From: an uncultured delta proteobacterium | Lineage (GTDB): Bacteria; Myxococcota_A; Polyangia; Polyangiales; Polyangiaceae | Length of the DNA: 64,000 bases | Direction of reading: 5' to 3' | Assembly: GCA_963731595.1 (NCBI GenBank) | Contig: CAVSWE010000003.1 | Coordinates: 44,948-108,947 of the forward strand | Shown here: piece by piece, positions 1-64,000 of the stretch | How positions within the stretch are numbered: the stretch's first letter is position 1 | Layout: every line of letters starts with the position of its first letter | Made by a program: the position numbers and the translations under genes | The notes under the pieces: model-generated | Told to the model about the DNA's origin: nothing | The model's database searches: none | Seen by the model: the letters and a program-made list of their open reading frames with translations, nothing else

Positions 1-200
1 AGTCGATCACGACGATGCGATCGTCGGGCCAGCCGAGCGCCGTCGCGCGCGCCCGAAGCGCGTACTGGCGCTTCGTGCTCTCGACGTTCTCGATGACCTG
101 CTTCATCGACGACTGCCGGACGTACAGGTACGCATCACGCTCGAGATGGTGCGACTGGACTTTGCGCGATTCGTTCATGGGTCCTCCGGCTTGGTGGATC

Positions 201-875
201 TCATCGCCATCGCGGCGAAGAGGTGAACGACGGCTCGTTGTTCGTCATCGGCCGTCGACGCTCGGAAGCGAGCGACGCGTCGGCTGCGGCTGTGCGGCCA
301 GATCGGCGCGGCCGACCGCCCGCGCCCACGCCCACATGCCTCGCCGAAGAAAGAGCGCGAGCCCGCTCCGCGCTTCGAGGCGGGAGCCGCTCGCCGAGAG
401 CGGCCATCCGCAACGTCTCGTACTGCTCGCGTCGCGCCCGCTCCGGCGGCTTCGTCGACCCGCGCTCGGCTCGCGGCGTTTTTTTTCCGCCGAGCGCGCG
501 CTCGATCGTCCTGCGGGTGGACCTCCGACCGAACTCCTTCCGGATCAGCTTCGCCAGCTCGCGCGCTCGGATCGGCTCGCCCGCGACCAGCTGCTTCTCG
601 ACGAAGGCCAGGACCTCGCCCTGGAGCTTGTGCGGCCCGCGCGGGCCCGCTTCTTGGGCACCGAGTCCGGCGAGGCCCGCCTCGTCGAAGCTCGCCTTGG
701 CCTGGTAGTACGTCGGGCGGGAGACGCCGTACTCGTCGGCGCGTCCGTGACCGAGACGTTGTCGACCGACACGCGGCGCAGCATCTCGTACTTGACCTGC
801 ACCAGGTCGCGCGGGTCGAAGAAGTCGCCTCGCCTGGAACTTCGGATCGCTGACCTTCTCGGGAGACGGGTTCAA
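201..875 (-). pseudogene. IS481-family-like transposase, N-terminal HTH fragment only (no DDE domain follows)
   Basis: ORF 201..875(-) contains 'YGVSRPTYYQAKASFDEAGLAGL...GPRGPHKLQGEVLAFVEKQLVAGEPIRARELAKLIRKEFG', matching the IS481-type HTH and linker. The downstream translation shows no integrase-core (rve) motifs. Another long ORF (175..966) runs in a different frame. Confidence 0.4.
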
Positions 876-1098
876 CGTGCCCTCCTCGAGGAGGGCCGCG
901 GCCTTGGGGTCCGCACGGGCGGCTCGTCTTCGGCACTGGCTCTCCGGGCGCTATCAGTAACGACAATTACGCCGCCATCATGAGCCCGTGCAAGCGCGAC
1001 TCCACCGTCCTGATCGAATTATGCGCCACGTTTCTCGGCTCGTCTGGCGTTGTCGCCGGTGCGCGCGGCGGAATTGCTTGACATGCGCGGCATCATTC

Positions 1099-1371
1099 TC
1101 ACTTTACGCCGCGCTGAGCCGGCGCTCCTGCTCGACGAGCCGCGACACCAGGTCGGCGAGCTCCAGAGATCGGCCACCCGGACAGCGCGCGGCCCTCGCT
1201 GAGGACGACCTCCGGATCGGGTGCGACGGCGTCGGTCCACTGCGGCGGCACCGAGCAGACGTGCTCCTCGTCGACGCGCAGGAGCAGCCGCGTGCCGTAG
1301 CGGTTGTACCGCTCGCCGACGCAGACGAGCTGCCGTCCGCTGAGCGGGTGGAACGGGTGGGTCACCCGCAC
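1099..1371 (-). CDS. Small IS-associated ORF with DUF5372-like (Y4bD/Y4pK-type) N-terminal motif
   Basis: N-terminus 'MRVTHPFHPLSGRQLVCVGERYNRYGTRLLLRVDEEHVCSVPPQWTD' resembles the HPFHPL..G....V/P..WTD signature of small proteins found inside IS elements. The C-terminal tail is low complexity. Confidence 0.3.
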   Translation of the reverse strand: MRVTHPFHPLSGRQLVCVGERYNRYGTRLLLRVDEEHVCSVPPQWTDAVAPDPEVVLSEGRALSGWPISGARRPGVAARRAGAPAQRGVK

Positions 1372-1638
1372 AAGACGCGTCGCCGCGTCCGGAGCGGGTG
1401 CAGTTCGTGCTGAGTTACAAGCGGCTCGATCGCGGCACGTTCAAGCTGCCCGAGCGGCTCGACGCGCGCGACAAGCACGTGGAGATCGACGACGCGGCGC
1501 TCGACGCGCTGCTCGACGGCATGGAGGTCGAGGAGCCGAAGAAGCGCGCCGTACACTGACGCACAGGGTGCGATCGAAATGCGTGCAGAGTGCACGGGAA
1601 GCATCGACGCCGATCGCGCGAAGCATTAGAAAGAGCGC

Positions 1639-3040
1639 GTGACGACGACGGCGACGAGCGCGAGCGACGAGCGAGACCGACGCATCGCGGCGCTCGAAGC
1701 GGAGCTGGCGGCGAGCAAGACGAAGCTCGCAGCGGTGACGAGCGAGCGCGACAAGCTGCGGCGTGCCTACGAGCAGCTGAAAGAGGAGTTCGAGCTCGTG
1801 CGCCGGCGTCTCTACGTCGCGAAGGCCGAGCGCGTCGACACCCGGCAGCTCGAGATCGAGTTCGCGGAGAAGAAAGCGGCGCTCGCGGTGCTCGCGGCGT
1901 CGCTCGACGAGCAGAGCGCCCCACCGCCGGACGACGAGCGGACGCGGAAGAAGAAAAAGAAGAGCAAGCCGAAGGGCCGGCGCGATCTGTTCGCGCTCGA
2001 CATGCCCGAGGAGCGCATCGAGATCCTGGACCCGGCTCTCGAGCAAGCGGGCGAGCGGATTGGCTTCGAGGAGAGCTGCCGACTCGGGCGCCGTCGCGCG
2101 AGCGCGGTGCGCATCGTTGTCGCGCGCGCGAAGTACAAGACGACGAGCGAAGCGGGCGAGACGACGTTCGCGACGGCGAAGCGGCCTCGCGAGCTGTTCG
2201 AGCGATGCCTGCTCGCGCCCTCGATGTTCGCGCATGTGCTGATGCTGAAATACGGTTTCGGAATTCCGTTCTTCCGCTGCCAAGAGATGCTCGCGAAGGA
2301 CGGCATCGATCTCGGGCGCGCCGAGATGTGCCGCTACGCCGAGGACGCCGGCGCGACGCTCGGACCCATCGTGCTCGCGATGCGCGACGAGGCCATGAAG
2401 CACGCGTTCTGTCTCGCGACCGACGCCACCGGCGTGGCGATTCAGCCCGAGCCGATCGCCGACCAGCGGCAGCCTTGCCGAAAAGGCCACTTCTTCGTCG
2501 TCCTCGCCGATCGCGATCACGTCTTCTTCGAGTTCAAGTCCAAACACACTAGCGCCGCGGTCTGCGACATGTTTCGCGGCTATTCGGGTTATCTCCACGC
2601 CGACGCTCATGCGATTTACGACGCGCTCTACCGAGGCGAGGCCGTCGCGACGGGAGCCGATCCGCCGACCGAGGTCGCGTGCTGGAGCCACGCGCGAAGG
2701 AAATTCTGGGAGGCCGCGAGCTGCCGCCACGAGCTCGGTCGCGAGGGGCTGCTCCGCCTGCGCGTCCTCTTCGAGCGCGAGGCTGAATGGAAGGATCTCC
2801 CGCCGCAGAGGAGACTCATCATGCGCCAGCGCGTGCTCGCGCCGCTCGTCGGCGACTTCTTCGCCTGGTGCCGCGCCGAGCACGAGCTCCATCGCGAGCG
2901 CGGCCTCGTGTCCGCGGCCTTCGGCTACGCGATTCGGCAAGAGGCCGCGCTGCGGCGCTTCCTCGACGACGGCCGCCTCGGCATGACCAACAACGACTCC
3001 GAGCGCGCCCTCCGGCACATCGCCGTTGACGTTTCATTGT
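1639..3040 (+). mobile_element. IS66-family transposase (TnpC-like), 3'-truncated
   Basis: Coiled-coil N-terminus, then 'HADAHAIYDALY', 'ACWSHARRKFWEA' and 'LGMTNNDSERALRHIAV', which are IS66 TnpC DDE-region hallmarks. Homology stops about 60 aa short of a normal C-terminus; the expected GRKNWLF motif is replaced by junk ('DVSLCALSSS'). The break abuts the 3' end of the recombinase fragment. No tnpA or tnpB-like genes lie upstream. Confidence 0.75.
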
Positions 3041-3051
3041 GCGCCCTTTCA

Positions 3052-4650
3052 TCAAGTACCCGGAATCTTGAGCGTGCGATCGTCGCGCGAAATTCGAGAC
3101 GGGCGGCCGGCGCGCTTGCGACGGCGGCGTAGCGCCTCTTGCACCTCGGGGCGCTCGAGATCGGCGGCGAGGATCTGCCAGGGAGCATCGAAGACGAACT
3201 GCTTCGCGGGCAAGATCTTGTCACGGATCAACACGCGGATCGCGTGGCAACTCACGCCAGCCTTCTCCGCGGCTTCGACCATGGTCAGGCATCGTCCGTC
3301 CTTGACGGCGGACTCGTAGCCCGGAATCCCTTTGGTGCGACGATAGTCGCCAACGCGCTTCGCGCTCCAGGTGTGCCCGAAGGGCGTTGTCGCGCCCATG
3401 CGATTCAAGCTCGCCGCGATGTGCTCATCGGACCACCGCGCGCCCATCTGGCGAATAACATCGTCGACCTCGACGGCGTTTCGCATCATGTGCTCGCCCG
3501 GTTGCGGCTTGCGGACCCGGAGCTCGGAGTGTTGCCCTCCTCGCCAATGGATCACGAGGATGACCTCGCGCTTGCCGTCGTCGACGTCGACGACGATCTC
3601 CTCAATCAGAGTACGAACGATTCGCTGCTTCGTTCGCATCTCGGTCGAGGACGAATTCCAGACCGCCTTGAGATCACCCGCGAGCGAGAGGAGCGAATCT
3701 CGATCGAGCACGGGCGTCGGCGTCGAGCTCAAGAGAAGGCGAGCGTCGCATTCCTTCAAGCGCGCCATGGCTGCGTTCCAGCGTGCCTCGAGCACGGTGG
3801 CGACGAGTCGATTGTCGGGATCGACTTTCTCGTACCGACGAGCCGCAAGCTTGACATCGTACTCGGCCTGTTCGCGCTCGAGCGCGAGAGCGCGGCGTTG
3901 CTCATCGATCTGCGTGATCGCTTCGCGCTCCGCCATGAGGGCAGCTTCCACGGCGAGCGGCTCAACGACAAGAAGAATCTCGGCACCGATCGCGAGGTCT
4001 GGCCGCGTTGCGCCGAAGCCGATGCAGGGCTCGATGCCGTGCATCTGCCGACCCCTTCGGCACGCGTACCGAGGCTTGTGATAGTGGCCCGTGTACGCGA
4101 CCTGGAGCATCCGCCCGCATCGTCGGCAACGAAGTAGACCAGCCAGCAATCCTCTGCCTCCACGTGCGGACTTCGAACTCCCCGCACGTTGACAGAACGA
4201 GTTGCGAGCGAGACGCGCGCGATTGCGCTCGAACGTTTCCCACGACACGAATGCCTCATGATGGTCGCGCGTGAGCACGGTCCATTTCTCCATGGCCTGC
4301 GCGCGGCCGTAGACCTTTCGCAGCGAGCCGTCGACGAGTTCGGTCTGCACCCGGTGCTTCCCGTACGCGTACGCGCCCGCATAAAACGGGTTCTGGAGAA
4401 CGGAGATCACACTCCGATATGCGGGCGCCCGCCACGCGAGCTGCGCATTGCATCGACCATTGGCCGGTCGCGGAAAGAGCAGGCCTTCGCGGCGCATGTG
4501 CAGAAGGACTTGAGTCGCGCTCCCGAGCCGCTCGAACAACCGGAAGATCGTGCGAATGGCATCTTGGATTCGCCGATCGGGATCCATCATCAGGCCCTCG
4601 TCGCGAGACCAGACGTAGCCGACAGGAACACTGATCCGAAGCTCTTGATC
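3052..4650 (-). pseudogene. Large serine recombinase, 3' fragment; N-terminal resolvase catalytic domain absent
   Basis: The 575-aa ORF begins directly in the recombinase domain ('ISVPVGYVWSRDEGLMMDPDRRIQDAIRTIFRLFERLGS'). It continues through a Zn-ribbon region ('LLRCRRCGRMLQ...YACRRG') and a coiled-coil C-terminal extension. The first about 30 codons of the naive ORF overlap the 3' end of IS3 orfB in another frame. No resolvase-like N-terminal ORF was seen on the far side of the IS3. Confidence 0.7.
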
Positions 4651-4681
4651 TTCCCCCGGCTGGGCGGACAGGTTTCGTAAC

Positions 4682-5554
4682 TCACGCGGCCATCTCCGAG
4701 ACGGACCGCTTCCATTCAAACGTAATCGGCGACTCGTAACCAAGAGAAGAATGCCTTCGTCGCACGTTGTAATAGCCATCGATGTACTCGCCTACGAGGC
4801 GGGTGCCGGCGGCGTGGTCGGCAGGCACGTTGTCGATGGCCTCGGTCTTCAGCGTGCCGTTGAAGCTCTCGGCGACGGCGTTGTCCCAGCAGTCGCCCTT
4901 GCGGCTCATGCTCGCGACGATGCCAGCGTTCGAGAGCGCGGCTCGGTACGCAGCGCTCGCGTAGGGGCTGCCGCGGTCGGAGTGGTGGACGAGCCCCGGT
5001 GGCGGCCGTCGCTGGCGCAGCGCGGCTCTGAGCGCGTCGAGTGCGAGCGCGGTGTCGTTGCTGGCGCTGGTCGCCCAGCCGACGACGCGGCGCGAGTACA
5101 GATTGAGGATGGCTGCAAGATACAGCCATCCGACCATCGTCCAGATCGCCGTCACGTCGGTCACCCACACGCGGTTCGGAGCGTCGGTCGTAAAATTGCG
5201 CGCGAGCAGGTTCGGCGCGATGGGGTCCTGATGCGACGAGTCGGTCGTGGCGACGAAGCGCTTCCTGCGGCGCGCCACGAGGCCGGTTTCCCGCATGATG
5301 CGCGCGACGCGCTTCTCGTTGACGACCTCGCCGTCGGCACGCAGCTCCTCAGCGACGCGAGGGCTCCCATAGCGGCCGCGATGGTCTCCGAAGATTGCGC
5401 GGACCTTGGAGGCGAGCGCGACATCGCGACGCTCACGCTCGGTGACGGGCTCGGCGAGCCAGTCGTAGTAGCCGCTCTTGGAGACGCCGAGCGCCTCGCA
5501 CATGGCCATGACCGGCCAGGCCACCTTCTGCGAATCGATGAACGCGTACTTCAC
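4682..5554 (-). CDS. IS3-family transposase OrfB (DDE integrase core)
   Basis: 'WVTDVTAIWTMVGWLYLAAILNLYSRRVVGW...HHSDRGSPYAS...DNAVAESFNGTLKTE', a classic rve-domain DDE. Confidence 0.85.
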   Translation of the reverse strand: MKYAFIDSQKVAWPVMAMCEALGVSKSGYYDWLAEPVTERERRDVALASKVRAIFGDHRGRYGSPRVAEELRADGEVVNEKRVARIMRETGLVARRRKRFVATTDSSHQDPIAPNLLARNFTTDAPNRVWVTDVTAIWTMVGWLYLAAILNLYSRRVVGWATSASNDTALALDALRAALRQRRPPPGLVHHSDRGSPYASAAYRAALSNAGIVASMSRKGDCWDNAVAESFNGTLKTEAIDNVPADHAAGTRLVGEYIDGYYNVRRRHSSLGYESPITFEWKRSVSEMAA

Positions 5555-5862
5555 GCGCTCTCCTTCGCGAAGAAGGTGGCCGCCGCTTTTAGGATGTCGC
5601 GTTCCCGCTGCAGGTGCTTGACCTCTCGTCGCAGCCGCGACAGCTCCTCGCGCTCCTGCGTCGTCAGCGCATCGCTACGCTCGCCGGCATCCGCCTCCGC
5701 GCGCCGTACCCACGCGTGCAGCGACGTCACCGTCAGATCGAGCTCCCGCGCCACCTGCGCGACTGACTTGCCGCTCTTCACGAGCCGCACCGCGTCGGCC
5801 TTCTGCGCCGCCGTGAACGCCCGCCGAGCGCGCCGTTTCTTGAGTTCCTTTTTTTGTCCCAT
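5551..5862 (-). CDS. IS3-family transposase OrfA (HTH + leucine zipper)
   Basis: 'RRAFTAAQKADAVRLVKSGKSVAQVARELDLTVTSLHAWVRR...ELSRLRREVKHLQRERDILKAAATFFAKE'. Confidence 0.85.
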   Translation of the reverse strand: MGQKKELKKRRARRAFTAAQKADAVRLVKSGKSVAQVARELDLTVTSLHAWVRRAEADAGERSDALTTQEREELSRLRREVKHLQRERDILKAAATFFAKESA

Positions 5863-6469
5863 CGTCGAACACTCCCGCGCAGTATCGCGCTACCCGACGA
5901 CAATTACCCGTGGAGTGAGCGATGAACCCTGGCGACGATCTGCAAGAGTAGTTGTCGTGCTTCTGCAAGAATAGTTGACGTCCATCAAGGGACGATTCCG
6001 CGACGTGCAAGGGTCGGTGCCGATGGCTTCTGCCACTTCGATCCAGCCTTCATCTATCGCTACCGGAAGCCACCTCCCATGTCCGTGAGCCAACTGCTCG
6101 ACGTGGGCGCACGATACGTGAGCGCGGCTCGGAGGTTCGCTGCGGAACGCACTGTGTGACGACCGTGTCCCTACCTTCTTACGAACGGCACGTGCAGCAG
6201 TTCGGCCGCCTTCTTCTGAGTCGCGTCCGGGCGTCTGCCTCACACCACCGTCAGCGTCGACGACGAGCAACGTCCCACCCATGAGGCGATGTTCGCTTCG
6301 GGACGGTCGAAAATCAACGGTCGCTTGCATGTATCCTACATGTTACGGCTGCTTTTTGGTTGGATGACGAGCACTTCTGTTTCTTGGCGGTCAAAGTTTG
6401 ACCGAACGCGCTGATCGCGATGGACCAGCGCGCCGCCGAAGCGATACCCCGGATTGAGGAGAAGGAACC

Positions 6470-8175
6470 ATGAACTTTCGCGTGTTGGCGCTTGCCATCC
6501 TCGTCACGGTCGGCTGCTCGGTCGCCGAGGACACCGGAGCATCGACCGAAGACCTCACGGGCGTCGCCTCCGTTGCGTGGACCAATGCGCCCAGCAAGGG
6601 GTCCACGGGGCCAAGTCACTTCGGAACGAGTTCGACCCTCACGGTTAGCGACAATTCGTGCGGCGGCCTTGGAAATGCATTTCGCACGACGACCGTGTGG
6701 GAGGAGGAGGCCGTCGGCAGCAGCGACTACCCGACGAACCTTTGGCTGGGAAATACCTGCGGATTCAACCCTGTCACGGTGAACTACGGCGGCGCCGCGC
6801 GCCCTCTCGACGCTGCCTTGACCGGGACTCCTACCCAGTGGACGAAGCTCTTCGGAGCACAGCCGATGTACTGGACCAAGGAGCCGACACTCGTGCCTCT
6901 GCTCGATCCGTCCACCTTCACGGCAGCGGGTGCTCCGGTGCCGATTGCACTCATCGGCTTGGTGGGACTATCGCCTACTGGGCCTTCGAACGAGCTCGCG
7001 GTCGCCTTGTCGCTCGACGGAGGGCAGACGTGGAATGATCCGACTGCGCCGCCGCAACTCCTCCTCCAGAGTCCCGACAACAGCGCGACCGGGGTCGACG
7101 ATTGGCCGTGAGCGCAGGGGGCCACCTAGACAACCAATCGGCAGGCTATCACGCGCTCTTTACGTCAAACACGTACGATATCTACATGACTTGGTGGAGC
7201 CTCAACTCGACGGCTCACCGCTGGTTTGATGTTGCGGGCTTTCGACTCAACCAGTGGTCCCATCTGCTCGTGACGCCTCCGGTGGACCTCAACGTTCGGG
7301 CGCCGGCCGTCTTCAACCCAACCGGTCAGCCATCCAACGATATCTTGTACATGAGCGTGGTATCCGCGATCAGCAAAGCTCAGGCGTCGGACCAGCCCAT
7401 GGTGTTGGTTGAGTGGCCCGTCGCGACAGACTTGAATCCGCCGCCGGAATACTTCACTCACTGCCCTGAGCCGACCACCACCATTCTCGGTCCTCCTGGG
7501 ATCGCATGGCATGCGGCGGTCTCCTACAACTACGGCAAGACGTGGAGCGCGCTTCGGGATTCGCACCCAAACGCGCAGGTACCGTTGTGCGTCGGTGCCA
7601 ACTCCTTGGTGGTACCGGGCTACGCCACCTACCGGAACTCGTTCCGTTCGTCGTTGGCCTTCGACCCGAATTCGAATACTATCATCGACGCGATTGCAAT
7701 GTGGGACACTTTCGACAACGTGCCAGGAACGTACATCGAGGCCAATGGGTTTTCGACTTACGCGACCACCCCTAGCCCCCTCCCGATCTTCCACACTACC
7801 CACGTAGATACCCAGGCGCGACAGGACCAGTTCCTGCCGGTCGTGTCGTCGGCGCTCGGAACCGGTGGGCCGCAAGGCTACGTGACGATCGCATGGCTCG
7901 ACTCCGTCGAGGACACTACAGGCTCGAATGTACCGACTGGCGTCTACGGTGTCACTAGCCAGGGCTTCACCATCAACACGCCAGGCTGGTCAACCACAAT
8001 GCGCGCATGGCCTGTTCCCCCGGCCGCACACGCCTACATGTTCAACGGTTTCCCCGACACGCTCGGCCGACACAATTCGATGAGTGTGCAGGGGTGGTCG
8101 TGGGTGACCTTCGCCGGTGACTATGCATCGCTTGGCCATGAGACCATGGACATGACAACCATCTCGCCGCTCTGA
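6470..8175 (+). CDS. Secreted BNR/Asp-box repeat lipoprotein (sialidase-like beta-propeller), interrupted by a frameshift near 7100
   Basis: Good RBS ('GGATTGAGGAGAAGGAACCATG'). Lipoprotein signal 'LAILVTVGCSV'. Asp-box motifs 'SLDGGQTW' and 'SYNYGKTW'. The reading frame stops at 7108 ('DDWP*') and continues from a TTG at 7102 in another frame ('AVSAGGHLDNQ...'). Confidence 0.55.
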
Positions 8176-8573
8176 TGCGCTTCGCACTACTCGCTGCAGT
8201 TGTCTCGACCGCACCGGTGTTCGCCGCCTGCGGCGGGCGGCTGCTCGAGGAGAGCGACGCGGACAAGCTCGACGGCGCCAGCGATGCCGTCGTCGACGGC
8301 CCCTATACGGGGGAGTGGTGCGATCCGGAGACGGGGAGCACGAGCGGCCCTGGCGGCGACGCGATCTATTGCACGAGCAACCCTTACACCGATGCGCCCG
8401 AGCATTGCCATCGCGCTTATTCGGCGACAGTGCAATGGAACTGCTGCACGCTCGACGATCCGCTCTGCTGTCCCTTGGCGTCGCACATGGAGGACCATGG
8501 CTACATCGCGACGTGCTGCGCGAGCGACACCGACTGCACCACCTGTTGCGACGGAATTGATCCGAAGCCCTGA
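8175..8573 (+). CDS. Small secreted cysteine-rich lipoprotein (16 Cys, CC doublets)
   Basis: Start overlaps the upstream stop (TGATG). Lipobox 'PVFAACGG'. C-terminal half 'WNCCTLDDPLCCPLASHMEDHGYIATCCASDTDCTTCCDGIDPKP' has four CC doublets. No recognised domain. Confidence 0.55.
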   Translation: MRFALLAAVVSTAPVFAACGGRLLEESDADKLDGASDAVVDGPYTGEWCDPETGSTSGPGGDAIYCTSNPYTDAPEHCHRAYSATVQWNCCTLDDPLCCPLASHMEDHGYIATCCASDTDCTTCCDGIDPKP

Positions 8574-8786
8574 CTGAGGCGCGGCAGAGTTTCGCGCCGC
8601 TGGAAGCTCGGGCTAGAGGGGCGACCTCGACGGCGTATGATCCGGGGCGACGGTTGGGGACCGCACAAAAACCGCGCTCGAAGAGACAACGCGCCGCACC
8701 AATAACAGTTGAACGTGGGTCGAAGCGCGCGTACGGTTGAGTCGACTGAGGGGGTCACGTTCGCGAACATACGAAAGGGGCTCGTG

Positions 8787-10574
8787 ATGTCTCGTCTCGC
8801 TTCTCAGAGGCGCCGCCGATTGGCGCGCCTCGCCGGGGCTGGTCTCGTGTTGGGTACCGTGGTCGTAGGCGCATGCACGCCGCCGCCAACGGGGACGCTG
8901 GAGATTCGATCGAATAACATCGTCGCGTTCTCGAGCGCGACGGGGTTCGCCCAATCCTGGTTCGGATCATCCCTGGGAACAGCGGACTTGATCTCGTTCG
9001 CAAACGCTTTGTCCGTGCATTACACGGATAATTTCTCGACTGTCGCCTCGCAAGAAGAGGTCCTCGTGATGGCTCGCGACCCGCTCGAATATCGAGCGAC
9101 GCTTGAGTCGATTGCGGGTCCGTCGAACAACGCCGTGGATCCCGGCCGATTTCTCGAGTTCACCGCACAAACGTGGGCGTGCGGTGACTCGTGGCCGATC
9201 GTTCCAGTGTTGTCGGACCCAGTGACGATCCCCCCGAACGGCTCCACACTTCCGTCCGCGGTCGGCATTCCGTTTCCAGACCAACAGCAATCACCTCAAA
9301 TCGACTGGGCCCTTTCCAAGCTCATGTTCGTGGGCAATGGGCCGAAACCCTGCGGGAGCTTCTCGGGCGCAGCTGCTGCCTTCGAAGGCACCATCAAGGG
9401 CCTGAGCGTCATGCGTCACGGGGTGTGCTCGATGGAGCAGAGCCTCGACGGCCTCTCCGGCCTGAAAATGGTCCCACCGAACCTCATGGCCTTGGGGTTG
9501 GGTATCGATGTAGCGGACTTCGGATTGAGCTCTTTCGTGACCTATGCGCCGAATGGCGGTTTCATTGTAACCGGGCACGTCGATACTTCCGAGTTGCTCC
9601 TACCGCCCGCTCCGCCCATTCCGGTCGCCGCGAGCATCGACCGAAACTACACTTACCGGTTTTCGCTCGACGACGGGATCATGTCGATCGACGCGCCTAC
9701 GGCGAACATCTCCAACGATAGCGGCGTCGATCCTCTGTCCGTCGGTTCGCTGGTCAACGGGCTTCTCTCGAACGTGGTGCCCAATGCGGCCAAGCTTGCC
9801 GTTCTCGACGGTCCCCCGGGGACGTTCATCGGAGGTCTGGCGCAACCAATGCCCGCTCCGCCACCGATCGGCGGGATCCCGCCGGCCTGTACAATAACGA
9901 CGGGGCAACGACCCTCGACCTGCTTCATTCCGTGCCGCAACTCCGACAACGTCGACATGGCCGATCCGAGCACATGGCCATCGCCCGAAGACGCCAACGA
10001 TCCCAACCACATCGATCCCCCGAGTTGGCACGACTCGAAGTTCTGCGGCTTGCCCGCAGCGCTCCTCGGCGGACTCGCTGGTGGCGCCACCTCACCGCTG
10101 GGCGCGACGATCACCGAGCCACTACCAGTTGCGACGGGCGGCGTCGACACAACCAAGTTCCACAACTGGCGCTGCAACTTCCACCCACGTTACGAATCGC
10201 CGACATCGAGCATTGCAGTGAAGAGCCTTGATCCGGTGACGAATGCAGCTCCGTTCGGGCTTGGTGGGACGACCATCGTCACCGGTCCACCCGTGTGCGA
10301 GTTGATCGTGCGGGTGAAGAGGCTGAACGTATTCCCCGACTCCGTGGAAGCCGTTTTCTTCGACGGTACGAGCACGACCGCACCCGATTTGAGTGACGCG
10401 GCTGGCAACGAGGCGCTCGCAGTCTTCACGGGCCTGAGCGCGCTCGTGGGCCCGGGTGCTGCGAGCAGCGCAATGTGTGGGCGACAACCCGAAACGCCAG
10501 GTGCTCAGTTACTTTGCAATGCGGGCGCGTGCACTCCGCGACAGCGAAGCTTCGCCCATTTCATGCTGCACTGA
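8787..10574 (+). CDS. Large secreted lipoprotein (~595 aa), unknown function
   Basis: RBS 'AAAGGGG' 8 nt upstream of the ATG. Signal 'MSRLASQRRRRLARLAGAGLVLGTVVVGACT' (RR motif plus lipobox). Gly/Pro/Thr-rich, no motif recognised. Confidence 0.55.
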   Translation: MSRLASQRRRRLARLAGAGLVLGTVVVGACTPPPTGTLEIRSNNIVAFSSATGFAQSWFGSSLGTADLISFANALSVHYTDNFSTVASQEEVLVMARDPLEYRATLESIAGPSNNAVDPGRFLEFTAQTWACGDSWPIVPVLSDPVTIPPNGSTLPSAVGIPFPDQQQSPQIDWALSKLMFVGNGPKPCGSFSGAAAAFEGTIKGLSVMRHGVCSMEQSLDGLSGLKMVPPNLMALGLGIDVADFGLSSFVTYAPNGGFIVTGHVDTSELLLPPAPPIPVAASIDRNYTYRFSLDDGIMSIDAPTANISNDSGVDPLSVGSLVNGLLSNVVPNAAKLAVLDGPPGTFIGGLAQPMPAPPPIGGIPPACTITTGQRPSTCFIPCRNSDNVDMADPSTWPSPEDANDPNHIDPPSWHDSKFCGLPAALLGGLAGGATSPLGATITEPLPVATGGVDTTKFHNWRCNFHPRYESPTSSIAVKSLDPVTNAAPFGLGGTTIVTGPPVCELIVRVKRLNVFPDSVEAVFFDGTSTTAPDLSDAAGNEALAVFTGLSALVGPGAASSAMCGRQPETPGAQLLCNAGACTPRQRSFAHFMLH

Positions 10575-11146
10575 TGATGAGCGTACGGCACGGCGTCAGG
10601 CACATCCCCCTTGCGGCGCCAGCATACTTCCTGTGCGTCACGGTTGGATGCGCAACGATCACGCGCGAATCGACGGTGACAGCCATCGAGGCCACGACAA
10701 AGCCGCGTAGCCAGGTCGTCAGCGTCAATGGCGTGCCGGTCTTCGACGCGCCTCCGATATCCCAGGGCGACTCGGTCACGTTGGTCACGACGAAGGGTCG
10801 GGTCGCGCTTCGACCTTCGGACAAGGTCACAATCCGGACAACGTATTGCGACGGCGACACGATTCCCAATGAAGGTGTTGTCCGAGCGCGCCCTTCGAGC
10901 GGACTCATCGTCGCAGGCGTCTCGATGTTCGCTGGCGGTCTTGCGGGGATGGGGATCACCGCTTGGGAGGCAAACATCTTCACGCATGACCTTTCGACCC
11001 TGCCAGGCGCCGTCGCGTTTCTCGCCGTCAACGGCACCATCGCGGCGGCGGGGCTAGCGTTGCTGATCGTCGGTGTCTTTCCGCGCGCGCGCGTTGTGAC
11101 CACGATGTATGGATCGTCTAGCACCGGTTGGGGTATCTCCTTCTAA
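10574..11146 (+). CDS. Lipoprotein with C-terminal transmembrane segments, unknown function
   Basis: ATG overlaps the previous stop (TGATG). 'YFLCVTVGCATI' lipobox. Hydrophobic C-terminus 'GVSMFAGGLAGMGITAW...AFLAVNGTIAAAGLALLIVGVF'. Confidence 0.5.
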   Translation: MMSVRHGVRHIPLAAPAYFLCVTVGCATITRESTVTAIEATTKPRSQVVSVNGVPVFDAPPISQGDSVTLVTTKGRVALRPSDKVTIRTTYCDGDTIPNEGVVRARPSSGLIVAGVSMFAGGLAGMGITAWEANIFTHDLSTLPGAVAFLAVNGTIAAAGLALLIVGVFPRARVVTTMYGSSSTGWGISF

Positions 11147-11158
11147 GGAATTGTCGCC

Positions 11159-11713
11159 ATGCAGATCCATCGCTTGATTTGTTTCACGCTTGCCAGCGCA
11201 TGCGGCGGCACCGTCACCGGAAACGACGCCGAAGCGCCGGACGCCGTAGCGGACGTCGTCACTGAATCCGCAATGGATGCTGCGTTCGACGCGCCACCAG
11301 ATTCACAAACGGACGGGGGCGCGTGTAACACGCTCATCAATGGTGCGACGCCCCTGTACGCCATGCAAAAGTCGAGCAGCGCACCGAGCCCGCTCGGTGG
11401 AACGGTGGTGCCCGGCCTCTACTATCTCACGGCAATAAACCAATACGATGGCAAAGCCGGGCAGACGGGGCCGCTCACTCAGAGCACCATTCAAATCACC
11501 GGGACGAATGCCGAATTCGCGGAGCAGGTTGGTACCGCGTTGTCGCGTGGCTCAGTCATGTTCAGTACGAGCGGCACCACTTTCACATTCAACATGACAT
11601 GCCCACAGATTACATCTTATGCGACGGAATATACAGCTACTGCAACCGCGCTCATCTATTATTCCGACCTCGGTCAAGGCAACGTGGCCGAGCAAATATT
11701 CACGCGGCAGTGA
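11159..11713 (+). CDS. Lipoprotein, unknown function (Thr/Ser-rich)
   Basis: Signal plus lipobox 'LICFTLASACGG'. No known motif. Confidence 0.5.
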   Translation: MQIHRLICFTLASACGGTVTGNDAEAPDAVADVVTESAMDAAFDAPPDSQTDGGACNTLINGATPLYAMQKSSSAPSPLGGTVVPGLYYLTAINQYDGKAGQTGPLTQSTIQITGTNAEFAEQVGTALSRGSVMFSTSGTTFTFNMTCPQITSYATEYTATATALIYYSDLGQGNVAEQIFTRQ

Positions 11714-11805
11714 CTCTGGAAACAATTTTCGTCAGACGTGTGATTGATGTTGGAGTTTTCTCTCGAGCCCCCGAGCGGCGCAAGGGTGCGCCGCGCGCTC
11801 GGGTG

Positions 11806-11841
11806 CCGAGGTCGGCGAGAGAAAGTCCTCGCCGACCTCGG
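11806..11841. terminator. Perfect 14-bp GC-rich inverted repeat (hairpin) between the convergent lipoprotein operon and IS630
   Basis: 'CCGAGGTCGGCGAG-agaaagtc-CTCGCCGACCTCGG'. No downstream T-tract, so it could equally be an IS630 terminal structure. Confidence 0.35.
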
Positions 11842-11861
11842 CACGATGTGCATCGGCCACC

Positions 11862-12965
11862 CTAGTGCACCGCCGTCGAGATGCGATCAAGCATCCGGCG
11901 GTGTGAGCGGATGATTGCGGCTGCGGGTTTGGTCCACTCGAAGGGCGTTGGGTTTGAGTTCCACGACCGCATGAACGCGTGCAAGTGATCCCGCAAGGCG
12001 CTCTTGGAATCGAAGCTTGTGACTCCGAGAGACTGCTTGCCGAGAATCCCGAAGAAGCCCTCGACCTGATTGAGCCAAGAGGCGCTGGTCGGCGTGTAGT
12101 GGAAGTGCACCTCGGGATGCTCGGTGAGCCACGCCTCGATGGCGGGCGTGCTGTGCGTGGACGAGTTGTCGAGAATCACGTGCAGCTCCTGCTTCGGATA
12201 GACGCCGACGACCTTCTTCATGAAGCCCAGGAAGTCACTCGCGGTGTGCGCGTCGGTCAGCTTGTGCGTCACCTTGCCCGTTGCCACTTCGAGCGCTGCA
12301 TAGAGATCGATGACGCCGTGTCGCTTGTAGTCGTGCGTATGTCGAACGGCGCGTCCCGTGCGTAAGGGAAGCGGCATCTGCGTGCGCTGCAGGGCTTGAA
12401 TGGAGGTCTTTTCGTCGACGCTCAGACACGACGGCATTGTCGGGCGGGTTCAAGTACAGGCCCACTACGTCCTTCACTTTTGCGGTGAATTCCGGATCTC
12501 GGCTGACTTTGTACGTTCGCACCAGATGTGGCTTGAGCCCGTTCTCTCGAAGCAGATCGGAGATGCACCCGCTGGTGAGACCGACCTTCTTGCCGAGCAG
12601 CCTGGTGGTCCAGCGGCTTCGGCCAGCAGGCGGAGGCGACATCGCAAGTTGGACGACTCGCTCGACCGTCTCGCGCGGCACCGCGTGGTCCTGACGCCCT
12701 GACTTCGGGCGAGCGGTGAGACCCGGTACGCCCTCGTCGTAGAAGCGTCGCGAAGCTTCGACACGTGTTCTGGCGACAGATCCAACCGGACGGCGATCTC
12801 GGCTCCCGACACGCCGGCGTCGGTCAACAGAATCACGCGAGCCCGCCGGACGAGCCCCGCTCTTTCGGACGAGCGAGCGACGATCGCCTCCAGTTCTTCA
12901 CGCTGCTTGCCGGTGAGCTTGATCTCGATGACTTCTGCCATGCCGCAGCGAACGCGCGGCGGCAA
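11862..12965 (-). pseudogene. IS630-family (Tc1/mariner-like) transposase split over three frames
   Basis: N-terminal HTH ORF 12474..12965. Middle ORF 12235..12681 ('RWTTRLLGKKVGLTSGCISDLLRENGLKPH'). DDE C-terminus ORF 11862..12437 ('VILDNSSTHSTPAIEAWL...HFHYTPTSASWLNQVEGFF'). Two frame changes. Confidence 0.7.
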
Positions 12966-13391
12966 CGGTTAATTCCAGATGGACGGCGCTGCACTAGTCC
13001 GCGATTCCGCTACGATCGCACGTGGTGCTCTTGAACGTCTCGTCGACGGCTCTTCGCGGGCGGGTTTTTCCGCGGGCCCCATTGGAGCGCCTGTTCCCTA
13101 CGCGTATCGGCTCGCTGCGCTTGTGCCCTCACGTCCGGCCTGTTGAGCGTCGGCGTGCCACGTATTGCGCGGGAGGCGCTCGAATCGTCGTTGCTACGTC
13201 AACCTGTACCACCGCTCGGACGTCGTGCAAGATCAACTTCGATGGAACTTGACCGCCTTGAGCGCATTCGCGTGCACGCCGATCTCGATCGGTTCCGCAA
13301 CGCCGTGAGAAACACGTTCGACGGCTACCTGAGCACGTCGCTCCTTTTGACCTGACACTCGGAATTTGGCCCACCGATTACGTGTCTGCTT

Positions 13392-13583
13392 ATGGAGGCA
13401 TGTATGTCGAGGAAGAGCAAGTTCTCGGAGGCTGAAATCATCGGAGCACTGAAGGAGATCGAGGGCGGCGCGACGATGAAAGAGACGGCGCGCAAGTACG
13501 GAGTCAGCGGCGAAACGATGTCGCGGTGGCGAGCGAAGTACGGCGGAGTGACCGTCACGAAAGCATCACTTCGGCGATCTTGA
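13392..13583 (+). pseudogene. IS3-family OrfA N-terminal stub
   Basis: 'SRKSKFSEAEIIGALKEIEGGATMKETARKYGVSGETMSRWRAKYGG', then immediate termination. No leucine zipper and no orfB. Confidence 0.5.
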
Positions 13584-13907
13584 TGAGCGCGCGGATCTCG
13601 TCGCCCTGAACGCCAGGCATGTGGCGCAAGAACCGATGCATCAGCTCGGCCGAATGCGTGCACTTCACGCGCTCCGCGAGCGCCCACGCCGGCTCACCCG
13701 CCCCTTCCTCGAGCTCGGGCATCTCGAGCGTCTTGCGCACCTCCTCGGGCAGCGACTTCGAGTTGCGCTGAAGGCGCAGAAGGATCCCGCCGCGCACGAG
13801 CAGGCGCAGCGTCCACAGCGTGGCCGACGAGACTCTGCGAGCGGCCGCCGCTTGCGTCTGCGAGACCGGCGCCGCCGGTTCGCTCTGCTTCTGCGCTTGT
13901 TCCATGA

Positions 13908-15323
13908 TCAGCTCGATGAGGACGCCAGCTCGCGCAGGCGTCGAAGCAAGAGGACGAGCCCGAAGGTGTCGCGCTCGCAGTACGCGAGCAACGCGTCGCG
14001 CTCGGTTTCCGTCGCGGCGCCCGAGAGCACGCGCTCGAGCGTGACGGTGGCCGCGAAGCCGTCGGCGATGGCGAGGTTGTCGTAGTTTGCAGTCGTGAGC
14101 GCCGGAAGCATACGCTTCAGACCGAACGAGCCGCCGAACGCAGGGTCGTAGACGTGATTGCGAACGACCGGCAGGAGATCGACGACGCGATCGCGCACAG
14201 AGAGGAGGTCGGTCGCGAGATCCGGAAGCGCGGCTGCAAGGTCCGCGAGCACGCGCCGCTCGAAGCCCGCGTTGTAGACCGCGATCGACTGCGCGCCCGC
14301 GCATGCCGCGATGACGGCGTTCGCGACTCCGCGTCGCGGGTCGCTCGAGTCGCTCGCGATCCACGCGTGATGCGCGCCGCCGTCGCGGTGCACGCTCACC
14401 TGCACCGGAACCGCCTGATACGGCGAGCACCCGTCCCACGTCGGGACGGGAAGGCTCACCGTCTCGAAGTCGAGGAACGCGACGGGCGGCGTGAACGCCG
14501 CGAGCGCGCCCGCGAGATCGCCCTCCACGACGAGCGCGCCGCTCTGCACCGCGCGGCGCTGACGCTCCGCGATCCCCTCGAGCGGCTCGTCGATGTCGCC
14601 GATGACCTTGATGCCTTCCTCGAGCAGCCGCGCCGCGAGCTCGCGCCCGCGGTAGAGCGTCGTCACGTGGTCGGCGGACACGGGCCCGAAGCACCGCTCC
14701 TGAAACGGACACGGATACGGCGACTCGCAGTGCCGCCCGCGCACCGCGTCGGGCATCAGGTCGCGCTCGAGCACGCGGAGCTGCTTCCGGATCGCGCGCG
14801 AGAGCTTGGGCGCGAGCGTCGCGACGTCGGCCGTCACGTCCTTGCGCACGAACAGATCGCGCAGGTTCGGATAGGTGCAAGAGGAGTTGAGGTGCATGAT
14901 CTCGACCCTCCGCACGAGCAGCCCCGAGTGTGCGATCACGTGCGCTTGCACGGCCGCGTCGGTCAGGTGCTGCTCTTTCACGCTCGTCGTGGACTTCACC
15001 TCGATGATTCGCCATCCGCCGCGCTCGCGCACGAGCACGTCGGCCGCAACGAACACGTCGTCCGCGACGAAGGAGGCTTCGTAGATGACGGACGCACCGG
15101 CAGCGAGGGCCTGACGCGTCGCCTCGACGCGGTGCTCGTCGTTCGCGATCAGAACGCCGCCCGGAAACTCCTCACGCGCTCGCTCGCCGATGCGGTGTCC
15201 TTGATCGAAGACGGCCTGAAGGCTCGCATCCACGACGAGCTCCGGGGCGTCCGGCTCGTGAACGCGAAGCCAGAGCGCGCGATGGCACTGGAGGCCCACT
15301 TGGAAGCGCGACTTGGAGAGCAT
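13908..15323 (-). CDS. DUF2779-domain protein (predicted nuclease-like)
   Basis: N-terminus 'MLSKSRFQVGLQCHRALWL' is the typical DUF2779 start. 471 aa in one frame. Confidence 0.65.
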   Translation of the reverse strand: MLSKSRFQVGLQCHRALWLRVHEPDAPELVVDASLQAVFDQGHRIGERAREEFPGGVLIANDEHRVEATRQALAAGASVIYEASFVADDVFVAADVLVRERGGWRIIEVKSTTSVKEQHLTDAAVQAHVIAHSGLLVRRVEIMHLNSSCTYPNLRDLFVRKDVTADVATLAPKLSRAIRKQLRVLERDLMPDAVRGRHCESPYPCPFQERCFGPVSADHVTTLYRGRELAARLLEEGIKVIGDIDEPLEGIAERQRRAVQSGALVVEGDLAGALAAFTPPVAFLDFETVSLPVPTWDGCSPYQAVPVQVSVHRDGGAHHAWIASDSSDPRRGVANAVIAACAGAQSIAVYNAGFERRVLADLAAALPDLATDLLSVRDRVVDLLPVVRNHVYDPAFGGSFGLKRMLPALTTANYDNLAIADGFAATVTLERVLSGAATETERDALLAYCERDTFGLVLLLRRLRELASSSS

Positions 15324-15408
15324 CGAGCTTCAACATACGGCCGGGGTGCGAAGAAACGGTTCGCACCTGTTGCCAAGAGGGAATGCCTCGCGTGCGCCGC
15401 GAGGTAAC

Positions 15409-16176
15409 ATGTGCAGCTCAATGCAACTCCCTCTGAAACCTTTCCATGTCGGGGAAGCGCTCGTCGCGAAGCTGATGAAGCGGATCGGACCTGGCGCGCT
15501 GGCGGGAATCACAACCGGAACAAGCTTGCCGCCGACCGGCGATTTTGATGTTCGCGATGATGTGGCGCTCTGCGAGATCACTGCTATTGATGCCCTTTTT
15601 CCGCATATCGCGACCTGCTACAGCAGCGCCCCAGGCCATACGGGAACGCCAGGTTCGTACAAATTCGATGCTCAGAGTCGCATCGATGTGATCACCAAGC
15701 ATGACGCCGCCGTCGGCCGCGTTGCCCTTGCTTGGGAGGTCAAGCTCGGAGACACATGCAAAACGTGGTCATCGTTCAAGAACGCGTTTCTCAACGCGGG
15801 CACGGACTTCAACAAGAAGTCTCAACCAGCTGGTAAACCTCGGCAGATCCTTCCAATCATTTCGGGCAGCATGCCGATCATTCTGCGAGACTACGTTCAG
15901 AGCATCGGAGTCTTCAGCGGCGCCAAACCGAGTGATGAGCTTCGCTGCACGTGGAACAGCACCAGTGTGCCGTTGATTCGTGGCTGGGGCCTGGTGGCCC
16001 GGCAAGCGCTGGTGGACGACCTCCTCAAAAAGAAAACGCCTCGAACCCAAGGCCTGCATTACATGATCTCGTTCAAGAAACTCGCGGAAGAAGCGGGCCG
16101 AAACGGTTTCGACGACACAGTATGGGATCTTCTTGGGCTGAGCCGAATCAGCTTCTACGATCAATGGATCAAGTGA
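15409..16176 (+). CDS. Hypothetical protein in the low-GC island; possible PD-(D/E)xK nuclease-like core
   Basis: RBS 'GAGGT' 5 nt before the ATG. GC about 55 percent. 'IDVITKHDAAVGRVALAWEVKLGD' gives a D...ExK arrangement. No confident family assignment. Confidence 0.4.
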   Translation: MCSSMQLPLKPFHVGEALVAKLMKRIGPGALAGITTGTSLPPTGDFDVRDDVALCEITAIDALFPHIATCYSSAPGHTGTPGSYKFDAQSRIDVITKHDAAVGRVALAWEVKLGDTCKTWSSFKNAFLNAGTDFNKKSQPAGKPRQILPIISGSMPIILRDYVQSIGVFSGAKPSDELRCTWNSTSVPLIRGWGLVARQALVDDLLKKKTPRTQGLHYMISFKKLAEEAGRNGFDDTVWDLLGLSRISFYDQWIK

Positions 16177-17099
16177 GTCGGGCAACGCAGCGACTGCTTG
16201 CAAGATACGTCCTACAGCGCGTCGAGGCCCGTCTTCGTTCGAAGACGAACGACGTCAGCGTTATCGGCCTTGGCGCAGCCTTCGAGGCATGGCTCGCATT
16301 CGAGGCTCGGTTGGCGCTTGAGGGCGACCATCGAGGTCTGCGACGCGCCGCCGGCGTTCAAGGGGGCGCCCCCATCTCGACGATCAACGAATGGAAGAAG
16401 GTGGACCTCAGCGTGTGGTCCGCCGTCGAGCCTATCGCCTGGCGCTCGAATCCAAACTCGTTCACAACAACAAGAACTGGCGTACGAAGTGCGACGACAT
16501 CTGTAACGATCTCTACCCGAAAGGGCCAAAGCAGCGCTTGGCTTGGAGGCTCGGTCGCCGGTGATTGTTGGCCTAGTGTGGAAGCGTTTCACCATGAGAG
16601 ACAACGCAACATATCCCGGCGAAGTGATGCTTCCTTTTATGAGTGGCACCGTCAGGTGTTTGAACACCTCAACGAATCATCGCGTTGTTCGAGTCGCGCA
16701 GTCGGCTCGCCTAACGTTTGCAGCGCTGCCCCGATGGTTCGATCAAAAGGCTCCGCATGGCATGACGCTCGTTGCGACCATGCCCACCAGAGGTGCGTTG
16801 CGAAACATCTTCCCGTAAGCATCGATCGCTCGCCACGGCTAGCGACCGGCCTGAAGTTACAAGGCATCCCGGCTGGTAGTCGGCACACGCGATGCGACGG
16901 TATCCGGGCGTGCCACACTTCACATGCTGCGGGATCCACCAAATCTTGCGACACATTCCAAGAGCTAGTTAGGTTAACGTTATAACCGCGTACTCTGTCG
17001 AGGATGAATAATGCCTAATATTCCGTGGTTGACCGAGGAACAGCGTGCGAGCGTGGATGCTCGGATCCAAGTAATCGAACGAGAATTGCCTAAGCGCCA

Positions 17100-17420
17100 T
17101 TGGGCAGAGTTAACGAGCGTTCTGACCTTGCACATGGGCAGACCGCAGTAATATATATATTGGATTATCGCGGATTGACGTTGCGCGGCGCGATCCGATA
17201 CGCTCTTAGGGACGCTAGCACGAGGCTTCTCTACCGAGGGCAAACACGCCGATACAAAACCGGGTTCGTTCCTGGCCTTTTTCGAGAAGCCAATGATCGC
17301 GCGGAAAAAGAGCGCCGTCTTAGCACTCTTCGCAAGGCGATTGATTGCATCAGGAACACCTGGGATCGCAGGGCGCTTCCGACGATGAGCGCGTTGCGCT
17401 TGCGCAACATTATGGCTTGA
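17100..17420 (+). pseudogene. FRG-domain-like remnant (abortive-infection-type), frames broken
   Basis: 'LLYRGQTRRYKTGFVPGLFR' resembles the FRG motif. A QHYGL-like continuation ('HYGLKTP') appears only in a different frame after the stop. About 53 percent GC. Confidence 0.3.
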
Positions 17421-18089
17421 AAACGCCGTCACCCATTATGTTCAAACCGCTGCTTGGTTTCGTACAACGATCTCGCTGGACCACCTCGTTTCACTACTGA
17501 CACGACAAGCAAGGTGCCGACGCCAAACGGATTAATGACGATCTTGTGGACGTATTTCCCTAATGGCGGCGCCGACCAGCACCAATGACGACTGCAAGTG
17601 CGTGGACCTACGATTAAGGGATTGAACTGGCTACGCTCCGGATGTCCAGCAAGGCTTCGCGATCCTGCTGGCAGATCCACTTCGTTCTGGTGGAAGACTC
17701 GATGAACTACTCGTTGCAACGTTTGTTTTTGCGACCTCTCCTGAGGGGGTGGTTTTCCCATGACGATCTTGGGCCAGAGATCTTCTACTCGAACCTGCTG
17801 GAAGACGAGGGATCTGTATTGGGATCTTGCGACGACGAAACTGAAAAATGAGTTGGTACAATCGGAATATCAACAGGTCGTATGGTGTGCTGCGAAAAGT
17901 GAGTAAGCCGTATACACACGAAAAGGCGGCGCCGCTCATGGCCGTGCTGAGTTTTCACAGAAACGCGCTCGGATCGCCGGTGGCGATTCTGACTCGCACA
18001 GCATTCTGCAACGGCTTCGACTTGCATTCGAAAGGCCGAACTGTCGAAAACACACGCGCACCACTCACGGATCTTCGCAAGCGCACGAG

Positions 18090-19043
18090 ATGACGTGTAC
18101 CGTCAGCGCGAGCAGATTCACACCTCGTTGTTCTGACGTCAGAGCCTGGCGGCTGCTCCACGTGATGGTCTTGAGCGAGGCCCTTCCACTGGCGGAACGC
18201 GCTCATCCGCCTTCGCTCTCGACGGACACGGGTCGCACCTCATGGGATCCTCAGAGCGACCTGTGGCGAAGAAGCGAAGAGGACGACCGCCTTCTTGTTA
18301 CGAGTGAGTCGGTCAAGCACCGGCGAAGCCTCGCGAACGACGCGCTCCGCCAGCTCCTTCGCGACGAGGAAGTCGACCCGGACGCGCCCGCGCGCCGCAA
18401 CGCGCGCGAGGAAGAGGCGCTCGAGCGTCCGATGCGACTCGACGAGCAGCGCATCGGCGCCGTCGTCGCCGCGCTGAAGGCGTGCGGCGCGAAGTCGGTC
18501 GTCGACCTCGGCTGCGGAGAGGGCAAGCTCGTTCGTGCGCTCGTGAAGGAAGCGTCGTTCGAGCGCATCGTCGGTGTCGACGTCGCGCACCGCGCGCTCG
18601 AGCGCGCCGCCGAGCGCCTTCACATGGACTCGATGCCGGAGCGCCAGCGCTCGCGCGTCGCGCTTCTTCACGGCAGCATTCTCTATCGCGACCAGCGCAT
18701 CGCCGGCTTCGACGCCGCCGCGCTGGTCGAGGTCATCGAGCATCTCGACCCGCCTCGGCTTCACGCGTTCGAGCGCGTCGTGTTCGAGTTCGCGCGCCCT
18801 CGGACGGTCGTGCTGACGACGCCGAACGCCGAGTACAACGTGCACTTCGCCGGGCTCGAAGCGGGGAAGCTCCGTCACAAGGACCACCGCTTCGAGTGGA
18901 CGCGCGCCGAGCTCGAGGCGTGGGCGCGCACCGTCGCCGAGCGTCACCGGTACGCCGTGCGTTTCCTCGGCGTCGGCAGCGACGACCCCGTGACGGGTCC
19001 GCCGACGCAGATGGCGATCTTCGATCGAGTGGAGGCGATGTGA
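18090..19043 (+). CDS. hen1: Hen1 RNA 3'-terminal 2'-O-methyltransferase, methyltransferase domain only (N-terminal Pnkp-interacting domain apparently absent)
   Basis: SAM motif I 'VVDLGCGEGKL'. 'VGVDVAHRALERA...LLHGSILYRD...ALVEVIEHLDPPRL...FEWTRAELEAWA' matches bacterial Hen1 C-terminal MTase. Only about 135 aa precede motif I, and the first about 70 codons lie in lower-GC sequence that looks non-coding. Stop overlaps the pnkp GTG start (ATGTGA). Confidence 0.75.
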   Translation: MTCTVSASRFTPRCSDVRAWRLLHVMVLSEALPLAERAHPPSLSTDTGRTSWDPQSDLWRRSEEDDRLLVTSESVKHRRSLANDALRQLLRDEEVDPDAPARRNAREEEALERPMRLDEQRIGAVVAALKACGAKSVVDLGCGEGKLVRALVKEASFERIVGVDVAHRALERAAERLHMDSMPERQRSRVALLHGSILYRDQRIAGFDAAALVEVIEHLDPPRLHAFERVVFEFARPRTVVLTTPNAEYNVHFAGLEAGKLRHKDHRFEWTRAELEAWARTVAERHRYAVRFLGVGSDDPVTGPPTQMAIFDRVEAM

Positions 19044-21613
19044 CCGAGCCTCTCAAGATTCCCGAGCTCGCGCTCGTCGTGCTCGTCGGAGCGTCCGGCT
19101 CGGGCAAGTCGACGTTCGCGCGCAAGCACTTCAAGGCGACCGAGATCCTCTCGTCCGACGCGTGCCGTGGTCTCGTGTCCGACGACGAGAACAACCAGGC
19201 GGCCACCGAATCGGCGTTCGAGGTGCTCCACTTCATCGCGAAGAAGCGCCTCGCGCGCGGTCTTCTCACGGTGGTCGACGCGACCAACGTCCAGGCCGAG
19301 GCGCGCAAGCCCCTCGTCGCGCTCGCGCGCGAGTTTCATGCGCTGCCCGTCGCGATCGTGCTCGATGTTCCGGAGAACGTGTGCCGCGAGCGCAACAAGG
19401 CGCGCGCCGACCGCGCCTTCGGTCCGCACGTGATCCGGCAGCACATGCAGCAACTCCGCGCGTCGCTGCGCAAGCTCGAGCGCGAAGGCTTTCGACACGT
19501 CCACGTGCTCGATTCGCTCGAAGCGATCGAGGCAGCGACCATCGTGCGTCAGCCGCTTTGGAACAACAGGAAGCACGAGCGCGGCCCGTTCGACGTCATC
19601 GGCGACGTGCACGGCTGCTTCGACGAGCTCGAGGCGCTGCTCGGCGAGCTCGGCTACGTCGTTCGGCGTACCGACGGCGCCGAGCACGCGTTCGACGTGT
19701 CGCACCCGGAGGGTCGCAAGGCCATCTTCGTCGGCGATCTCGTCGACCGTGGCCCCAAGGTGCCCGACGTGCTCCGCCTCGTCATGGCGATGACCGCCCA
19801 GAACGTCGCGCTCTCCGTGCCCGGCAACCACGACATCAAGCTGATGCGGAAGCTCCGCGGCAAGGACGTTCGCATCACGCACGGTCTCGCCGAGTCGCTC
19901 GCGCAGCTCGAACAGGAGCCGCCGGAGCTCTCCGCGCGCGTCGCCGACTTCGTCGACTCGCTCGTCAGCCACTACGTCTTCGACGACGGCAAGCTCGTTG
20001 TCGCGCACGCGGGTCTGAAGGAGTCGATGCAGGGTCGCGGCTCGGGCGCCGTGCGCGAGTTTGCGCTCTTCGGCGAGACGACGGGCGAGACCGACGAGTA
20101 TGGACTGCCGGTGCGGTATCCGTGGGCGCAGGACTATCGCGGCAGCGCCGCCGTCGTGTACGGACACACGCCCGTCCCGGAAGCCGAGTGGCTGAACAAC
20201 ACGATTTGCATCGACACGGGCTGCGTCTTCGGCGGCAAGCTCACGGCGCTCCGCTGGCCGGAGCGGAAGCTCGTGAGCGTTCACGCCGCGTACACCTATT
20301 ACGAGCCCGCGAAGCCCTTTTTGCCGAAGGACGCCGCGGCGCCCGCGCTCACCGATCAACAGCTCCACGACGACGTGCTCGATCTCAACGACGTCCTCGG
20401 CAAACGCATCGTTCAAACGTCGCTCCACCACGCGGTCACGATTCGCGAAGAGAACGCCAACGCGGCGCTGGAGGTGATGAGCCGCTTTGCGGTGCAGCCG
20501 AAGTGGCTCGTCTACCTTCCGCCGACGATGTCGCCGTGCGAGACGACGGCGCGTCCCGGCATGCTCGAGCATCCGGCGGAGGCCTTCGCGTACTTCCGAA
20601 ACCACGGCGTGCCGGCGGTCGTGTGCGAGGAGAAGCACATGGGCTCGCGCGCGGTCATCCTCGTGTGCCGTGACGAGGAGGCGGCGCGGAAGCGCTTTGG
20701 CGTGGTTGGCGAAGGCATCGGCGTCGTCGTGACGCGCACCGGGCGGCCGTTCTTCGGCGACGCCGAGCTTCAGGCTGCGCTTCTTCAGCGTCTCCATTCG
20801 GCCATCGGCAAGGCGGACCTCTGGTCGAAGCTCGATACGAGCTGGCTGTGCCTCGACGCCGAGCTCATGCCGTGGTCGCTCAAGGCGCAGGAGCTCCTTC
20901 GCGCGCAATACGCGGCCGTCGGCGCCGCCGCCGAGATGATGCTCGCCGATGCGCGGACCGCGCTCGCGCAGGCCCTGTCGTGCGGCCTCGACGTGAGCGC
21001 GCTCGCCGAGCGCACGGCGGCGCGCGATGCGATGACCGCGAAGTACCGCGACGCGTATCGTCACTACTGCTGGTCGGTCGCCTCCATCGACGACGTGAAG
21101 CTCGCCCCGTTCCACGTGATGGCGAGCGAAGGCCGCGTCCACGTGGGCGAGGATCACCTCTGGCACATGGCGACGCTCGCGTCGCTCTGCGCTGAGGACG
21201 AAGGCCTGCTCGTCGCGACGCCGCACCGGCGCGTCGAGCTAACCGACGCAGAGAGCGAAGCGGCCGCGGTCGCGTGGTGGGAAAAGGTCACCGCGCGCGG
21301 CGGCGAAGGCATGGTCGTCAAGCCGCTCGACTTCGTCGCTCGCGGTAGCCGCGGTCTGCTCCAGCCCGCCGTGAAGTGTCGAGGGCGCGAGTACCTGCGC
21401 ATCATCTACGGCCCCGAATACGACGCCCCCGAGAACCTCGAGCGCCTGCGGTCGCGCGGGCTCGCGGCGAAGCGCTCGCTCGCCTTGCGCGAGTTCGCGC
21501 TCGGCGTCGAGGGCCTCGAGCGCTTCGTGCGCGGCGAGCCGCTCCGGCGGGTGCACGAGTGCGTCTTCGGCGTCCTCGCGCTCGAGAGTGAGCCAGTCGA
21601 CCCGCGGCTATGA
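19040..21613 (+). CDS. pnkp: Polynucleotide kinase-phosphatase/ligase Pnkp (P-loop kinase, metallophosphatase, adenylyltransferase/ligase)
   Basis: 'LVVLVGASGSGKSTFA' (kinase P-loop). 'DVIGDVHGCFDELEALL...GDLVDRGP...GNHD' (calcineurin-like phosphatase). C-terminal ligase domain with 'EEKHMGSRAV' (KxxG nucleotidyl motif). 857 aa, apparently full length. Confidence 0.85.
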   Translation: MTEPLKIPELALVVLVGASGSGKSTFARKHFKATEILSSDACRGLVSDDENNQAATESAFEVLHFIAKKRLARGLLTVVDATNVQAEARKPLVALAREFHALPVAIVLDVPENVCRERNKARADRAFGPHVIRQHMQQLRASLRKLEREGFRHVHVLDSLEAIEAATIVRQPLWNNRKHERGPFDVIGDVHGCFDELEALLGELGYVVRRTDGAEHAFDVSHPEGRKAIFVGDLVDRGPKVPDVLRLVMAMTAQNVALSVPGNHDIKLMRKLRGKDVRITHGLAESLAQLEQEPPELSARVADFVDSLVSHYVFDDGKLVVAHAGLKESMQGRGSGAVREFALFGETTGETDEYGLPVRYPWAQDYRGSAAVVYGHTPVPEAEWLNNTICIDTGCVFGGKLTALRWPERKLVSVHAAYTYYEPAKPFLPKDAAAPALTDQQLHDDVLDLNDVLGKRIVQTSLHHAVTIREENANAALEVMSRFAVQPKWLVYLPPTMSPCETTARPGMLEHPAEAFAYFRNHGVPAVVCEEKHMGSRAVILVCRDEEAARKRFGVVGEGIGVVVTRTGRPFFGDAELQAALLQRLHSAIGKADLWSKLDTSWLCLDAELMPWSLKAQELLRAQYAAVGAAAEMMLADARTALAQALSCGLDVSALAERTAARDAMTAKYRDAYRHYCWSVASIDDVKLAPFHVMASEGRVHVGEDHLWHMATLASLCAEDEGLLVATPHRRVELTDAESEAAAVAWWEKVTARGGEGMVVKPLDFVARGSRGLLQPAVKCRGREYLRIIYGPEYDAPENLERLRSRGLAAKRSLALREFALGVEGLERFVRGEPLRRVHECVFGVLALESEPVDPRL

Positions 21614-21717
21614 GTTGGACACGAGCGCGCCGCCTAGGGTCCTGCTACGCCAAGGGTCCAAGAGGCGTGCGCAGCACGTCGACCGGGAAGAAAACGCCGG
21701 CGTCGCGCGTCCGTAGG

Positions 21718-22560
21718 ATGGCGAATCCCCTCGAACGCGCGCCGCTGTCGCTGGAAAGCCTCTCCGTCGGAGACGCTTTCGGTGAGCGCTTCTTCGGACC
21801 GCTGCGGAGCCGGGCGGGGTTTGGCGTTGGACCGACGACACTGCGATGGCGGTTTCCATCGTCGACCAGCTCGACGAGACCGGTTCGATCGATCGCGACC
21901 AGCTCGCGGAGCGTTTCGCGGAGCGCTTCGATCCGGCTCGAGGGTACGGCGCGGGCGCGTATCGGATCCTGTCGGCCATCGGGGAAGGTACTCACTGGAG
22001 GCACGCCGCCGGCAGCGCGTTCGGCGGGAGCGGATCGCTCGGCAACGGCGCGGCGATGCGGGTCGCGCCGCTCGGCGCCTTCTTCGCCGACGATCTCGAG
22101 CGCTGCGTCTCGGAAGCGCGCTCGTCCGCCGAGGTTACGCACGCGCACGGCGAGGGAATCGCAGGCGCGATCGCCGTCGCGGTCGCCTCGGCGCTCACGT
22201 GGCCGCGTCGCGGCGCTCCCGAACGGGCGTGACTGGCTGGCGCGGATCCTGGAGCACGTGCCCGCTGGACGTGTGCGAGATGGAATCGAGGTGGCGCTCG
22301 CGCTCCCCGCTTCCGCGACGGCCGAGCACGCCGCGAACCTGCTCGGAAACGGCGGCCGACACCGTCCCGTTCGGCCTGTGGATGGCCGCCTGGCGCTCTC
22401 ACGACTACGGCGAGGCACTTTGGTAAACCGTGTCGGCGCTCGGCGATCGAGACACGACTTGCGCGATCGTTGGCGTCATCGTCGCACTGCACGTGGGATA
22501 CGCCGGCATCCCGGCCGATTCGCGCCGGGCCCGCGAGCGCTTGCCACCGCGCATCGAGTG
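21718..22560 (+). pseudogene. ADP-ribosylglycohydrolase (ARH/DraG family) with multiple frameshifts and an in-frame stop
   Basis: N-terminus 'LSVGDAFGE'. Core 'GSLGNGAAMRVAPLGAFFADD' in a second frame. 'ETAADTVPFGLWMAAW' in a third frame, followed by TAA. C-terminal 'GDRDTTCAIVGVIVALHVGYAGIP' after the stop. Confidence 0.5.
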
Positions 22561-22588
22561 ACCGTCGCAAGGCGTCGGCGCCCGACGT

Positions 22589-23185
22589 TCAACGCGTCGC
22601 GAACGCCGGCGGAAAGCCGAGCGCCGCGCGGATGCTCGCCGGGTCGTCGAGGTCGTCGAGCGCCGCTGCGTCGTTCGGGGTCGGGAGAACCGCGCAGGGC
22701 AGCGACGCGAGCACGTCGCGGAGCCGGGGAGCGCCGTCGCGGTAACACGCGCGAAGGACGCTCGCGCGGAGGGCGACGGGGTGGCCGTGGACGAAGCGCG
22801 CCGCGAGCGTGTGGTCGAGCGCCTCGAGGAGGGCGCGCGTCGTCGGGCTGCCGACCGGGCGCGTGTCGACGGGCGTGACGAGGACGGCACCGGCGCGATC
22901 GAGCGCGCCCGCGCGGACCGCGGCCTGGATCGAGCCCGCGGGGCCGAGGTCGTCGGGCGCCTCGCTGGTGACGACGGTCACCCGCGCGTCGCTGCGCGCG
23001 CGCAGCACGGTCGCGACGCTCGCGCGGACGACGAGGACGACGCGCTCGCTCTCGGCGGCGAGGCGCGCGCGCGCGTGGAGGAGCGCGAGCGGCTCGCCGT
23101 TCACCGCGAGGAGCGCCTTCGGGCCTCCCGCGCGGGTGCCGCGTCCGGCCGCGAGCACGAGCGTCGTGGCGAGACCTCGTGACAT
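22589..23185 (-). CDS. MobA/MocA-like molybdenum cofactor nucleotidyltransferase
   Basis: 'LVLAAGRGTRAGGPKALLAVNGEPL' NTP-transferase motif. Lies 4 nt after the had-like gene and near the molybdo-enzyme genes hcrCAB. Confidence 0.65.
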   Translation of the reverse strand: MSRGLATTLVLAAGRGTRAGGPKALLAVNGEPLALLHARARLAAESERVVLVVRASVATVLRARSDARVTVVTSEAPDDLGPAGSIQAAVRAGALDRAGAVLVTPVDTRPVGSPTTRALLEALDHTLAARFVHGHPVALRASVLRACYRDGAPRLRDVLASLPCAVLPTPNDAAALDDLDDPASIRAALGFPPAFATR

Positions 23186-23189
23186 GGCG

Positions 23190-24255
23190 TCACCCGCGCG
23201 GATCGAAGACGATTCGGCGACCGAGGCGGTGATGCGCCATGTCGTCCAGGATCTCGTTCACGCGCGACATCGGCGCGTGATCGACGAACGGCGCGAGCTG
23301 AATCGCGCCCGAGTCGATGAGCCGCAGCACCTCGCGGTACGCTTCGGGCGGGCAGCCCCAGCTCCCGTGGATCGTCGCGTCGAACGCCATCAAGTTCGAG
23401 AGACGGATCTCGACCGGCGCGGCGCAATAGCCGACTTGCACCATCGTCGCCGCGGGCCCGAGCAGCGTGAACGCGAGCGTTTGTCCCTGCGGGGTGCCGC
23501 TGCACTCGAAGATGCGCCAATGGAGCGAGGAAATTCCCCACTCGGCCGCGATGCGTTGAACCTCCTTGCGGACCTCCTTGGGCGCGCGGCCTTCGACGCA
23601 CACGGTGCGGTCGGCGCCGTGCGCCGCGATCGCGTCGAGCTTCGCGGCGCTCACGTCGAGAGCGATGACGCGCGCGCCGAGCGCACGCGCGATTTGAATC
23701 GCGTAGCCGCCGACGCCGCCCGCGCCGACGACGAACGCGAGGTCGCCCTTCGCGAGCGCCGCGCGGCGCGCCGCCTGGTACGCCGTCGAGACGGCGTCGG
23801 CGACGACCGACAGATTCCGCGGATCGACGCTCGGCGGAAGATCGTCGAGCGCGACGAGCGCCGCCGCCGGGACGAGCACGTGCGTCGCGAAGCCTCCGTC
23901 GATGTCGTTGCCCGGCATCTTCTGCTTCGGGCACGCGTTGCCGCGGCCGGCGCGGCAGAGCTCGCAGTCGCCGCACGGCATCACGGCGGGGACGAGCACG
24001 CGCTTGCCGACGAGCGACGCGTGCGCGGGCCCCGCCGCGACGACGCGTCCGACGATCTCGTGGCCGAGGATCAACGGGAGCGCGTGGCGCGGCGCGACCT
24101 CTCCGCTCGCGTACGCGAGATCGGTGTGGCAGAGGCCGCACGCCTCCACCTCGAGGAGCGCTTGCCCCGCGTCGGGCTCCGGCATCGGCAGAGTGCGTTT
24201 CTCGAGCGGTTTTCCCGCTGCCGTGAGCACGTAGGCTTGCATCGTTTTCGCCATG
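23190..24255 (-). CDS. Zn-dependent alcohol dehydrogenase (MDR family); candidate 6-hydroxycyclohex-1-ene-1-carbonyl-CoA dehydrogenase (Had-like)
   Basis: 'CGLCHTDL', 'GHEIVGRV', 'CGDCELCRAGRGNAC' structural-Zn motif, 'VVGAGGVGGYAIQIA' Rossmann. Last gene after bcrD in the same operon direction. Confidence 0.6.
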
Positions 24256-24259
24256 GTTT

Positions 24260-25132
24260 TCACCCGTGGGCCGAGGATTGGTTCTTTCGCTGGAGCTGGT
24301 CGTAGCGGTACGCGCCGAGCATCGCGGCGCCGAGCGCGCCGGCGAGCATGGCCTGCGGATGCATGCGCACCTCGAGCCTCGGGAGAGGCTTCTTGGATTT
24401 CGTCGACTCCTTCTCGAGGAGCTCGCGCAGGCTCGCGACCAGGCCGACGTCTTGACCGAGACCGCCGGTGACCGCGACGACGCCCTCGGCCCCGGCCGAG
24501 CGCAAGAGACGCAAGAGACGGCCCGCGATGCTCAAGTGGATGCCGCGCAGCACGTCGCCGGTGGCGAGGCCGCGCGCGACCATGTTGATCACGTCGGTCT
24601 CGGCGAGGACGGCGCAGACGCTCGAGACCTCTTCGAGCTGCTTGGACTCGAGCGAGATTTTGCCCACGTCCTCGAGCGGGACGCCGAGGTAGCGCGCGAT
24701 GTTCTCGAGGAACTGTCCGGTGCCGCTCGCGCACTGGCTGGTCATGCGGTGGCCGAGCACTTTCCCGCGCTCGTCCATGCGGATCGCGCGCGCGTGGAGG
24801 GCGCCGAGATCGAGCACGGCGCGCGCCTCGGGCGCGAGGAAGACGCGCGCCGCGCGCGTGCGTGGTCATTCCGTAGAAGTGCCCGGTCGCGAAGGAGACC
24901 GCGTCGACGTCGCCGGTGCTCGCGACGTAGCAGAGCTCGTCCGGCGCGACCTTGGCGTGCGCGCAGGCCTCGTCGAACGTCGCCTGGACCACGTCGAAGA
25001 CATTGCGGCGTCTGACGCGCTGGACCGCGGTCGCGAGCACCTCGGCGCGCTCGCCCGCGCGGCTCGCGGTGACGGCGACCTTGATGGCGCTGGAGCCTGC
25101 GTCGATTCCGGCTGAAATCAGGGGTTTCATGG
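24260..25132 (-). CDS. bcrD: Benzoyl-CoA reductase subunit D (BcrD/BadG; BadF/BadG/BcrA/BcrD ATPase), apparent frameshift near 24850
   Basis: N-terminus 'MKPLISAGIDAGSSAIKVAV' preceded by RBS AGGTGAGG. C-terminus 'ARVFLAPEARAVLDLGAL...QCASGTGQFLENIARYLG...VAVTGGLGQDVGL' is in a different frame from the N-terminus. The switch falls in a 'gcgcgcgcggcgcgcg' tract. Confidence 0.7.
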
Positions 25133-25134
25133 CC

Positions 25135-26462
25135 TCACCTCCGAGCGCGCGTCGCGCACGAACGCGGGGAGCTCGGGCAGCGCGCCCGCCGCGACGTCGT
25201 CGAGCGAGAAGAGCGCGGCGCCGAGCGCGCCCATGTAAATGGAGTCGGGGTGGATGTTGAGCTGGATGTCCGCGCCGTAGTTTTCGATCGACGAGCTCGC
25301 GGAGGACCTTGGTCGCCATCGCGTTGTTGCAGACGCCGCCCGTGAACGTGAGCTCGGTTCGCACGCCGCCGCTCCGCGCGAGGAGCGACATCGCCCGCAG
25401 CATGATCGCGCGGTGCAGACCCGCGAGGATGTCCTCGCGCTTCTGTCCGAGCGAGAGTCGCTCGCGGAGCTCGGCGCCGGCGAACACGGTGCACGTCGAG
25501 TTCACCTTGGTCGACTTGCGCGCCGTCAGCGCGAGCGGGCCGAGCTCGTGCAGGCCGAGGCCGAGCTCGTCGGCGATGTAGCCGAGGTAGCGCCCGCAGC
25601 CGGCCGCGCAGCGATCGTTCATCTGAAACGACGTGACGACGCCGTGCTCGTCGACCTGGATGGCCTTGGTGTCTTGGCCGCCGATGTCGAGGACCGTGCG
25701 CGTGCCCGGGAAGACGCGGTGCGCGCCGCGGCCGTGGCAGAGGATTTCGCTTCGGACCGCGTCCTTCGGGAAGGGGAGCGTCTGGCGTCCGTAGCCGGTC
25801 CCGACGACGGCAATCTCCTCGATGGGGTCGCGCGTCGCTTCGTCGATGGCGTGCGCGACGACGTCGGTCGAGCCCACGCGGCGCGCCGCGCGCCCGAGGA
25901 GATCGCGCGTGTCGCGCGGGCGCAGGCGCGTCTCGACCTCGAGGATCGCGCGGTCGTAGAGCGCGACGAGCGGCTCGAAGGCGACCTCGCCCGCTCGCGC
26001 GAGCGACTCCGCCTCGGCCACGAACGCGGCGCCCGCCAGATCGCGGAAGAAGTCGCTCCGCCGCGGGGCGCCCTCGACGAACGACGCTGGCGCGCTCGAC
26101 TCGATCGCGTCGATCACCTTCGTCGCCGCACGCTCGAGCGCCGCGCGGTCCGGTCTCGACGACTGCGCGAGGTTGTCCGCGATCGTGCGCCGCAGCTCGT
26201 CGAGGTCACCGACAAAAAGCTCGAGCCGAAACGCCTCGCGGAGCGGGACGAGGTAGGCCTTCGCGCCGCCGCGCTTGGCAAGCGCGCGCTCGAGCATGTC
26301 GAAGCGCGCCGACGTGTGCGCCTCGATGCGCGCGACCGCGCAGGCCACCTCGTAGTTGCTGCGGCTGTTGGTGATGCCCCGCCCGAGCGGCGCGCCCGAC
26401 TCGTCGAGCATGACCGCCTTCGTCGTGGTCGAGCCGAGGTCGATGCCGATGACGCACTTCAC
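25135..26462 (-). CDS. bcrA: Benzoyl-CoA reductase subunit A (BcrA/BadF ATPase), apparent frameshift near 25270
   Basis: GTG start overlaps the bcrB stop (GTGA). 'KCVIGIDLGSTTTKAVML...DIGGQDTKAIQV...CAAGCGRYLGYIA...FTGGVCNNAMATKVLRELV'. The true C-terminus 'IENYGADIQLNIHPDSIYMGALGAALFSL...*' lies in another frame (switch at a T4 run) and its TGA overlaps the bcrD ATG. Confidence 0.7.
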
Positions 26463-27806
26463 GCCGGCTCTCCTTCTTTCAGGACGGGCAGGCTGCGCTT
26501 TCCCTCGGGACGCGCGGGGAGCGGCGCGCCGGGGCCGAGCTTCTTTCGCGCGTCGAGCATCTGGAGGAAGCTCTGAACGCGGTTCTCGATGTTGGACTTT
26601 CCGAAGTACCGCGGGTCGACGAGGTCCGACTCGATGAATCCGCCGGGCACGCCGGTGCGCTCCTCGAGCTTGCGCAGCATGAGGAGCTGCCCGACGCTGA
26701 ACGAGTTGCACGACTTGACGCTGTTGATGAGGAAGCCGTCGGCCTCGTACGTCTCGACGTACCGCTCGAGGAGCTCGAGCCGCGTCGGCAGACCGAGGTT
26801 CGTGTAACAACCGAGGCAGTAGTCGGCGAGGCTGTCGAGGCCCTGGGCCGGGTCGTGACGAAAGCCGGTGTCGTAGAGGCCGCCGACGCGCGTGTACGTG
26901 CTCGACACGACGGTCGCGCCCTCGCGGCTGAACATGCGCCAAAAATCGTGGAAGCGAGGTCCAGTTCGGCGGGCCCTCGACGACGAGGCGGTACTTCTCG
27001 CGCGTCTGCTCGCCGTCGGGCGTCATGGGACCGCGGCCCTCGCGGACGCGCTGCTCCACCTCCTCGCGGAGCTCGCGGTAATAGGTCACCGCGTCCTCGC
27101 TGCCGCGGAACGACGAGAAGATCGGCCCGACGTAATAGACGCCGCCGAAGTACCCGTCGATCGGCGCGGGCCGGTGGCGCGCCGACTCCCACACCGCGAC
27201 GAGATCTTCCTCCGCGCGGGCGGAGAGCGCGAGGCGCCGCGCGAGCTCGTCGCGATCGAGCTTCTTGCCGGCGAGCTTCTCGAGCGCCGGGATGACGTCG
27301 CGTTCGAGCTGCGCGGTCACGTACTCGCGCATCTCGGGCGTGATGCGCCCCTCGGTCTGGTAGGGCACGTGGAGCATCACGACGGGGCAGTCGTATTCCT
27401 GCTTCAGGATCTCGAACCACTTCATGAACGTGAAGCAGCCCGTGTACGAGAGGAGCAGGAGATCCGGCGGCGGGAGCTTGGTGCCGGTCGGGCCGATGTT
27501 GCCGCTCTTGAGCATGCCGACGTCGCACTTGACGTAGGTGCACACGTCCTCCGAGTGACCGGCCTTCTCGGCCTCGGCGATGTAGCCGGCCGAGCGCTTC
27601 CGCATGCCGCTCTGGAGGGCGTTGATCTCCGGCAGCACCGGGAGGAGATCGAGCGCCCCGAGCAGCTCGGTGACGTTGCCGGGCACGAACGTGTAGACGA
27701 CCTTGCGGCCGTCCCCCTTCGCGCGCGCGAGCTTCTCGAAGTGCTCGGCAATCATCCGCTTCTGCGTCTGTTGGCTCTTGTCTTTCGACTCGGTCTCGCT
27801 CATCAC
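26459..27806 (-). CDS. bcrB: Benzoyl-CoA reductase subunit B (BcrB/BadE; HgdB-like), apparent frameshift near 26945
   Basis: N-terminus 'KVVYTFVPGNVTELLGALDLLPVLPEINALQ...' (HgdB-like). C-terminal 158 aa ('EGATVVSSTYTRVGGLYDTG...INSVKSCNSFSVGQLLMLRKL') is in another frame. The switch is next to 'gccaaaaatcg'. Confidence 0.7.
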
Positions 27807-28978
27807 GCCGCTCCCCAGAGCTTCACGCCGTCGCTGAACGCGCCGGCCTGCTCCCGAATCACGTTGAACTGGCCCATGTTCTCGGAGAACTTGAAGCTCG
27901 TGTGCGGCACGCCCGCCTTGCGCAGTGCGGCCTCGAGCATCGGCTGATCGAGCAGCGCCGGATCGCAGAACGACGCGGCCGCGAAGATGACGCCGTCGGC
28001 GCCGCTCGCGCGCACGCGGCGGAGCAGCGCGGCGCCCTTGACGAGATCGCCGATGTACCGCGACGCCGTGTCCACGCCCTTCTCGAGGTACGCGCGCGCG
28101 AGCGCGTCCAGCGGCTCCTCGCCCTCGGCAATCTCAATCGGGCCGTCAATCATGCGCATGCCGAGCTGGAAGTCGTCGTCGACGATGTCGCAGCCGCTCT
28201 TCTCGAGGGCGCGAATCAGCTCGAACGGCGGCTGCTCGCAGAAGCTCCCGACGAGGACGACGCGGACGTTGTCGATGGGGCGCGCGGCGCGCTCCTTCGC
28301 CGCCGCGACGAACTCGCGGACGAGGGTCGTGTGCGCGTGCGTCTCGAGGGCAGCGCCCGCGCGGACAATCGCGTACGCCTCGCTCGCCTTCACGCGCCAC
28401 GGCTCTTGGCGGCGGAGCGCGTCGAGCTCGGCGAGCGCCTCGCGACGCTCGTTCTCCCGCGCGACCGCCTCGCGGAGCGCGCGCGCTTCGATCGGCCTCG
28501 CGCCGCGCTCCTCGAGCTCGCGCGCGATTCGCTTCATCTCGAGGACGTAGAACTTCCCGCCGATGCCGGCCTCGAAGTTCTGCGGCAAGTCGAGGTAGGT
28601 CGCGTACGCCTTCGGAAACAGCATGCGCCACATGCCGCCGAGGTTTCGGATCACGTCGCAGATCGACGGAAAGAGCACGCCGTCGAGCACGTCGAGAGCG
28701 CCGGCGAGCGCGAGCTCGACCGTGCTGCGCGGGATGTGACAGATGTACGACTGGAAGTAGGCGTCGCCGCGGATGATGTCGATCGAGTCGCCGCCGCCGA
28801 AGAGCGCGACCGGGAGACACCCGATCGCCTCGAGCAGCGGTCGCGGCGCGTAGATCGGCATGTGGGCGATCGCGAGGCCGCCGGGGTGCGACTCTTTCCA
28901 CCGGGCGACGGTGGAGAGCGAGCGGTCATCGATGATCGCGCGTGCGCGGTCGAGCAAAGCCGAGGCCGGATCGGTCAT
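27803..28978 (-). CDS. bcrC: Benzoyl-CoA reductase subunit C (BcrC/BadD; HgdA-like)
   Basis: 392 aa. 'AHMPIYAPRPLLEAIGCLPVALFGG...FPSICDVIRNLGGMW...FAAASFCDP'. ATG overlaps the tetR stop (ATGA). Confidence 0.7.
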   Translation of the reverse strand: MTDPASALLDRARAIIDDRSLSTVARWKESHPGGLAIAHMPIYAPRPLLEAIGCLPVALFGGGDSIDIIRGDAYFQSYICHIPRSTVELALAGALDVLDGVLFPSICDVIRNLGGMWRMLFPKAYATYLDLPQNFEAGIGGKFYVLEMKRIARELEERGARPIEARALREAVARENERREALAELDALRRQEPWRVKASEAYAIVRAGAALETHAHTTLVREFVAAAKERAARPIDNVRVVLVGSFCEQPPFELIRALEKSGCDIVDDDFQLGMRMIDGPIEIAEGEEPLDALARAYLEKGVDTASRYIGDLVKGAALLRRVRASGADGVIFAAASFCDPALLDQPMLEAALRKAGVPHTSFKFSENMGQFNVIREQAGAFSDGVKLWGAA

Positions 28979-29633
28979 GGCGAATCTCCGTCGAGCTGGA
29001 GGAGGGGCGTGCGGCGAAGCGGGAGCGCCACCTCGGGGATGGGCGCAGAGCCGGCGGCGCCGGCGACGGTCATCTCGACGATCGTGCGCGCGAGCTCGCG
29101 CGGCGAGCCGTGGCGCGCGGGGTCGTACCAGCCGAAGATCCAATTGAGCATTCCGAACATGCAGTAGGCGCGGCGCTCGCTCTCGATCGCCGACGGCTCG
29201 GCGCCGCGCTCGGCGACGACCGCGGCCAGCAGCGCTTCGCCGACCGCGAAGTACCGCTGTTTGAGCGCGCGAATGATCGCGCGGCGCTTTCGCGGGAGCG
29301 CCGCGGCCTCTTGCACGAGCACGCGCATGACGTCCGGTTGCTCGACGAAATGGTCGACGTGGTTCGCGACGAAACGGTGAAGCCGCTCGACCGGCTCGCC
29401 CGGCGTGGCGAGCGCGGCCTCGGCGCTCGAGAGGAGGTGCTGGAAGGCGCGGAGCTGGAGCTCGAAGAGGATGTCCTCCTTCGAGCCGAAGAGGTGATAG
29501 AAGCTCGCGAGCCCGCGGCCGGTGACCTTCGCGAGGTCGCGCATGCTCATGCCGTGGTAGCCGTGCTGGGCCATCGCGGTGGCGGCGCGCTCGAGCACCT
29601 GCACGCGGCTCTCGTCGCGCGAGGCCGGGCGGC
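28975..29633 (-). CDS. TetR-family transcriptional regulator embedded in the bcr operon
   Basis: 'MAQHGYHGMSMRDLAKVTGRGLASFYHLFGSKEDILFEL' (TetR_N HTH). Sits between the dch-like gene and bcrC on the same strand. Confidence 0.7.
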
Positions 29634-29636
29634 TCA

Positions 29637-30409
29637 CGAGCCCGTCCACTTCGGCGCCCGCTTCGCGAGGAACGCGTCGATGCCCTCGTTGCCGTCGTGG
29701 CTCGGGAGGAGCCTCTCGACGTACGCGCGCTCGGCCTCGGCGAGCGGACCTTCGAGGCTCGCCGAGAGACCCGAGCCCGCGCGCGCGACGCGCGTCGCCT
29801 CGCGCAGCGAGAAGGGCGAGAGCGGCGCGAGCGTCTCGGCGAACCACGTCGCGAGCCACGCGTCGGGATCGCTCCCCGGCGGAAGGACGTGCGCGACGAA
29901 GCCGCAGGCGCGCGCGCCCGCCGCGTCGAGCGGCGCGCCCGTGAGGAGCATGCGCTCGGCGAGCGCGCCGCCGAGCCGCCGAGGCCCGAGGACCGCGAGC
30001 ACGGGCGGAAAGACGCCGAGCTTGATCTCCGGGCACGCGAAGCTCGCGTCCTCGGTCGCGAAGACGAAGTGCGACGCGAGCGCGAGCTCGAACGCGCCGC
30101 CGAGGCAGCGCCCCTCGACGAGGCACGCGACTGGAATCGGAAACCTCGCGACGCGCCGGACGAGCGCGTGAAACGCCGCGAGCATCGCGGGCGCGGACTC
30201 GCGGCGATGCTCGGGCACCGACGCGCCGAAGGAGAAATTCCCTCCCGCGCCTCGAAGGACGACGAGCCGGAGGTCCGGGTCGCTCGCGTGCGCGTCCAGC
30301 GACGCGCCAATCTCGCGCATCATCTCCATCGAGAGGACGTTCGCGCGTGGCTCGTCGAGGACCACGCGCAAGAGCGCGCCGTCGGCGAGAACCTCGGTCC
30401 GAGTCGTGC
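29637..30409 (-). CDS. Enoyl-CoA hydratase/isomerase (crotonase) family; candidate dienoyl-CoA hydratase (Dch-like)
   Basis: RBS GGGGAG then GTG. 'VVLRGAGGNFSFGASV...CLVEGRCLGGAFELALASHFVFATEDASFACPEIKLGVFPP', the crotonase oxyanion-hole region. Confidence 0.65.
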
Positions 30410-30415
30410 CCACAA

Positions 30416-31533
30416 TCAGCTCCCCTTGCGACGGCGCGCGCGCGCCGACGGCGGCAAGACCTCCTCGACGAGCGCGTCGTCGAACAGCGCGCCCTCCGCG
30501 AGGCGCTTGCGCAGCAGCACGAAATCGATCTCGCGCTCGTTCTTGTCGCCGTAGTGGAACGCCGCGAAGCCCGCGGCCGCCTCGGTCGTCATGTTGAGCG
30601 ACAGCCAGCTGCGGCTCGTCTCGGCGTTCTGGAACCAGTGCTCGAGCTTCTTCTTGCGGAGGCTCTCGAGCGTCTTCCGCGTGCAGTCGGGGAAGGTGTA
30701 GAGGAGCTTGGTCGCGAGGCGCTCGACCGCCTCGTCGAGGAGAGAGAGGTCGATGGTGCACGCCTTCGCCTCGGCGCGCCCGACCTCGGCGGCCGCGCCG
30801 GTCTTCCACTCGCCGTAGACGATGCGGCCCATCTCGTCGGCGTAGCGGTCGGTGATCACGGTCGGGTTCGCGACGAACGCGCCGCTCGCGTCCCTGTGCA
30901 CCGGCACGACGTCGGTGAGGAGGCCCAGGCGCATCGCCTTCTGCGCGCTCCACGGCTCGCAGAGCGAGAGCGACTCGGCGGCGTGCGAGACGCCGACGAA
31001 GAGGTGCAGGAAGTCGGTCGCGCCGCCATCGGGCGCCGAGCCGTGCACCGGACCGGCCTGACCGAAGCGCGCGTGATCGCCGGCGACGGAGAAGTCGCAG
31101 GCCATCCCGATCTCTTGCCCGCCGCCGATGCGCATCCCGTTGACGCGGCAGATGACCGGCTTGTCGCAGAGCAGCAGCGCCGTGACCATGTCGTTGAAGA
31201 GGCGCATGTACTGCAGGTATTCGAGCGGCCGGCCGGCGTAGTAGCTCGCGTACTCCGCGGTGTTTCCGCCCGTGCAGAAGGCTTTGCTGCCGGTGCCGGT
31301 GAAGACGACGCACACGGCGCGTCGATCGGTGCTCGCGCGGCGAAGCGCGAGGATCACGTCCTTCACCGCGGCGGTCGTGTAGGAGTTCAGCTGCGCCTCG
31401 TTGTCGAGGGCGATGACGATCTGGTGGAGGCCTTCGACCGGCTTGCCGTCGCGACCGCGGATCGGGCGCTGCTCGTAACGGATGTTTCGGAGCTCGAACT
31501 GCGGGACGAGGTCGTGGTTCTTGAGGTCGGTCA
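30416..31533 (-). CDS. 6-oxocyclohex-1-ene-1-carbonyl-CoA hydrolase (Oah/BamA-like ring-cleaving crotonase)
   Basis: RBS GGAGGAG. About 372 aa crotonase-family protein: 'VCVVFTGTGSKAFCTGGNTAEY...VICRVNGMRIGGGQEIGMACDFSVAGDHARFGQAGP' plus a long C-terminal extension typical of Oah/BamA. Confidence 0.65.
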
Positions 31534-31644
31534 TGGCTCTCCTCCGAGGGTCTCGAGGAGATCCGTACCGGACGAACGTTCGTCCCCAGTTGATTTGGAT
31601 CAAGTGGCCGGATCGGCGGTCGTGACATGACCGGAGGAGACGCG

Positions 31645-32540
31645 ATGTTCGACTGGAACGAGCCTGATCCGGCCTCGTGGGCGCGCTCGCCGCGGGTCGT
31701 CGACGAGACGCTGCGCGACGGGCTGCAGAGCGCGTCGACGCGGGATCCGCCGCTCGATCGCAAGCTCGCCATCCTCCACGCGATGGCCGCGATCGGCGTC
31801 GACTTCGCGTCGCTCGGGCTGCCGGCCGCCGGGCCGCGCGCGGCGCACGACGTCCTCGAGCTCGCGCGGGAGTGCGCGGCCGCGCGCTTGGCGCCGAGGC
31901 CCACGGCGGCGGCGCGGACGACCGAGGCCGACGTGCGCGTCATCGCCGACATCAGCCAGACCGCGGGCGTCGCGATCGACGTGTACGCGTTCATCGGGTG
32001 CTCGCCGATCCGCCGGTACGTCGAGGGATGGTCGATCGAGTGGCTGCTCGATCACGTGCGCTCGAGCGCGGACGTCGCGCGCCGCGCGGGGCTCACCTAT
32101 TGCCTCGTGATGGAGGACACGACGCGCACGCCGCCGGACGTCCTTCGCGAAGTGTTCGCGACGGCGCTCGACGCGGGCGCGAAGCGGGTCTGTCTGTGCG
32201 ACACGGTCGGGCACGCCGATCCGCGCGGCGTCGCGAGCCTCGTCGGCTTCGCGCGGCGGACGCTCGCCTCGCTCGGCGCCCCCGAGACCGAAATCGATTG
32301 GCACGGGCACAACGACCGCGGGCTCGCGCTCGGCAACGCGCTCGCCGCCGCGCGCGCGGGCGCGACGGGCGTGCACGGCGCCGCGGGCGGAATCGGCGAG
32401 CGCACGGGAAACGTGCCCACCGAGCAGCTCGTCGCGCAGCTCGCGGCGATGGGCGCGCGGTCGAGCCCGTCCGCGTCCGCGCTCGAGGCGTACCGCGAGA
32501 CGGCCGTGCCCGACTCGGCGCGCGCCGCGCCGCGTGAAGA
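31645..32540 (+). CDS. DRE-TIM metallolyase (HMGL-like / isopropylmalate-synthase-like pyruvate carboxyltransferase domain)
   Basis: 'VVDETLRDGLQS' and 'HGHNDRGLALGNALAAARAGATGVHGAAGGIGERTGNVPTEQLV'. There is no stop codon between this domain and the following 2Fe-2S domain in the same frame; the 3' end given is an estimate. Confidence 0.5.
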
Positions 32541-32553
32541 GACCGCGGTCCGC

Positions 32554-33072
32554 GTGCGCCTGCGCGTGAACGGCGAGTCCCTCGAGATTCACGCCAAGCC
32601 GAGCCGCACGCTCCTCGAAGTGCTCCGCTACGACCTGCGCCTCGTCGCGACCAAACAAGGCTGCGACCAGGGCGAGTGCGGCGCCTGCACGGTCCTCCTC
32701 GACGGCGAGCCGGTGCTCGCGTGCTTGACGCTTGCGGCGGCGTGCGGCGGCCGCGAGATCGTCACGGCCGAATCGATCGCGTCGGACGACGCGCTGCTCG
32801 AGGCGTTCGACTGCACCGGCGCGGGCCAGTGCGGCTTCTGCACTTCTGGCATGCTCCTCTCGTCGAAGGCGCTCCTCGCGCGCGAGCCGCGCCCGTCGCG
32901 CGCGCGCATCCGTCAGGCGATCAGCGGGAACTTGTGCCGATGCACCGGCTACGGGCCGATCGTCGAGGCCGTCGAGATCGCCGCCGGGACGCGCGAGGCG
33001 CCGTTCGATTCGCCGCGGCTCGGACACGAGTGCGCGCCGAAGCCGCTGCCGCCGTACGCGGGGACGAAGTGA
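32554..33072 (+). CDS. [2Fe-2S] small subunit of xanthine-dehydrogenase-family enzyme (HcrC/CoxS-like); start uncertain
   Basis: 'LRVNGESLEI...ATKQGCDQGECGACTVLLDGEPVLAC...CGFCTSGM...GNLCRCTGYGPIV', both 2Fe-2S cysteine clusters. In-frame continuation of the upstream ORF; an internal GTG was chosen as start. Confidence 0.6.
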   Translation: MRLRVNGESLEIHAKPSRTLLEVLRYDLRLVATKQGCDQGECGACTVLLDGEPVLACLTLAAACGGREIVTAESIASDDALLEAFDCTGAGQCGFCTSGMLLSSKALLAREPRPSRARIRQAISGNLCRCTGYGPIVEAVEIAAGTREAPFDSPRLGHECAPKPLPPYAGTK

Positions 33073-35351
33073 GCGCCGAAGGCCTCGTCGGACGGCGCGG
33101 ACGCCGCGGAGACCTCGCGCGCCGCGTTCGCGGCGAGGTCGCCTTCACCGACGATCTCGAGCTGCCCCGCATGCTGCACGCGAAGCTCGTGCGCTCGCCG
33201 CACCCGCACGCTCGCATCGTGCGCGTCGACGCGTCGCGCGCGCTCGCGCTGCCCGGCGCGGTCGCGGTCCTCACGGGCGACGCGATGCCGGCGCGCTTCG
33301 GCGTCATCCCGTGGACGCCCGACGAGCACGCGCTCGCGATCGGCGAGGCGCGCTTCGTGGGCGACGCGGTCGCGGCGGTCGCCGCGCGCGACGAGCGAAC
33401 CGCGTTCGAAGCCGCCGCGCTCGTCCGAGTCGAATACGAGGTGCTGCCCGCCGCGACGACGCTCGACGCGGCGATCCGCTCGCCGGAAATCGGCCTCGGA
33501 CGCGACCGCAAAGACAACGTCAGCAAGGCCGTGAGCCTCGCGTTCGGCGACGTCGACGAGGCGTTCGAGGTCGCCGACGTCACGATCGAAGGCGAGTATT
33601 TCTTCGACGGGAGCGCCCACGCGCCCATCGAGCCGCACTGCGCGATCGCGCGCTACGACGCGAGCGGTCTGCTGACGCTCTGGTCGACGACGCAAGTTCC
33701 CCATTACGTGCACCGCGAGCTCTCGCGCGTCCTCGGCGTCTCGCCGGCGCGCATCCGCGTCGTGCAGCCGCCGGTGGGGGGCGCGTTCGGGGGAAAGAGC
33801 GAGCCCTTCGGTCACGAGATGGTCGTCGCGAAGCTCGCGATGACGACGGGGCGCCCGGTGAAGATCCTCCTCACGCGCGAAGAGGAGTTCTACGTCCACC
33901 GCGGCCGGCACCCGATGCGCATGCGAATGCGCGCCGGCGCGAGCCGCGACGGAAAGCTCCTCGCGCTCGACGCACGCACCGACATCGACGGCGGCGCGTA
34001 CTCGTCGTTCGGTCTCGTGACGACGTACTACTCGGGGCAGCTCCTCACGATCCCGACGGTGCCCGCGACGTACCGGTTCTCGTCGACGCGCTACTTCACG
34101 AACAAGCCGCCCTGCGGGCCGAAGCGCGGACACGGCAGCGTGCAGCCGCGCTTCGCGCTCGAGATCACGCTCGACAAAATCGCGACGGCGCTCGGACTCG
34201 ACCCGATCGAGCTACGCCGTCGAAACTCGGCGGAGTCGAGCTCGACGACCGTGAACGGAATGACCGTCACGTCGAACGGGCACCTCGAGTGTCTCGCGCG
34301 CGTCGAGGCCGCCTCGGGCTGGAAGGAGCGCCGCGGAAAGCTGGGATTCGGTCGCGGCCTCGGCGTCGCCTCGTCGGCGTACATCTCCGGGACGAACCAC
34401 CCGATCTACCCGAACGAGATGCCGCAGAGCGCCGTGCAGCTCAAGGTCGACCGCTCCGGCGTCGTCACGGTCTTCAACGGCGCGAGCGAGATCGGGCAAG
34501 GCACCGACGCGATGCTGGCGACGATCGTCGCCGAGGAGCTCGGGCTCGACCTCGGCTGCGTGCGCGTCGTCTCGGCGGACACCGATTTGTGCCCGGTCGA
34601 TCTCGGCGCGTACTCGTCGCGCGGGACGTTCATGAACGGAAACGCGTGCCTCTCGGCGGCCAGGCAAATCAAGGAGAAGCTCGTCGAGGCAGTGGCGGCG
34701 TCGTTCGAGGTCGCGCCGCGCGACGTGTTCGTGTCGCGCGGCTTCTTGTGCGTGCGCGGAGACGAATCGCGCGCGGTGCCGGTCGACGAAGCGATTCGCC
34801 TCGCGGAGGCGAAGCACGGCACGCTCGGCGCCGTCGGCTGGTACAAGTCGGCGCCCGACCTCGGCGGAAGATACCGCGGCGGCACGATCGGCGCGTCGCC
34901 GGCGTACTCGTTCACGGCCCACGTGGCGGAGGTGGCGGTCGACGTGGAGACGGGCGTCGTGGAGGTCGTCCGGGTGTGGTGCGCGCACGACTGCGGCAAG
35001 GCGATCTGTCCGACGCAGGTCCTCGGGCAGATCGAGGGGAGCGTCTACATGGGCGTCGCCGAGGCGCTCTTCGAGGGGCACACGGTCGACGCGAACGGGA
35101 TGCACCACGGCCCCAACTTGCTCGACTACCGCATCCCGACGAGCCTCGACGTGCCGGCGATCGACGCGATGATCGTCGAGTCGATCGACCCGGGCGGCCC
35201 GTACGGCGCGAAGGAGGCGGGCGAAGGTCCGCTTCACTCGAGCATCCCCGCCGTCGTCAACGCGATCTTCGACGCGATCGGCGTCCGGATCGACACGCTC
35301 CCGGTCGCGCCGGAGCGCGTCTTGCGCGCGCTACGCGAAAGGGGGACGTGA
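33069..35351 (+). CDS. Molybdopterin-binding large subunit of xanthine-dehydrogenase family (HcrA-like, candidate 4-hydroxybenzoyl-CoA reductase alpha)
   Basis: 760 aa. 'RVVQPPVGGAFGGK', 'GASEIGQGTDAMLATIVAEELG', 'ESIDPGGPYGAKEAGEGP'. GTG overlaps the upstream TGA. Confidence 0.75.
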   Translation: MSAEGLVGRRGRRGDLARRVRGEVAFTDDLELPRMLHAKLVRSPHPHARIVRVDASRALALPGAVAVLTGDAMPARFGVIPWTPDEHALAIGEARFVGDAVAAVAARDERTAFEAAALVRVEYEVLPAATTLDAAIRSPEIGLGRDRKDNVSKAVSLAFGDVDEAFEVADVTIEGEYFFDGSAHAPIEPHCAIARYDASGLLTLWSTTQVPHYVHRELSRVLGVSPARIRVVQPPVGGAFGGKSEPFGHEMVVAKLAMTTGRPVKILLTREEEFYVHRGRHPMRMRMRAGASRDGKLLALDARTDIDGGAYSSFGLVTTYYSGQLLTIPTVPATYRFSSTRYFTNKPPCGPKRGHGSVQPRFALEITLDKIATALGLDPIELRRRNSAESSSTTVNGMTVTSNGHLECLARVEAASGWKERRGKLGFGRGLGVASSAYISGTNHPIYPNEMPQSAVQLKVDRSGVVTVFNGASEIGQGTDAMLATIVAEELGLDLGCVRVVSADTDLCPVDLGAYSSRGTFMNGNACLSAARQIKEKLVEAVAASFEVAPRDVFVSRGFLCVRGDESRAVPVDEAIRLAEAKHGTLGAVGWYKSAPDLGGRYRGGTIGASPAYSFTAHVAEVAVDVETGVVEVVRVWCAHDCGKAICPTQVLGQIEGSVYMGVAEALFEGHTVDANGMHHGPNLLDYRIPTSLDVPAIDAMIVESIDPGGPYGAKEAGEGPLHSSIPAVVNAIFDAIGVRIDTLPVAPERVLRALRERGT

Positions 35352-35352
35352 C

Positions 35353-36357
35353 GTGCTCCCGCTGCCCGCCTTCGACTTTCACGCGCCGCGGTCGATCGCC
35401 GAAGCGCTCGCGCTGCTCGAGCGGTGGGGCGGCGAGGCGGCGCTCGTCGCCGGCGGCACCGATCTGCTCCCGAACATGAAGCGCGGCCTCGCGTCGCCGC
35501 GGCACCTCGTGTCGCTGCGCGACGTCACCGGGCTCTCGAGCATTCGCGTCGACGGGGCGTGGCTGCACGTCGGCGCCACGACGTCGCTCGGCGCGATCGA
35601 CGCGAGCGCCCTGGTGCGCGAGCGCGCCGCGGCCCTCGCGGAGGCGGCGGGCGCGGTGGGCGGACCGCAGCATCGGACGATGGGCACGCTCGGCGGCAAC
35701 CTCTGCCTCGACACGCGATGCCGCTTCTACGATCAATCGCACTTCTGGCGGAGCGCGCTCGGCTTTTGCTTGAAGAAGGACGGAACGGCGTGTCACGTCG
35801 TGCCGGGCGGGCGGCGATGCGTGGCCGCGGCCTCGAACGACACGGCGACAGCCGCGATCGCCCTCGACGCGACGATCGAGCTCGCGAGCCCGCGCGGACC
35901 GCGGAGCGTCGCGGCGCGCGACTTCTACACGACCGACGGAGCCGCCAACACCGTTCGCGCGCCGGACGAGATCGTCGTGGCGCTCCGCGTGCCGCTCGAG
36001 GCGCGGGCGAGCGCTTACGAGAAGCTCCGGCGCCGCGGCGCGATCGACTTCCCGCTGCTCTCGGTCGCCGCCGCCGCCGTGGTGCGGGAGGATCGCGTGG
36101 CATCGCTCGAGATCGTCGTCTCCGCGCTCGCCGCGCGCCCGCGCCGAGTCGGCGTCGCGGGCGCGCTCGGCCTCGCGGCCGCCGCAGTGCCGATCGAAGC
36201 CCTCGCGCAGAGCGCGAGACGAGAGTGCACGCCGCTGTCGAACGTCGACGGAGACTCGGCGTGGCGCAAAGAAATGGTCGGCGTGCTCGTCCTGCGCGCG
36301 CTCGCACGCGTGGGGCTCGGCGCGGCAGGTAGCCGGAGGGAGGTAGAACCACGATGA
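35353..36357 (+). CDS. FAD-binding subunit (CoxM/HcrB-like) with cysteine-rich insertion loop (putative extra [4Fe-4S])
   Basis: 'ALVAGGTDLLPNMK' FAD motif. Insertion 'GNLCLDTRCRFYDQSHFWRSALGFCLKKDGTACHVVPGGRRCVAA' carries 5 Cys, as in 4-hydroxybenzoyl-CoA reductase beta. Confidence 0.7.
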   Translation: MLPLPAFDFHAPRSIAEALALLERWGGEAALVAGGTDLLPNMKRGLASPRHLVSLRDVTGLSSIRVDGAWLHVGATTSLGAIDASALVRERAAALAEAAGAVGGPQHRTMGTLGGNLCLDTRCRFYDQSHFWRSALGFCLKKDGTACHVVPGGRRCVAAASNDTATAAIALDATIELASPRGPRSVAARDFYTTDGAANTVRAPDEIVVALRVPLEARASAYEKLRRRGAIDFPLLSVAAAAVVREDRVASLEIVVSALAARPRRVGVAGALGLAAAAVPIEALAQSARRECTPLSNVDGDSAWRKEMVGVLVLRALARVGLGAAGSRREVEPR

Positions 36358-37076
36358 TCATCCATCCAATGAAGACGGTCCGGGAAATCGTCCTCGGGGT
36401 CGGCGACGCCGCCTGCGTGTTCGACGAGCTCCACATCGATTACTGCTGCCGCGGCGCGAAGACGCTCGCCGACGCGTGCGCCGAGGTCGGCGTCCCGATG
36501 TCCGTCGCGATCACGCTGCTCGAGCACGAGGCGGTGCGTCGCGAGCCCCCGCCCGAGGCGGCGTGGGTCGACGCGCCGCTCGCCGAGCTCGTCGACTTCG
36601 TGGAGCACGACCACTATGCGTTCACGCGGGAGAAGATCGCGGCGCTGGCGCACCGCGCCTCGAACGTGCGGCGCGCCCACGGCGCTGCGCACCCGGAGCT
36701 CGTGCGCGTCGAAGAGCTCGTCTGCACGCTCGTGCGGGAGCTCGCGCCGCACATCGACCAAGAAGAGCGCGTCGTCTTTCCCGCGATCCGCGCGCTCGCC
36801 GAAGACAGCGCGATCCCGCCCGAGCTCGGCTCGCTCGTCCACGAGATGGTGTGCCAGCACGAGGGCATCGGCGCGCTCCTGCGACAGCTCCAGGGGGCGA
36901 CCGCCGACTACCTCGTGCCGTCCGACGCGAGTGCGCCCTTCGAGTCGCTCTACCAAGACCTCGACGCCCTCGAGCGCGAGGTTCGACATCACGTTCACCT
37001 CGAGAACAACGTGGTCTTTCCGCGGGCGTTGGCGCTCGCGGGCGAGCCGCGCTCCTCGTGGTACCCTGAAGGTTGA
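36354..37076 (+). CDS. ytfE: Iron-sulfur cluster repair di-iron protein (RIC/YtfE/ScdA)
   Basis: 'KTVREIVLGVGDAACVFDELHIDYCCRGAKTLADACAE' (ScdA_N), then hemerythrin-like H/E motifs ('HDHYAFTREK', 'HEMVCQHEG', 'HHVHLENNVVFP'). ATG overlaps the hcrB stop. Confidence 0.8.
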   Translation: MIIHPMKTVREIVLGVGDAACVFDELHIDYCCRGAKTLADACAEVGVPMSVAITLLEHEAVRREPPPEAAWVDAPLAELVDFVEHDHYAFTREKIAALAHRASNVRRAHGAAHPELVRVEELVCTLVRELAPHIDQEERVVFPAIRALAEDSAIPPELGSLVHEMVCQHEGIGALLRQLQGATADYLVPSDASAPFESLYQDLDALEREVRHHVHLENNVVFPRALALAGEPRSSWYPEG

Positions 37077-37079
37077 CGC

Positions 37080-37742
37080 ATGGAAACGCGTAGCTGCCCC
37101 GATTGTCCTGCGTCGCGCATCGGCCTGCTCGGCGAGATGCTCCCGCACGCGCAGCACGCGTGCGCGTTTCGCGTCGCCACGGTGAGCGAGCGCGCGACGA
37201 TCCCGCACGCGTGGTTCGGCCGCTACGGGCTCGGTCTCGTGCGTCGCGGCATTCTCGTTCGCCAGCGAGTCGACGGGAGCGGTCGCGCGACCGCGGTCGA
37301 CGTCGTCGGCCCCGGAGGCGCGCTCCTGCTCGACGCGGGGAGCGAAGGCGACGTCTCCGGCTACGCGGCCGCCGAGGCGATGGTGTGCTTGTGTCCTTCG
37401 GAGCGGCTCGACGAGTCGTGCAGCTCGCTGCCGACCGCGCGCGACATGATGCGCCTCCAGTCGGTCGCGATCGAGCGGATGGATCGCCTCGCCGACGCCC
37501 GCAATCGGCCGACCGCCAGCGCGCGGCTCGCGGCGCTCCTCGCGGCGCTCGGCGACGTGCTCGCGCCGCCGCGGAAGCTCGACGTCATCCCGCCTCAGCT
37601 CCAGCGGCGCGATCTCGCCGCGCTGCTCGCGCTTCGCCACGAGTCGGTGTCGCGCGCCCTCGCGCAGCTCGAACGTACGGGCGCGATCAAGCGCACCCGC
37701 GACGGCATCGAGCTCCGCGACCGCGAAGCGCTGCGCGCCTGA
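37080..37742 (+). CDS. Crp/Fnr-family transcriptional regulator with N-terminal Cys pair
   Basis: C-terminal HTH 'RRDLAALLALRHESVSRALAQLERTGAIK'. N-terminal 'SCPDCPAS'. Central cNMP-like beta-roll. Confidence 0.7.
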   Translation: METRSCPDCPASRIGLLGEMLPHAQHACAFRVATVSERATIPHAWFGRYGLGLVRRGILVRQRVDGSGRATAVDVVGPGGALLLDAGSEGDVSGYAAAEAMVCLCPSERLDESCSSLPTARDMMRLQSVAIERMDRLADARNRPTASARLAALLAALGDVLAPPRKLDVIPPQLQRRDLAALLALRHESVSRALAQLERTGAIKRTRDGIELRDREALRA

Positions 37743-39025
37743 TCAGAACTGGATCGTGCGCTCCTGGACGCCCAGCGCGCGGAGCGACTGGCGCGGGCGG
37801 TAGAACTCCTTCCACAGATGGAGGTAGCCCTCGAGCAGACGATCGGGCGTCATGCGCGCCGGCCGGAAGACGACGTTCGCGTCGTTGTAGAGCGACCAAT
37901 CCCGCGTGAGCAGCCTGTCCGCGGCGACGAGCTCGTGGAAGACGGGCGTGCCCGGGTACGGCGTCATGATCGCGAACTCGGCCTTGCGGATCTTCGCTTC
38001 GTCGGCGAGCTCGAGCATCCGATCGAAGACCCCCTCGTCGTCGTCGTCGTTGCCGACGAGGAACGACGTGTACGGCTCGATGCCGTGATCGAGCGACTTT
38101 CGCACGGCGTCGAGCGCGAGCTGCCGCGCCTTGCCGTCCTTGCCGGTGAAGGCGGCCCGCGTGATCGGATCGAAGCCGCCGACGAGGTAGAACATCTTGA
38201 TGCCCGCCGAGCGCATGCGCCGGAGGACGTCGTCGTCGGTCGCGAGGATCATCGGCATGCTCACGCCGATGTAGCTGACCGGCGCGGCGCGCCCGGCGAA
38301 CGCGTCGACGACGCGCATGAAGCGCTTGTTCGCCGAGGAGAAGAACGCGGTGTCCTCGGTGAACGAGCCGAGCTTGCCGCGCGCGGCGAGCGCCTCGATC
38401 TGTCCGACGACGTGCTCGGTGGGGTAGTAGCGCATGCGCTTGCCCATCACCTCGGGGAGCGCGCACGCCGAGCAGCGCAGCGGACAGCCGCGCGACGTCT
38501 GGACGGGGTAATCGTCGGGCGCGAAGAGCCCGCCCTCTTTGTCGGTGTACAAATCGACGCGCGGCAGCGGCAGCGTCGCGAGATCGACCGGCGCCTCCGC
38601 GCGGTAGCGAGGCGCGAGCGCGCCGCGACGGAAATCGTCGAGGACGCGAGGCCAGATGCCGTCGCCTTCGCCCACGACCACCGCGTCGGCGTGCGCGCCG
38701 GCCTCGTCCGGGCGCATCGTCGGGAAGATTCCGCCCATGACGACCTTGCGGCCGCGCGCGCGAAACGCATCGGCGAGCTCCATCGCGCGCATCGCCGACG
38801 GCGTGAAGCAGGAGATGGCGACGAGATCGACGTCGTCGTCCAGGCCGACGTCCTCGAGGCGATCGTCGCGAAAATCGAGCTCCCAATCCTTCGGCGTGAC
38901 CGCGGCGAGGCACGCGATGCCGAGCGACGGCGGGCCGAAGTACTCGTTGCACGGCACCTCCTGTCGCAGCTCGGGGTGCGCCTCGGCGTGGCGGCGGAAT
39001 TTCGGATAGACGAAACGGACCTTCA
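37743..39025 (-). CDS. B12-binding radical SAM enzyme (class B rSAM)
   Basis: RBS GAGGAGG. GTG overlaps the ACAD stop (GTGA). B12-domain 'VDLVAISCFTPSAMRAMELADAFRARGRKVVMGG'. rSAM cluster 'TSRGCPLRCSACA' (Cx3Cx2C). Confidence 0.75.
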
Positions 39026-40504
39026 CGTGACCTCCTCGTAAAGTCGCTCGGCGATTCGCTCGCCGACGACCTCTTGCTCGACGTCGGCGATTCGATCGAG
39101 CTCGGCGGTCCCGCCGCGGGCGAGACTTCGAACGGCGGCGTACGCGAGGTCCCCGTCGGCCGGTCCCGCGGCGAGCGCGGTCGCCGTCGCGGCGAAGTGC
39201 GCGACGAGCGCGCGCGCGAGGCGAACGAGGAGCGTCTGCTTTCCGATGACGGCCGCACCGTGCACGTCGCGCAGCGCTTCGCTCACCACGTCGAGCTCGT
39301 CGGCGAGCGCGTTGCAAGGCGCCGCGAGGTCCGGGTGGACGAGGGCGGCGGCGTCGAGTCGCTCGCTGCGAGCGCGCCGCGTGAGACGAGCCGCCGCGAT
39401 GCGGAGCAGCAGCACGTCGTTCGCCCCCTCGAAGATGCGCGTCACGCGGCAGTCGCGGAGCAGGCGGGCGACGCCGGCGTCCTCGAGCACGCCGAGCGCG
39501 CCGTGCAGCTGAATCGCGCTGTCGCACGCCTCGAACGTGCGCTCGCTCGCGAACACCTTCGCCGCCATGGTCAGGCTCTCGGCCGCTTTGTCGCGCGGGA
39601 CGGCGAGCGCCGCCCGGCCGACGAGCGCGCGCGCCGCGAAGAGCGTCGCGGCCATCTCGGCGACGCGCGCCTTCACCGCGCCGAAGTCCGCGAGGCGGCG
39701 ACGGAACTGGACGCGCGTCGTCACGTGCGCGAGCGACGCGTCGAGCGCGGCGCGCATGGTGCCGAGGCAGCCCGCGGACATCAGCGTGCGTCCCCACGCG
39801 AGCACGCCGTACGCCCCGTCGAGGCCGCGGTCGGCGGCGCCGAGCAGGTGCGACGCCGGCACACGCGCGTCCGAAAGCGAGAGGGTCACGGTCGACGACG
39901 CGCGAATTCCGAGCTTGTCTTCTTCGGCGCCGATCTCGAGCCCGGGCGTCGTCCGCGGCACGAGCACGAGCGCGTGGCCTCGCGCGCCGGTCCGCGCGAG
40001 CACCGTGTAACAGCCCGCGAGGCCGCCGTTGGTCACGTAGCTCTTCTCGCCGTCGAGGACGATGGCGTCGCCGTCGAAGCGGGCCGTCGTGCGCATCGCC
40101 ATGAGGTCGGAGCCGGCGCACGCTTCGGTCGCGGCGAACGCGCCGAGGATCTCGCCGGTCGCGAGGCGCGGCAGCCACTCGCGCGCGACGTCGGGCCGCG
40201 CGCCCGTCACGAGGGCTCGCGTGCCGAGCCCGGTGTGAAGTCCGACGCACGTCGCGACCGAGCGATCCCATCGCGCGAGCTCCTCGATCGCGGCGCACGC
40301 GTCCGACAGCGAGAGCCCCGCGCCGCCGAATTCGACCGGGAGCGCGACGCCGAAGAGCCCGAGCTCGGCGAGCCCATCGAGGACCTCGCGCGGGATTCGC
40401 CCGGCCCGCTCGATGGCGCCGGCGTCGAGGTGCGCGCGCGCGAACCGCCGCACCTCGGCGACGAGCATCGCGCGCTCGTCGTGCTCCTCGCTAAGCGCGT
40501 ACAC
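39023..40504 (-). CDS. Acyl-CoA/acyl-ACP dehydrogenase family protein with ~120-aa C-terminal extension
   Basis: 'ILGAFAATEACAGSDLMAMRTTA', 'KSYVTNGG', 'RIFEGANDVLLLRIA'. ACAD fold plus extra C-terminal region. Confidence 0.75.
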   Translation of the reverse strand: MYALSEEHDERAMLVAEVRRFARAHLDAGAIERAGRIPREVLDGLAELGLFGVALPVEFGGAGLSLSDACAAIEELARWDRSVATCVGLHTGLGTRALVTGARPDVAREWLPRLATGEILGAFAATEACAGSDLMAMRTTARFDGDAIVLDGEKSYVTNGGLAGCYTVLARTGARGHALVLVPRTTPGLEIGAEEDKLGIRASSTVTLSLSDARVPASHLLGAADRGLDGAYGVLAWGRTLMSAGCLGTMRAALDASLAHVTTRVQFRRRLADFGAVKARVAEMAATLFAARALVGRAALAVPRDKAAESLTMAAKVFASERTFEACDSAIQLHGALGVLEDAGVARLLRDCRVTRIFEGANDVLLLRIAAARLTRRARSERLDAAALVHPDLAAPCNALADELDVVSEALRDVHGAAVIGKQTLLVRLARALVAHFAATATALAAGPADGDLAYAAVRSLARGGTAELDRIADVEQEVVGERIAERLYEEVT

Positions 40505-40766
40505 CGGTCGCAGCCTCCGGGACCCGCATCGAGCGCTCGACGAACGCGCAGGCGTCCTGGAAGGTCACGATGTCCATCGCGTCGTCGATGTCGACGTGGA
40601 TCCCGAGCTCCTCGCTGATCGTCGAGAGGAGCTCGAGGCTGCCGAGCGAGTCCATCCCGAGGTCCTCGCGCAAGCGACTGTCCGGGCGCACTCGCGCCCC
40701 GTCGATTTCGAGGATCTCCGCGACCAACTTCTGCATGCGAGGGCGCACTTCTTTTTCAGCGAGCAT
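40491..40766 (-). CDS. Acyl carrier protein
   Basis: 'LREDLGMDSLGSLELLSTISEELG' phosphopantetheine-attachment motif (DSL). Confidence 0.7.
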   Translation of the reverse strand: MLAEKEVRPRMQKLVAEILEIDGARVRPDSRLREDLGMDSLGSLELLSTISEELGIHVDIDDAMDIVTFQDACAFVERSMRVPEAATGVRA

Positions 40767-41769
40767 GTTCGTTCCGTCCTTGGTGAGCGGGCGCCGAGCG
40801 TTTTGCGCCGAGGCGAGTCATCCAGTCGTGCGTGCGGTCGAGCGCGTCGTCGAGGCTCGTCCAGCGAAGGCCGAGGTCGCGCTCGGCGCGCGCGCTCGAG
40901 ACGGGCTTGCCCATCGCGACGAGGTCCACGAGCTCGCGCGGAAACGGGACGCGCGAGCGGCGCGGCTCCGCTTCCGCCTCGGCGGCGCTCGCGAGCGCGC
41001 GCGCCTCCGCGAGGGTCACACGCGGCGCGTCGAAGGCGACGCCGTAACGAGCCGCCGCGCGCTCGAGCAGCGCGTCGAAGCGAACGTCGTGGCCCGCGAC
41101 GCAATAGCGAGCGCCGCGCGCCCGGATCGCGGCGACGTGCGCGGCCGCCGCGTCGTCCACCGAGAGCACGTTGATCCATCCGTCGATGCGAAACGGGATC
41201 CTGCGATGCAGGAGCGCGGCGAGGACGCCGTTCGTGCCCAGGCGGTAGTCGCGCGGTCCTATGCAGCCGCCGAGGAGGAGCGACACGGCGTCGAGCCCGC
41301 GGGCGCGCGCGCGATCGAGCTCGCGCTCCATGGCCTTCTTCACAGTCGGGTAGACGCCCTCGCTCGCGTCCGGCGGCGCGCAGTCGTCCTCGTCCGCCGT
41401 CTCGCCGTTTCGCGGCGCGCCGAGCGCCGCGACCGACGAGCTGTAGATCATCCGAGCGCCTTGCTCGAGCGCCGCGTCGCACGCGTTTCGCAGGCCGCTC
41501 ACGGCCGTCTCGAGCGCCCCGCGCGGATCGGTCGAGTAACGAGGATAATGACCCGCCGCCATGACGACGACGTCGCGATCGCGCGCCGCGCTCGCGAGCG
41601 ACGCGCGATCCTCCAGCGACGCCCACACTTTCTCGATCGGGCGCTCGCCGAAGAGCACCGTCGGCGTCGACTTGCGCCGCGTGACGCGCACCTCGTGGCC
41701 TGCCGCGAGCAGCGCGTCGACGACGCGCAGCCCCACGAACCCGCTCGCTCCGATCACGAGCGCGCGCAT
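40756..41769 (-). CDS. NAD(P)-dependent epimerase/dehydratase-family (extended SDR) reductase
   Basis: 'MRALVIGASGFVGLRVVDALLAAGHEV' Rossmann. 'YPTVKKAME' YxxxK. ATG overlaps the FAAL stop (ATGA). Confidence 0.7.
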   Translation of the reverse strand: MRALVIGASGFVGLRVVDALLAAGHEVRVTRRKSTPTVLFGERPIEKVWASLEDRASLASAARDRDVVVMAAGHYPRYSTDPRGALETAVSGLRNACDAALEQGARMIYSSSVAALGAPRNGETADEDDCAPPDASEGVYPTVKKAMERELDRARARGLDAVSLLLGGCIGPRDYRLGTNGVLAALLHRRIPFRIDGWINVLSVDDAAAAHVAAIRARGARYCVAGHDVRFDALLERAAARYGVAFDAPRVTLAEARALASAAEAEAEPRRSRVPFPRELVDLVAMGKPVSSARAERDLGLRWTSLDDALDRTHDWMTRLGAKRSAPAHQGRNEHAR

Positions 41770-43481
41770 CAGCTCGCGCCCCCCGCGGCCAGGAGCCGCG
41801 CGCACTCGCGCCGCCGCGCCTTGCCGCTCGTCGTCTTCGGTACGGCGCCGATGGGCCAGAGGTGGATCTCCTCGACGCGCACGCCAAGCACCGCGAGGAT
41901 CTCGCCCTTGAGCATGCGCGCGGTCTCGCCGCGCTCGTCCTCGCCCTGGAGCGCGGTCTCGGCGACGAGGACGATCTCCTCGGTGCCCTTGTCCTCGTTG
42001 CGGCGTCCGAGGGCGACGACCGCGCCGGGGCGCAGGTGCGCAACCTCGACGGCGACGCGCTCGAGATCGTACGGGTACACGTTTCGTCCCGCTTGGATGA
42101 TGACGTCCTTCGCGCGGCCCGTGACGTAGAGCTGACCGCGGTCGACGAAACCGACGTCGCCCGTCTGAAGCCAACCGTCGGCGTCGAGGACGGCGGCGCT
42201 CGCCGCGTCGTCGCCGAAGTAACCGCGCATCACCGACTCGCCTCTCACGCGTATGCCGCCGAGCCGTCGCTCCTCGAGGAGCCGGCCGGCGTCGTCCACG
42301 ATCGCGATCGACGTGCCCGCGACGGGATGGCCGACGCACGCGAGCTCTTGCGCGGACGTGCCTTCGCCACGGGCGATCTCGTGGCGCTCGAGCGCGCGAC
42401 GGTCGAGCGTCGCCACGTTGTTCGCGTCCGCGCGCGTCGGAAAGGTCACCGCGAGCGTGCACTCGGCCATGCCGTAGACCGGGAGCGACACGCCGCTCGC
42501 GAGGCCGCGGCTCGCGTACGCCGACTCGAACCGGCGAATCGTCGACGGCTGGACCGGCTCGGCGCCGTTGAGCGCGCAGCGGAGCCGCGAGAGATCGCCG
42601 TCCTCGAGACGGCCCGCGCGTGCGGCGGCCATTTCGTAGGCGAAATTCGGCGCGGCGGTGATCGTCGCCCCGACGCGCGCGGCGAGCGCCATCCAGCGCT
42701 GCGCCCCCATCGCGAAGTACTCTGGCGCCGCGACGTGGATCGGGTACGGGCGACAGACGCCGGTCAACAGCACGCCGACGAGGCCCATGTCGTGGAACAG
42801 CGGCAGCCAGCTCACGCCGACGTCGGACGCGCCGAGCGAGAGGCCGTGGGCGATCGAAAACGCGTTCGAGACGAGCGCGCGGTGCGTGATGACGACGCCC
42901 TTGGGTTTGCCGGTCGTGCCGGAGGTGTATTGCAGGAGCGCGATGTCGTCGCCGCCGACGGATGCGGCGAGCGCGTGGGTCGTCGCGACGTCGAGCTCGG
43001 AGAGCGCGTCGCGGTCGGCCGGCGTGACGATCGGCACGCCGAAGCTCGGGATCGCGGCGGCCGAGAGCGCGGCGATCACGCGCGGGACCGTGACGACGAC
43101 GCTCGGCCTCGCGTTCGCGACGATGGTGGCGAGGTTTCGGAGGAACGGCTCGGTCGAGCCGAACGTCATCGGCGTCGCGAGCGGAACGGGCGCGGCGCCC
43201 GAGAGCGCGGCGCCGAGGAGCGCCGTCGCGAACGCCTCGCCCGTCGGCAGTAGAATCACGACGCGATCGCCGCGCCGCGCGCCGTGGCGACGAAACAGCG
43301 CGGCCCACCGGCGAGCGCGCGCGAGCGCGTCTCGCGCGTCGAGTCGAACCTCGCCGTCTCGTCCGCCGTGAAACGTCAGGAACGGCGCGCCGTCGCGCGC
43401 GGCGCCCTCGATCGCAGCGGCGAGCGTGTCGTGGGAAGGCCGGCACGCGACGGGGCTCGAGACGACTGCCGGGGCGACCAT
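41769..43481 (-). CDS. Fatty acyl-AMP ligase / AMP-dependent synthetase (FAAL-like)
   Basis: 'LLQYTSGTTGKPKGVVITHRAL', 'YGMAEC', 'GWLQTGDVGF', '...PKTTSGKARR'. 570 aa. Confidence 0.75.
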   Translation of the reverse strand: MVAPAVVSSPVACRPSHDTLAAAIEGAARDGAPFLTFHGGRDGEVRLDARDALARARRWAALFRRHGARRGDRVVILLPTGEAFATALLGAALSGAAPVPLATPMTFGSTEPFLRNLATIVANARPSVVVTVPRVIAALSAAAIPSFGVPIVTPADRDALSELDVATTHALAASVGGDDIALLQYTSGTTGKPKGVVITHRALVSNAFSIAHGLSLGASDVGVSWLPLFHDMGLVGVLLTGVCRPYPIHVAAPEYFAMGAQRWMALAARVGATITAAPNFAYEMAAARAGRLEDGDLSRLRCALNGAEPVQPSTIRRFESAYASRGLASGVSLPVYGMAECTLAVTFPTRADANNVATLDRRALERHEIARGEGTSAQELACVGHPVAGTSIAIVDDAGRLLEERRLGGIRVRGESVMRGYFGDDAASAAVLDADGWLQTGDVGFVDRGQLYVTGRAKDVIIQAGRNVYPYDLERVAVEVAHLRPGAVVALGRRNEDKGTEEIVLVAETALQGEDERGETARMLKGEILAVLGVRVEEIHLWPIGAVPKTTSGKARRRECARLLAAGGAS

Positions 43482-43776
43482 GCGGGCGCAACTCTCACGT
43501 ACGCGCGTCGTGAAGCGGATGACTTAGGTCAACACCGCAGGCGCGTAGGCTGCAACGCACGCGGAATGACGATCGCACGGCCCAACAGGAGTACGCGTGG
43601 TCTTCTGCGAGCGCGGCCGCGCCGCCCTCTCCATCGACGCCGACCGCGCCGCGCGCCGCATCGTTCGCGCGGTCGAGCGCGGCGACCGCCGGCTCGTCTA
43701 CACGCTCCCCGCGCAGGAGCCAAGCGCTCGGCGCGCGGCACGGGCAGAATTGATGCCCGCGGCGCGGGCGTGTGTC

Positions 43777-44856
43777 ATGCTCGTCGGGATGAGGGACGGG
43801 AAGCTCTCGCGCGCGGACCGCGTGACCTTGCGGCGCGTGCTTTGGTCCGTCGTGCCGAGCCTCCTCGCCGTCTCGTGCGGGACGTCGCCGACCACGTCGG
43901 ACGGAGGCACGGATGCCGCGCCCGACAGCGTCGTCGGATGCGGCGGATGCCAATGCGAGGGGGGCGCGAGCGTCTTTTACGCGACGAGCTACGACGTGTG
44001 CCCTTCCGACGACGCCGGCTTGGACGCGAGCGACGCCGCCGCGAGCGACGCCGACGCCGCGAGCGACGCCGGGACGTGTTACGCGAGCTGTGATTACGCG
44101 TGCGCTGCGACCGCGCCTGCCGGGACCTCGAGCGTGTGCGTCGGCGAGGACGACGCCGGTGTCGCGCGCGTCGCGCAGTGTCGCGCAGATTCCTTCCCCT
44201 GCACCGGTCGGCGCACCGCGGGGCTCGACGAGCCGAGCGGAGCGACCCGGGCGCTCGGCGCGACGCTCGCCCGCTACGCGTGGCTCGAGGCCGCGTCCGT
44301 GCACGCGTTTCGCCGGCTCGCGCGCGAGCTCCGCGCGTACGGGGCTCCAGCCGAGCTCGTCTGCGCCGCGCGCGCCTCGGCCCGCGATGAAATCCGCCAC
44401 GCGCGCGCGATGCGCTCGCTCGCCCGCACGCACGGCGCTCGCGTGGAGCCGGTCGCTGCCCGAGCCGACGGCGTTCGCGACCTCGAGACCATCGCGCGGG
44501 AGAACGCGGTCGAAGCGTGCGTGACCGAGACGTTCGGCGCGCTGCTCGCGGCGTGGCAAGCCGAGCGCGCCGAGGACGCTGGAGTGCGAGCCGCGATGCG
44601 CGCAATCGCGCCCGACGAGGTTCGTCACGCCTCGCTCGCGTGGGCCGTGGCCGCATGGATCGAGCCGCGCCTCTCGCCCGCCGCGCGCGCGCGGGTGCGC
44701 CGCGCGCGGGCAGACGCCGCGCGCAAATGTGTGCAAAATGCAACGAATGAGCTCGGCCGCGAAATCGCGGGTCCGCTCGGCCTGCCGAGCGCTGCCGCGG
44801 CGCGCTCGCTCGCGTGCGGGCTCGCGCGGGGCGGCGTGTGGCCGCGCGCGGCGTGA
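43777..44856 (+). CDS. Secreted lipoprotein with Cys/Asp-rich N-terminal region and C-terminal ferritin-like domain
   Basis: 'VVPSLLAVSCGTS' lipobox. 'VVGCGGCQCEGG...CYASCDYACA'. C-terminus 'ARDEIRHARAMRSLA...APDEVRHASLAWAV' with ExxH pairs. Confidence 0.45.
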   Translation: MLVGMRDGKLSRADRVTLRRVLWSVVPSLLAVSCGTSPTTSDGGTDAAPDSVVGCGGCQCEGGASVFYATSYDVCPSDDAGLDASDAAASDADAASDAGTCYASCDYACAATAPAGTSSVCVGEDDAGVARVAQCRADSFPCTGRRTAGLDEPSGATRALGATLARYAWLEAASVHAFRRLARELRAYGAPAELVCAARASARDEIRHARAMRSLARTHGARVEPVAARADGVRDLETIARENAVEACVTETFGALLAAWQAERAEDAGVRAAMRAIAPDEVRHASLAWAVAAWIEPRLSPAARARVRRARADAARKCVQNATNELGREIAGPLGLPSAAAARSLACGLARGGVWPRAA

Positions 44857-44872
44857 TAACGTCGGAGGGGAA

Positions 44873-45175
44873 ATGGCGGGAGAGCGTTTCGAGGAGATCT
44901 GGGTCGAAGCCGGCGAGCAGCGCCTCTGCGCGCTCATCAACGGCGATCGCGGTTGGCTCATGTACCTGCCGGCGGCCGGCGAGAGCGGCTTCAGCTCGCG
45001 CAACCCCGACTACGCCGGGCCCGCCGACGCCATGATCGAGTACTGCCTGAGCAACGGCCAGCGCGATTTCCACCCTGCGTCGTGGGCGTACCCGGTCGAC
45101 GTCGTGCACCGCGCGCTCGACTTCTTCGAGGCCGAGGAGAAGCGTCCGCCGTTCATCGAGTGGCACGCCGACTGA
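44873..45175 (+). CDS. Small cytoplasmic hypothetical protein (~100 aa), immunity-protein-like
   Basis: RBS GGAGGGG. 'RFEEIWVEAGEQRLCALINGDRGWLMYLP...IEYCLSNGQRDFHPASWAYPVDVVHRALDFF'. Family assignment uncertain. Confidence 0.4.
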   Translation: MAGERFEEIWVEAGEQRLCALINGDRGWLMYLPAAGESGFSSRNPDYAGPADAMIEYCLSNGQRDFHPASWAYPVDVVHRALDFFEAEEKRPPFIEWHAD

Positions 45176-45328
45176 GCCGAGCGAGCGCCCCGCCGGGCGT
45201 CAACCCGTCACGGCGCGCCAGCGCGAGGTCATCTCGAAGGCGGCGCGCAGCGCGCGCAGCGTCGCGGCGGTCGTCACGAGCTCGCGCTCGCCGAGCCCGC
45301 GCGACACCGCGCCGCCGCGTGGCTCCTC

Positions 45329-45580
45329 ATGCTTCGCGCGGCGCGCCTCCTCGACGACGGCGAGCTCGCCGTCTCGGAGACGAGCATGGCGAAGCTCTTC
45401 GCGACCGACGCGTGCGGGCGCGTCGTCGACCGCGCCGTGCAGGTGCACGGCGGCTACGGCCACTCGCGCGAGTACGCCGTCGAGCGGCTCTACCGCGACG
45501 CGCGCGTCACGCGAATCTACCAGGGCACGAACGAAATTCAGCGCATCGTCGTCGCGCGGGAGCTTCTCCGCGCGCCCTGA
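45329..45580 (+). pseudogene. Acyl-CoA dehydrogenase C-terminal remnant
   Basis: 'SMAKLFATDACGRVVDRAVQVHGGYGHSREYAVERLYRDARVTRIYQGTNEIQRIVVAREL' is only the last about 85 aa of an ACAD. No upstream ACAD body. Confidence 0.5.
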
Positions 45581-45598
45581 CGAAGTATCCTGCCGCGC

Positions 45599-45958
45599 AT
45601 GGACAAGCAGACCTACGAAGGAAGCTGCCACTGCGGCGCGGTGAAGTTCGAAGTGACGATGGCGCCCCCCGACAAGGCGTTCGCCGGGAACTGCTCGATT
45701 TGCTCGCGCATGGGCTGGCTGCTCGCGTTCGTGCCGGCCGAGTCGTTCCGCCTGATCTCGGGCGAAGACGCGCTGCGCGACTATCAGTTCGGCAAGCAGA
45801 ACGTCCACCACGTCTTTTGCACGACGTGCGGCATCCGATCGTTTTCGCGCGGCAAGAAGCAGACGGGCGAGCCGACGTTCGCCGTCAACCTGCGCTGCTT
45901 GAAGGGCTTCGACGCGACGAAGCTCCCGGTGCAGACGTTCGACTGCGCCGCGCTCTGA
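45599..45958 (+). CDS. GFA-family (glutathione-dependent formaldehyde-activating / CENP-V-like) Zn-binding protein
   Basis: 'GSCHCGAVKFEV...GNCSICSRMGW...HHVFCTTCGIRSF'. Confidence 0.7.
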   Translation: MDKQTYEGSCHCGAVKFEVTMAPPDKAFAGNCSICSRMGWLLAFVPAESFRLISGEDALRDYQFGKQNVHHVFCTTCGIRSFSRGKKQTGEPTFAVNLRCLKGFDATKLPVQTFDCAAL

Positions 45959-46011
45959 ACGTGGTGGATTGCCACGGTTGCGCGGCGCCGTCGCCGTGAC
46001 ACAACCGTGCG

Positions 46012-46791
46012 ATGCCGTTCGACCCGGACGCCCTCGATCGCCGTGACGCGCACGCCGTTCGCGCGCTCTTGCCGCTCGTCCGTCGGATCAATGCATATTA
46101 CATGCATCTCCGGCGCGAGGGGACCGAGCACCTCGAGGGCGTCGCCGGTGAGCCGGCGCTGTTCGTCGGCAATCACAACGGCGGGATCACGGGGCCGGAC
46201 GTCGCGTGCACGCTCGGCACGCTCTGGGACGCGTTCGGCGCCGAGCACCCGACGTACGCGCTCGCGCACGACTTCGTGATGCGGCAGCTCCGCGCCGTCG
46301 GGCGCGCGATCCAGCCGTACGGCGCGCTCCGCGCCTCGCCGGAGAACGCGCTGCGGGCGCTCGCGGCGGGCGGCAAGGTCCTCGTCTACCCGGGCGGCGA
46401 CATCGAGGCGTTTCGCCGGACGCGCCACCGCGACGCGATCGTCCTCGGCGAGCGCACGGGCTTCGTGCGCGTCGCGCAGCGCGCCGGCGTTCCGATCGTT
46501 CCGATCGTCGCGCAAGGCGCCCACCGCTCGGCGTTCATCTTCCACGAGGGCGAGGCGATCGTACGCGCGCTCGGGCTCGATCGCCGCGCGCGCGTGAAGC
46601 GCTTCCCGCTCGCCCTCGCCCTCCCGTGGGGCCTCGCGATCGGGCCGTGGCTCCCGTACATGCCACTGCCGTTTCCGGTGAAGCTCCGCGTGCTCGAGCC
46701 GATTCGGCCGGGGGCGCGCGACGATCCGCGAGAGGTGCGCGAGCACGTGCGCGCGCGAATGCAGCGCGCGCTCGACGAGATGCGCGCGTGA
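46012..46791 (+). CDS. Lysophospholipid/1-acylglycerol-3-phosphate acyltransferase-like protein
   Basis: 'LFVGNHNGGITGPD' (HX..D-type motif), 'VLVYPGGDIEAFR'. Confidence 0.55.
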   Translation: MPFDPDALDRRDAHAVRALLPLVRRINAYYMHLRREGTEHLEGVAGEPALFVGNHNGGITGPDVACTLGTLWDAFGAEHPTYALAHDFVMRQLRAVGRAIQPYGALRASPENALRALAAGGKVLVYPGGDIEAFRRTRHRDAIVLGERTGFVRVAQRAGVPIVPIVAQGAHRSAFIFHEGEAIVRALGLDRRARVKRFPLALALPWGLAIGPWLPYMPLPFPVKLRVLEPIRPGARDDPREVREHVRARMQRALDEMRA

Positions 46792-47585
46792 GGTGCGCGC
46801 CCCTGTCGGACGGCGGGCGCCTAGCGTACGACGTCTCCGGCCCGGCGGACGCGCCGGCAATCCTCTTGATTCGGCCGCTCGGCGGGTGGCGAGGGTCGTG
46901 GGACGGCTTCGCGACGGCGCTCGCGCGCGAGCTCCGCGTGATCGCCTTCGACCCGCGCGGAGCCGGCGACTCGAGCGCGGCGCGACTCGCGACGACGCGC
47001 GCGATGGCCCGCGACGCGCGAGCGCTCCTCGCTGTGCTCGGGCTCCCGCGCGCGCACGTCTACGGCATCTCGCTCGGAGGAATGGTCGCGTGCTGGCTCG
47101 CGCTCGACGCGCCCGCCGCGGTCAATCGCCTCGTGCTCGCGTCGACGCCGGCGAGCGGCCGCGCGTTCCGGCACGACGCGCTCCACGCCGTCGGCCTCCT
47201 GCGCTGCTTCGCGCGCCGGCCGGGAGGGGTCGAAGCCTGCCTCGCGACGCGCACGCTGTCGGTGGCCTTCCGCGATCGCGAGCGCGCGCGTCTCCGCGCG
47301 ATTCGTTCGTGCGCGGCAGAGAAACCGACGGCGCGCACGGCGCTCGCCATCGGCCTCGCAGCCTCGCTCCTTCACGACGTGCGCGCGCGCGCCAGCGCGA
47401 TCGAGCCCGAAACTCTGGTCCTCGCTGGCATCCGCGACGCGCTCCTCGACCCCGCCGAGCAACTCGCGTTCGCGCGAATGCTCCCGCGCGCGCGCTTCGA
47501 CGCGATCGACGCAGGCCACGACGTGTCGGCGGAGGCGCCGGAGGAGACCGCGGCGCGCGTCCTCGCTCACGTCGCGAGGGCCTGA
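46788..47585 (+). CDS. Alpha/beta-hydrolase fold protein
   Basis: GTG overlaps the upstream stop (GTGA). 'HVYGISLGGMVA' nucleophile elbow. '...DAIDAGHDV' catalytic His region. Confidence 0.65.
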   Translation: MRCAPLSDGGRLAYDVSGPADAPAILLIRPLGGWRGSWDGFATALARELRVIAFDPRGAGDSSAARLATTRAMARDARALLAVLGLPRAHVYGISLGGMVACWLALDAPAAVNRLVLASTPASGRAFRHDALHAVGLLRCFARRPGGVEACLATRTLSVAFRDRERARLRAIRSCAAEKPTARTALAIGLAASLLHDVRARASAIEPETLVLAGIRDALLDPAEQLAFARMLPRARFDAIDAGHDVSAEAPEETAARVLAHVARA

Positions 47586-47855
47586 GCGAGCACGTCGGCG
47601 ACCGCGTCGTCGCTGGCGCCGGCGAGGTCCGCGGCGCACGGCGCGAGCGACCCGACCTCGACGTGCTCGGGCCTCGGCCCTCTGCGGCATGCTCACGAGC
47701 GGCGAGAGCGTCTCGGCCTCGAGGAGCCCCTCGTCCGCCCGCACTCGGCGTTGCACCCAAGTCGACGTGCGCCCACGGCCCTCGACGTCGCCGTTCGTCC
47801 GCGACGCACGGAGAGCGAAGCTCGCAACCCGCGTGCCTGCTAGAGTGCCGGGCGG

Positions 47856-49591
47856 ATGGATAACGACGCCATCGCGCGCACCTTCCTCGAGCTCGCCGAC
47901 GTGCTCGAGCTGCTCGGCGAGGTGCCGTTCAAAGTGCGGGCGTTTCGCGCGGCCGCGCGCGCCATCGAGGGCATGGGCGAGCCGATCGCGACGAAGGTCG
48001 AGGCCGGCACGCTCGGAAAAGTCGCGGGCATCGGCGACGGCGTCGTCCGCCGCGTCCACGAGCTCGTGAAGACCGGCAAGCTCGCCGACCTCGAGGAGAA
48101 GAAACAGAAGCTTCCCCCGGTCTCATGGACCTGATGAACGTCCCCGGGATGGGCGTGAAGACGGCGCAGCAAGTCTGGAAAGAGCGCAGCATCACGACCA
48201 TCGACGCGCTCGAGGTCGCCGCCAAAGCCGGCAAGCTGCGCGATCTGCCGCGCTTCGGGCAGAAGCGCGAGGAGAAGCTCCTCGGCGCGATCGCCGCGTG
48301 GCGAAAGCGCGCGTCGGCGCCGAAGCGTTGGCCGATGGCCGAGGCGCTCGAGCTCGCCGAGGCGCTCGTGAGGAAGGTCCGCGGCGTCCCCGGCGTGCAG
48401 CGCTGCGAGTTCGCCGGCAGCCTGCGACGACGGCGCGAGACCGTCGGCGACCTCGACGTCCTCGTCGCCGCCGACGCGAAGGACGCGCCCGGCATCATGA
48501 ACGCGTTCGCGTCGATGCCCGAGGTCGCCGAGGTGCTCGCGCACGGCGAGACCAAGACGAGCGTCGTCCTGAAGAATGGGATTCAATCCGATCTGCGCGT
48601 CGTGCCGCGCGCGTCGTTCGGCGCCGCGATGCAATACTTCACCGGCTCGAAGGACCACAACGTCGCGATGCGCACGCTCGCGGTGAAGAAGAAGCTGAAG
48701 GTGAGCGAGTACGGCGTCTTCGACAAAGAAGACAAGTCGATCGCCGGCGAGACCGAGGAGGGCGTCTACGAGGCGATCGGTCTCCGCTGGATGCCGCCCG
48801 AAATCAGGGAAAATCGGGGCGAAATCGAGGCGGCGAAGGCGGGCACGCTGCCGGTGCTCGTCGAGCTCACGGACCTCGTCGGCGATCTCCACATGCACAC
48901 CAAGGAGAGCGACGGGCGCGCGACGATCGAGGAGATGGCGCTCGCGGCGCACTCCGCTGGCCGAAAGTACATCGCCATCACCGATCACTCGGTGTCGCTC
49001 GGCATCGCGAACGGCCTCACGGCCGAGCGGCTGCGCGACCACAAGAAGCGCATCCGCGAGGTCGACGAGAAGCTGAAGGGAACGATCCGCGTCCTCGCGG
49101 GCATCGAGACCGACATCCTCGGCGACGGCTCGCTGGATCTCGAGGACGAGCTCGCCGGGCTCGACTGGGTCGTCGGCAGCGTGCACTCGAAGCTCGGTAT
49201 GCCGCGCGAGGAAATGACCAAGCGGGTCGTCCGCGCCATCGAGTCGGGCCGCATCGACGCGCTCGGTCACCCCTTCGGGCGCATGCTCGGCCAGCGCGAG
49301 GGAAGCGATCTCGATCTCGAGGCGGTGCTGCGCGCGCTCGCGAAGACCGGCGTCGCGATCGAGCTGAACTCGTCGCCGCTGCGCCTCGACGTGCCCGAGA
49401 ACGGGCTGCGCATGGCGCGCGAGATGGGCGTGCCGGTCGTCATCGACTCCGACGCCCACTCGACGCGCGAGCTCTCGTACCTGAAATACGGCGTCGGCAT
49501 CGCGCGGCGCGGCTGGCTCGGGAAAGAGCACGTGCTCACCGCGCAGCCGCTCGAGAAGATCCGCGAGCACCGCGCCGCGCGCGCTTCCTAG
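47856..49591 (+). CDS. polX: Family X DNA polymerase with C-terminal PHP domain (PolX), apparent 1-nt frameshift near 48118
   Basis: N-terminal 8-kDa/HhH 'NDAIARTFLELADVLELLGEVPFKVRAFRAAARAIE'. 'FAGSLRRRRETVGDLDVLV' (pol-beta nucleotidyltransferase). PHP 'DLHMHT...ITDHS'. The frame switches inside 'cttcccccggtctc'; the expected sequence is KLPPGLMDL. Confidence 0.75.
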
Positions 49592-51003
49592 TTTTTCGGC
49601 GCGATCGCGAGCGACACCTCGGCCGTGCCTGGGTCGGCCTGCACCAAGAGGTGACCGGGCTCGCTCGTCGCGTCGTAGCAGCCGCCCTCGAGCGCGACGT
49701 CGTAGCCCGACGGGTACGCGCGCGCCGGGAGCGAGATCGCGGTGACGCCGCCGCTCGGCGTGTACGAGAGCGTGAACGTGCCGGTCGCCGTATCGAAGCC
49801 GGTCGCGATCGCGCTGCCCGCGACCGCGCGCGCGAACGGCCGGATCACAGCCTGCGCGACCGGCAGCTCGTGGCCGGCGCCGTCGACGATCGAGTCGGCC
49901 TCGCTGTTCCACGAGTCGACCGCGACGCTGTACTCCCACTCGGTGCCGCTCGTCCCGAGCGCGTCGAGCGCGTCGAAGGTCGCCTGCATGAGCGGCAGCG
50001 TCGAAGGAAGCTCGGCGTTCGCCCCGAACTCGCCGACGAAGACGGGGACGTTCCACGCGGCGCCGACCGCTTGCCACTTCTGCATGTCGTCGTGCATCGC
50101 GTCGGGGACGACCGTGAGCGGATAGAAGTGCGGCGCGAGGACGACGCCGTCGCCGGGCGGGCGGACCATCGCGGTCGAGAGGTTCACCGCGGCGATTCCC
50201 GGCGCGTCGACGAACACGAGCGAGCTCGGCGCGAGCGCGCGCGCGTGCGCCACGTACTTCGCGAAGAAATCGGAGAGCGTCGTCGCCTCGAAGGTCGCCT
50301 CGTCCGCGGTGCCCGCCGCGGGTTCGTTGAACGCCTCGAAGCCGAGGACCCCGGGCTTGTCCTTGTATCTTGCAATCATCACGTCCCACGCGGCGAAATA
50401 AGCGTCTTGGACGCCGCCCGCGTTCGCCCAGAACGCGTCGAACGCCGCGCGCACCGCGTCGTCGGAGAAATACTGGAGCGACCACTGCGGGCAGTCGTGG
50501 TGCGGCGCCGGCGGGTTCGTGAGCGTCCACGCCGGGAAGCCGTCGCCGCAAAAGTTCTCGGCGTAGATGTCTTGGTGGAAGTCGACGACCGTCCAGATCC
50601 CGCGCGCCCACGCCGCGTCGACGATCGCGTCGTAGCGCGCGAGCCACGCAGCGTCGTCTTGGCCCTGCGTCGGCTCGAGCGCCGCCCACGTGAACGGCAC
50701 GCGCAGCACGTCGACGCCCCACGAGGCCGCACGATCCATGTAGTTTGCAAGCGCCCCGTCGAAGTCGCTCCCGAAATCGAACGGCACGTACGGCGCGAAC
50801 TTGCTCCGCCCGCCGGCGTCGACGCCGCGCAAGAGGACGACGCGGCCGAGGCTGTCGCGGAAATTCGTGCCGTCGGCGACGAGACGGAAATCGACCTGCG
50901 GAGGCGCGATCGTGCAGACGCGCGCGGCGGGCTTGCCGTCGCAGCGCGGCAGGCTCGTCGCGCCCGCGAGCGCGACGCACACGGCGAGCACGGAGCGGCG
51001 CAT
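49588..51003 (-). CDS. Secreted glycoside hydrolase family 5 (cellulase-like)
   Basis: Signal peptide 'MRRSVLAVCVALAGA'. 'GFEAFNEP' (acid/base) and 'VFVGEFG' (nucleophile). Confidence 0.7.
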   Translation of the reverse strand: MRRSVLAVCVALAGATSLPRCDGKPAARVCTIAPPQVDFRLVADGTNFRDSLGRVVLLRGVDAGGRSKFAPYVPFDFGSDFDGALANYMDRAASWGVDVLRVPFTWAALEPTQGQDDAAWLARYDAIVDAAWARGIWTVVDFHQDIYAENFCGDGFPAWTLTNPPAPHHDCPQWSLQYFSDDAVRAAFDAFWANAGGVQDAYFAAWDVMIARYKDKPGVLGFEAFNEPAAGTADEATFEATTLSDFFAKYVAHARALAPSSLVFVDAPGIAAVNLSTAMVRPPGDGVVLAPHFYPLTVVPDAMHDDMQKWQAVGAAWNVPVFVGEFGANAELPSTLPLMQATFDALDALGTSGTEWEYSVAVDSWNSEADSIVDGAGHELPVAQAVIRPFARAVAGSAIATGFDTATGTFTLSYTPSGGVTAISLPARAYPSGYDVALEGGCYDATSEPGHLLVQADPGTAEVSLAIAPKN

Positions 51004-51046
51004 CGCCGCATCATACAGCTCGGCCCTTCGTGTAGCATGCGCGCGA

Positions 51047-51800
51047 TGAGCTACGCGCCGCGGGAGCCGTCGTTTCGTCCAAGCCGCACGCCGCTGCTCG
51101 TCGCGCTCGGCGTCGTCGCGGCGCTCGTCCTCGGGAGCGGGCTCTGGGTGCTCAAATCCTGGGCGTCGGTGCGCGCCGACCTCGAGGCCGACGGCTACGC
51201 GAGCCCGAAGGTCACGTTCAAGGGGCCGTTCAGCTACGCGTTCAGAGCGACCAAGGGGACGTCGAGCTGCTCGGGAACGATCACGCGGTATCCCGGCGGG
51301 GGCTCGACCGAAGAGACCTGCTTCGACACGACGCCCGCGCCGCCCGCCGCGCCCCCGACCAGCAACCGCGTCGAGCTCGAAAATCGCTCGGCCGCACCTA
51401 CGCCAAGATCGGCTTCACGAAATTCACGTGCCCCGAGGTCGCGAACGCCGACGTGAAGACGACGTGCACCCTCGGCGCGGAGAACGGCGCGAGCGTGACC
51501 GCGACGGTCGAGCGCACGAAGGCGGACACCGACGGCTCGTGGGCGCAGTGGACGACCGCGCTCGACGCGACCGCCGGAAACGCCGAGGAGATCGCCGCCG
51601 AGCTGACGAAGTCGCTCGGCGATCGCTCGAAGCGCTCGCACCCCGCCGGCGTGGACGTCGACTGCGGCAAGGGGCCGATCGTCTTCACCGGAGGGAAGGC
51701 GAGCTGCACCTTCACGACGCGCGACAAGAAGCCGACGCAGGGCAAGGTCGACCTCGCCAGCAAAGCGGACGGCGGTTACACGTGGAAGGCGACGCTCTAG
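51047..51800 (+). CDS. Membrane-anchored protein with DUF4333-like Cys-pair repeats, apparent frameshift at a C5 run (~51350)
   Basis: N-terminal TM 'LLVALGVVAALVLGSGLWVL'. Repeats 'KVTFKGPFSYAFRATKGTSSCSGTI' and 'KIGFTKFTCPEVANADVKTTCTL', 'DVDCGKGPIVFTGGKASCTF'. The frame changes after 'gcgcccccgacc'. Confidence 0.4.
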
Positions 51801-51802
51801 CC

Positions 51803-52879
51803 GTGAAGCTCCCGTTCCAACCCCCCGTCGAGCCGATGCTGGCCAAGCTCACCAGCGGGATCCCCGAAGGCGCGAATTTCATCTTCGAGCCCAAGTGGGA
51901 CGGCTTCCGCGCGCTCGTCTTCCGCGACGGCGACGACGTGCAGATCCAGAGCCGCGATCTGAAGCCGCTCCAGCGCTATTTCCCCGAGCTCGCGGCGCCG
52001 CTTCGCAAGGAGCTGCCGGAGCGGTGCGTGCTCGACGGCGAGATCGTCATCGCGCACGGCGGCGTCCTCGAGTTCGAGGCGCTGCTCCAGCGCATCCACC
52101 CGGCCGAGTCGCGCATCAAGATGCTCGCGTCGCAGTGGCCGGCGTCGTACGTCGCGTTCGACATGCTGGCGCTCGGCGACGAGGATCTGCGGTCGCGCCC
52201 GCAGCGCGAGCGCCGCGCGAAGCTCGAAGCCGTGCTCGGCAAGGCCACGCCGCCCATCTACATGACGCCCGCGACGCGCGACCGCGAGCTCGCGACGGAT
52301 TGGTTCAATCGCTTCGAAGGCGCGGGTCTCGACGGCGTCGTCGCCAAAGACGAAAATCTCGTCTACTCGCCCGGCAAGCGCACGATGATCAAGATCAAGC
52401 ACGAGCGCACCTGCGACTGCGCCGTCGCCGGCTTCCGCTGGTACAAGGGGGCGAAGGAAGAAGCGATCGGCTCGCTCCTGCTCGGTCTCTACGACGACCA
52501 GGGCAAGCTGCAGCACGTCGGCATCTGCTCGTCCTTCAAGACGGAGCGCCGCAAGGAGCTCCTCGCGGAGCTCGCGCCGCTACGAAAAGACGCGCTCGTC
52601 GGGCACCCGTGGGCTGACTGGAAAGAGCACGACGACGCCCAGGCGGCGCAGCGCAGGCCCGGGATGAAGAGCCGCTGGAACGCGAACAAGGATCTCTCGT
52701 GGGAGCCGCTCCGCGTCGAGCGCGTCGCCGAGGTCTCGTTCGATCACATGCAGGGCAGGCGTTTTCGGCACTCGACTCACATGAAGCGGTGGCGCCCCGA
52801 CAAGGAGCCGAAAGATTGCACCTACGGGCAGCTCGAGGTGACGCCGGCGTACGAGGTGGCGAAGATTTTCGGGGGGTGA
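51803..52879 (+). CDS. ATP-dependent DNA ligase (LigD ligase-domain-like, standalone)
   Basis: Motif I 'EPKWDGFRA'. 'VLDGEIVI', 'DGVVAKD', '...MIKIKHERT'. About 358 aa. Confidence 0.75.
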   Translation: MKLPFQPPVEPMLAKLTSGIPEGANFIFEPKWDGFRALVFRDGDDVQIQSRDLKPLQRYFPELAAPLRKELPERCVLDGEIVIAHGGVLEFEALLQRIHPAESRIKMLASQWPASYVAFDMLALGDEDLRSRPQRERRAKLEAVLGKATPPIYMTPATRDRELATDWFNRFEGAGLDGVVAKDENLVYSPGKRTMIKIKHERTCDCAVAGFRWYKGAKEEAIGSLLLGLYDDQGKLQHVGICSSFKTERRKELLAELAPLRKDALVGHPWADWKEHDDAQAAQRRPGMKSRWNANKDLSWEPLRVERVAEVSFDHMQGRRFRHSTHMKRWRPDKEPKDCTYGQLEVTPAYEVAKIFGG

Positions 52880-52881
52880 CC

Positions 52882-53361
52882 TCAGTACGGCGTCCCGTCC
52901 TTGTGCACGAAGCGCCACTTCCCTTCGACGAGCTCGGCGCGGAGATCGTCGTCGGGGTACGTGCCCTCGTCGCCGGGCGTGCGATCGCCCACCTCGAGGT
53001 AGACGACGTCTTCGTTCGTTTCGTTGATGAGCCGGTGACCGTTGCCGGTGCCGGCGCGGAAGCCGGCGCACATGCCGGGCGCGAGCGGCGTCCTCCCTTC
53101 GTCGGTGTGGAGCGTCGGGCGGCCCTCGAGGACGTAGACGAGCTCGTCTTGTTTGGAGTGGGCGTGTCGGAGCGCGGAGGACGCGCCCGGGCGAAGACGC
53201 GTGAGATTCACGCCGAAGCTCCGGAGGCCGAAGAGATCGCCGAGCGGCCGCTTTTCACGGCCATTCATGCGCGAGGCGAAGGGCTCTGGGTAGCTCGTCG
53301 GTTTGGTGCGCGGCGGGGCTTCGGCGGCGACGACGGCGACGGGCGGCTTCTTTTCGCTCAT
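52882..53361 (-). CDS. Cupin-domain protein
   Basis: 'HAHSKQDELVYVLEGRPTLHTDEGRTPLAPGMCAGFRAGTGNGHRLINE'. Confidence 0.6.
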   Translation of the reverse strand: MSEKKPPVAVVAAEAPPRTKPTSYPEPFASRMNGREKRPLGDLFGLRSFGVNLTRLRPGASSALRHAHSKQDELVYVLEGRPTLHTDEGRTPLAPGMCAGFRAGTGNGHRLINETNEDVVYLEVGDRTPGDEGTYPDDDLRAELVEGKWRFVHKDGTPY

Positions 53362-53401
53362 GCCGGAGACGGTAGGGCGCGCTCCGCGTTTGTCGACGGG
53401 G

Positions 53402-54701
53402 CTACTCGCGCGTGGCGGACCACTCGACGCGCATGTCGTAATCGGGATCGGGCTTCTCTTGCGGCGGGCGCTCGGCCTCGGGCACGTTGCGGAGGTTCAC
53501 GCGGATGCGCGTCCAGGTGCGGTGGCGACCGCGCATCGCGTCGACGAGGACGTCCTCGGCCGCGAGGCGCGCGGCGACCGCAGGGTACTTTTCCTTCCAC
53601 CGCGCGAGGCCCGCGAGCGCGTCTTCTTTCTCGGCCGCCTGCGCGATGACGAGGAGCGGGTGCTTCGCGCGGCGCGCAGCGGTCTTGGTTCGCGCCTTGG
53701 ACGGCTGCACGCGCGGCGGCTCGCCCGCTTGCTTCGCGTAGTGAGGCGGCCACGGCGCGTCGCCTTGTCCGTCGGCTTCTTGGCGCTCGCTGAGCTCGAG
53801 GATCGCCTCGAGCGAGCACGGCGAGTCGTCGATTCCGCGGTGCGCGTCGCCGCGCTCGGCGAAGATCTTCGGCACGGTCGCGAGCGTGAAATCCGCCGGA
53901 TCGCACGCGGCCGAAATCGCTCCACGGGAGCGGCATCGACACGCGCGCGTCCTTCGTCGGTCGCACCGAGTAGGCGCTCGCGACCGTGCGGTCCTTCGCG
54001 TTCTGGTTGTAGTCGAGGAAGACGCCGTGGCGCTCCTCCTTCCACCACTTGCTCGTCGCGATCGACGGCGCGCGACGCTCGACCTCGCGCGCGATCGCGA
54101 GCGCCGCGCGGCGCACGGCGTCGAAGCCCCATTTCGGCTGGATGCGCACGTACACGTGGATGCCGCGCGAGCCGCTGGTCTTCGGCCACCCGGCGCACTT
54201 CATGTCGTCGAGCACCGCGCGCACGACGCCGGCGGTCTCGACAATCTGCTTCCACCCGACGCCCGGCACCGGATCGAGATCGATGCGCAGCTCGTCCGGG
54301 TGATCGAGATCGGTGGCGCGCGTCGGGTGCGGGTTCAAGTCGATGCACCCGAGGTTCACGATCCACGCGAGCTGCGCGGCGTCGGTGACGACGATCTCGT
54401 CGGCGGTGCGCCCCGAGGGAAACGAGAGCGTGACCGTCTGGATCCAGTCGGGGTGCTTCTCCGGCGCGCGCTTCTGGAAGAACGCCGGCCGAGCCGCGCC
54501 GTGGACGAAACGCTTCAGCGCCATCGGCCGGTTCGCGACGCCGCGCACGGCCCCGTCGGCGACGGCGAGGTAATAACGGACGAGATCGCCCTTCGTCTGC
54601 CCGGTCTCGGGAAAGAAGACCTTGCGCGGATTGGTCACCACGACCTCGCGACCGGCGACGCGGAGGACCTCTCGCTCTGCGTCGGATTTCTTCGAGGCCA
54701 T
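53402..54701 (-). CDS. LigD polymerase/primase domain protein (NHEJ PolDom, standalone), apparent frameshift near 53900
   Basis: 'EVVVTNPRKVFFPETGQTKGDLVRYYLAVADG...WIQTVTLSF...GSRGIHVYVRI'. C-terminus 'DPADFTLATVPKIFAERGDAHRGID' is in another frame. Confidence 0.65.
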
Positions 54702-54769
54702 CTCGGCGCGCGATGGTACAGCGTTTCCGCCACGTCGCCCGCGGTACGTCGCGTGCACGCGATCGGCGC

Positions 54770-55813
54770 ATGATCACGCGTCGAAGTTTTCTCGCAGGAA
54801 GCGCCGCGCTCGCGGCGTGCAACCCCGGCGCCGACAGCCCCAAGCCGAACGCGCAAGGCGGCGACGCGCCGCCGCGGCTCACGGCCGCGCAGGCGCGCTC
54901 GAGCATGCCGACGGACGCGCTCGGAAAGACCGGTGCGCGCATCTCGCGCATCGGCCTCGGCGGCTTTCACGTCAGCATACCGAGCGAGCCCGAGGCGATT
55001 CGCATCGTGCGCTCGGCCGTGGATCACGGCATCACGTTCATGGACAACAGCTGGGACTACGCCGGCGGCGAGAGCGAGCGGCGCATGGGCAAGGCGCTCG
55101 AGGGCGGCTACCGCGAGCGGGTCTTTCTCATGACCAAGGCCGACGGACGCGACAAGAAGGCCGCCGCAGCCCAGCTCGACGAGTCGCTCCGCCGCCTGCG
55201 CACGGATCACGTCGACCTCTTGCTGATCCACGAGGTCATCCGCACGAGCGACCCGCACGCGGTCTTCGCGCCCGACGGCGCCATCCACGCGCTCGTCGAG
55301 GCGCGCGCCGCCGGCAAGATCCGGTTCATCGGATTCAGCGGCCACAAGGACCCGACCATTCACCTCGAGATGCTGCGCGTCGCCGAAGAGCACGGCTTCT
55401 CGTTCGACGTGATCATGTTCCCGCTGAACGTGATGGACGCGCAGTTTCGCAGCTTCCAGCACCGCGTCTTGCCGGTCGCTCGGCAGAAGAACCTCGGCAT
55501 CTGCACGATGAAGCCGATGGGCGGCGGCGACGTCCTGAAGAGCGGCGTCGTGAGCGCCGTCGAATGCTTGCAGTATGCACTGAGTCAGCCGACCGACGTC
55601 GTCATCACCGGATGCGACTCGATGGACGTCCTCGACCAGGCGCTCCGCACGGCGGTGAATTTCGAGCCGCTCTCGAAGGAGCAGACCGCCGAGCTGCTCG
55701 CGCGTACGCGCGCGGCGGCCGAGACCGGCGAGTTCGAGCCGTTCAAGACCAGCAAGAAATACGACAGCACGGCGTGGCACCCGGAGTGGCTCAGCTCCGC
55801 GCGCGCCCCATGA
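54770..55813 (+). CDS. Tat-exported aldo/keto reductase
   Basis: 'MITRRSFLAGSAALAA' twin-arginine signal. 'GITFMDNSWDYAGGESE...DLLLIHEV...IRFIGFSGH' AKR motifs. Confidence 0.75.
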   Translation: MITRRSFLAGSAALAACNPGADSPKPNAQGGDAPPRLTAAQARSSMPTDALGKTGARISRIGLGGFHVSIPSEPEAIRIVRSAVDHGITFMDNSWDYAGGESERRMGKALEGGYRERVFLMTKADGRDKKAAAAQLDESLRRLRTDHVDLLLIHEVIRTSDPHAVFAPDGAIHALVEARAAGKIRFIGFSGHKDPTIHLEMLRVAEEHGFSFDVIMFPLNVMDAQFRSFQHRVLPVARQKNLGICTMKPMGGGDVLKSGVVSAVECLQYALSQPTDVVITGCDSMDVLDQALRTAVNFEPLSKEQTAELLARTRAAAETGEFEPFKTSKKYDSTAWHPEWLSSARAP

Positions 55814-58800
55814 CGACGCGCACCTCGCGCCGACCGGGCGCGCCCGTGAGCGGGACGCTCTCGATCGGACGACCTTCGAGCTCGATGCTGCGCACTCCGC
55901 GCGCGACGCGCTCGGGGTTCTCCACGACGACGTGCACGACGCCCTCGCCGTCGCGGTAGTCGATCTCGAAGCGCTCCCACGCGCGCGGCACGCACGGCTC
56001 GATCCGGAGGCGCGGGCCCTCGCGGCGGAGGCCGAGGACGCGCTCGATCGCGATGCGCAGCGTCCAGCCGGCCGCGGCCGTGTACCAGGTCCAGCCGCCG
56101 CGCCCCGGGGGCGCGCGCGGGGCGTCGCCGGCGACGAGATACGGCTCGACGGCGTAGCGCAGCATCTTCTCGCGCGAGTCGGAGCGTCGGATCGGGTCGA
56201 GCATCGCGAAGAGCTCGCTCGCGTCGTCGCCGTCGCCGAGCACCGCGAGGCGCTGCGCCGGCGAGACGGGCGACGCGTCTTCATGGGCGAGCATCGCGAG
56301 CTCCGCCTCGTGCTTCGCGACGCGCGTCGCGTCGCGCCGCGCCCGCGCGATCGCAGTGAAATCGCGGAGCGCCTCCTCGAGCAACCACGGCTTGTCGCCG
56401 CCTCCGACGGCCGAAGTCCCGCCCGCGCGCGCGACCGCAAAATCGAGCGCGCGTGCGCAGTGCGTGTAGACGCTCGCGCGCTCGCGCGTGACCGCCGGCG
56501 CTCCGAAGCGCTCCTCCTCGTCGCCGGCGAGTGGCGGCTCTTTCAAGAACGTCACGCGCTCGTCGAGGATTGTCTCGTCGCCGGTGAACCGCACGTACTC
56601 GGCGACCGCGTACGGTAGCCAGACCATGTCGTCGGCGCTCCGCGTGCGAGCTCCCTCGCCCGTGCCGGGATGCCACCAGCTCTGCACGTCGCCCTCGACG
56701 AACTGGCGCCCCGCCGCGCGGACGAGGTGCTCGCGCGCGAGGTCGGGGCGGGCGTGCAAGAGCGCGAGCACGTCCTGGATCCGCTCGCCGAAGCCGTACG
56801 CGCCGCTCGACTCGTGGAACGCGCTCCGGCCCCAGAGCCGGCAGCTCGCGACTTGGTAGACGAGCCAGTGATTCACGAGCGCGTCGAACGCCGGGTCCGG
56901 CGTCTTCACCACGACGGCGCTCTGCATGCGACGCCACGCGCGCTTGGTCTCGGCGAGGTCGCGCTCGAGGACCGCGGGGTTGCGGTAGTGTCGCGCGATC
57001 GTGCGCGCGGCGCCGGCGCTCGGGCCCTCGCCGAGAACGAACGAGAGCGTCGACGTCTCGCCGGGGCCGATTTCGACGGGGACCTGCAGCGCGCCGCACG
57101 GGTCGAGGCCGGTGCCCACGCGACCGGACATCGCGACGCGATCGAGCGCGACCGGATGCGCGCGCGTGCCCGCCGTACCGAAGACCTCGTCGCGGTCGCC
57201 GCTGAAGCTCTTGACCGGGCGCGTCGCCACGAGGAAGGCGCATCGCGCCGGGTGGAGCGAGAGCGGGTTCTCGGCGAAGAGCGCGGGCACCGCGTCGTCC
57301 CAATCGGTCATCACCGACGCGCGGCTCCGCTCCCGCGTCTCGCCGAGCACCCACTCGACGATCCCGTAGACCGAGAGCCTTCGCGTACGCGCGCCGGCGT
57401 TTCGGATACGGAGCGTCCAGATCTTCGCGCGCTCGCGCGGGCTGACGAACGTCGAGAGCGTGCACGCGAGCTCGCCGCGCTGGTGCTCGAACGACGACCA
57501 ACCCTGACCGTGCCGCACGACGAAGGTCGCGTCGCCTCCGGCCGGGAGCGGCGTCGGCGACCAGACGGAGCCGTCCTCGTCGTCGCGCACGAAGAACGCC
57601 TCGCCCGACGGATCGGAGATCGGATCGTTGCTCCACGGCGTCAGGCGGTGGCGCTGGCTGTTCTCGCACCAGGTGAAGCTCGCGCCGCTCTCGGTGACGA
57701 GCGAGCCGGCGTGCGGCCACGCCATCACGTTGGACCACGGCGTCGGCGCGAGCGCGTCGCGCGACACGATCGCGACGTACTCGCGCCCGTCGCTCGTGAA
57801 CCCGCCGAGCCCGTTGTCGAAGGCGAGCGCCGGCCGCGGCGCGCTCGCGACCGGCTCGGTCTCGCGCTCGCGCGCGGACGAGAACGCGCGCGGTCGTTCG
57901 GGCGCGTGCTGCACGAGGCGCCGGAGCTGCCGCGCGAGCGTGCCGCCCGAGGCGTGCAGGACCACGCGCGCGTCGGCCAAGAGGAGCTCGCGCTCCTCCT
58001 CGGTCATCTCGTGCGCGCGCCGGATGAAGACGCCCCCGCGTCGATCGAGCCGCGACGAGCTCGGGCTCGCGCGCACGAGTGAGAGCAGCTTCTGATGCTG
58101 CGGCTGCACGTATCCCGGCGCCTCTTCGTCGAGCGCGACGAGGTCGATCGCGAAGCCGTTCACGCGGAGAAACTCGTGCGCGCGGAGCAGCTCGGCGAAG
58201 AGCTCGTCGAGCTCGGGCACGTCGATTCGCACGACCACGGTCGGCACGTCGCTCCCGAGCCCGTGCGTCCAGAGCCCGCCGCGCCCGCGTCCACGAAGCA
58301 CGTGACGCGCGATCGGCGAGCGCAACGCGGGCTGCGGAAAGACGATCGCGGAGAGGAGCCGCTGGAACCTGTGCGACTGCGCGGCGCTGACGCCGAGGTG
58401 CTTGAGCGTCGCGCGCGCGTCGGCCCACGCGAGCTCGAACGCCCTGGGGAGAAGATGCGGCGTCGCGGAGATCGCGGCGAGCTCGACGGCGCGCGCGCGC
58501 GAGGTTGCGAGCGCGGTCGTCACCGTGACGCGCGCGTGCCCGCCGGGCCCGAGGCGGACGACCTTTCGGAGCGCGAGGATCGGATCGAGCGCCGCGCCCG
58601 TCGTCCCGGCGAGCGGACGATCGAGCGCGATCGGGTCTCGGGTGGTTCGCCCGCGACCGAGGAAGCTCGCTCGCGACGTGTCGTGCTCGGCGCCCGGCGT
58701 CCACGCGTCGCCCTCGGCGAAGAGGACCTGCGCGAGCCACACGTCTTCGCCGGTCGGGCTGCGCGCTCGTCCGTGCGCGAGGAGCGCGTCGTGGCCGGCG

Positions 58801-61800
58801 AGCGCCTCGGTCTCGACGAACACGCTCGAGAGCGCGCGGTGCGCGAGATCGGCCGCGCGCGGCGCCAGCACGACCTCGCCGTAGGTCGTGAGCTCAATCT
58901 CGCGCGACTCCGTGCCGTGGTTCGCGAGCGTGATGCGGCGGATCTCGGCGGGGTGCTCGGGCGAGACGACGATCTCGGTGGTCGTCTCGACGTCGCCGTC
59001 CCGCCGCACGATCGCGACGCGATCGATCGCGAGCTCCACGTCGTAGAAGTCGGGCTGCGCCTTCGTGGGCTGGTAGCCGGCCGACCACACCCGCCCCGAC
59101 GCGCGGTCGCGCAAGTAGACGTAGAGCCCTCCTGCTTCGAGCGCCTGGTCCTCGCGGAACCGGTAGACGTCGACGTCCCGCCAGGTCGTGAAGCCCTCGC
59201 CCAGCACGCTCACCGCGGTGGAGAGCTCTCCCTGCCCGAGCAGGTGGAGGCGCGCGAGCGGGGCCGCGCCCAAGCCGACGTGCTCGACCACGTCGAGCTC
59301 GGGCTCCTCGAGGACGGGCGTTCGGAGCTCGGCGGCGCGAAGCACGGCGAGCGGCGCGCGATTCGGCACGCGTTCTTCGAGCAGGAGCTCGGACGCCTTC
59401 ACCCGCGCGTCGGCGTGGAAACGGCGCGGCATCGGCGCGCCGTTCAGCGCGTTGTCGAGCGCGACGAGCGTCATGCCCTGGTGGTGCGCCATGAACGTCT
59501 TCACGACGACGCTCGTCTTGCCCGGCGACAGGCGCCGTGCGGTGAAGTCGACGGCGTCGTAGAAGCCATATTTCCCGAGCGCGCCCATGCGCTCGAGGGC
59601 GCGGAAGTTCTCGGCCGCCTCGCGCGGGCGGAGCTGCGCGGCGAGCGCGGTCGCGTACGGCGCGACGACGAGATCCTCGCCCAGCCCCGCCTTGAGTCCG
59701 AGCCCCGGCACGCCGAAGGCTCGGTATTGGTACGTCATCGCGAGGTCCATCAAGTGGAACGCCGACTCGGAGACGCCCCAAGGAACGCCACGCAGCGCGC
59801 CGTAGTCGATTTGCCGCTTCACGACGGCGCGGCACGTCGCGTCGAGCAGCGTGCCCGGCGCGCTCTTCGTCAGGAGCAGCGGCATGAGGTACTCGAACAT
59901 CGAGCCGCTCCACGACAAGAGCACGCGCTCGGACGTGGATTCGACGCGCCCCAGCGGCCGGCCGAGCCGAAACCAGTGCGCTCGCGGCGCGTCGCCCTTC
60001 GCGACCGCGACGAGGCTCGCGAGCCGCGCCTCCGACGCGAGCAAGTCGTAGCAGTCGTCGTCGCGTCGCCCGGCGCCGACGTCGTAGCCGATCGAGAAGA
60101 GCTTTCGCGGCTCGTCGAAGAGGAGGCGGAACGACATCCCGTCGGCGAGCGCGCGGGCGCGCGCGGCGATCGTCCGCAGCGAGCGCGAGAGGAACGCGAC
60201 GCGATCTTGGCTCGCGCGCTCGCGGGCCTCGTCCAACGCGTCGGAGAGCCCGCGGGCGGCGCAGGCGAGCCACTCGCGCATCTCGGGCGCGCCCTTCTCC
60301 GCCCAGGGCGCTTCGCGCGCGCGTCGGAGCGCGTCGGTGGCGTCCTCGAGCCCGCTCGAGCGCGTTCGCGCGTCCGCGATGCCGGCGCGGAGCGCGTCGA
60401 TCTCGGCGTGTGGCTGCACCTCGGACGCGAGCGCGAGCGCGTCGTCGGCCGCGTCGAAGAACGGCGGCAAGGCGAGCGGCGTGCGCGCGAGCTCCTCGCA
60501 AGCTTGCGCGACGGTCCACGAGTGCGCGGCGAGATTTCCGCTGTCGGCCGTCGACACGTACGCGGGCCCGAGCGGCGCGAGCGTCTGCGTGTCGTACCCG
60601 TTGAGAAGGTGGCCTTCGCGGCGCTCGAGCTGCTCGACCGTGTCGAGCGTCTCTTCGTACCGCCGCACCACCTCGCGCAGCGAGAGGTAGCCGAGATCGC
60701 GCGCCGCCGCGATCGACGTGAGGTAGAGCCCGATGCTGGTCGGCGACGTGCGATGCGCCACGACGCCGCGCGGGTCCTCCTGAAAGTTGTCGGGCGGCAG
60801 GAAATGGTCGTCCTCGGTGACGAACGTCTCGAAGAAGCGCCACGTCCGCCGCGCGACGCGACGCAGGAGCTCGCGGTCCGACGCTTCGAGCCGAGGCGCC
60901 CGCCGCCGGAGGGGCCGTGCGAGCGCCCACGCGATCGCCGGCGCGAGTATCCACGCGGCGAGCACAGGCGCCGCGATCGGGAGCGCGGCCGGCGCGTGCC
61001 ACGCGATCGCCGCCCCCTCTCCGGCCGCGAGCGCTCCGGCGAAGAGGAGACGCGCGGAAGGCCGCCGCCCGACGCGCCGCTCGGTTTGGCTCGTCGTCGT
61101 CCAGTCGAGCAGGTGGCGGCGACTCCAAAAGACACGGTAGAGCGTGCGAGCGATCGCGTCGGTGGCAAGGAGCGCCCCGTCGAGGAGGAAGATCGTCTGC
61201 ACGAGCGAGCTCCGCGCACAGGCCGCGACGTCCTCGCCGACGCCGCGCACGAAGTCGTTCGATCGACGCCTGCGCGTGGCGCTGAGCACGGCGCGCGTGC
61301 AGAGCGGCACGAAAAACAGCGCGATCAGCGCGGCCGTCGCGACGCCGGCCTGGCGCGAGCCGGCGAGCCAGCCGACGGAGCAGGCGAGCGCCAACGACGG
61401 CGCGATCGCGCTGCGACGCAGGTCGTCGACGATCTTCCAGCTCCCGAGCGCGCCGAGCTCGCGCGCGTCGCGAAGTAGCGACGGCAAGAGCTGCCAATCG
61501 CCGCGGATCCGCCCGTGCAGGCGCGCGGCGCCGACCTCGTACGAGGAAGGCTGCTCGTCGAGCACCTCCACGTCCGACGCGAGCGCGCTCCGCGCGAGGA
61601 TGCCCTCGAACAAGTCGTGGTGGAGGATCCGACCCGGCGCCACCGGTCCGTCGAGCGCGGCCCGGAACGCGTCGACGTCGTAGATCCCTTTGCCGACGAA
61701 GGAGCCCTGCCCCCAAAGGTCTTGGTAGAGACCGGACGTCGCCGTCGTGTACGCGTCGAGCGAGGTCGGCGTCGCCGTCACGCGCGACCAGAGCGTGCGA

Positions 61801-63845
61801 CGAGCGCTCGAAGGCAGCGTCCCCACGCGCGGCTGAACGATTGCGTGACCGCCGACGACGCGCCCGCCCGCGACGCGCGGCCGGTTGAGCGGGTGCGCGA
61901 GCGTCGCCGCGAGCATGCGCGCCGCGTCGCGCGGGAGGTCGGTGTCCGCGTCGAGCGTGAGGACGTATTTCACGCTTCGGAGGAGCTCTCGAGGCGCGGT
62001 CACGATCTCGTACGACGTGTCGTCGCGCCCGCGGAGCAGGCGATTCAGCTCCTCGAGCTTGCCGCGCTTTCGCTCCCAGCCCATCCACGTGCCGCTCGCG
62101 TCGCGCACGCGTCGCCGGTGCAAGAGGACGTAGCGGTGCGCCCCGGGTCCGCTCCAACGCGCCTCGAGCGCGGCGATCCCGCGGCGTGCGCGCTCGATCA
62201 GCGCGTCGTCCTCGGGCACGCGCGGTCGATCGGCGTCCGGCAGATCGGTGAGCAGGGCAAAATGCAGGTTCTCGTCGGGGTTCGCAAGCGACCGAACCTC
62301 GAGCGACTCGACGAGGCGCGTCACCGCCTCGGGCTCGTCGAGCACCGCGGGGAGCACGACGAGCGTTCGATGATCGGCGGGGACGCCCTTGCTCCACGCC
62401 ATCTTCGGGAGCACGCGCGGCGGCACCATCGCGACGACGAGCGCGTTCACGAGCGCGACGCCGAGCTCGCTCGCCGGGAGAGCCAAGAGCGCCGCGAGCA
62501 GAACGCCCGCGGGCCCGCCGTGCACCGCCGACGCGAAGGCGAGCCACGCGAGCCCGGTCGCGACGAGCACCGCGCCGAAATGGAACGGCGATGGACGCCG
62601 AACGATCGCGCGGCGGACACGCTCCTTCCATCGCGGACGGTACGCGAGCTTCTTCTCGAGGCGCGCGAGACCGTCGCCGACGAGCCAGTAGCCCACGTGC
62701 GCTCGTCGCGTCCGCGTCCCGCGCGTCGCCGCGGTGCGCGCGAGACGAACCGCGAGCTTCGCGACGTCTTGCTCGTGCCGAGCCGAGCGACGCGCGAGCC
62801 GTTCGACGGCGTGCCGGTAGCGATCGCGCGTCGCGACGTCCATCGCGACGTACGCGCGCGCCGGGTCGAGCCGCAGGCGCCGCTCGACGGCGCTCGTGCG
62901 CTCGAAGAACGCGTTCCAGTCGAGCGCGCCGATCGCGCGCATGCTCGTGATCGCGTTCCCGACCGCGACTCGATCGGCCGCTTGCTTCAGGTGATGCCGC
63001 CGCAAGAGCTCCTCCGGCGTCATGCCCATCCGTGCGCATCGCGCGCTCACCCAGTCGAATGCGGGCGCGAGCGGCGCGCCGTGCTCGCGAATCCGGCGCA
63101 GCAGGAGCGCGAGCAGCTCAGGTGTCACCGGCGGTTCCGTCTGCTCGAGCTCGGCGAGAGTCGCCGAGACGCGCTGGGGCGAGCGTCCCCTCTCGATCAC
63201 GCGCGTTGCCCACGTCTCGCCACGCTCTCGATTGCGCGCGCGCGCCTCGGACGGCGCGAGCGCGCCGACGGCGAGCACCAGCCCGACGCGCAGCATCATG
63301 GGGACCGCCCAGAGCTCGCCGATCGTGAGCCGTCGCACGCGCTGGTACGCGCGCACGTACCGCGTGAGCGTCGCGAGGTCGACGCGTCCGTCGGTGTGCC
63401 GCAAATAGTCGAGGCAGAGGCCGTAGACGCGGGGGTGCCCGCGCATCTTTCCGTCCGCGATGCGCGGGAGCTCGAGCAGGGAGCTCCACGGGAGAGCCTG
63501 CTCGACCTCGCGGATCTGGTCGTCGACGACGTGCGAGCTGTCGAGCAGCCACTCCTCCGCGGGTGACGGTTCGCGTGCTCGCTCCGCCGCGGGCGAGAGG
63601 ACCGCGTAGGCGCGCGCGATGCGCTCGCGCGCTTCGACGAAGCGCTGGCGCAGCGGTCCGGGCGGCGCGTCGCGCGAAGGTCGCCCGTGCGCGCGCGCCA
63701 CTTCGGCCGCGTGACGCTCGAGCCGCTCCGTCGTGTGAATTTCGCCGCGCAGGTGCGAGGCGTCGTCCCACTGCAGCGAGGCGACGACGCCCGGGCACGA
63801 CTCCGGCTCGCTCGCCGCCGTCGCGTGGCGCAGCGTCACGAGCAC
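55791..63845 (-). CDS. ndvB: Cyclic beta-1,2-glucan synthase (NdvB/ChvB/Cgs; GT84 + GH94)
   Basis: Single 2684-aa ORF. N-terminal membrane/GT region ('YVLTLDADTDLPRDAARMLAATLAHPLNRP'). C-terminal GH94 cellobiose-phosphorylase-like region ('WTWYTAAAGW...'). Size and architecture match characterised Cgs proteins. Confidence 0.8.
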   Translation of the reverse strand: MLVTLRHATAASEPESCPGVVASLQWDDASHLRGEIHTTERLERHAAEVARAHGRPSRDAPPGPLRQRFVEARERIARAYAVLSPAAERAREPSPAEEWLLDSSHVVDDQIREVEQALPWSSLLELPRIADGKMRGHPRVYGLCLDYLRHTDGRVDLATLTRYVRAYQRVRRLTIGELWAVPMMLRVGLVLAVGALAPSEARARNRERGETWATRVIERGRSPQRVSATLAELEQTEPPVTPELLALLLRRIREHGAPLAPAFDWVSARCARMGMTPEELLRRHHLKQAADRVAVGNAITSMRAIGALDWNAFFERTSAVERRLRLDPARAYVAMDVATRDRYRHAVERLARRSARHEQDVAKLAVRLARTAATRGTRTRRAHVGYWLVGDGLARLEKKLAYRPRWKERVRRAIVRRPSPFHFGAVLVATGLAWLAFASAVHGGPAGVLLAALLALPASELGVALVNALVVAMVPPRVLPKMAWSKGVPADHRTLVVLPAVLDEPEAVTRLVESLEVRSLANPDENLHFALLTDLPDADRPRVPEDDALIERARRGIAALEARWSGPGAHRYVLLHRRRVRDASGTWMGWERKRGKLEELNRLLRGRDDTSYEIVTAPRELLRSVKYVLTLDADTDLPRDAARMLAATLAHPLNRPRVAGGRVVGGHAIVQPRVGTLPSSARRTLWSRVTATPTSLDAYTTATSGLYQDLWGQGSFVGKGIYDVDAFRAALDGPVAPGRILHHDLFEGILARSALASDVEVLDEQPSSYEVGAARLHGRIRGDWQLLPSLLRDARELGALGSWKIVDDLRRSAIAPSLALACSVGWLAGSRQAGVATAALIALFFVPLCTRAVLSATRRRRSNDFVRGVGEDVAACARSSLVQTIFLLDGALLATDAIARTLYRVFWSRRHLLDWTTTSQTERRVGRRPSARLLFAGALAAGEGAAIAWHAPAALPIAAPVLAAWILAPAIAWALARPLRRRAPRLEASDRELLRRVARRTWRFFETFVTEDDHFLPPDNFQEDPRGVVAHRTSPTSIGLYLTSIAAARDLGYLSLREVVRRYEETLDTVEQLERREGHLLNGYDTQTLAPLGPAYVSTADSGNLAAHSWTVAQACEELARTPLALPPFFDAADDALALASEVQPHAEIDALRAGIADARTRSSGLEDATDALRRAREAPWAEKGAPEMREWLACAARGLSDALDEARERASQDRVAFLSRSLRTIAARARALADGMSFRLLFDEPRKLFSIGYDVGAGRRDDDCYDLLASEARLASLVAVAKGDAPRAHWFRLGRPLGRVESTSERVLLSWSGSMFEYLMPLLLTKSAPGTLLDATCRAVVKRQIDYGALRGVPWGVSESAFHLMDLAMTYQYRAFGVPGLGLKAGLGEDLVVAPYATALAAQLRPREAAENFRALERMGALGKYGFYDAVDFTARRLSPGKTSVVVKTFMAHHQGMTLVALDNALNGAPMPRRFHADARVKASELLLEERVPNRAPLAVLRAAELRTPVLEEPELDVVEHVGLGAAPLARLHLLGQGELSTAVSVLGEGFTTWRDVDVYRFREDQALEAGGLYVYLRDRASGRVWSAGYQPTKAQPDFYDVELAIDRVAIVRRDGDVETTTEIVVSPEHPAEIRRITLANHGTESREIELTTYGEVVLAPRAADLAHRALSSVFVETEALAGHDALLAHGRARSPTGEDVWLAQVLFAEGDAWTPGAEHDTSRASFLGRGRTTRDPIALDRPLAGTTGAALDPILALRKVVRLGPGGHARVTVTTALATSRARAVELAAISATPHLLPRAFELAWADARATLKHLGVSAAQSHRFQRLLSAIVFPQPALRSPIARHVLRGRGRGGLWTHGLGSDVPTVVVRIDVPELDELFAELLRAHEFLRVNGFAIDLVALDEEAPGYVQPQHQKLLSLVRASPSSSRLDRRGGVFIRRAHEMTEEERELLLADARVVLHASGGTLARQLRRLVQHAPERPRAFSSARERETEPVASAPRPALAFDNGLGGFTSDGREYVAIVSRDALAPTPWSNVMAWPHAGSLVTESGASFTWCENSQRHRLTPWSNDPISDPSGEAFFVRDDEDGSVWSPTPLPAGGDATFVVRHGQGWSSFEHQRGELACTLSTFVSPRERAKIWTLRIRNAGARTRRLSVYGIVEWVLGETRERSRASVMTDWDDAVPALFAENPLSLHPARCAFLVATRPVKSFSGDRDEVFGTAGTRAHPVALDRVAMSGRVGTGLDPCGALQVPVEIGPGETSTLSFVLGEGPSAGAARTIARHYRNPAVLERDLAETKRAWRRMQSAVVVKTPDPAFDALVNHWLVYQVASCRLWGRSAFHESSGAYGFGERIQDVLALLHARPDLAREHLVRAAGRQFVEGDVQSWWHPGTGEGARTRSADDMVWLPYAVAEYVRFTGDETILDERVTFLKEPPLAGDEEERFGAPAVTRERASVYTHCARALDFAVARAGGTSAVGGGDKPWLLEEALRDFTAIARARRDATRVAKHEAELAMLAHEDASPVSPAQRLAVLGDGDDASELFAMLDPIRRSDSREKMLRYAVEPYLVAGDAPRAPPGRGGWTWYTAAAGWTLRIAIERVLGLRREGPRLRIEPCVPRAWERFEIDYRDGEGVVHVVVENPERVARGVRSIELEGRPIESVPLTGAPGRREVRVVMGRARS

Positions 63846-64000
63846 TCCGAGAACGTGATCATCGCGGCTCCGTGCGCTTCGCCGTTGCAGCCCGCGTGCC
63901 TCGTCAAAACCGGCCGATTCGCGCGCGCGCTCGCGCGGTCAGGCGCTCGCGTCGTCTTCCGCCACGTGCGCGGGCGCGTTACTCTCCGCGCCCGTCATGC

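Follow-up and report, generated by a model that had tools for sequence, protein, structure and literature searches.

A mostly decayed, foreign-looking low-GC patch adjoining a truncated hen1 gene in a Polyangiaceae-like genome

We report that a low-GC patch in the window (the whole stretch of 64 kb of DNA analysed here) is probably, although with appreciable doubt, a mostly dead relic of horizontal gene transfer, lying within an IS-rich variable region and adjoining a truncated hen1 gene. That the patch was acquired horizontally and has partly decayed, as the first-pass annotation had proposed, is well supported: its composition deviates, a gene encoding an FRG domain is frameshifted, a second open frame (ORF2) loses its coding signal, and nothing coding-like is seen at ~16.5-18.2 kb; composition is also what suggests a foreign origin. 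The further proposal, an anti-phage or abortive-infection islet, found no match to any PADLOC model, and what speaks for it is a dead FRG gene and a nuclease-like motif. The patch is ordinary gene-transfer debris and not a recognisable defence system.

Results

Features of the region

The features referred to below are the following (coordinates of the window; strand where one applies):

3,052-4,779, truncated large serine recombinase gene (Recombinase and Zn_ribbon_recom domains)
11,862-12,965, IS630 (DDE_3 and HTH_23)
13,392-13,583, IS3 orfA stub (HTH_Tnp_1, profile positions 1-57 of 75)
13908..15323, minus strand, intact DUF2779/Cas4-like nuclease gene outside the patch (PF11074, 1.5e-30; Cas4-like N-terminus)
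15330..18250, no strand, foreign-looking low-GC patch (GC 0.564, z = -11, tetranucleotide correlation 0.68)
15409..16176, plus strand, ORF1, intact nuclease-like gene of 255 aa (clearly coding by codon-position GC and codon log-odds)
16164..16985, plus strand, ORF2, open frame of 273 codons and source-annotated CDS (coding signal at ~16,164-16,430 only)
17011..17151, plus strand, 46-codon ORF (GAGGA, a Shine-Dalgarno-like sequence, 6 nt upstream)
17149..17161, no strand, 13-bp run of A and T only, TAATATATATATT, flanked by the 46-codon ORF and the FRG remnant
17154..17500, plus strand, FRG-domain pseudogene (joined frames match PF08867)
17501..18250, no strand, DNA without a recognisable gene (six-frame Pfam scan empty, no sustained coding signal)
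18252..19043, plus strand, hen1 3' half, linker and 2'-O-methyltransferase domain (tblastn, Hen1 HMM, TIGR04074)
19040..21613, plus strand, pnkp, intact, 857 aa, with kinase, phosphatase and ligase domains (Pfam PNKP_ligase, 6e-184; AAA_33; Metallophos)

Much of this agrees with the first-pass annotation, which had described a low-GC island bordered by the minus-strand DUF2779 gene on the left and by a 5'-truncated hen1 on the right: windowed GC and tetranucleotide usage, when recomputed, both mark the patch as deviant and not uniform, the DUF2779 gene is where it was placed, and homology to Hen1 begins at model position 216-222. The IS3 orfA stub and the IS630 reported nearby are both borne out by domain matches, the frame of the 46-aa ORF is present at 17,011-17,151, and the AT-rich element corresponds to TAATATATATATT, the sole run of its kind in the window.

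Composition and mobile surroundings

The patch has the lowest GC content (0.564) among all 2.9-kb windows across the 64 kb, 11 SD (z = -11) below the windows to the right of 18.3 kb (0.715 +/- 0.014), and its tetranucleotide usage correlates with that of the host part at 0.68 compared to 0.885 or more in 15 host pieces of equal length. Specifically, GC varies between 0.53 and 0.61 over 15.3-18.1 kb and between 0.68 and 0.75 in the DNA to the right, and the composition shifts abruptly at both patch edges. On the left the DUF2779 gene is host-like in composition (GC 0.69, GC3 0.88). The flank at 3-13.4 kb is also low in GC (0.60-0.64) and thus the patch forms the GC minimum of a ~17-kb IS-ridden mosaic, in a neighbourhood crowded with IS elements (IS66, IS3, IS630) and broken mobile genes. 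The lowest GC within the patch (0.53) is that of the portion without coding signal. Separately, AT-biased decay of non-functional DNA could have contributed to the lower GC of the pseudogene portion.

An alternative is that the patch constitutes the right end of a larger degraded integrative element (~3-18.25 kb), carried by a large serine recombinase and integrated into hen1; the recombinase would then have been destroyed, and the 5' half of hen1 lost, through subsequent insertions of IS elements and deletions. GC is under the host level throughout 3-18.25 kb, a large serine recombinase gene is located within this zone, copies of IS66, IS3 and IS630 together with the IS3 stub interrupt it, and integration within genes is known for large serine recombinases. 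However, the recombinase gene, 10.5 kb to the left of the patch, lacks the catalytic N-terminal domain and has an IS3 adjoining it, the hen1 5' half is present neither to the left of the recombinase nor elsewhere in the window, the DUF2779 gene in the middle of the zone is host-like, and no flanking direct or inverted repeats, nor att-like repeats, were found in 11-19.5 kb. We consider such an element unlikely.

As a remnant of acquired DNA the patch resembles atypical genomic islets in IS-rich regions, with which it shares an abrupt departure in GC and oligonucleotide usage, a cargo of orphan genes and pseudogenes, and the adjoining IS66, IS3 and IS630 copies and broken recombinase gene; it differs in lacking an integrase of its own, att repeats and a tRNA target. 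An integrative genomic island combines atypical composition with an integrase or recombinase and flanking att repeats, often at a tRNA target, and neither a tRNA gene nor an integrase was detected inside the patch. Moreover, Rfam and promoter scans gave nothing of note, and in viral, plasmid and phage searches neither ORF1, ORF2 and FRG nor the entire patch, searched as DNA, had a match.

ORF1, the only clearly intact gene in the patch

ORF1 is the sole clearly intact gene within the patch. An exhaustive HMMER search with ORF1 returned ORF1 itself and P0002 only, and a profile search added P0003-P0005, such that the family has five known members, i.e. four distant relatives of ORF1 among ~15 billion proteins. 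Despite 26-33% identity, approximately 40 residues are invariant over the family, and ORF1 retains every one of them; since it alone does so, only ORF1 may still be made. Its GC3 is 0.66 vs 0.87-0.89 for hen1, pnkp and the DUF2779 gene. The four homologues are located in DNA with a GC content of 0.58-0.65, the same as their surroundings, and no neighbour gene is common to the four loci.

In PD-(D/E)XK nucleases the motif D...(D/E)-x-K spans successive strands and is frequently preceded by a Glu in a helix. ORF1 contains 'IDV...WEVKLG', and in the five-member alignment (A2) E16, D93, E110 and K112 are invariant (E16...D93...E110-x-K112); hence the D...ExK arrangement that had been pointed out in ORF1 is conserved throughout the family. 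ORF1 and its four relatives share with the PD-(D/E)XK nucleases (Cas4/RecB-like domains) the N-terminal helix Glu, the 'ID' strand and the 'WE-x-K-LG' strand, in canonical order and spacing. Because the E...D...ExK pattern is common to all five members, it suggests, at the level of the motif, that ORF1 is a PD-(D/E)XK-type nuclease. ORF1 differs from these nucleases in having no significant match in Pfam, PADLOC, NCBIfam, PHROG or PDB, searched with single sequences and with the profile, and no confident structure. The structure prediction proposed earlier was run twice with AlphaFold2, with one and with five sequences, and each time yielded a mean pLDDT of ~33 and no confident fold; strands are predicted at 91-99 and 103-112 in these low-confidence models.

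ORF2 and the question of a gene pair

The ATG of ORF2 (16,164) overlaps the ORF1 stop. ORF2 looks coding over ~270 nt, after which the signal switches near 16,430 to the frame 16,430-16,564 ('AYRLALESKLVHNNKNW') and then fades, in keeping with the earlier remark that frames appear broken from 16164 to about 16570. In the C-terminal 185 residues Cys, His, Ser and Arg are abundant, as in an out-of-frame translation. The exact 273-aa product is present in the protein collection as a singleton (P0006), and no match to ORF2 was found in Pfam, NCBIfam, PHROG, PADLOC, PDB or the plasmid and viral sets. One concatenated query of ORF2, the 46-aa ORF and the FRG debris gave nothing at E <= 1, a null result that is unreliable given that the collection's own P0006 was missed. 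On the basis of the coding signal ORF2 is probably a pseudogene; an open frame as long as 273 codons is unlikely by chance, and its pseudogene status is thus not proven. We also considered ORF2 as a paralogue of ORF1, which was ruled out since the ORF1-family HMM matches ORF1 alone in the six-frame translation of the window.

Conceivably, ORF1 and a full-length ORF2 could form a still-working two-gene conflict module (defence or toxin-antitoxin-like) with ORF1 as nuclease and ORF2 as partner, in which case only the FRG gene would be dead. ORF1 is intact with all invariant family residues kept, the overlap between the ORF2 start and the ORF1 stop is an arrangement seen in translational coupling, ORF2 is unbroken and annotated as a CDS in the source, and one ORF1-family member bears an N-terminal FHA domain of the sensor type. 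Against this, the ORF2 frame is non-coding from ~16,430 to its end, with another frame briefly scoring higher and with the out-of-frame character of its C-terminal part, and no ORF1-family member has a PADLOC match. Moreover, an ORF2-like neighbour is present at none of the four homologous ORF1 loci, so there is no conserved gene pair. We regard a working module as even less likely than the larger element, and for the patch as a whole we retain the reading of a mostly dead remnant.

The FRG pseudogene and the remaining DNA

The motifs 'LLYRGQ...GLFRE' are encoded at 17,226-17,290. One frame encodes the N-terminal part, including 'LLYRGQ', and the next frame encodes 'ALAQHYGL'. Scored separately, the two pieces are collinear on the profile, with 13.4 bits over positions 2-42 and 14.4 bits over positions 47-70. 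When joined (17,154-17,384 and 17,381-17,497) they match PF08867 with 30.0 bits (E = 1e-6, profile 2-70 of 94), compared to the Pfam gathering cutoff of 25 bits, the join being picked by eye and guided by the motifs. The remnant with 'YRGQ...LFR' suspected from the letters is accordingly FRG-like by the Pfam cutoff and, since adjacent frames pass this cutoff when joined, represents a frameshifted FRG pseudogene. No uninterrupted FRG reading frame exists, profile positions 71-94 were not recovered, and a six-frame Pfam scan of 16,100-18,299 without joining gave nothing. The frameshift is located between ~17,345 and ~17,385 and a stop follows at 17,498; with at least one frameshift and this stop, the gene, as read from its sequence, is dead. 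FRG is a module of the ART superfamily and computationally predicted to be an antiviral, NAD+-consuming effector (PMC9503650). The remnant shares the [FY]RGQ and QHYG motifs with FRG-domain proteins, but it is dead, incomplete and without the partner genes of a known system.

The 46-codon ORF has a weakly positive coding score, is not called by the source annotation and has no family match in Pfam, PADLOC, NCBIfam or PHROG. The run TAATATATATATT is the only one of at least 11 A/T bases in the window, where shuffled sequences predict 0.05, and no unusual RNA folding was detected around it (z = -0.2). In 17501..18250 one window at 17,851 exceeds the coding threshold (7.6 bits, in the frame of the 17,848-18,093 ORF) while adjacent windows are low, and Hen1 homology is absent; GC climbs across the final ~150 bp, and further debris of the FRG gene may be present, e.g. 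'VQQGFAIL' at ~17,650.

Searches against PADLOC-DB v2, which include the defence-HMM comparison proposed for the ORF1 protein, gave no match for ORF1, ORF2, the 46-aa ORF, the unjoined FRG piece or the five ORF1-family members, nor for ten further ORFs at 15-11,713.

The truncated hen1 and the intact pnkp

A 292-aa ORF (P0007) beginning with the ATG at 18,165 is called by the source annotation, whose start lies inside the longest ORF (from 18,090). By three methods, similarity to Hen1 sets in at model position 216-222 (nt 18,252-18,294): tblastn with the Hen1 of locus L001 matched only residues 222-464, an HMM of 67 full-length Hen1 proteins matched positions 216-466 (envelope from 18,252, alignment from 18,276), and TIGR04074 scored 340.5 bits (cutoff 340) over profile positions 216-461 of 462. 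Methyltransferase Pfam domains match the fragment as well. That 18,090-18,250 represents diverged hen1 was ruled out: there is no Hen1 HMM signal, and the nucleotide identity to L001 is random until ~18,300. The N-terminal half (~215 codons), which activates the Pnkp ligase, is absent in all six frames of the 64-kb window; L001, L085 and 67 further loci have it, and in L001 and L085 a full-length hen1 is followed by pnkp.

The GTG start of pnkp overlaps the hen1 stop (GTGA), and Pnkp is 79.6% identical to that of L001, gapless. The hen1 3' half is 77% identical to L001, also gapless and without decay; as its identity is near that of pnkp, the truncated protein may still be in use. The N-terminal half of Hen1 activates sealing by Pnkp, with the C-terminal half acting autonomously as a methyltransferase (PMC3675462). 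Compared to the Hen1-Pnkp RNA repair cassette of the Clostridium thermocellum and Anabaena type, the co-orientation, the overlapping stop and start and the three Pnkp domains are the same, and in the methyltransferase half the identity to a Polyangiaceae relative is 77%; the difference is that Hen1 here lacks the N-terminal ~215 residues that bind and activate the Pnkp ligase, leaving the cassette incomplete. Since the ligase needs this half for sealing, the most that the cassette could do for broken RNA is healing and methylation of the ends, without joining them again.

Relatives and the boundary with hen1

Scanning genome and metagenome contigs with the Hen1 fragment identified 160 loci, the closest being L001 (77%) and L085 (75%). 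The flanking genes of these two are shared neither with the window nor with each other, and an unfiltered tblastx comparison returned high-GC compositional noise only. A comparison with related genomes had been put forward as a way to find the insertion boundaries; with no relative closer than 75-77% Hen1 identity and no common flanks it gave none. No close relative with an empty site was found among these loci, so a foreign origin is argued from composition.

The patch right edge and the hen1 breakpoint coincide within ~150 bp. The earlier suggestion that the patch truncated hen1 thus holds as co-location, while insertion, IS-mediated deletion and illegitimate recombination are indistinguishable as the causal event.

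Could the patch be native DNA, former host genes that drifted to lower GC under AT-biased mutation next to a hen1 cut by an unrelated deletion? Mutational decay predicts that the lowest GC falls in the non-coding part, as it does. However, the intact and coding ORF1 also has a low GC3 (0.66 vs 0.88), its only relatives are found in ~0.6 GC genomes, and neither the FRG nor the ORF1 family has a counterpart beside hen1 in 164 related loci. In addition, drift would hardly lower GC by 15 points across a sharply bounded 2.9 kb when the neighbours stay at 0.69-0.72, making a native origin very unlikely. Finally, that the junctions are assembly artefacts of a chimeric contig is extremely unlikely: the source is a single 345,914-bp contig (NCBI/ENA only) of a draft or metagenome-derived assembly and composition changes abruptly at both edges, but a long contig is unlikely to contain two false junctions separated by 2.9 kb, an ORF reads through the right junction, and the region has other signs of real rearrangement (IS copies, truncated genes).

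Discussion

Returning to the patch as a decayed remnant of acquired DNA, the following course of events would fit. A donor lineage of roughly 55-62% GC would have contributed DNA to a ~71% GC Polyangiaceae-like genome, with at least three genes on arrival: ORF1, ORF2 translationally coupled to ORF1, and the gene with the FRG domain; the former role of this cargo is something we infer. One rearrangement would both have placed the patch and cut hen1. Later the FRG gene would have been frameshifted and truncated and the ORF2 frame lost after ~90 codons. What is left of Hen1 is the methyltransferase half, which is autonomous, with an intact pnkp downstream.

It is conceivable, but in our view distinctly unlikely, that ORF1 represents a new, extremely rare family of stand-alone PD-(D/E)XK effectors (with one fusion to an FHA phosphopeptide-sensing domain) in inter-genomic conflict, which travels beside IS elements. 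Its arrival here would then be tied to a disabled Hen1-Pnkp RNA-repair (ribotoxin-immunity) cassette, leaving Pnkp with a methyltransferase-only Hen1, perhaps in a different role.

Conclusions

The patch is of limited importance in itself and shows how foreign DNA builds up and degrades in a high-GC myxobacterial genome. The ORF1 family is very sparse and previously undescribed, bears a nuclease-like signature and is one that lists of candidate conflict genes could include. Moreover, the N-terminal module of Hen1 has been knocked out here by nature, with Pnkp and the Hen1 methyltransferase left intact, and the strain might provide a natural test of the role of Pnkp without ligase activation.

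Base composition and neighbourhood of the patch

In 400-nt windows the GC content of the DUF2779 gene is 0.67-0.73; at approximately 15.3-18.1 kb it drops to 0.52-0.61, and from 18.2 kb it is back at 0.69-0.75. As a whole the patch, i.e., positions 15,330-18,250 between the DUF2779 gene and the truncated hen1, has a GC content of 0.564, the minimum for any 2.9-kb stretch of the 64 kb and 11 SD under those beyond 18.3 kb on the right (0.715 ± 0.014). In strand-symmetrised tetranucleotide usage the patch has a correlation of 0.68 with the host-like part, compared to 0.885-0.95 for 15 host pieces of equal length. The windowed GC and k-mer checks thus bear out the low-GC island described in the first-pass annotation, and all features named there were found where it had placed them. 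The GC content is also depressed (0.60-0.64) on the left side of the window, at 3-13.4 kb, and the patch therefore represents the extreme of a wider mosaic with the following features:

Features to the left of the patch
1,639-3,132: IS66 transposase gene
3,052-4,779, minus strand: large serine recombinase gene, 575-aa ORF with Recombinase and Zn_ribbon_recom domains, without the catalytic N-terminal resolvase domain
4,682-5,554 and 5,554-5,889: IS3 copy adjoining the recombinase 5' end, orfB (rve, HTH_21) and orfA (HTH_Tnp_1), respectively
6,470-11,713, plus strand: co-oriented run of ORFs (6,470-7,111, 7,102-8,175, 8,175-8,573, 8,709-10,574, 10,475-11,146 and 11,159-11,713), the ends of which overlap or abut
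11,862-12,965: split IS630 with a DDE_3 ORF (11,862-12,437), an HTH ORF (12,474-12,965) and a third, overlapping ORF (12,235-12,681)
13,392-13,583: IS3 orfA stub
right of the orfA stub and followed by the patch, minus strand: DUF2779 gene, host-like

The 3' end of the recombinase gene overlaps the IS66 transposase ORF, and this gene looks to have been wrecked through IS insertions. The run at 6,470-11,713 (GC ≈0.62, tetranucleotide correlation with the host 0.68) is a foreign-looking gene cluster that is unexplained; none of its six ORFs matched Pfam (0/6) or PADLOC (0/6), and the four from 6,470 to 10,574 gave no PHROG match (0/4). The split of the IS630 transposase reflects a programmed frameshift, or else the copy is broken. 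Just past the 3' end of its ORF, at 11,803-11,844, there is a perfect 17-bp inverted repeat, GTGCCGAGGTCGGCGAG / CTCGCCGACCTCGGCAC, with 8-nt spacing, a candidate terminator or IS end. No repeats were found in the flanks of the patch, and the window has no tRNA genes.

ORF1 belongs to a very sparse family with a nuclease-like motif

ORF1 (15,409-16,176) encodes 255 amino acids with a GC content per codon position of 0.56/0.47/0.66, and codon log-odds, with training genes of similar GC, are positive throughout its frame and negative in the other five. No match was detected in Pfam, PADLOC, NCBIfam, PHROGs or PDB, and among 5.8 billion proteins a word-indexed search found ORF1 alone. One relative, P0002 (33% identity, E = 1.3e-5), emerged when 1.84 billion cluster representatives were scanned exhaustively with HMMER, and a profile built from these two sequences retrieved three more (P0003 to P0005); the family is thus real, though extremely sparse. 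Identity to ORF1 ranges between 26 and 33% among the five sequences, and approximately 40 positions are invariant, including the following motifs:

Invariant motifs of the ORF1 family
F-x-x-H-x-G-E, N-terminal (includes E16)
FD-x-x-S-x-ID (includes D93)
WE-x-KLG-x-T (includes E110 and K112)
G-x-M-x-x-IL-x-D
R-x-WGL-x-x-R

PD-(D/E)XK nucleases are characterised by the order E...D...ExK, D and ExK being on adjacent strands, and the ORF1 family shows this arrangement on predicted strands. At the motif level this supports a PD-(D/E)XK-type nuclease. The D...ExK arrangement noted in the first pass is invariant in the five-member family. AlphaFold2 modelling of ORF1 gave a pLDDT of 33 with one sequence and likewise with five, and the family profile found nothing in PDB, so that the nuclease is a putative one, read from the motif.

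In one relative, P0005 (locus L083, 1910-3166), the ORF1-like module is fused behind an FHA domain (3e-20) at the N-terminus. Directly upstream of the P0005 gene, on the opposite strand, lies an IS630 transposase fragment. The four homologue loci share no neighbouring gene, neither among themselves nor with the window, and two of them adjoin IS21 or IS630 sequences. The DNA surrounding the homologues has a GC content of 0.58-0.65, which equals their own and corresponds to the composition of the patch.

Decayed genes and small features in the patch

ORF2 begins with an ATG at 16,164 that shares bases with the stop of ORF1 (ATGGATCAAGTGA), and the frame is open through 16,985; in the source annotation it is a 273-aa singleton protein (P0006). 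Only the first approximately 90 codons look coding (GC per position 0.71/0.48/0.71, log-odds +9 to +14). After ≈16,430 the annotated frame scores -7 to -18, and its last 185 residues have a high content of Cys, His, Ser and Arg; another frame, 'AYRLALESKLVHNNKNWRTKCDDICNDLYPKG', briefly scores best, and thereafter no frame is positive. We read ORF2 as a gene with at least one putative frameshift, the 273-codon open frame being a caveat. One frame correction gives 'KKVDLSVW...YRLALESKLV', which, speculatively, could be a second D...ExK motif. Searches for family, PDB, plasmid or viral matches to ORF2 were negative.

Further to the right, the frame with 'RLLYRGQTRRYKTGFVPGLFRE' (17,154-17,420) has a weak match to the Pfam FRG domain (PF08867; 13.4 bits, profile positions 2-42), and the adjacent frame with 'ERVALAQHYGLKT' (17,345-17,500) matches the next segment of the same profile (14.4 bits, positions 47-70). 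Joined, the two frames score 30.0 bits (E = 1e-6; curated cutoff 25). Two collinear matches to one family among 24,736 exclude chance, and by this evidence 17,154-17,500 is a frameshifted FRG-domain pseudogene, terminated by the stop at 17,498. A six-frame scan of 16,100-18,299, frames unjoined, revealed no other family.

For a 46-codon ORF (17,011-17,151) the coding score is weakly positive and the upstream sequence offers a plausible ribosome-binding site; it had no homologues in the family searches, and the source annotation omits it. Approximately 20 nt upstream of its ribosome-binding site, at 16,975-16,990, there is a palindromic element, GGTTAACGTTATAACC, a candidate operator-like site. 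A 13-bp A/T run just past the ORF is the only one of its kind in the window; it has no match to promoter consensus sequences and its folding is not unusual.

Origin of the patch and the defence islet proposal

The composition, the low third-position GC in ORF1, which is intact, and the DNA of ≈0.6 GC in which the ORF1 relatives lie together point to a foreign origin, and we infer that the patch is ordinary horizontally acquired DNA, largely decayed. That it is partly decayed, as proposed in the first pass, agrees with the frameshifted FRG gene, the loss of the ORF2 coding signal past ≈90 codons and the absence of a sustained coding signal from every frame at 16.5-18.2 kb; in the dead portion, AT-biased decay is a probable further contributor to the GC drop. 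The patch holds a single orphan gene that has survived, from a very rare family and with a nuclease-like motif, plus the dead FRG gene.

Comparative work has placed the FRG domain in the ADP-ribosyltransferase superfamily and proposed it to be an antiviral effector, possibly an NADase (PMC9503650); it is the sole tie of the patch to defence. The further proposal of an anti-phage or abortive-infection islet was not demonstrated, since no known system matched (PADLOC gave no match for ORF1, ORF2, the 46-aa ORF, the unjoined FRG piece or the ORF1 family), there is no conserved gene pair and the one domain associated with defence belongs to a pseudogene. As a description of the past of the patch, a defence islet is a reasonable guess. 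The original observation is confirmed and its interpretation partly supported.

Truncation of hen1 and the hen1-pnkp cassette

The closest hen1-pnkp loci found, L001 among genomes (a Polyangiaceae MAG) and L085 among metagenomes, both have a full-length hen1, and their Hen1 N-terminal halves are 90% identical. In L001 a 473-aa Hen1 is followed by Pnkp, and only residues 222-464 of this Hen1 are matched in the window (77% identity, gap-free). The match to a full-length Hen1 HMM (67 proteins) likewise covers only model positions 216-466 (envelope from nt 18,252, alignment from 18,276), and NCBIfam TIGR04074 gives the same limits (positions 216-461 of 462). The source annotation has a Hen1 of 292 aa starting with the ATG at 18,165. 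Since the 80 codons upstream of the homology carry no Hen1 signal in the same frame and the N-terminal half is missing from every frame of the 64 kb, the truncation is real. Up to ≈18,300 the nucleotide sequence resembles that of L001 no more than expected at random. The breakpoint lies at 18,250-18,300, at the right edge of the patch. This coincidence is solid; the patch itself may have truncated hen1 on insertion, as had been suggested, or the cause may be an IS-mediated deletion or illegitimate recombination.

The related loci gave no insertion boundaries: the cassettes at L001 9338-13329 and L085 4773-8761 have entirely different flanking genes, mutually and in comparison with the window, so the surroundings of the cassette vary and do not allow an ancestral order to be derived. 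In this group the hen1-pnkp cassette seems to move between genomic contexts.

The pnkp gene (19,040-21,613) is intact; its product retains the three domains of Pnkp and is 79.6% identical, gap-free, to the L001 Pnkp. As in L001, the hen1 stop overlaps the pnkp GTG start (GTGA, 19,040-19,043), which suggests translational coupling; expression of pnkp may therefore depend on translation of the truncated hen1. What is left of hen1 shows no decay, and hence the truncation is recent or the methyltransferase still useful. [quoted passage not shown]

What the first reader, a model, noticed from the sequence alone, without database searches (positions are those of the whole stretch)
23190..31533. Complete class I benzoyl-CoA reductase locus (oah-dch-tetR-bcrCBAD-had) in a >70% GC genome, with bcrB, bcrA and bcrD each frameshifted
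Gene content and order (bcrC-B-A-D with oah, dch and had) match the ATP-dependent Thauera-type anaerobic benzoyl-CoA pathway. All three ATPase/reductase subunits B, A and D show a reading-frame switch: bcrB near 26945, bcrA near 25270, bcrD near 24850. Each has clearly homologous sequence on both sides of the switch. bcrC, had, dch, oah and tetR are intact. Either the ring-reducing enzyme is being lost while the downstream beta-oxidation-like enzymes are retained, or these are localised sequence errors.
Basis: seen in the sequence. Interest (0 to 1): 0.65.

Follow-up and report, generated by a model that had tools for sequence, protein, structure and literature searches.

The report
Benzoyl-CoA reductase operon with frameshift artefacts
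This is an ordinary eight-gene operon for oxygen-free breakdown of benzoate in a soil myxobacterium-type genome, and the three single-base frame breaks in its key enzyme are most likely assembly errors, because a 98.6%-identical environmental copy lacks exactly those three bases.

Summary
On the minus strand, 31534..23190, lies oah-dch-tetR-bcrC-bcrB-bcrA-bcrD-had. All gene junctions except bcrD/had overlap. bcrB, bcrA and bcrD each switch frame once, at 26954, 25285-25287 and 24845. Each switch is one extra base.

With that base removed, every protein matches its Bcr-type (Thauera/Rhodopseudomonas) NCBIfam model end to end in a single stretch.

Two Illumina soil-metagenome contigs from the same species (98.4-98.6% nucleotide identity) cover 32063..23448. 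They differ in length from the window by exactly those three bases and encode intact BcrA (444 aa) and BcrD (289 aa). More than 80 relatives are also single-frame.

dN/dS of the three genes (0.04-0.14) is no higher than that of their intact neighbours (0.12-0.28), and there are no other lesions.

Two unrelated genes elsewhere in the window are also split by one-base indels: PolX and the LigD polymerase gene. Each insertion turns a single C or G into CG or GC.

The best reading (about 0.78) is an intact, functional operon carrying consensus or assembly indel errors. A real but very recent strain-specific inactivation remains possible (about 0.18).

Low interest: this is a new member of a well-known enzyme system that is already widely annotated in Myxococcota MAGs.

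The parts
30416..31534 (-). oah, 6-oxocyclohex-1-ene-1-carbonyl-CoA hydrolase; intact
   Evidence: TIGR03200 512 bits (cut-off 464), profile 1-360/360. 0 gaps against conspecific L082.
29634..30419 (-). dch, cyclohexa-1,5-diene-1-carbonyl-CoA hydratase-like crotonase; intact; TTGA overlap with oah
   Evidence: Best hit TIGR03189, 195 bits, below the cut-off of 292.5, profile 8-249/251.
28975..29637 (-). tetR-family regulator inside the operon; intact; GTGA overlap with dch, ATGA overlap with bcrC
   Evidence: TetR-family NCBIfam hits. The same gene sits at the same place in L081 and L082 (TetR_N, TetR_C_24).
27803..28978 (-). bcrC, benzoyl-CoA reductase subunit C (HGD-D family); intact
   Evidence: TIGR02263 422.7 bits (cut-off 421.15), profile 4-379/380. 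97% identical to P0121.
26459..27803 (-). bcrB, subunit B (HGD-D family); reads through only if one base at 26954 is removed
   Evidence: The rejoined 447 aa gives TIGR02260 650 bits (cut-off 486) in one stretch, 4-413/413. 92% identical to the intact P0001.
26954..26954 (-). extra base in bcrB: ACCTCG[C]TTCCAC
   Evidence: Absent from conspecific L083 and from L081. The codon-position GC switch falls at 26952/26953.
25127..26462 (-). bcrA, ATPase subunit A (BcrAD_BadFG family, long N-terminal insert); reads through only if one base at 25285-25287 is removed
   Evidence: The rejoined 444 aa gives TIGR02259 517 bits (cut-off 578) in one stretch, 1-431/432. The intact conspecific BcrA is also 444 aa.
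25285..25287 (-). extra base in bcrA: GTCGA[TCG]AAAAC, where relatives have GATCAA (L083) or GACGAA (L084)
   Evidence: The codon-position GC switch falls at 25287/25288.
24260..25130 (-). bcrD, ATPase subunit D (BcrAD_BadFG family); reads through only if one base at 24845 is removed
   Evidence: The rejoined 289 aa gives TIGR02261 302 bits (cut-off 313) in one stretch, 2-262/262. The intact conspecific BcrD is also 289 aa and is 100% identical over the junction segment.
24845..24845 (-). extra base in bcrD: GGCGCG[C]GTCTTC
   Evidence: Absent from L083 and L081. The codon-position GC switch falls at 24845/24846.
23190..24254 (-). had, 6-hydroxycyclohex-1-ene-1-carbonyl-CoA dehydrogenase; intact
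   Evidence: TIGR03201 417 bits (cut-off 339), profile 2-349/349.
31627..36357 (+). divergently transcribed 4-hydroxybenzoyl-CoA-reductase-like molybdenum hydroxylase genes (HMGL-like::2Fe-2S fusion, MoCo subunit, FAD subunit); intact; context only
   Evidence: Best NCBIfam hits are TIGR03193/03194/03195 at 147/813/272 bits, all below their cut-offs. Pfam domains have full coverage.
47856..49591 (+). PolX gene split by a 1-nt deletion in the run CCCCCGG at about 48115-48119; same class of lesion outside the bcr operon
   Evidence: The rejoined 578 aa aligns 1-569 to Thermus PolX 3au2 in one stretch.
53402..54701 (-). LigD primase-polymerase gene split by a 1-nt insertion at about 53903, CGCGTG[C]GATCCG; same class of lesion outside the bcr operon
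   Evidence: The rejoined protein hits PF21686 1-253/254 in one stretch across the junction.

Best explanation
The locus is an intact, ordinary Bcr-type class I (ATP-dependent, ferredoxin-driven) benzoyl-CoA reductase operon with the three downstream ring-processing enzymes, in a soil member of Polyangiaceae/Myxococcota. BcrA and BcrD would hydrolyse ATP to push low-potential electrons into BcrB/BcrC, which reduce benzoyl-CoA to the cyclic dienoyl-CoA. Dch, Had and Oah would then hydrate, oxidise and open the ring (established knowledge of the pathway; not tested here).

The three frame switches are single extra bases introduced when the sequence was produced. They are consensus or assembly indel errors of the kind common in long-read or mixed-strain assemblies, not biological lesions.

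Shown: the extra bases, their absence in a conspecific, the lack of decay, and similar indels in unrelated genes. Inferred: that their origin is technical. A plausible route is that a C/G polymorphism between co-assembled strains was written into the consensus as both bases.
For: 1. L083 is an Illumina/MEGAHIT soil-metagenome contig 98.65% identical over window 27287..23448. It differs in length by exactly three 1-nt gaps, at 26954, 25285 and 24845, and encodes BcrA (444 aa) and BcrD (289 aa) intact. L082, from the same sample, is 98.36% identical over 32063..27296 with no gaps.

2. All relatives examined have single-frame bcrB, bcrA and bcrD. Alignment to L081 (85.6% identity over 6.8 kb) shows the same three gaps as the only uncompensated gaps whose length is not a multiple of 3.

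3. With one base removed, each protein matches its equivalog model in one uninterrupted stretch and has no internal stop.

4. dN/dS against the conspecific is 0.04-0.135 for bcrB, 0.116 for bcrA and 0.042 for bcrD. The intact neighbours give 0.12-0.28. The stretches downstream of the shifts, which would be untranslated, show 8 synonymous and 5 non-synonymous changes. Neutrality predicts about 1:3, which gives a binomial p of about 0.006 (my calculation).

5. The 4-nt start/stop overlaps GTGA and ATGA that couple bcrB-bcrA and bcrA-bcrD are preserved in the shifted frames.

6. At least two more one-base frameshifts lie in unrelated genes of the same window, PolX and the LigD polymerase gene. 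That makes 5 of roughly 45 genes in 46 kb. Elevated counts of such 'pseudogenes' are a documented signature of assembly error (PMC11017572).

7. Each of the four insertions turns one C or G into CG or GC. At the bcrA and bcrD sites both the C allele and the G allele exist among relatives. The PolX lesion is a deletion in a C5 run.
Against: No reads or quality values are available, so a technical origin is inferred and not shown.

Three of the five indels fall within 2.1 kb (p = 0.03-0.07 under uniform placement). Relaxed selection after a first real hit could also produce this.

The insertions are not in homopolymers, which is the most familiar long-read error context.

The CG/GC signature is only weakly unlikely by chance (0.46 per site, 0.04 for four sites).

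The pN/pS ratio downstream of the shifts (0.21) is somewhat higher than upstream (0.06), though the counts are tiny.

Cultured Polyangiaceae are aerobes (my own knowledge), so an oxygen-sensitive reductase could plausibly be dispensable.
Confidence: 0.78

Rival explanations
1. The three insertions are real. This particular strain has very recently lost the ATP-dependent ring reductase (one hit followed by neutral hits in the other subunits), while dch, had, oah, tetR and bcrC have not yet been hit.
For: The shifts are in the sequence as given. Three of the five indels in the window cluster in the three adjacent subunit genes (p = 0.03-0.07). Any one shift would abolish the enzyme; for example, both predicted cluster cysteines of BcrD lie downstream of its shift. 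A mobile-element-rich island lies nearby.
Against: The conspecific at 98.65% identity is intact. dN/dS is no higher than in intact neighbours, and the regions downstream of the shifts are still under constraint. There are no stops, deletions or larger lesions. All three events are +1 insertions, although bacterial pseudogenes usually show a deletion bias (my own knowledge). The same kind of one-base lesion also hits PolX and LigD, so a real origin would require an improbable burst of about 11% freshly broken genes.
Confidence: 0.18
2. The shifts are real but are bypassed by programmed +1 ribosomal frameshifting or transcriptional slippage, so full-length subunits are still made.
For: All three shifts are +1 and in the same direction.
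Against: The sites share no slippery or stimulatory motif (TCG C TTC, GAT CG AA, GCG C GTC). None lies in a homopolymer run. The extra base is absent from the conspecific and from all other relatives, so it is not a conserved recoding signal.
Confidence: 0.02
3. The reader mis-framed the genes, or this lineage naturally has split subunit genes.
For: High GC creates long spurious open frames, for example the 1538-aa ORF.
Against: Homology-free codon-position GC segmentation and homology agree on the switch points to the nucleotide. Relatives, including a conspecific, have unsplit genes of exactly the rejoined lengths.
Confidence: 0.01

Closest known systems
Bcr-type class I benzoyl-CoA reductase: Thauera aromatica BcrCBAD, Rhodopseudomonas palustris BadDEFG
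   Same: Four subunits: two of the HGD-D family (C, B) and two BcrAD_BadFG ATPases (A, D). The gene order is C-B-A-D. BcrA carries the long N-terminal insert (444 aa, against 269 aa for MbdQ). There are end-to-end matches to TIGR02263/02260/02259/02261. Dch, Had and Oah equivalogs accompany it.
   Different: The host is a Polyangiaceae/Myxococcota-type genome. A tetR gene sits between dch and bcrC. No ferredoxin or KorAB genes are in the window, although the relative L081 has POR/KorAB-like genes after had. BcrA, BcrD and Dch score a little (Dch clearly) below the curated cut-offs.
Intact orthologous operons in Myxococcota/Polyangiaceae MAGs and soil metagenomes (L082/L083 conspecific; L081; L001, L003, L012)
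   Same: The synteny is the same: oah-dch-tetR-bcrC-B-A-D-had. Nucleotide identity is 98.4-98.6% (L082/L083) and 85.6% (L081). Protein identity is 75-92%.
   Different: They lack the three extra bases, and all genes read through.
bzd/mbd-type class I reductases: Azoarcus BzdNOPQ, 3-methylbenzoyl-CoA reductase MbdONQP (PDB 9gai, 9g87, 8s02)
   Same: Same protein superfamilies and the same four-subunit logic. These are the closest solved structures.
   Different: The bzd-type equivalog models score only 78-129 bits against cut-offs of 380-454. The ATPase subunit lacks the BcrA insert.
2-hydroxyacyl-CoA dehydratases with their ATP-dependent activators (HgdAB/HgdC, HadBC/HadI; PDB 1hux, 3o3m, 4eht)
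   Same: Homologous HGD-D and activator-ATPase folds. Both cluster-ligand cysteine motifs are present in BcrA and BcrD.
   Different: The scores are far lower than for the Bcr models (157-168 bits against 423-650). The gene context is Dch/Had/Oah, not a dehydratase pathway.

Membership tests
Class I benzoyl-CoA reductase, Bcr (Thauera/Rhodopseudomonas) type | Four separate subunit genes: two of the HGD-D family (BcrC, BcrB) and two BcrAD_BadFG ATPases (BcrA, BcrD) | tested here: met
   (NCBIfam). The order is C-B-A-D with overlapping start and stop codons.
Class I benzoyl-CoA reductase, Bcr (Thauera/Rhodopseudomonas) type | Each subunit reaches the curated equivalog cut-off (TIGR02263, 02260, 02259, 02261) | tested here: inconclusive
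   BcrB scores 650 against 486 and BcrC 422.7 against 421.15: met. BcrA scores 517 against 578 and BcrD 302 against 313: just below. All are the best hit, full length and in one stretch.
Class I benzoyl-CoA reductase, Bcr (Thauera/Rhodopseudomonas) type | Uninterrupted reading frames for all four subunits | tested here: not met
   In the sequence as given, bcrB, bcrA and bcrD each need one base removed. The conspecific L083 meets this feature, and the interruption is judged most likely technical.
Class I benzoyl-CoA reductase, Bcr (Thauera/Rhodopseudomonas) type | Two cysteines per ATPase subunit that bridge the [4Fe-4S] cluster (the HgdC-type motifs C-A-x-G-x-G and x-x-C-x-V-x-A) | tested here: met
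   BcrA has NDRCAAGCG and NSTCTVFAGAE, aligned to MbdQ. BcrD has TSQCASGTG and SSVCAVLAETD (sequence). Ligand identity rests on knowledge of HgdC and was not tested.
Class I benzoyl-CoA reductase, Bcr (Thauera/Rhodopseudomonas) type | Dedicated low-potential ferredoxin and its reductase (Fdx, KorAB) encoded with the enzyme | tested here: not met
   No C-x2-C-x2-C-x3-C-P motif occurs in any frame of the window. The relative L081 has POR/KorAB-like genes downstream of had. These may lie elsewhere in the genome.
Class I benzoyl-CoA reductase, Bcr (Thauera/Rhodopseudomonas) type | ATP-dependent two-electron reduction of benzoyl-CoA | not testable with these tools
   This needs an enzyme assay or a growth test.
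Class I benzoyl-CoA reductase, bzd (Azoarcus) type | Subunits reach the BzdN/O/P/Q equivalog cut-offs | tested here: not met
   TIGR03190, 03191 and 03192 score 78, 79 and 93-129 bits against cut-offs of 454, 449 and 380.
Benzoyl-CoA lower pathway, Thauera variant (Dch, Had, Oah) | Equivalog-level hydratase, dehydrogenase and ring hydrolase next to the reductase | tested here: met
   Had scores 417 against 339 and Oah 512 against 464: met. Dch scores 195 against 292.5: best hit but below the cut-off.
Genuine pseudogene (decaying gene) | Relaxed selection or additional lesions relative to close relatives | tested here: not met
   dN/dS is 0.04-0.14, no higher than in intact neighbours, with no stops and no other indels.

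The most novel reading that the evidence does not exclude
The three extra bases, and the PolX and LigD indels, are real. The window would then capture a soil Polyangiaceae strain within about 1% divergence of its intact conspecific that has just lost the ATP-dependent ring reductase by three independent +1 insertions, while keeping the rest of the anaerobic benzoate pathway. It would have lost two DNA-repair genes at the same time, which would hint at an insertion-prone mutational state.
Probability: 0.15. Interest if true: 0.35.

Novelty: new member of a known kind. Interest (0 to 1): 0.12.

Why it matters
The main value is as a caution. In this window, five genes that look like pseudogenes are most likely products of the assembly. 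Taking them at face value would wrongly score this organism as unable to reduce benzoyl-CoA.

Biologically the locus adds one more example of something databases already annotate in many MAGs: soil Myxococcota/Polyangiaceae carry a complete-looking Bcr-type anaerobic benzoate pathway next to a 4-hydroxybenzoyl-CoA-reductase-like enzyme, an Fe-S repair protein and an Fnr/Crp regulator. That is of some ecological interest for a group usually regarded as aerobic, but it is not new.

Tried and rejected
- **Exact-sequence look-ups.** BcrC, Oah, Had and the cupin next to ligD found no record. The source assembly could not be identified, and no conspecific copy of the ligD or polX region was obtained.
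- **Metagenome pattern scans.** Two scans across the polX and ligD junctions, allowing either allele, found nothing.
- **Genome-collection scan.** The conspecific contigs came instead from protein searches with BcrC and with a chimeric query made of three junction-spanning segments.
- **Fused giant protein.** Rejected. The 1538-aa ORF is low-complexity off-frame translation between the real segments.
- **Programmed frameshifting.** Rejected. There is no shared motif, and the extra base is absent in relatives.
- **Shared methylation or error motif.** GATC occurs at only 2 of the 4 insertion sites, and nothing is consistent across them.
- **Regions 21.6-22.6 kb and 43.3-44.9 kb.** Pfam scans gave no hits, so whether these hold further broken genes is unknown.
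- **Ferredoxin motif scan of the window.** Negative.
Full report
**What is in the sequence**

The region 23190..31534 is read on the minus strand. Translation and ORF listing give eight genes:
- oah, 31534..30416
- dch, 30419..29634
- a tetR-family regulator, 29637..28975
- bcrC, 28978..27803
- bcrB, 27803..26459
- bcrA, 26462..25127
- bcrD, 25130..24260
- had, 24254..23190

Successive genes overlap: TTGA, GTGA, ATGA, one base between bcrC and bcrB, then GTGA and ATGA. Only bcrD and had are separated, by a 5-nt gap. Local GC is 0.68-0.74.

The single 1538-aa ORF 23190..27806 is not a fusion protein. Real bcrB, bcrA, bcrD and had segments in one frame are joined by arginine/proline-rich off-frame translation.

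**The three frame switches are real features of the given sequence**

Three-frame translation shows bcrB passing from frame 2 to frame 1 at PPNWTS|FHDFWRMF. bcrA does so at RELV(D)|ENYGADI and bcrD at HARGA|VFLAPEA.

I built a six-state model that uses only codon-position GC and no homology. It places the switches at 26952/26953, 25287/25288 and 24845/24846.

All three switches correspond to one extra base. The contexts are ACCTCG[C]TTCCAC, GTCGA[TCG]AAAAC and GGCGCG[C]GTCTTC.

**What the genes are**

With one base removed, each protein matches its NCBIfam equivalog in one uninterrupted stretch:

| Protein | Model | Bits | Cut-off |
|---|---|---|---|
| BcrB | TIGR02260 | 650 | 486 |
| BcrC | TIGR02263 | 422.7 | 421.15 |
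| BcrA | TIGR02259 | 517 | 578 |
| BcrD | TIGR02261 | 302 | 313 |
| Had | TIGR03201 | 417 | 339 |
| Oah | TIGR03200 | 512 | 464 |
| Dch | TIGR03189 | 195 | 292.5 |

The bzd-type models score only 78-129 bits.

The closest solved structures are the 3-methylbenzoyl-CoA reductase MbdONQP and BzdO, followed by the 2-hydroxyacyl-CoA dehydratases and their activators. Both cluster-cysteine motifs are present in BcrA and BcrD.

No ferredoxin motif occurs anywhere in the window. 'Complete' therefore applies to the reductase subunits and the three downstream enzymes, not to the electron-donor system.

**Relatives**

A genome-collection scan with the rejoined BcrA returned 80 loci. The nearest are Myxococcales/Polyangiaceae MAGs at 70-78% BcrA identity. 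In all of them bcrB, bcrA and bcrD align to the rejoined proteins as single-frame matches, with no length difference at the junctions.

The best BcrB hit is P0001, 92% identical. It lies on a JGI contig (L081) with the same synteny, dch-tetR-bcrC-B-A-D-had, followed by POR/KorAB-like genes. Alignment of the window to L081 gives 85.6% identity over 6.8 kb. The only uncompensated gaps whose length is not a multiple of three are 1-nt insertions in the window at 26954, 25287 and 24845.

**The decisive comparison**

A BcrC search found P0121, 97% identical. A search with a chimeric query made of three junction-spanning segments found P0243 and P0246, 99-100% identical. These proteins lie on two MEGAHIT contigs of one Illumina soil metagenome (ENA ERZ924426, run SRR5487326).
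- L082 equals window 32063..27296 at 98.36% identity with no gap.
- L083 equals window 27287..23448 at 98.65% identity with exactly three gaps, namely the three extra bases.

In L083, BcrA is 444 aa and BcrD is 289 aa, exactly the rejoined lengths. A third contig (L084, 92.9% identity) also lacks the bcrA insertion. An organism of the same species therefore carries the intact operon.

**No sign of decay**

I computed Nei-Gojobori dN/dS against the conspecific, with the three bases removed.

| Gene | dN/dS |
|---|---|
| bcrB | 0.04 and 0.135 |
| bcrA | 0.116 |
| bcrD | 0.042 |
| oah | 0.14 |
| dch | 0.28 |
| tetR | 0.12 |
| bcrC | 0.21 |
| had | 0.12 |

dS is about 0.04 throughout, and there are no internal stops.

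The 410 codons downstream of the shifts would be untranslated if the shifts were real. They show 8 synonymous and 5 non-synonymous differences (pN/pS 0.21), against 20.5 and 3.5 upstream (0.06). Neutral evolution predicts about three non-synonymous changes per synonymous one. The downstream count departs from that with a binomial p of about 0.006 (my calculation). The shifts are therefore either extremely recent or not biological.

**The same lesion occurs outside the operon**

The codon-position model flagged one more place where the coding signal leaves a frame long before its stop. This is a LigD primase-polymerase gene at about 53903, with a +1 insertion in CGCGTG[C]GATCCG. The rejoined protein matches PF21686 at 1-253/254 in one stretch.

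Pfam annotation of the rest of the window showed PolX split between an HHH_8 fragment (47856..48134) and the remainder (48125..49591). The cause is a 1-nt deletion in the run CCCCCGG. The rejoined 578-aa protein aligns 1-569 to Thermus PolX 3au2 without a gap at the junction.

The other genes with Pfam matches in the 18-64 kb part have full-length domain coverage, apart from an acyl-CoA dehydrogenase remnant at 45176..45577. That gives five one-base frameshifts in about 46 kb, or roughly 11% of genes. An excess of frameshift 'pseudogenes' between near-identical genomes is a documented consequence of platform, assembler and coverage (PMC11017572).

**A possible route to the artefact (inference)**

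Each of the four insertions converts a single C or G of the relatives into CG or GC. At the bcrA site the relatives carry GAT CAA or GAC GAA, and the window reads GATCGAA. At the bcrD site they carry GCG GTC or GCG CTC, and the window reads GCGCGTC. This is what a consensus would look like if a C/G difference between co-assembled strains were written as both bases.

The signature is only weakly improbable by chance: 0.46 per site and 0.04 for four sites. The PolX lesion is a classical homopolymer deletion.

**What speaks for a real loss**

Three of the five indels fall within 2.1 kb (p = 0.03-0.07). Each one would abolish the enzyme. Cultured relatives are aerobes (my own knowledge). No reads are available, and I could not obtain a conspecific copy of the polX or ligD sites. 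I therefore leave about 0.18 for a very recent, strain-specific inactivation and about 0.02 for recoding. Recoding lacks any shared motif and is not conserved.

**Context**

- Divergently from oah lie an HMGL-like::2Fe-2S fusion, a MoCo subunit and an FAD subunit. Their best matches are the three 4-hydroxybenzoyl-CoA reductase subunits, all below cut-off. They are followed by an Fe-S repair di-iron protein and a Crp/Fnr regulator.
- A MobA-like nucleotidyltransferase follows had.
- The first 18 kb is a lower-GC island with IS66, IS3 and IS630 elements and a truncated serine recombinase.

**Verdict**

The locus is a new member of a well-known system that is already widely annotated in Myxococcota MAGs. 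The feature that made it look interesting is most likely technical, so interest is low.

Noticed in passing
window 47856-49591 (+), junction about 48115-48119: The PolX (family X DNA polymerase with PHP domain) gene is split by a 1-nt deletion in the run CCCCCGG. The rejoined 578 aa aligns end to end to Thermus PolX 3au2.
   Followed up: yes
window 53402-54701 (-), junction about 53903: The LigD primase-polymerase gene is split by a 1-nt insertion (CGCGTG[C]GATCCG). A separate ATP-dependent DNA ligase gene (about 51.8-52.9 kb, + strand) and a cupin gene (52882-53361) nearby are intact.
   Followed up: partly
window 31627-36357 (+): Three genes are transcribed divergently from oah: an unusual fusion of an HMGL-like (aldolase/synthase) domain to the 2Fe-2S small subunit, a MoCo large subunit and an FAD subunit. 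Their best NCBIfam hits are 4-hydroxybenzoyl-CoA reductase gamma, alpha and beta, all below the curated cut-offs.
   Followed up: partly
window 36354-37742 (+) and 22589-23185 (-): An Fe-S cluster repair di-iron protein (RIC/ScdA-like) and a Crp/Fnr-type regulator follow the Hcr-like genes. A MobA-like NTP transferase (possibly molybdenum-cofactor maturation) follows had.
   Followed up: no
window 45176-45577 (+): Only the C-terminal two-thirds of an acyl-CoA dehydrogenase C-terminal domain is present (profile 56-150/150). This is a gene remnant, next to an Imm1 immunity-protein ORF (44729-45175) and a GFA-family gene.
   Followed up: no
window 1-18300: A lower-GC (0.55-0.68) mobile-element island. 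It holds an IS66 transposase (1639-3132) and a large serine recombinase lacking its N-terminal resolvase domain (3052-4779). That gene is abutted by an IS3 element (orfA 5551-5862, orfB 4682-5554). Also present are IS630-like HTH (12474-12965) and DDE (11862-12437) parts in one frame separated by a stop, a DUF2779 gene, and about 5 kb of ORFs (6.5-11.7 kb) with no Pfam match.
   Followed up: partly
window 18090-21613 (+): A Hen1-like methyltransferase followed by a Pnkp kinase-phosphatase-ligase. This is the bacterial Pnkp/Hen1 RNA repair pair, and both genes are full length.
   Followed up: no
window 37745-43481 (-): A lipid or secondary-metabolite-like set of genes: B12-binding radical SAM, acyl-CoA dehydrogenase, acyl carrier protein, NAD-dependent epimerase/reductase and an AMP-binding (fatty-acyl-AMP-ligase-like) enzyme.
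   Followed up: no
window 55791-63845 (-): An 8.1-kb gene in a single frame with GH94 supersandwich and catalytic domains and a glucoamylase-like domain (cyclic beta-1,2-glucan synthase-like). It carries no frameshift despite its length.
   Followed up: no
window 21587-22613 and 43264-44888: Two stretches of 1.0 and 1.6 kb with high GC but no clear codon-position signal. No ORF in them has a Pfam match. They could be non-coding, lineage-specific genes, or genes broken too often to recognise.
   Followed up: partly
window 26954, 25285-25287, 24845, about 53903: All four 1-nt insertions turn a single C or G of the relatives into CG or GC. At two of the sites both the C allele and the G allele occur among relatives. 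This suggests a merged two-strain consensus rather than random insertion (chance 0.04).
   Followed up: partly

Follow-up and report, generated by a model that had tools for sequence, protein, structure and literature searches.

The window analyzed here, a stretch of 64,000 nucleotides, carries at 37743-43481 a real, tightly packed operon of five minus-strand genes. The first gene encodes a fatty acyl-AMP ligase (FAAL; 41769-43481; 570 aa) and is followed by genes for an extended SDR (40756-41769; 337 aa), an ACP (40491-40766; 91 aa), an ACAD (39023-40504; 493 aa), and, as the last gene, a class-B radical SAM enzyme (rSAM; 37743-39026; 427 aa). All five open reading frames were confirmed, their codon-position GC is typical of real genes, and public gene calls from a 345,914-bp contig give the same five proteins, identical in sequence and start. 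Every domain call was borne out by a Pfam search. The chain of five genes described in an earlier note on this DNA is therefore present, with the domains that it had assigned to each product. Its account of the junctions was accurate for the 11-nt overlap of SDR and ACP and the 4-nt overlap of ACAD and rSAM (GTGA), but FAAL and SDR meet in TGATG, a 1-nt overlap, instead of ATGA, and the overlap of ACP and ACAD is 14 nt, not 13. In an NCBIfam scan, no protein of the cassette reached the cut-off of any curated family.

The FAAL matched the Pfam AMP-binding domain with 209.5 bits, and its best NCBIfam models were FAAL subfamilies (395 bits, under the cut-off of 600); MbtM was a weak match (288 bits; cut-off, 621). 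The closest solved structures are E. coli FAAL 3PBK (283 bits), to which it aligns almost without gaps across the FAAL-specific insertion region, followed by FadD32, FadD23, and the Legionella FAAL. The ACP (PP-binding, 51.9 bits) matched ACP-type NCBIfam models, all under their cut-offs, and its translation shows a DSL phosphopantetheine-attachment motif (LGMDSLGS). In the ACAD, all three ACAD domains were found by Pfam, and 11 cassette homologues all keep the catalytic Glu of RIFEGAN. A profile of these 11 proteins scored 432 bits against VLCAD and 411 against ACAD9, while ordinary ACADs reached at most 344; the NCBIfam model MbtN matched the cassette protein weakly (46 bits; cut-off, 700). 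The C-terminal extension, which had been noted earlier as unusual, is the additional domain that long-chain dehydrogenases of the VLCAD/ACAD9 type normally have, and the long bacterial ACADs 2Z1Q and 3OWA align with the protein into this region. We presume that this VLCAD/ACAD9-type protein acts as an acyl-ACP dehydrogenase.

Judged by its sequence, the SDR is a DFR/CCR/3beta-HSD-like reductase. Pfam assigned it Epimerase (88 bits) and 3Beta_HSD (45 bits), and its GxxGxxG motif, Ser111, and Tyr140-x3-Lys144 are invariant across 25 homologues. The top NCBIfam model was HpnA (168 bits; cut-off, 368), whereas thioester-reductase models scored 32 bits (TIGR01746, E = 9e-8, a weak match). Homologues bear the JGI name dihydroflavonol-4-reductase, and many also match NAD_binding_4, the fatty-acyl-reductase domain. 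Because the protein lies far nearer to HpnA/3beta-HSD/DFR-type models than to thioester reductases, its step is ambiguous; reductive release of an aldehyde from the thioester would be an equal possibility.

The rSAM exceeded the Pfam cut-offs for both B12-binding (42.9 bits; cut-off, 32.1) and Radical_SAM (38.3 bits; cut-off, 29.5), and its cysteine motif, C181-x3-C185-x2-C188, is invariant. An AlphaFold2 model (pLDDT 91.7) places a Rossmann domain ahead of a barrel, so the cobalamin-type fold anticipated earlier is supported by domain search and by the class-B fold of the model alike. The Foldseek neighbors of the model are AprD4 (the best; TM 0.75), MgmA/QCMT, TsrM, CysS, and TokK, and the solved protein nearest by sequence is the methylase QCMT/MgmA. 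The earlier note had asked whether HMM classification would place the enzyme with HpnP-like methyltransferases. By HMM, it is not HpnP/HpnR-like. Scores against characterized families were all weak and similar, at 37 to 62 bits (BchE, 55; AprD4, 45). The best NCBIfam model, TIGR04072 ("ladderane"), gave 61.5 bits (cut-off, 360), which rules out membership in that family. Strong conservation of the N-terminal Rossmann domain throughout the family suggests a bound cofactor. The chemistry is probably C-methylation. AprD4, however, is a diol dehydratase that works without cobalamin, and since it is the best structural match, methylation is not established.

A scan of species genomes retained 80 related loci, 54 of which have enough flanking sequence for gene-order counts. 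The order FAAL-SDR-ACP-ACAD-rSAM is identical in 30 of these 54, and ACAD adjoins rSAM in 52; the search for joint synteny that the earlier note had proposed thus found the cassette co-conserved elsewhere. Genes around the cassette differ from locus to locus and are otherwise unrelated. FAAL and SDR are fused at one locus (L049), as are SDR and ACP in another case (P0383), and FAAL is absent in cis from ∼15% of loci. Across the same loci, identity is 63 to 84% for rSAM versus 44 to 74% for FAAL and SDR, which suggests a housekeeping-like constraint on the better-conserved rSAM, a family of >2,500 clusters at 90% identity. All 80 loci come from metagenome-assembled genomes (MAGs), mostly of uncultured Myxococcota. 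Judging by isolate names, the source environments of many of these MAGs are groundwater, stratified lakes, sludge, and sulfidic springs.

Related variants carry an extra KS, an Spt/BioF-like synthase, or a second rSAM. The second rSAM occurs in 10 related loci; among solved proteins, only the tetraether synthase GDGT-MAS is related to it. In a variant arrangement with an rSAM 52 to 59% identical, a BioF/Kbl/Spt-family gene directly follows ACP-rSAM-ACAD (L049, L053, L059, and L066); the best NCBIfam model for its product is serine palmitoyltransferase (385 bits; cut-off, 640), and BioF scored 346 bits (cut-off, 426). This synthase is found both with and without the SDR, a pattern more in keeping with two alternative off-loading routes than with a single fixed pathway. 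More distant rSAM relatives (35 to 40% identity) are fused to a FabF-like KS, a CrtI-like desaturase, or an MMPL transporter, and these fusions suggest that the wider family belongs in acyl-ACP or lipid metabolism. Within 10 kb of the cassette, neither the window nor any of the 80 loci contains an NRPS, PKS, or condensation gene.

Upstream of the operon, a 115-bp divergent intergenic region contains a predicted FNR/FixK-type palindrome, TTGACCTAAGTCAT (43519-43532), which has 7 of 8 half-site bases of the pattern TTGA-N6-TCAA and is centered ∼44 bp ahead of the FAAL start. Such a box precedes the first cassette gene at 16 of 20 close-clade loci, compared with 26 of 297 (9%) other genes at the same loci (Fisher p = 1.7e-12), and it also precedes accessory genes for an FA_hydroxylase (L001) and the second rSAM (L032). 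It is absent from the more distant clade, where LuxR-type neighbors are found instead. Given the divergent promoter, the box in the window could also serve the upstream hypothetical gene.

A candidate regulator is encoded at the other end of the operon. This plus-strand gene for a Crp/Fnr-family protein (37080-37742; 220 aa; HTH_Crp_2, 49.7 bits) is convergent with the cassette, its stop codon abutting that of rSAM. The protein gave weak FixK/Fnr NCBIfam matches. Cys6, Cys9, Cys28, and Cys103 are kept in six cassette-adjacent homologues (36 to 45% identity), and the recognition helix HESVSRAL is of the FNR type (E--SR). At one locus (L021), a Crp/Fnr homologue lies inside the cluster, between rSAM and FAAL. 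Immediately upstream of the regulator gene in the window is a plus-strand gene for a RIC/YtfE-type di-iron Fe-S cluster repair protein with Hemerythrin and ScdA_N domains (36354-37076; TIGR03652, 176 bits; cut-off, 204.7). RIC homologues lie within 9 kb of the cassette at four loci (L004, L009, L046, and L063), and we regard RIC as a loosely associated neighbor. A second predicted FNR-type box, the perfect TTGATTTGGATCAA (31590-31603), occupies a divergent promoter, and the plus-strand operon behind it ends with the RIC and Crp/Fnr genes. The four conserved cysteines and the E--SR helix make low-oxygen control of the cassette by an FNR-type regulator plausible. The oxygen-dependent control that had been suggested from the neighboring gene alone thus gains from these residues and from the box in 16 of 20 relatives.

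We consider it likely that the operon is self-contained and serves to modify a long-chain fatty acyl group bound to its dedicated ACP and that, in this clade, an FNR-type iron-sulfur regulator controls it, the cue probably being low oxygen. By homology, FAAL would adenylate a free long-chain fatty acid and transfer it to the cassette ACP. The VLCAD-like flavoenzyme may then oxidize the acyl-ACP to 2-enoyl-ACP, as its catalytic Glu and characterized sets of FAAL, ACP, and acyl-ACP dehydrogenase suggest; the combination of FAAL, a stand-alone ACP, and an acyl-ACP dehydrogenase has been shown experimentally for NocC/NocI (PMC9486936). The rSAM would carry out oxygen-independent C-H functionalization of the tethered chain, most likely methylcobalamin-dependent C-methylation, and the CysS and TokK structures among its Foldseek neighbors hold pantetheinylated ligands. 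For the DFR/CCR-like SDR there are two candidate roles: reduction of the modified enoyl or keto intermediate, or release of the thioester, which would yield an aldehyde or an alcohol. The operon probably yields a modified building block for membrane or envelope lipids under conditions in which lipid-modifying enzymes that need oxygen fail; it is less likely to provide a starter unit for a natural product. The earlier note did not recognize the five-gene combination as a described pathway, and we likewise found no published description of it in a review of lipid-modifying radical SAM enzymes to 2025 (PMC13459092), a review of B12-dependent ones (PMC12931638), and further full-text searches, although the component enzyme kinds are already known.

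A trivial explanation, prompted by the fact that the scan kept MAG contigs only, would be chance adjacency of the five genes or misassembly of a metagenomic contig. The order, however, recurs in dozens of assemblies made independently in different studies, and the start/stop overlaps, the fusions, and the shared upstream box likewise speak against chance. The adjacency is far beyond chance; the synteny data refute this explanation, and its probability is negligible. A different doubt touches nothing but the rSAM step and leaves the operon model intact. Together with the SDR, the enzyme might use radical chemistry to dehydrate or rearrange an acyl-ACP that is oxygenated or unsaturated, or to form a C-C bond on it, after the model of AprD4 with AprD3 or of BchE- or Tes-type chemistry. 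AprD4, the top Foldseek match, works with an SDR partner, AprD3; BchE and AprD4 score like the methylases, and the second rSAM of 10 related loci has GDGT-MAS as its only solved relative. On the other hand, most characterized class-B enzymes are methylases (PMC12931638), the sequence-nearest solved protein is one of them, and the conserved Rossmann domain suggests a bound cofactor. We view non-methylase chemistry as possible but doubtful.

Other destinations for the acyl-ACP can also be weighed. In sphingolipid clusters of the Caulobacter type, genes for an AMP-binding acyl-ACP synthetase and an ACP accompany one for an epimerase-family SDR (CerR). FAAL, ACP, and SDR could take the roles of acyl-ACP synthetase, ACP, and reductase in such a pathway, with the cassette feeding tailored acyl-ACP to an alpha-oxoamine synthase (Spt/BioF/Kbl) encoded elsewhere for a sphingoid-base-like or amino-lipid. 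The four variant loci with a synthase gene agree with this, but no Spt-like gene occurs in the window or at any same-order locus, the putative synthase falls under every cut-off, and its presence with or without the SDR suits two off-loading routes better, leaving this outcome quite improbable. Also unlikely, if a little less so, is a split ElbD-like route in which FAAL, ACP, and a reductase supply ether lipids or wax esters with a (modified) fatty aldehyde or alcohol while ACAD and rSAM tailor the chain. Myxococcota MAGs commonly hold ElbD homologues (PMC11868695), the FAAL-SDR and SDR-ACP fusions would suit it, and so would a DFR/CCR-like SDR with a weak thioester-reductase match and many NAD_binding_4-matching homologues. 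A PlsC/DAGAT-type acyltransferase gene lies 2.5 kb away (46000-46791), with homologues near the cassette at two loci (L040 and L002); it is, however, on the opposite strand behind unrelated genes, no acyltransferase or alkyl-DHAP synthase is conserved alongside the cassette, and the SDR is much nearer to HpnA/3beta-HSD. Priming of a secondary metabolite (lipopeptide or polyketide), as by MbtL/M/N in mycobactin or by the noc/cly clusters (PMC9486936), would explain the trio of FAAL, ACP, and ACAD, a hallmark of such modules, and MbtM and MbtN are among the weak NCBIfam matches. Yet both scores are far under the cut-offs, assembly-line genes are missing within 10 kb at every locus, and the cassette is very widely conserved and moves as a unit among unrelated neighborhoods; we rate this explanation as highly unlikely.

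The proposed tailoring of an ACP-bound acyl chain by this cassette has partial parallels in several known systems. FNR controls oxygen-independent radical SAM isoenzymes such as HemN (versus HemF) and BchE (versus AcsF). Like these, the cassette has a radical SAM enzyme behind a predicted FNR-type box and next to the gene for a Cys-containing Crp/Fnr regulator, and BchE is among its weak HMM matches (55 bits). ElbD, reportedly described by Lorenzen et al. in 2014 as a multidomain Myxococcus ether-lipid enzyme (adenylation-ACP-reductase-acyltransferase), follows the same logic in the same phylum, activating a fatty acid, tethering it to ACP, and reducing it. In ElbD, however, one polypeptide carries all the domains, among them an NAD_binding_4-type reductase and an acyltransferase, and ACAD and rSAM are lacking, while the cassette SDR is DFR/HpnA-like and no acyltransferase is conserved beside it. 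CysS and TokK/ThnK share the two-domain fold of the rSAM and provide a precedent for a B12-dependent radical SAM enzyme acting on a thioester-tethered substrate, but they are only 14 to 17% identical to it, exceed it by ∼200 residues, and carry an additional C-terminal domain; they act on natural-product intermediates of the aromatic or beta-lactam type instead of fatty acyl chains. The "ladderane" cluster of anammox Planctomycetota likewise combines a B12-domain radical SAM enzyme with a dedicated ACP and lipid enzymes (PMC13459092). Its parts are amxACP, FabZ/FabF variants, a phytoene-desaturase-like enzyme, and the radical SAM enzyme of TIGR04072, and the ladderane enzymes are themselves uncharacterized; the FabF-like and CrtI-like fusions of rSAM relatives involve the same kinds of partner, whereas the cassette, from Myxococcota, has FAAL, ACAD, and SDR in place of FabZ, FabF, and desaturase. 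The first three activities proposed for the cassette, namely adenylation of a fatty acid, its loading onto a dedicated ACP, and desaturation by an ACAD-family enzyme, recur in mycobactin MbtM-MbtL-MbtN and in NocC/NocI with ClyA-ClyB (PMC9486936). Such sets supply NRPS, PKS, or KS assembly and have neither a radical SAM enzyme nor a DFR-like SDR; the cassette has no assembly line nearby, contains both of these enzymes, and differs further in its VLCAD/ACAD9-type ACAD with a C-terminal domain.

Codon-position GC analysis singled out five consecutive minus-strand genes, at 37743-43481, in a part of the window where G+C content is ∼72% and long spurious open reading frames (ORFs) are consequently common. 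In order of transcription, these encode a 570-residue AMP-binding ligase, the fatty acyl-AMP ligase (FAAL) (41769-43481; Pfam AMP-binding, 209.5 bits); a 337-residue extended SDR (40756-41769; Pfam Epimerase/3Beta_HSD); a 91-residue carrier protein, the ACP, with a visible DSL motif (40491-40766; Pfam PP-binding); a 493-residue acyl dehydrogenase-family protein (ACAD) with all three Pfam ACAD domains (39023-40504); and a 427-residue radical SAM enzyme, the rSAM (37743-39026; B12-binding [PF02310], 42.9 bits against a cut-off of 32.1; Radical_SAM, 38.3 bits against 29.5). Public gene calls on a 345,914-bp contig contain all five proteins with identical start codons. The overlap chain described in the earlier note stands for the 11-nt SDR/ACP overlap and the 4-nt GTGA joining ACAD to rSAM, but the FAAL/SDR junction is TGATG, with 1 nt shared, rather than ATGA, and ACP and ACAD overlap by 14 rather than 13 nt. 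A sigma-70 scan of 37000-44000 returned zero promoter-like sites, terminator-like sites in the same interval were no commoner than chance, and Rfam at gathering thresholds found no riboswitch or other RNA element in the 64-kb window. None of the five proteins, nor any of ten more distant rSAM relatives, reached an NCBIfam cut-off, and the cassette proteins therefore receive no equivalog name.

Counted as 90%-identity clusters, relatives of the rSAM number more than 2,500 at an E value of ≤1e-10; the best 120 of these are 65 to 100% identical to it, and all the named ones come from Myxococcota MAGs. Two large contigs carry the identical five-gene order between unrelated flanks. A scan of one genome per species, queried with a nine-sequence rSAM alignment, returned 131 relatives (the closest 78% identical), the best 80 of which are all from MAGs, mostly labelled Polyangiaceae, Polyangiales, Sandaracinaceae, Myxococcales, or "Deltaproteobacteria." Gene order was counted in the 54 loci with enough flanking sequence: the exact FAAL-SDR-ACP-ACAD-rSAM order occurs in 30, the order is kept with FAAL not in cis in 8, rSAM lies ahead of ACAD in 13, FAAL follows rSAM in 1, and rSAM stands alone in only 2. 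Clustering of all flanking ORFs revealed no further family in more than 10 loci. Parts of the cassette are also fused to one another (FAAL-SDR in locus L049, SDR-ACP in protein P0383). We conclude that the adjacency of the five genes is not due to chance, and their reading as a single cassette is borne out by co-conservation.

The surroundings of the cassette are more variable. In relatives, the genes that flank it in the window (a hypothetical gene at 43597-44856, the Imm1-like ORF, GFA, an acyltransferase, and the gene at 46793-47863) are not kept with it, the only exceptions being acyltransferase matches near the cassette in L040 and L002. In frame behind the Imm1-like ORF (44729-45175) and its stop codon is a lone 134-residue fragment of an ACAD C-terminal domain (45176-45580, plus strand; Pfam profile positions 56-150), which seems to be a gene remnant because no N-terminal or middle ACAD domains lie nearby. 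A COX15/CtaA heme A synthase gene recurs near the cassette in L004, L005, L014, L023, L024, and L035, adjoining it in L005, L014, and L035, and a tryptophanase-like beta-eliminating lyase recurs in nine loci, including L032, L033, L034, L046, and L063. Paralogues of the rSAM, 64 to 66% identical, occur without ACAD, ACP, SDR, or FAAL at L015:10001-11302, L018:9908-11302, and L029:1786-3225; the L018 and L029 genomes also carry a full cassette. In L018 and L029, the paralogue is preceded by a pair of conserved ORFs that match nothing in Pfam or NCBIfam, and L015 has only the first of the pair.

Elsewhere in the window, a minus-strand gene at 55791-63845 encodes a 2,684-residue protein with GH94 supersandwich and catalytic domains and a glucoamylase-like domain, resembling the giant synthases or phosphorylases of cyclic beta-1,2-glucan. 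At 47864-49591 (plus strand), a PHP domain-containing PolX-family polymerase is encoded near an ATP-dependent DNA ligase (51428-52879, plus strand), with a GH5 cellulase gene on the opposite strand between them. The stretch at 15400-18100, with 51 to 60% G+C against ∼70% around it, weak codon-position periodicity, and no Rfam match, may be foreign or noncoding DNA.

Upstream of the FAAL start lies the box TTGACCTAAGTCAT (43519-43532), a 7/8 match to the FNR/FixK half-sites TTGA-N6-TCAA. When boxes were allowed at most one mismatch and had to fall within 250 bp upstream of a gene start, they preceded FAAL in 16 of 20 close-clade loci compared with 26 of 297 other genes of the same loci (Fisher p = 1.7e-12), and several of the FAAL-upstream boxes are perfect palindromes. 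In L021, where the operon begins with SDR, the box precedes SDR. Perfect boxes also lie ahead of the L001 FA_hydroxylase gene and the second rSAM gene of L032. In the more distant clade, the box was not found and LuxR-type neighbors occur instead.

The Fnr-type regulator gene reported beside the cassette is indeed adjacent, though convergent, with abutting stop codons. This Crp/Fnr-family gene (37080-37742, plus strand; HTH_Crp_2, 49.7 bits) encodes the recognition helix HESVSRAL, in which E--SR is the FNR-type motif. Its residues C6, C9, C28, and C103 are conserved in 7/7 sequences, including six cassette-adjacent homologues at 36 to 45% identity; the C-x2-C-x18-C spacing is unlike that of E. 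coli FNR. FNR-type regulators combine such a Crp-family helix with N-terminal and central cysteines, and their target boxes resemble TTGAT-N4-ATCAA. In L021, the cluster itself contains the regulator gene. A second, perfect box (31590-31603) occupies the divergent promoter of the plus-strand operon that the regulator gene ends. Given the box enrichment, helix motif, conserved cysteines, and second box, predicted control of the cassette by an Fe-S Crp/Fnr regulator is well supported at the sequence level. Low oxygen may be the signal, which would fit an oxygen-sensitive rSAM and the habitats suggested by the MAG names.

The plus-strand operon is tight (31627-37742) and shares its divergent promoter with an enoyl-CoA hydratase gene. 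In its first gene, unusually, an HMGL-like aldolase barrel is fused to a CoxS-type 2Fe-2S subunit; next come xanthine-dehydrogenase-family molybdopterin (second gene, to 35351) and FAD (35353-36357) subunits and a RIC/YtfE Fe-S repair protein (36354-37076), which precedes the regulator. The regulator and rSAM stop codons abut with zero intergenic bases (37740-37745, TGA followed directly by TCA), and no terminator-like structure was found, so that transcription of each FNR-box operon would run on into the other. In the window (43482-43532) and in L003, L004, L011, L021, L032, and L040, the boxes are centered ∼39 to 47 bp upstream of the predicted starts. Class II FNR sites lie at -41.5; if the boxes act as such sites, either the mRNAs have little or no leader or the true starts are further downstream.

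The top NCBIfam model for the ligase is an FAAL subfamily (395 bits, under the curated 600), and its closest solved relatives are FAALs (E. coli 3PBK, with 283 bits, followed by FadD32, FadD23, and the Legionella FAAL 3KXW); by these scores, it is nearer to FAALs than to acyl-CoA ligases. CoA ligation by FAALs is blocked by a specific N-terminal-domain insertion of ∼20 residues, and we take 3PBK residues 323-425 to be the region that contains it. Across these residues, the cassette ligase aligns with gaps of only one or two residues, in a comparison with the FAAL structure alone. The ACP gene lies two genes downstream of FAAL, a position conserved in related loci.

In the ACAD, Acyl-CoA_dh_N, _M, and _1 each score over the Pfam cut-off, and the catalytic Glu (RIFEGAN) is invariant among 11 cassette homologues. 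The earlier note had regarded the C-terminal extension as unusual. A cassette-ACAD profile, however, placed human VLCAD (432 bits) and ACAD9 (411 bits) ahead of ordinary short ACADs (≤344 bits), and when aligned with 2Z1Q and 3OWA, which are long ACADs from bacteria, it extends to profile positions 479-498, into the C-terminal domain; the extension is therefore assigned as a VLCAD/ACAD9-type domain. The single-sequence Pfam ACAD9-ACADV_C match is 17.5 bits, under the cut-off. Domains of this type are helical, span ∼100 to 180 residues, and accompany long-chain substrates. The NCBIfam MbtN model scores 46 bits, with a cut-off of 700. We infer from the constant adjacency of ACP and rSAM, and from experimental precedents (PMC9486936), that the ACAD substrate would be an ACP thioester.

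The SDR retains G7, G10, and G13 (GxxGxxG) and S111, Y140, and K144, all invariant in 25 homologues. Homologues are named dihydroflavonol-4-reductase by JGI, and many also match the fatty-acyl-reductase domain NAD_binding_4. Fused in some genomes to FAAL or ACP, the DFR/CCR-like enzyme is predicted to act either in reductive release or as a keto/enoyl reductase.

All three CX3CX2C cysteines of the rSAM (C181, C185, and C188) are retained without exception, both in 17 diverse homologues and in 40 close ones. An AlphaFold (AF2) model (pLDDT 91.7, pTM 0.90) predicts an N-terminal region of alternating strands and helices followed by the rSAM core, and its Foldseek neighbors are AprD4 (TM 0.75), MgmA/QCMT, TsrM, CysS, and TokK; all significant matches of this architecture are class-B enzymes. 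Together with the PF02310 match, the model and these neighbors agree with the cobalamin-binding-type fold proposed from the sequence. The nearest solved protein by sequence is 9CCB (E = 7.5e-11), the glutamine C-methyltransferase QCMT/MgmA. C-methylation via methylcobalamin is the commonest class-B reaction, and CysS and TokK provide class-B precedent for methylation on pantetheine-tethered substrates. AprD4, the top structural match, has the same domain as the rSAM yet is not known to use cobalamin or to methylate, and its partner is an SDR, AprD3. Because this top match is nonmethylating and has an SDR partner, we propose C-methylation through methylcobalamin only tentatively, at a little short of an even chance.

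Exhaustive HMMER searching of 1.84 billion cluster representatives placed the rSAM in a wider family of 1,051 representatives at an E value of ≤1e-30, within which cassette-clade proteins make up about one 50%-identity cluster and relatives continue without a break at 33 to 47% identity. Ten relatives at 35 to 47% identity reached no NCBIfam cut-off (TIGR04072, 41 to 71 bits), and the family, ∼1,050 representative clusters at this threshold, is without a characterized member. Some relatives are fused to a FabF-like ketosynthase (KS; P0131 and P0137), a CrtI/phytoene-desaturase-like domain (P0143), or an MMPL transporter (P0214), and the uncharacterized anammox "ladderane" cluster has the same kinds of partners (PMC13459092). 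In light of these fusion partners and this likeness, the whole family looks lipid- or acyl-ACP-associated.

In a variant clade, whose rSAMs are 52 to 59% identical to that of the window, the order is [KS]-FAAL-[SDR]-ACP-rSAM-ACAD. Directly after ACP-rSAM-ACAD in L049, L053, L059, and L066 is a BioF/Kbl/Spt-family alpha-oxoamine synthase (e.g., L059:12936-14129), for which the best NCBIfam model is serine palmitoyltransferase (385 bits, under the cut-off). That it occurs both with SDR (L049) and without SDR (L066) suggests two alternative routes for off-loading the tailored acyl-ACP, namely, reduction or Claisen condensation with an amino acid. A second, non-B12 rSAM of ∼410 residues lies beside the cassette in ten loci (L032, L038, L040, L041, L044, L051, L052, L056, L057, and L063; e.g., L063:11303-12529); among solved proteins, it is related only to the archaeal tetraether synthase GDGT-MAS/Tes (7TOL, E = 4e-7), and of the NCBIfam models Tes fits it best, with a score of 63 bits that falls far short of the cut-off. 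L001 carries an extra FA_hydroxylase gene, and FabF-like KS genes were called near the cassette in L016, L061, L062, L067, and L072. The window itself holds no Spt-like, second rSAM, KS, CtaA, or FA_hydroxylase gene.

Several more familiar assignments were considered and rejected. A role for the rSAM in hopanoid biosynthesis, as the methylase HpnP or HpnR or as HpnJ, would accord with its matches to hopanoid models, but these are far under the curated cut-offs (HpnR, 37.4 bits against 650; HpnJ, 38.8 against 577.6), and HpnP is absent among NCBIfam matches at an E value of ≤0.01. The HpnP/methyltransferase-like classification entertained in the earlier note thus found no footing in any curated family. 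The TIGR04072 "ladderane" model, describing a B12 radical SAM of lipid biosynthesis, scores higher at 61.5 bits but against a cut-off of 360; BchE, MgmA, and AprD4 follow at 55, 52, and 45 bits. Likewise, HpnA is the best NCBIfam model for the SDR, yet its 168 bits are under the cut-off of 367.65, and an assignment as a thioester reductase domain (TIGR01746) is opposed by 31.8 bits against 213.

Rival readings of the whole cassette were also weighed. Against beta-oxidation-like catabolism stand the dedicated ACP, an FAAL instead of a CoA ligase, the B12-type rSAM, and the lack of a thiolase or hydratase. OleABCD-like chemistry finds an OleD match of only 42 bits, and the ligase is an FAAL, not OleC-like. 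A bacterial sphingolipid cluster is suggested by the Spt-like gene; that gene, however, is present only in four variant-order loci, and no homologue of the L059 Spt/BioF-like protein was found anywhere in the 64-kb window.

We retain acyl-ACP tailoring as the preferred reading. By homology and precedent, FAAL would load the ACP, and ACAD would then alpha,beta-desaturate the acyl-ACP. MbtL/M/N are one precedent for FAAL loading and acyl-ACP desaturation. A FAAL/ACP/acyl-ACP dehydrogenase module has been shown experimentally for NocC/NocI with ClyA/ClyB (PMC9486936). Since rSAM and ACAD are inseparable neighbors, the rSAM probably acts on the enoyl intermediate, or the enoyl is formed after the rSAM has acted. 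The SDR would contribute reductive release or keto/enoyl reduction. We favor a role in membrane or envelope lipids over one in secondary metabolism, given the variable flanks, the strong conservation of the rSAM, and the lack of a neighboring NRPS or PKS.

A widely conserved operon of rSAM and acyl-ACP dehydrogenase, seemingly FNR controlled, would define an oxygen-independent remodelling of fatty acids in a Myxococcota branch that is large, mainly uncultured, and known from groundwater, sediments, stratified lakes, and sludge. For rSAM enzymologists, it offers a compact five-protein system that could be reconstituted; for the geochemistry of lipids, it offers a candidate marker gene for those that are branched or otherwise modified and form under low oxygen. 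A far more specific reading, which we consider very unlikely, is that the cassette carries out oxygen-independent methyl-branching (or another C-C modification) of an ACP-bound fatty acyl chain and is the source of the extra mid-chain methyls in branched or "overly branched" membrane lipids (brGDGT-type or related) of uncultured low-oxygen Myxococcota. The Tes/GDGT-MAS-like second rSAM in ten related loci is a point in its favor, genomic data have prompted the proposal that Myxococcota make such lipids (PMC11868695), and the enzymes that methylate branched GDGT-type lipids at mid-chain are not among the rSAM enzymes reviewed to 2025 (PMC13459092). If true, this would be the first known cobalamin-type rSAM system to methyl-branch an ordinary ACP-held fatty acyl chain without oxygen.

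To our knowledge, the known lipid-modifying rSAM enzymes act on isoprenoid ethers, hopanoids, or polyketide chains. A 2026 review of such enzymes covers Tes, Mss, Gms, GrsA/B, Gmm, Cds, HpnH/J/P/R, Jaw5, and the ladderane candidates (PMC13459092). The cassette gene combination is absent from it and from a 2026 review of B12-rSAM enzymes (PMC12931638), and reviews of 2025-2026 list no rSAM acting on a plain fatty acyl-ACP (PMC13459092, PMC12931638). The impression that no described pathway has this composition is upheld by the mainly open-access full texts searched. The kinds of components, in turn, are known: FAAL/ACP/acyl-ACP dehydrogenase modules, class-B rSAM enzymes, extended SDRs, and FNR regulons. 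The five-gene combination appears to be new, and it is built from parts of kinds already known.
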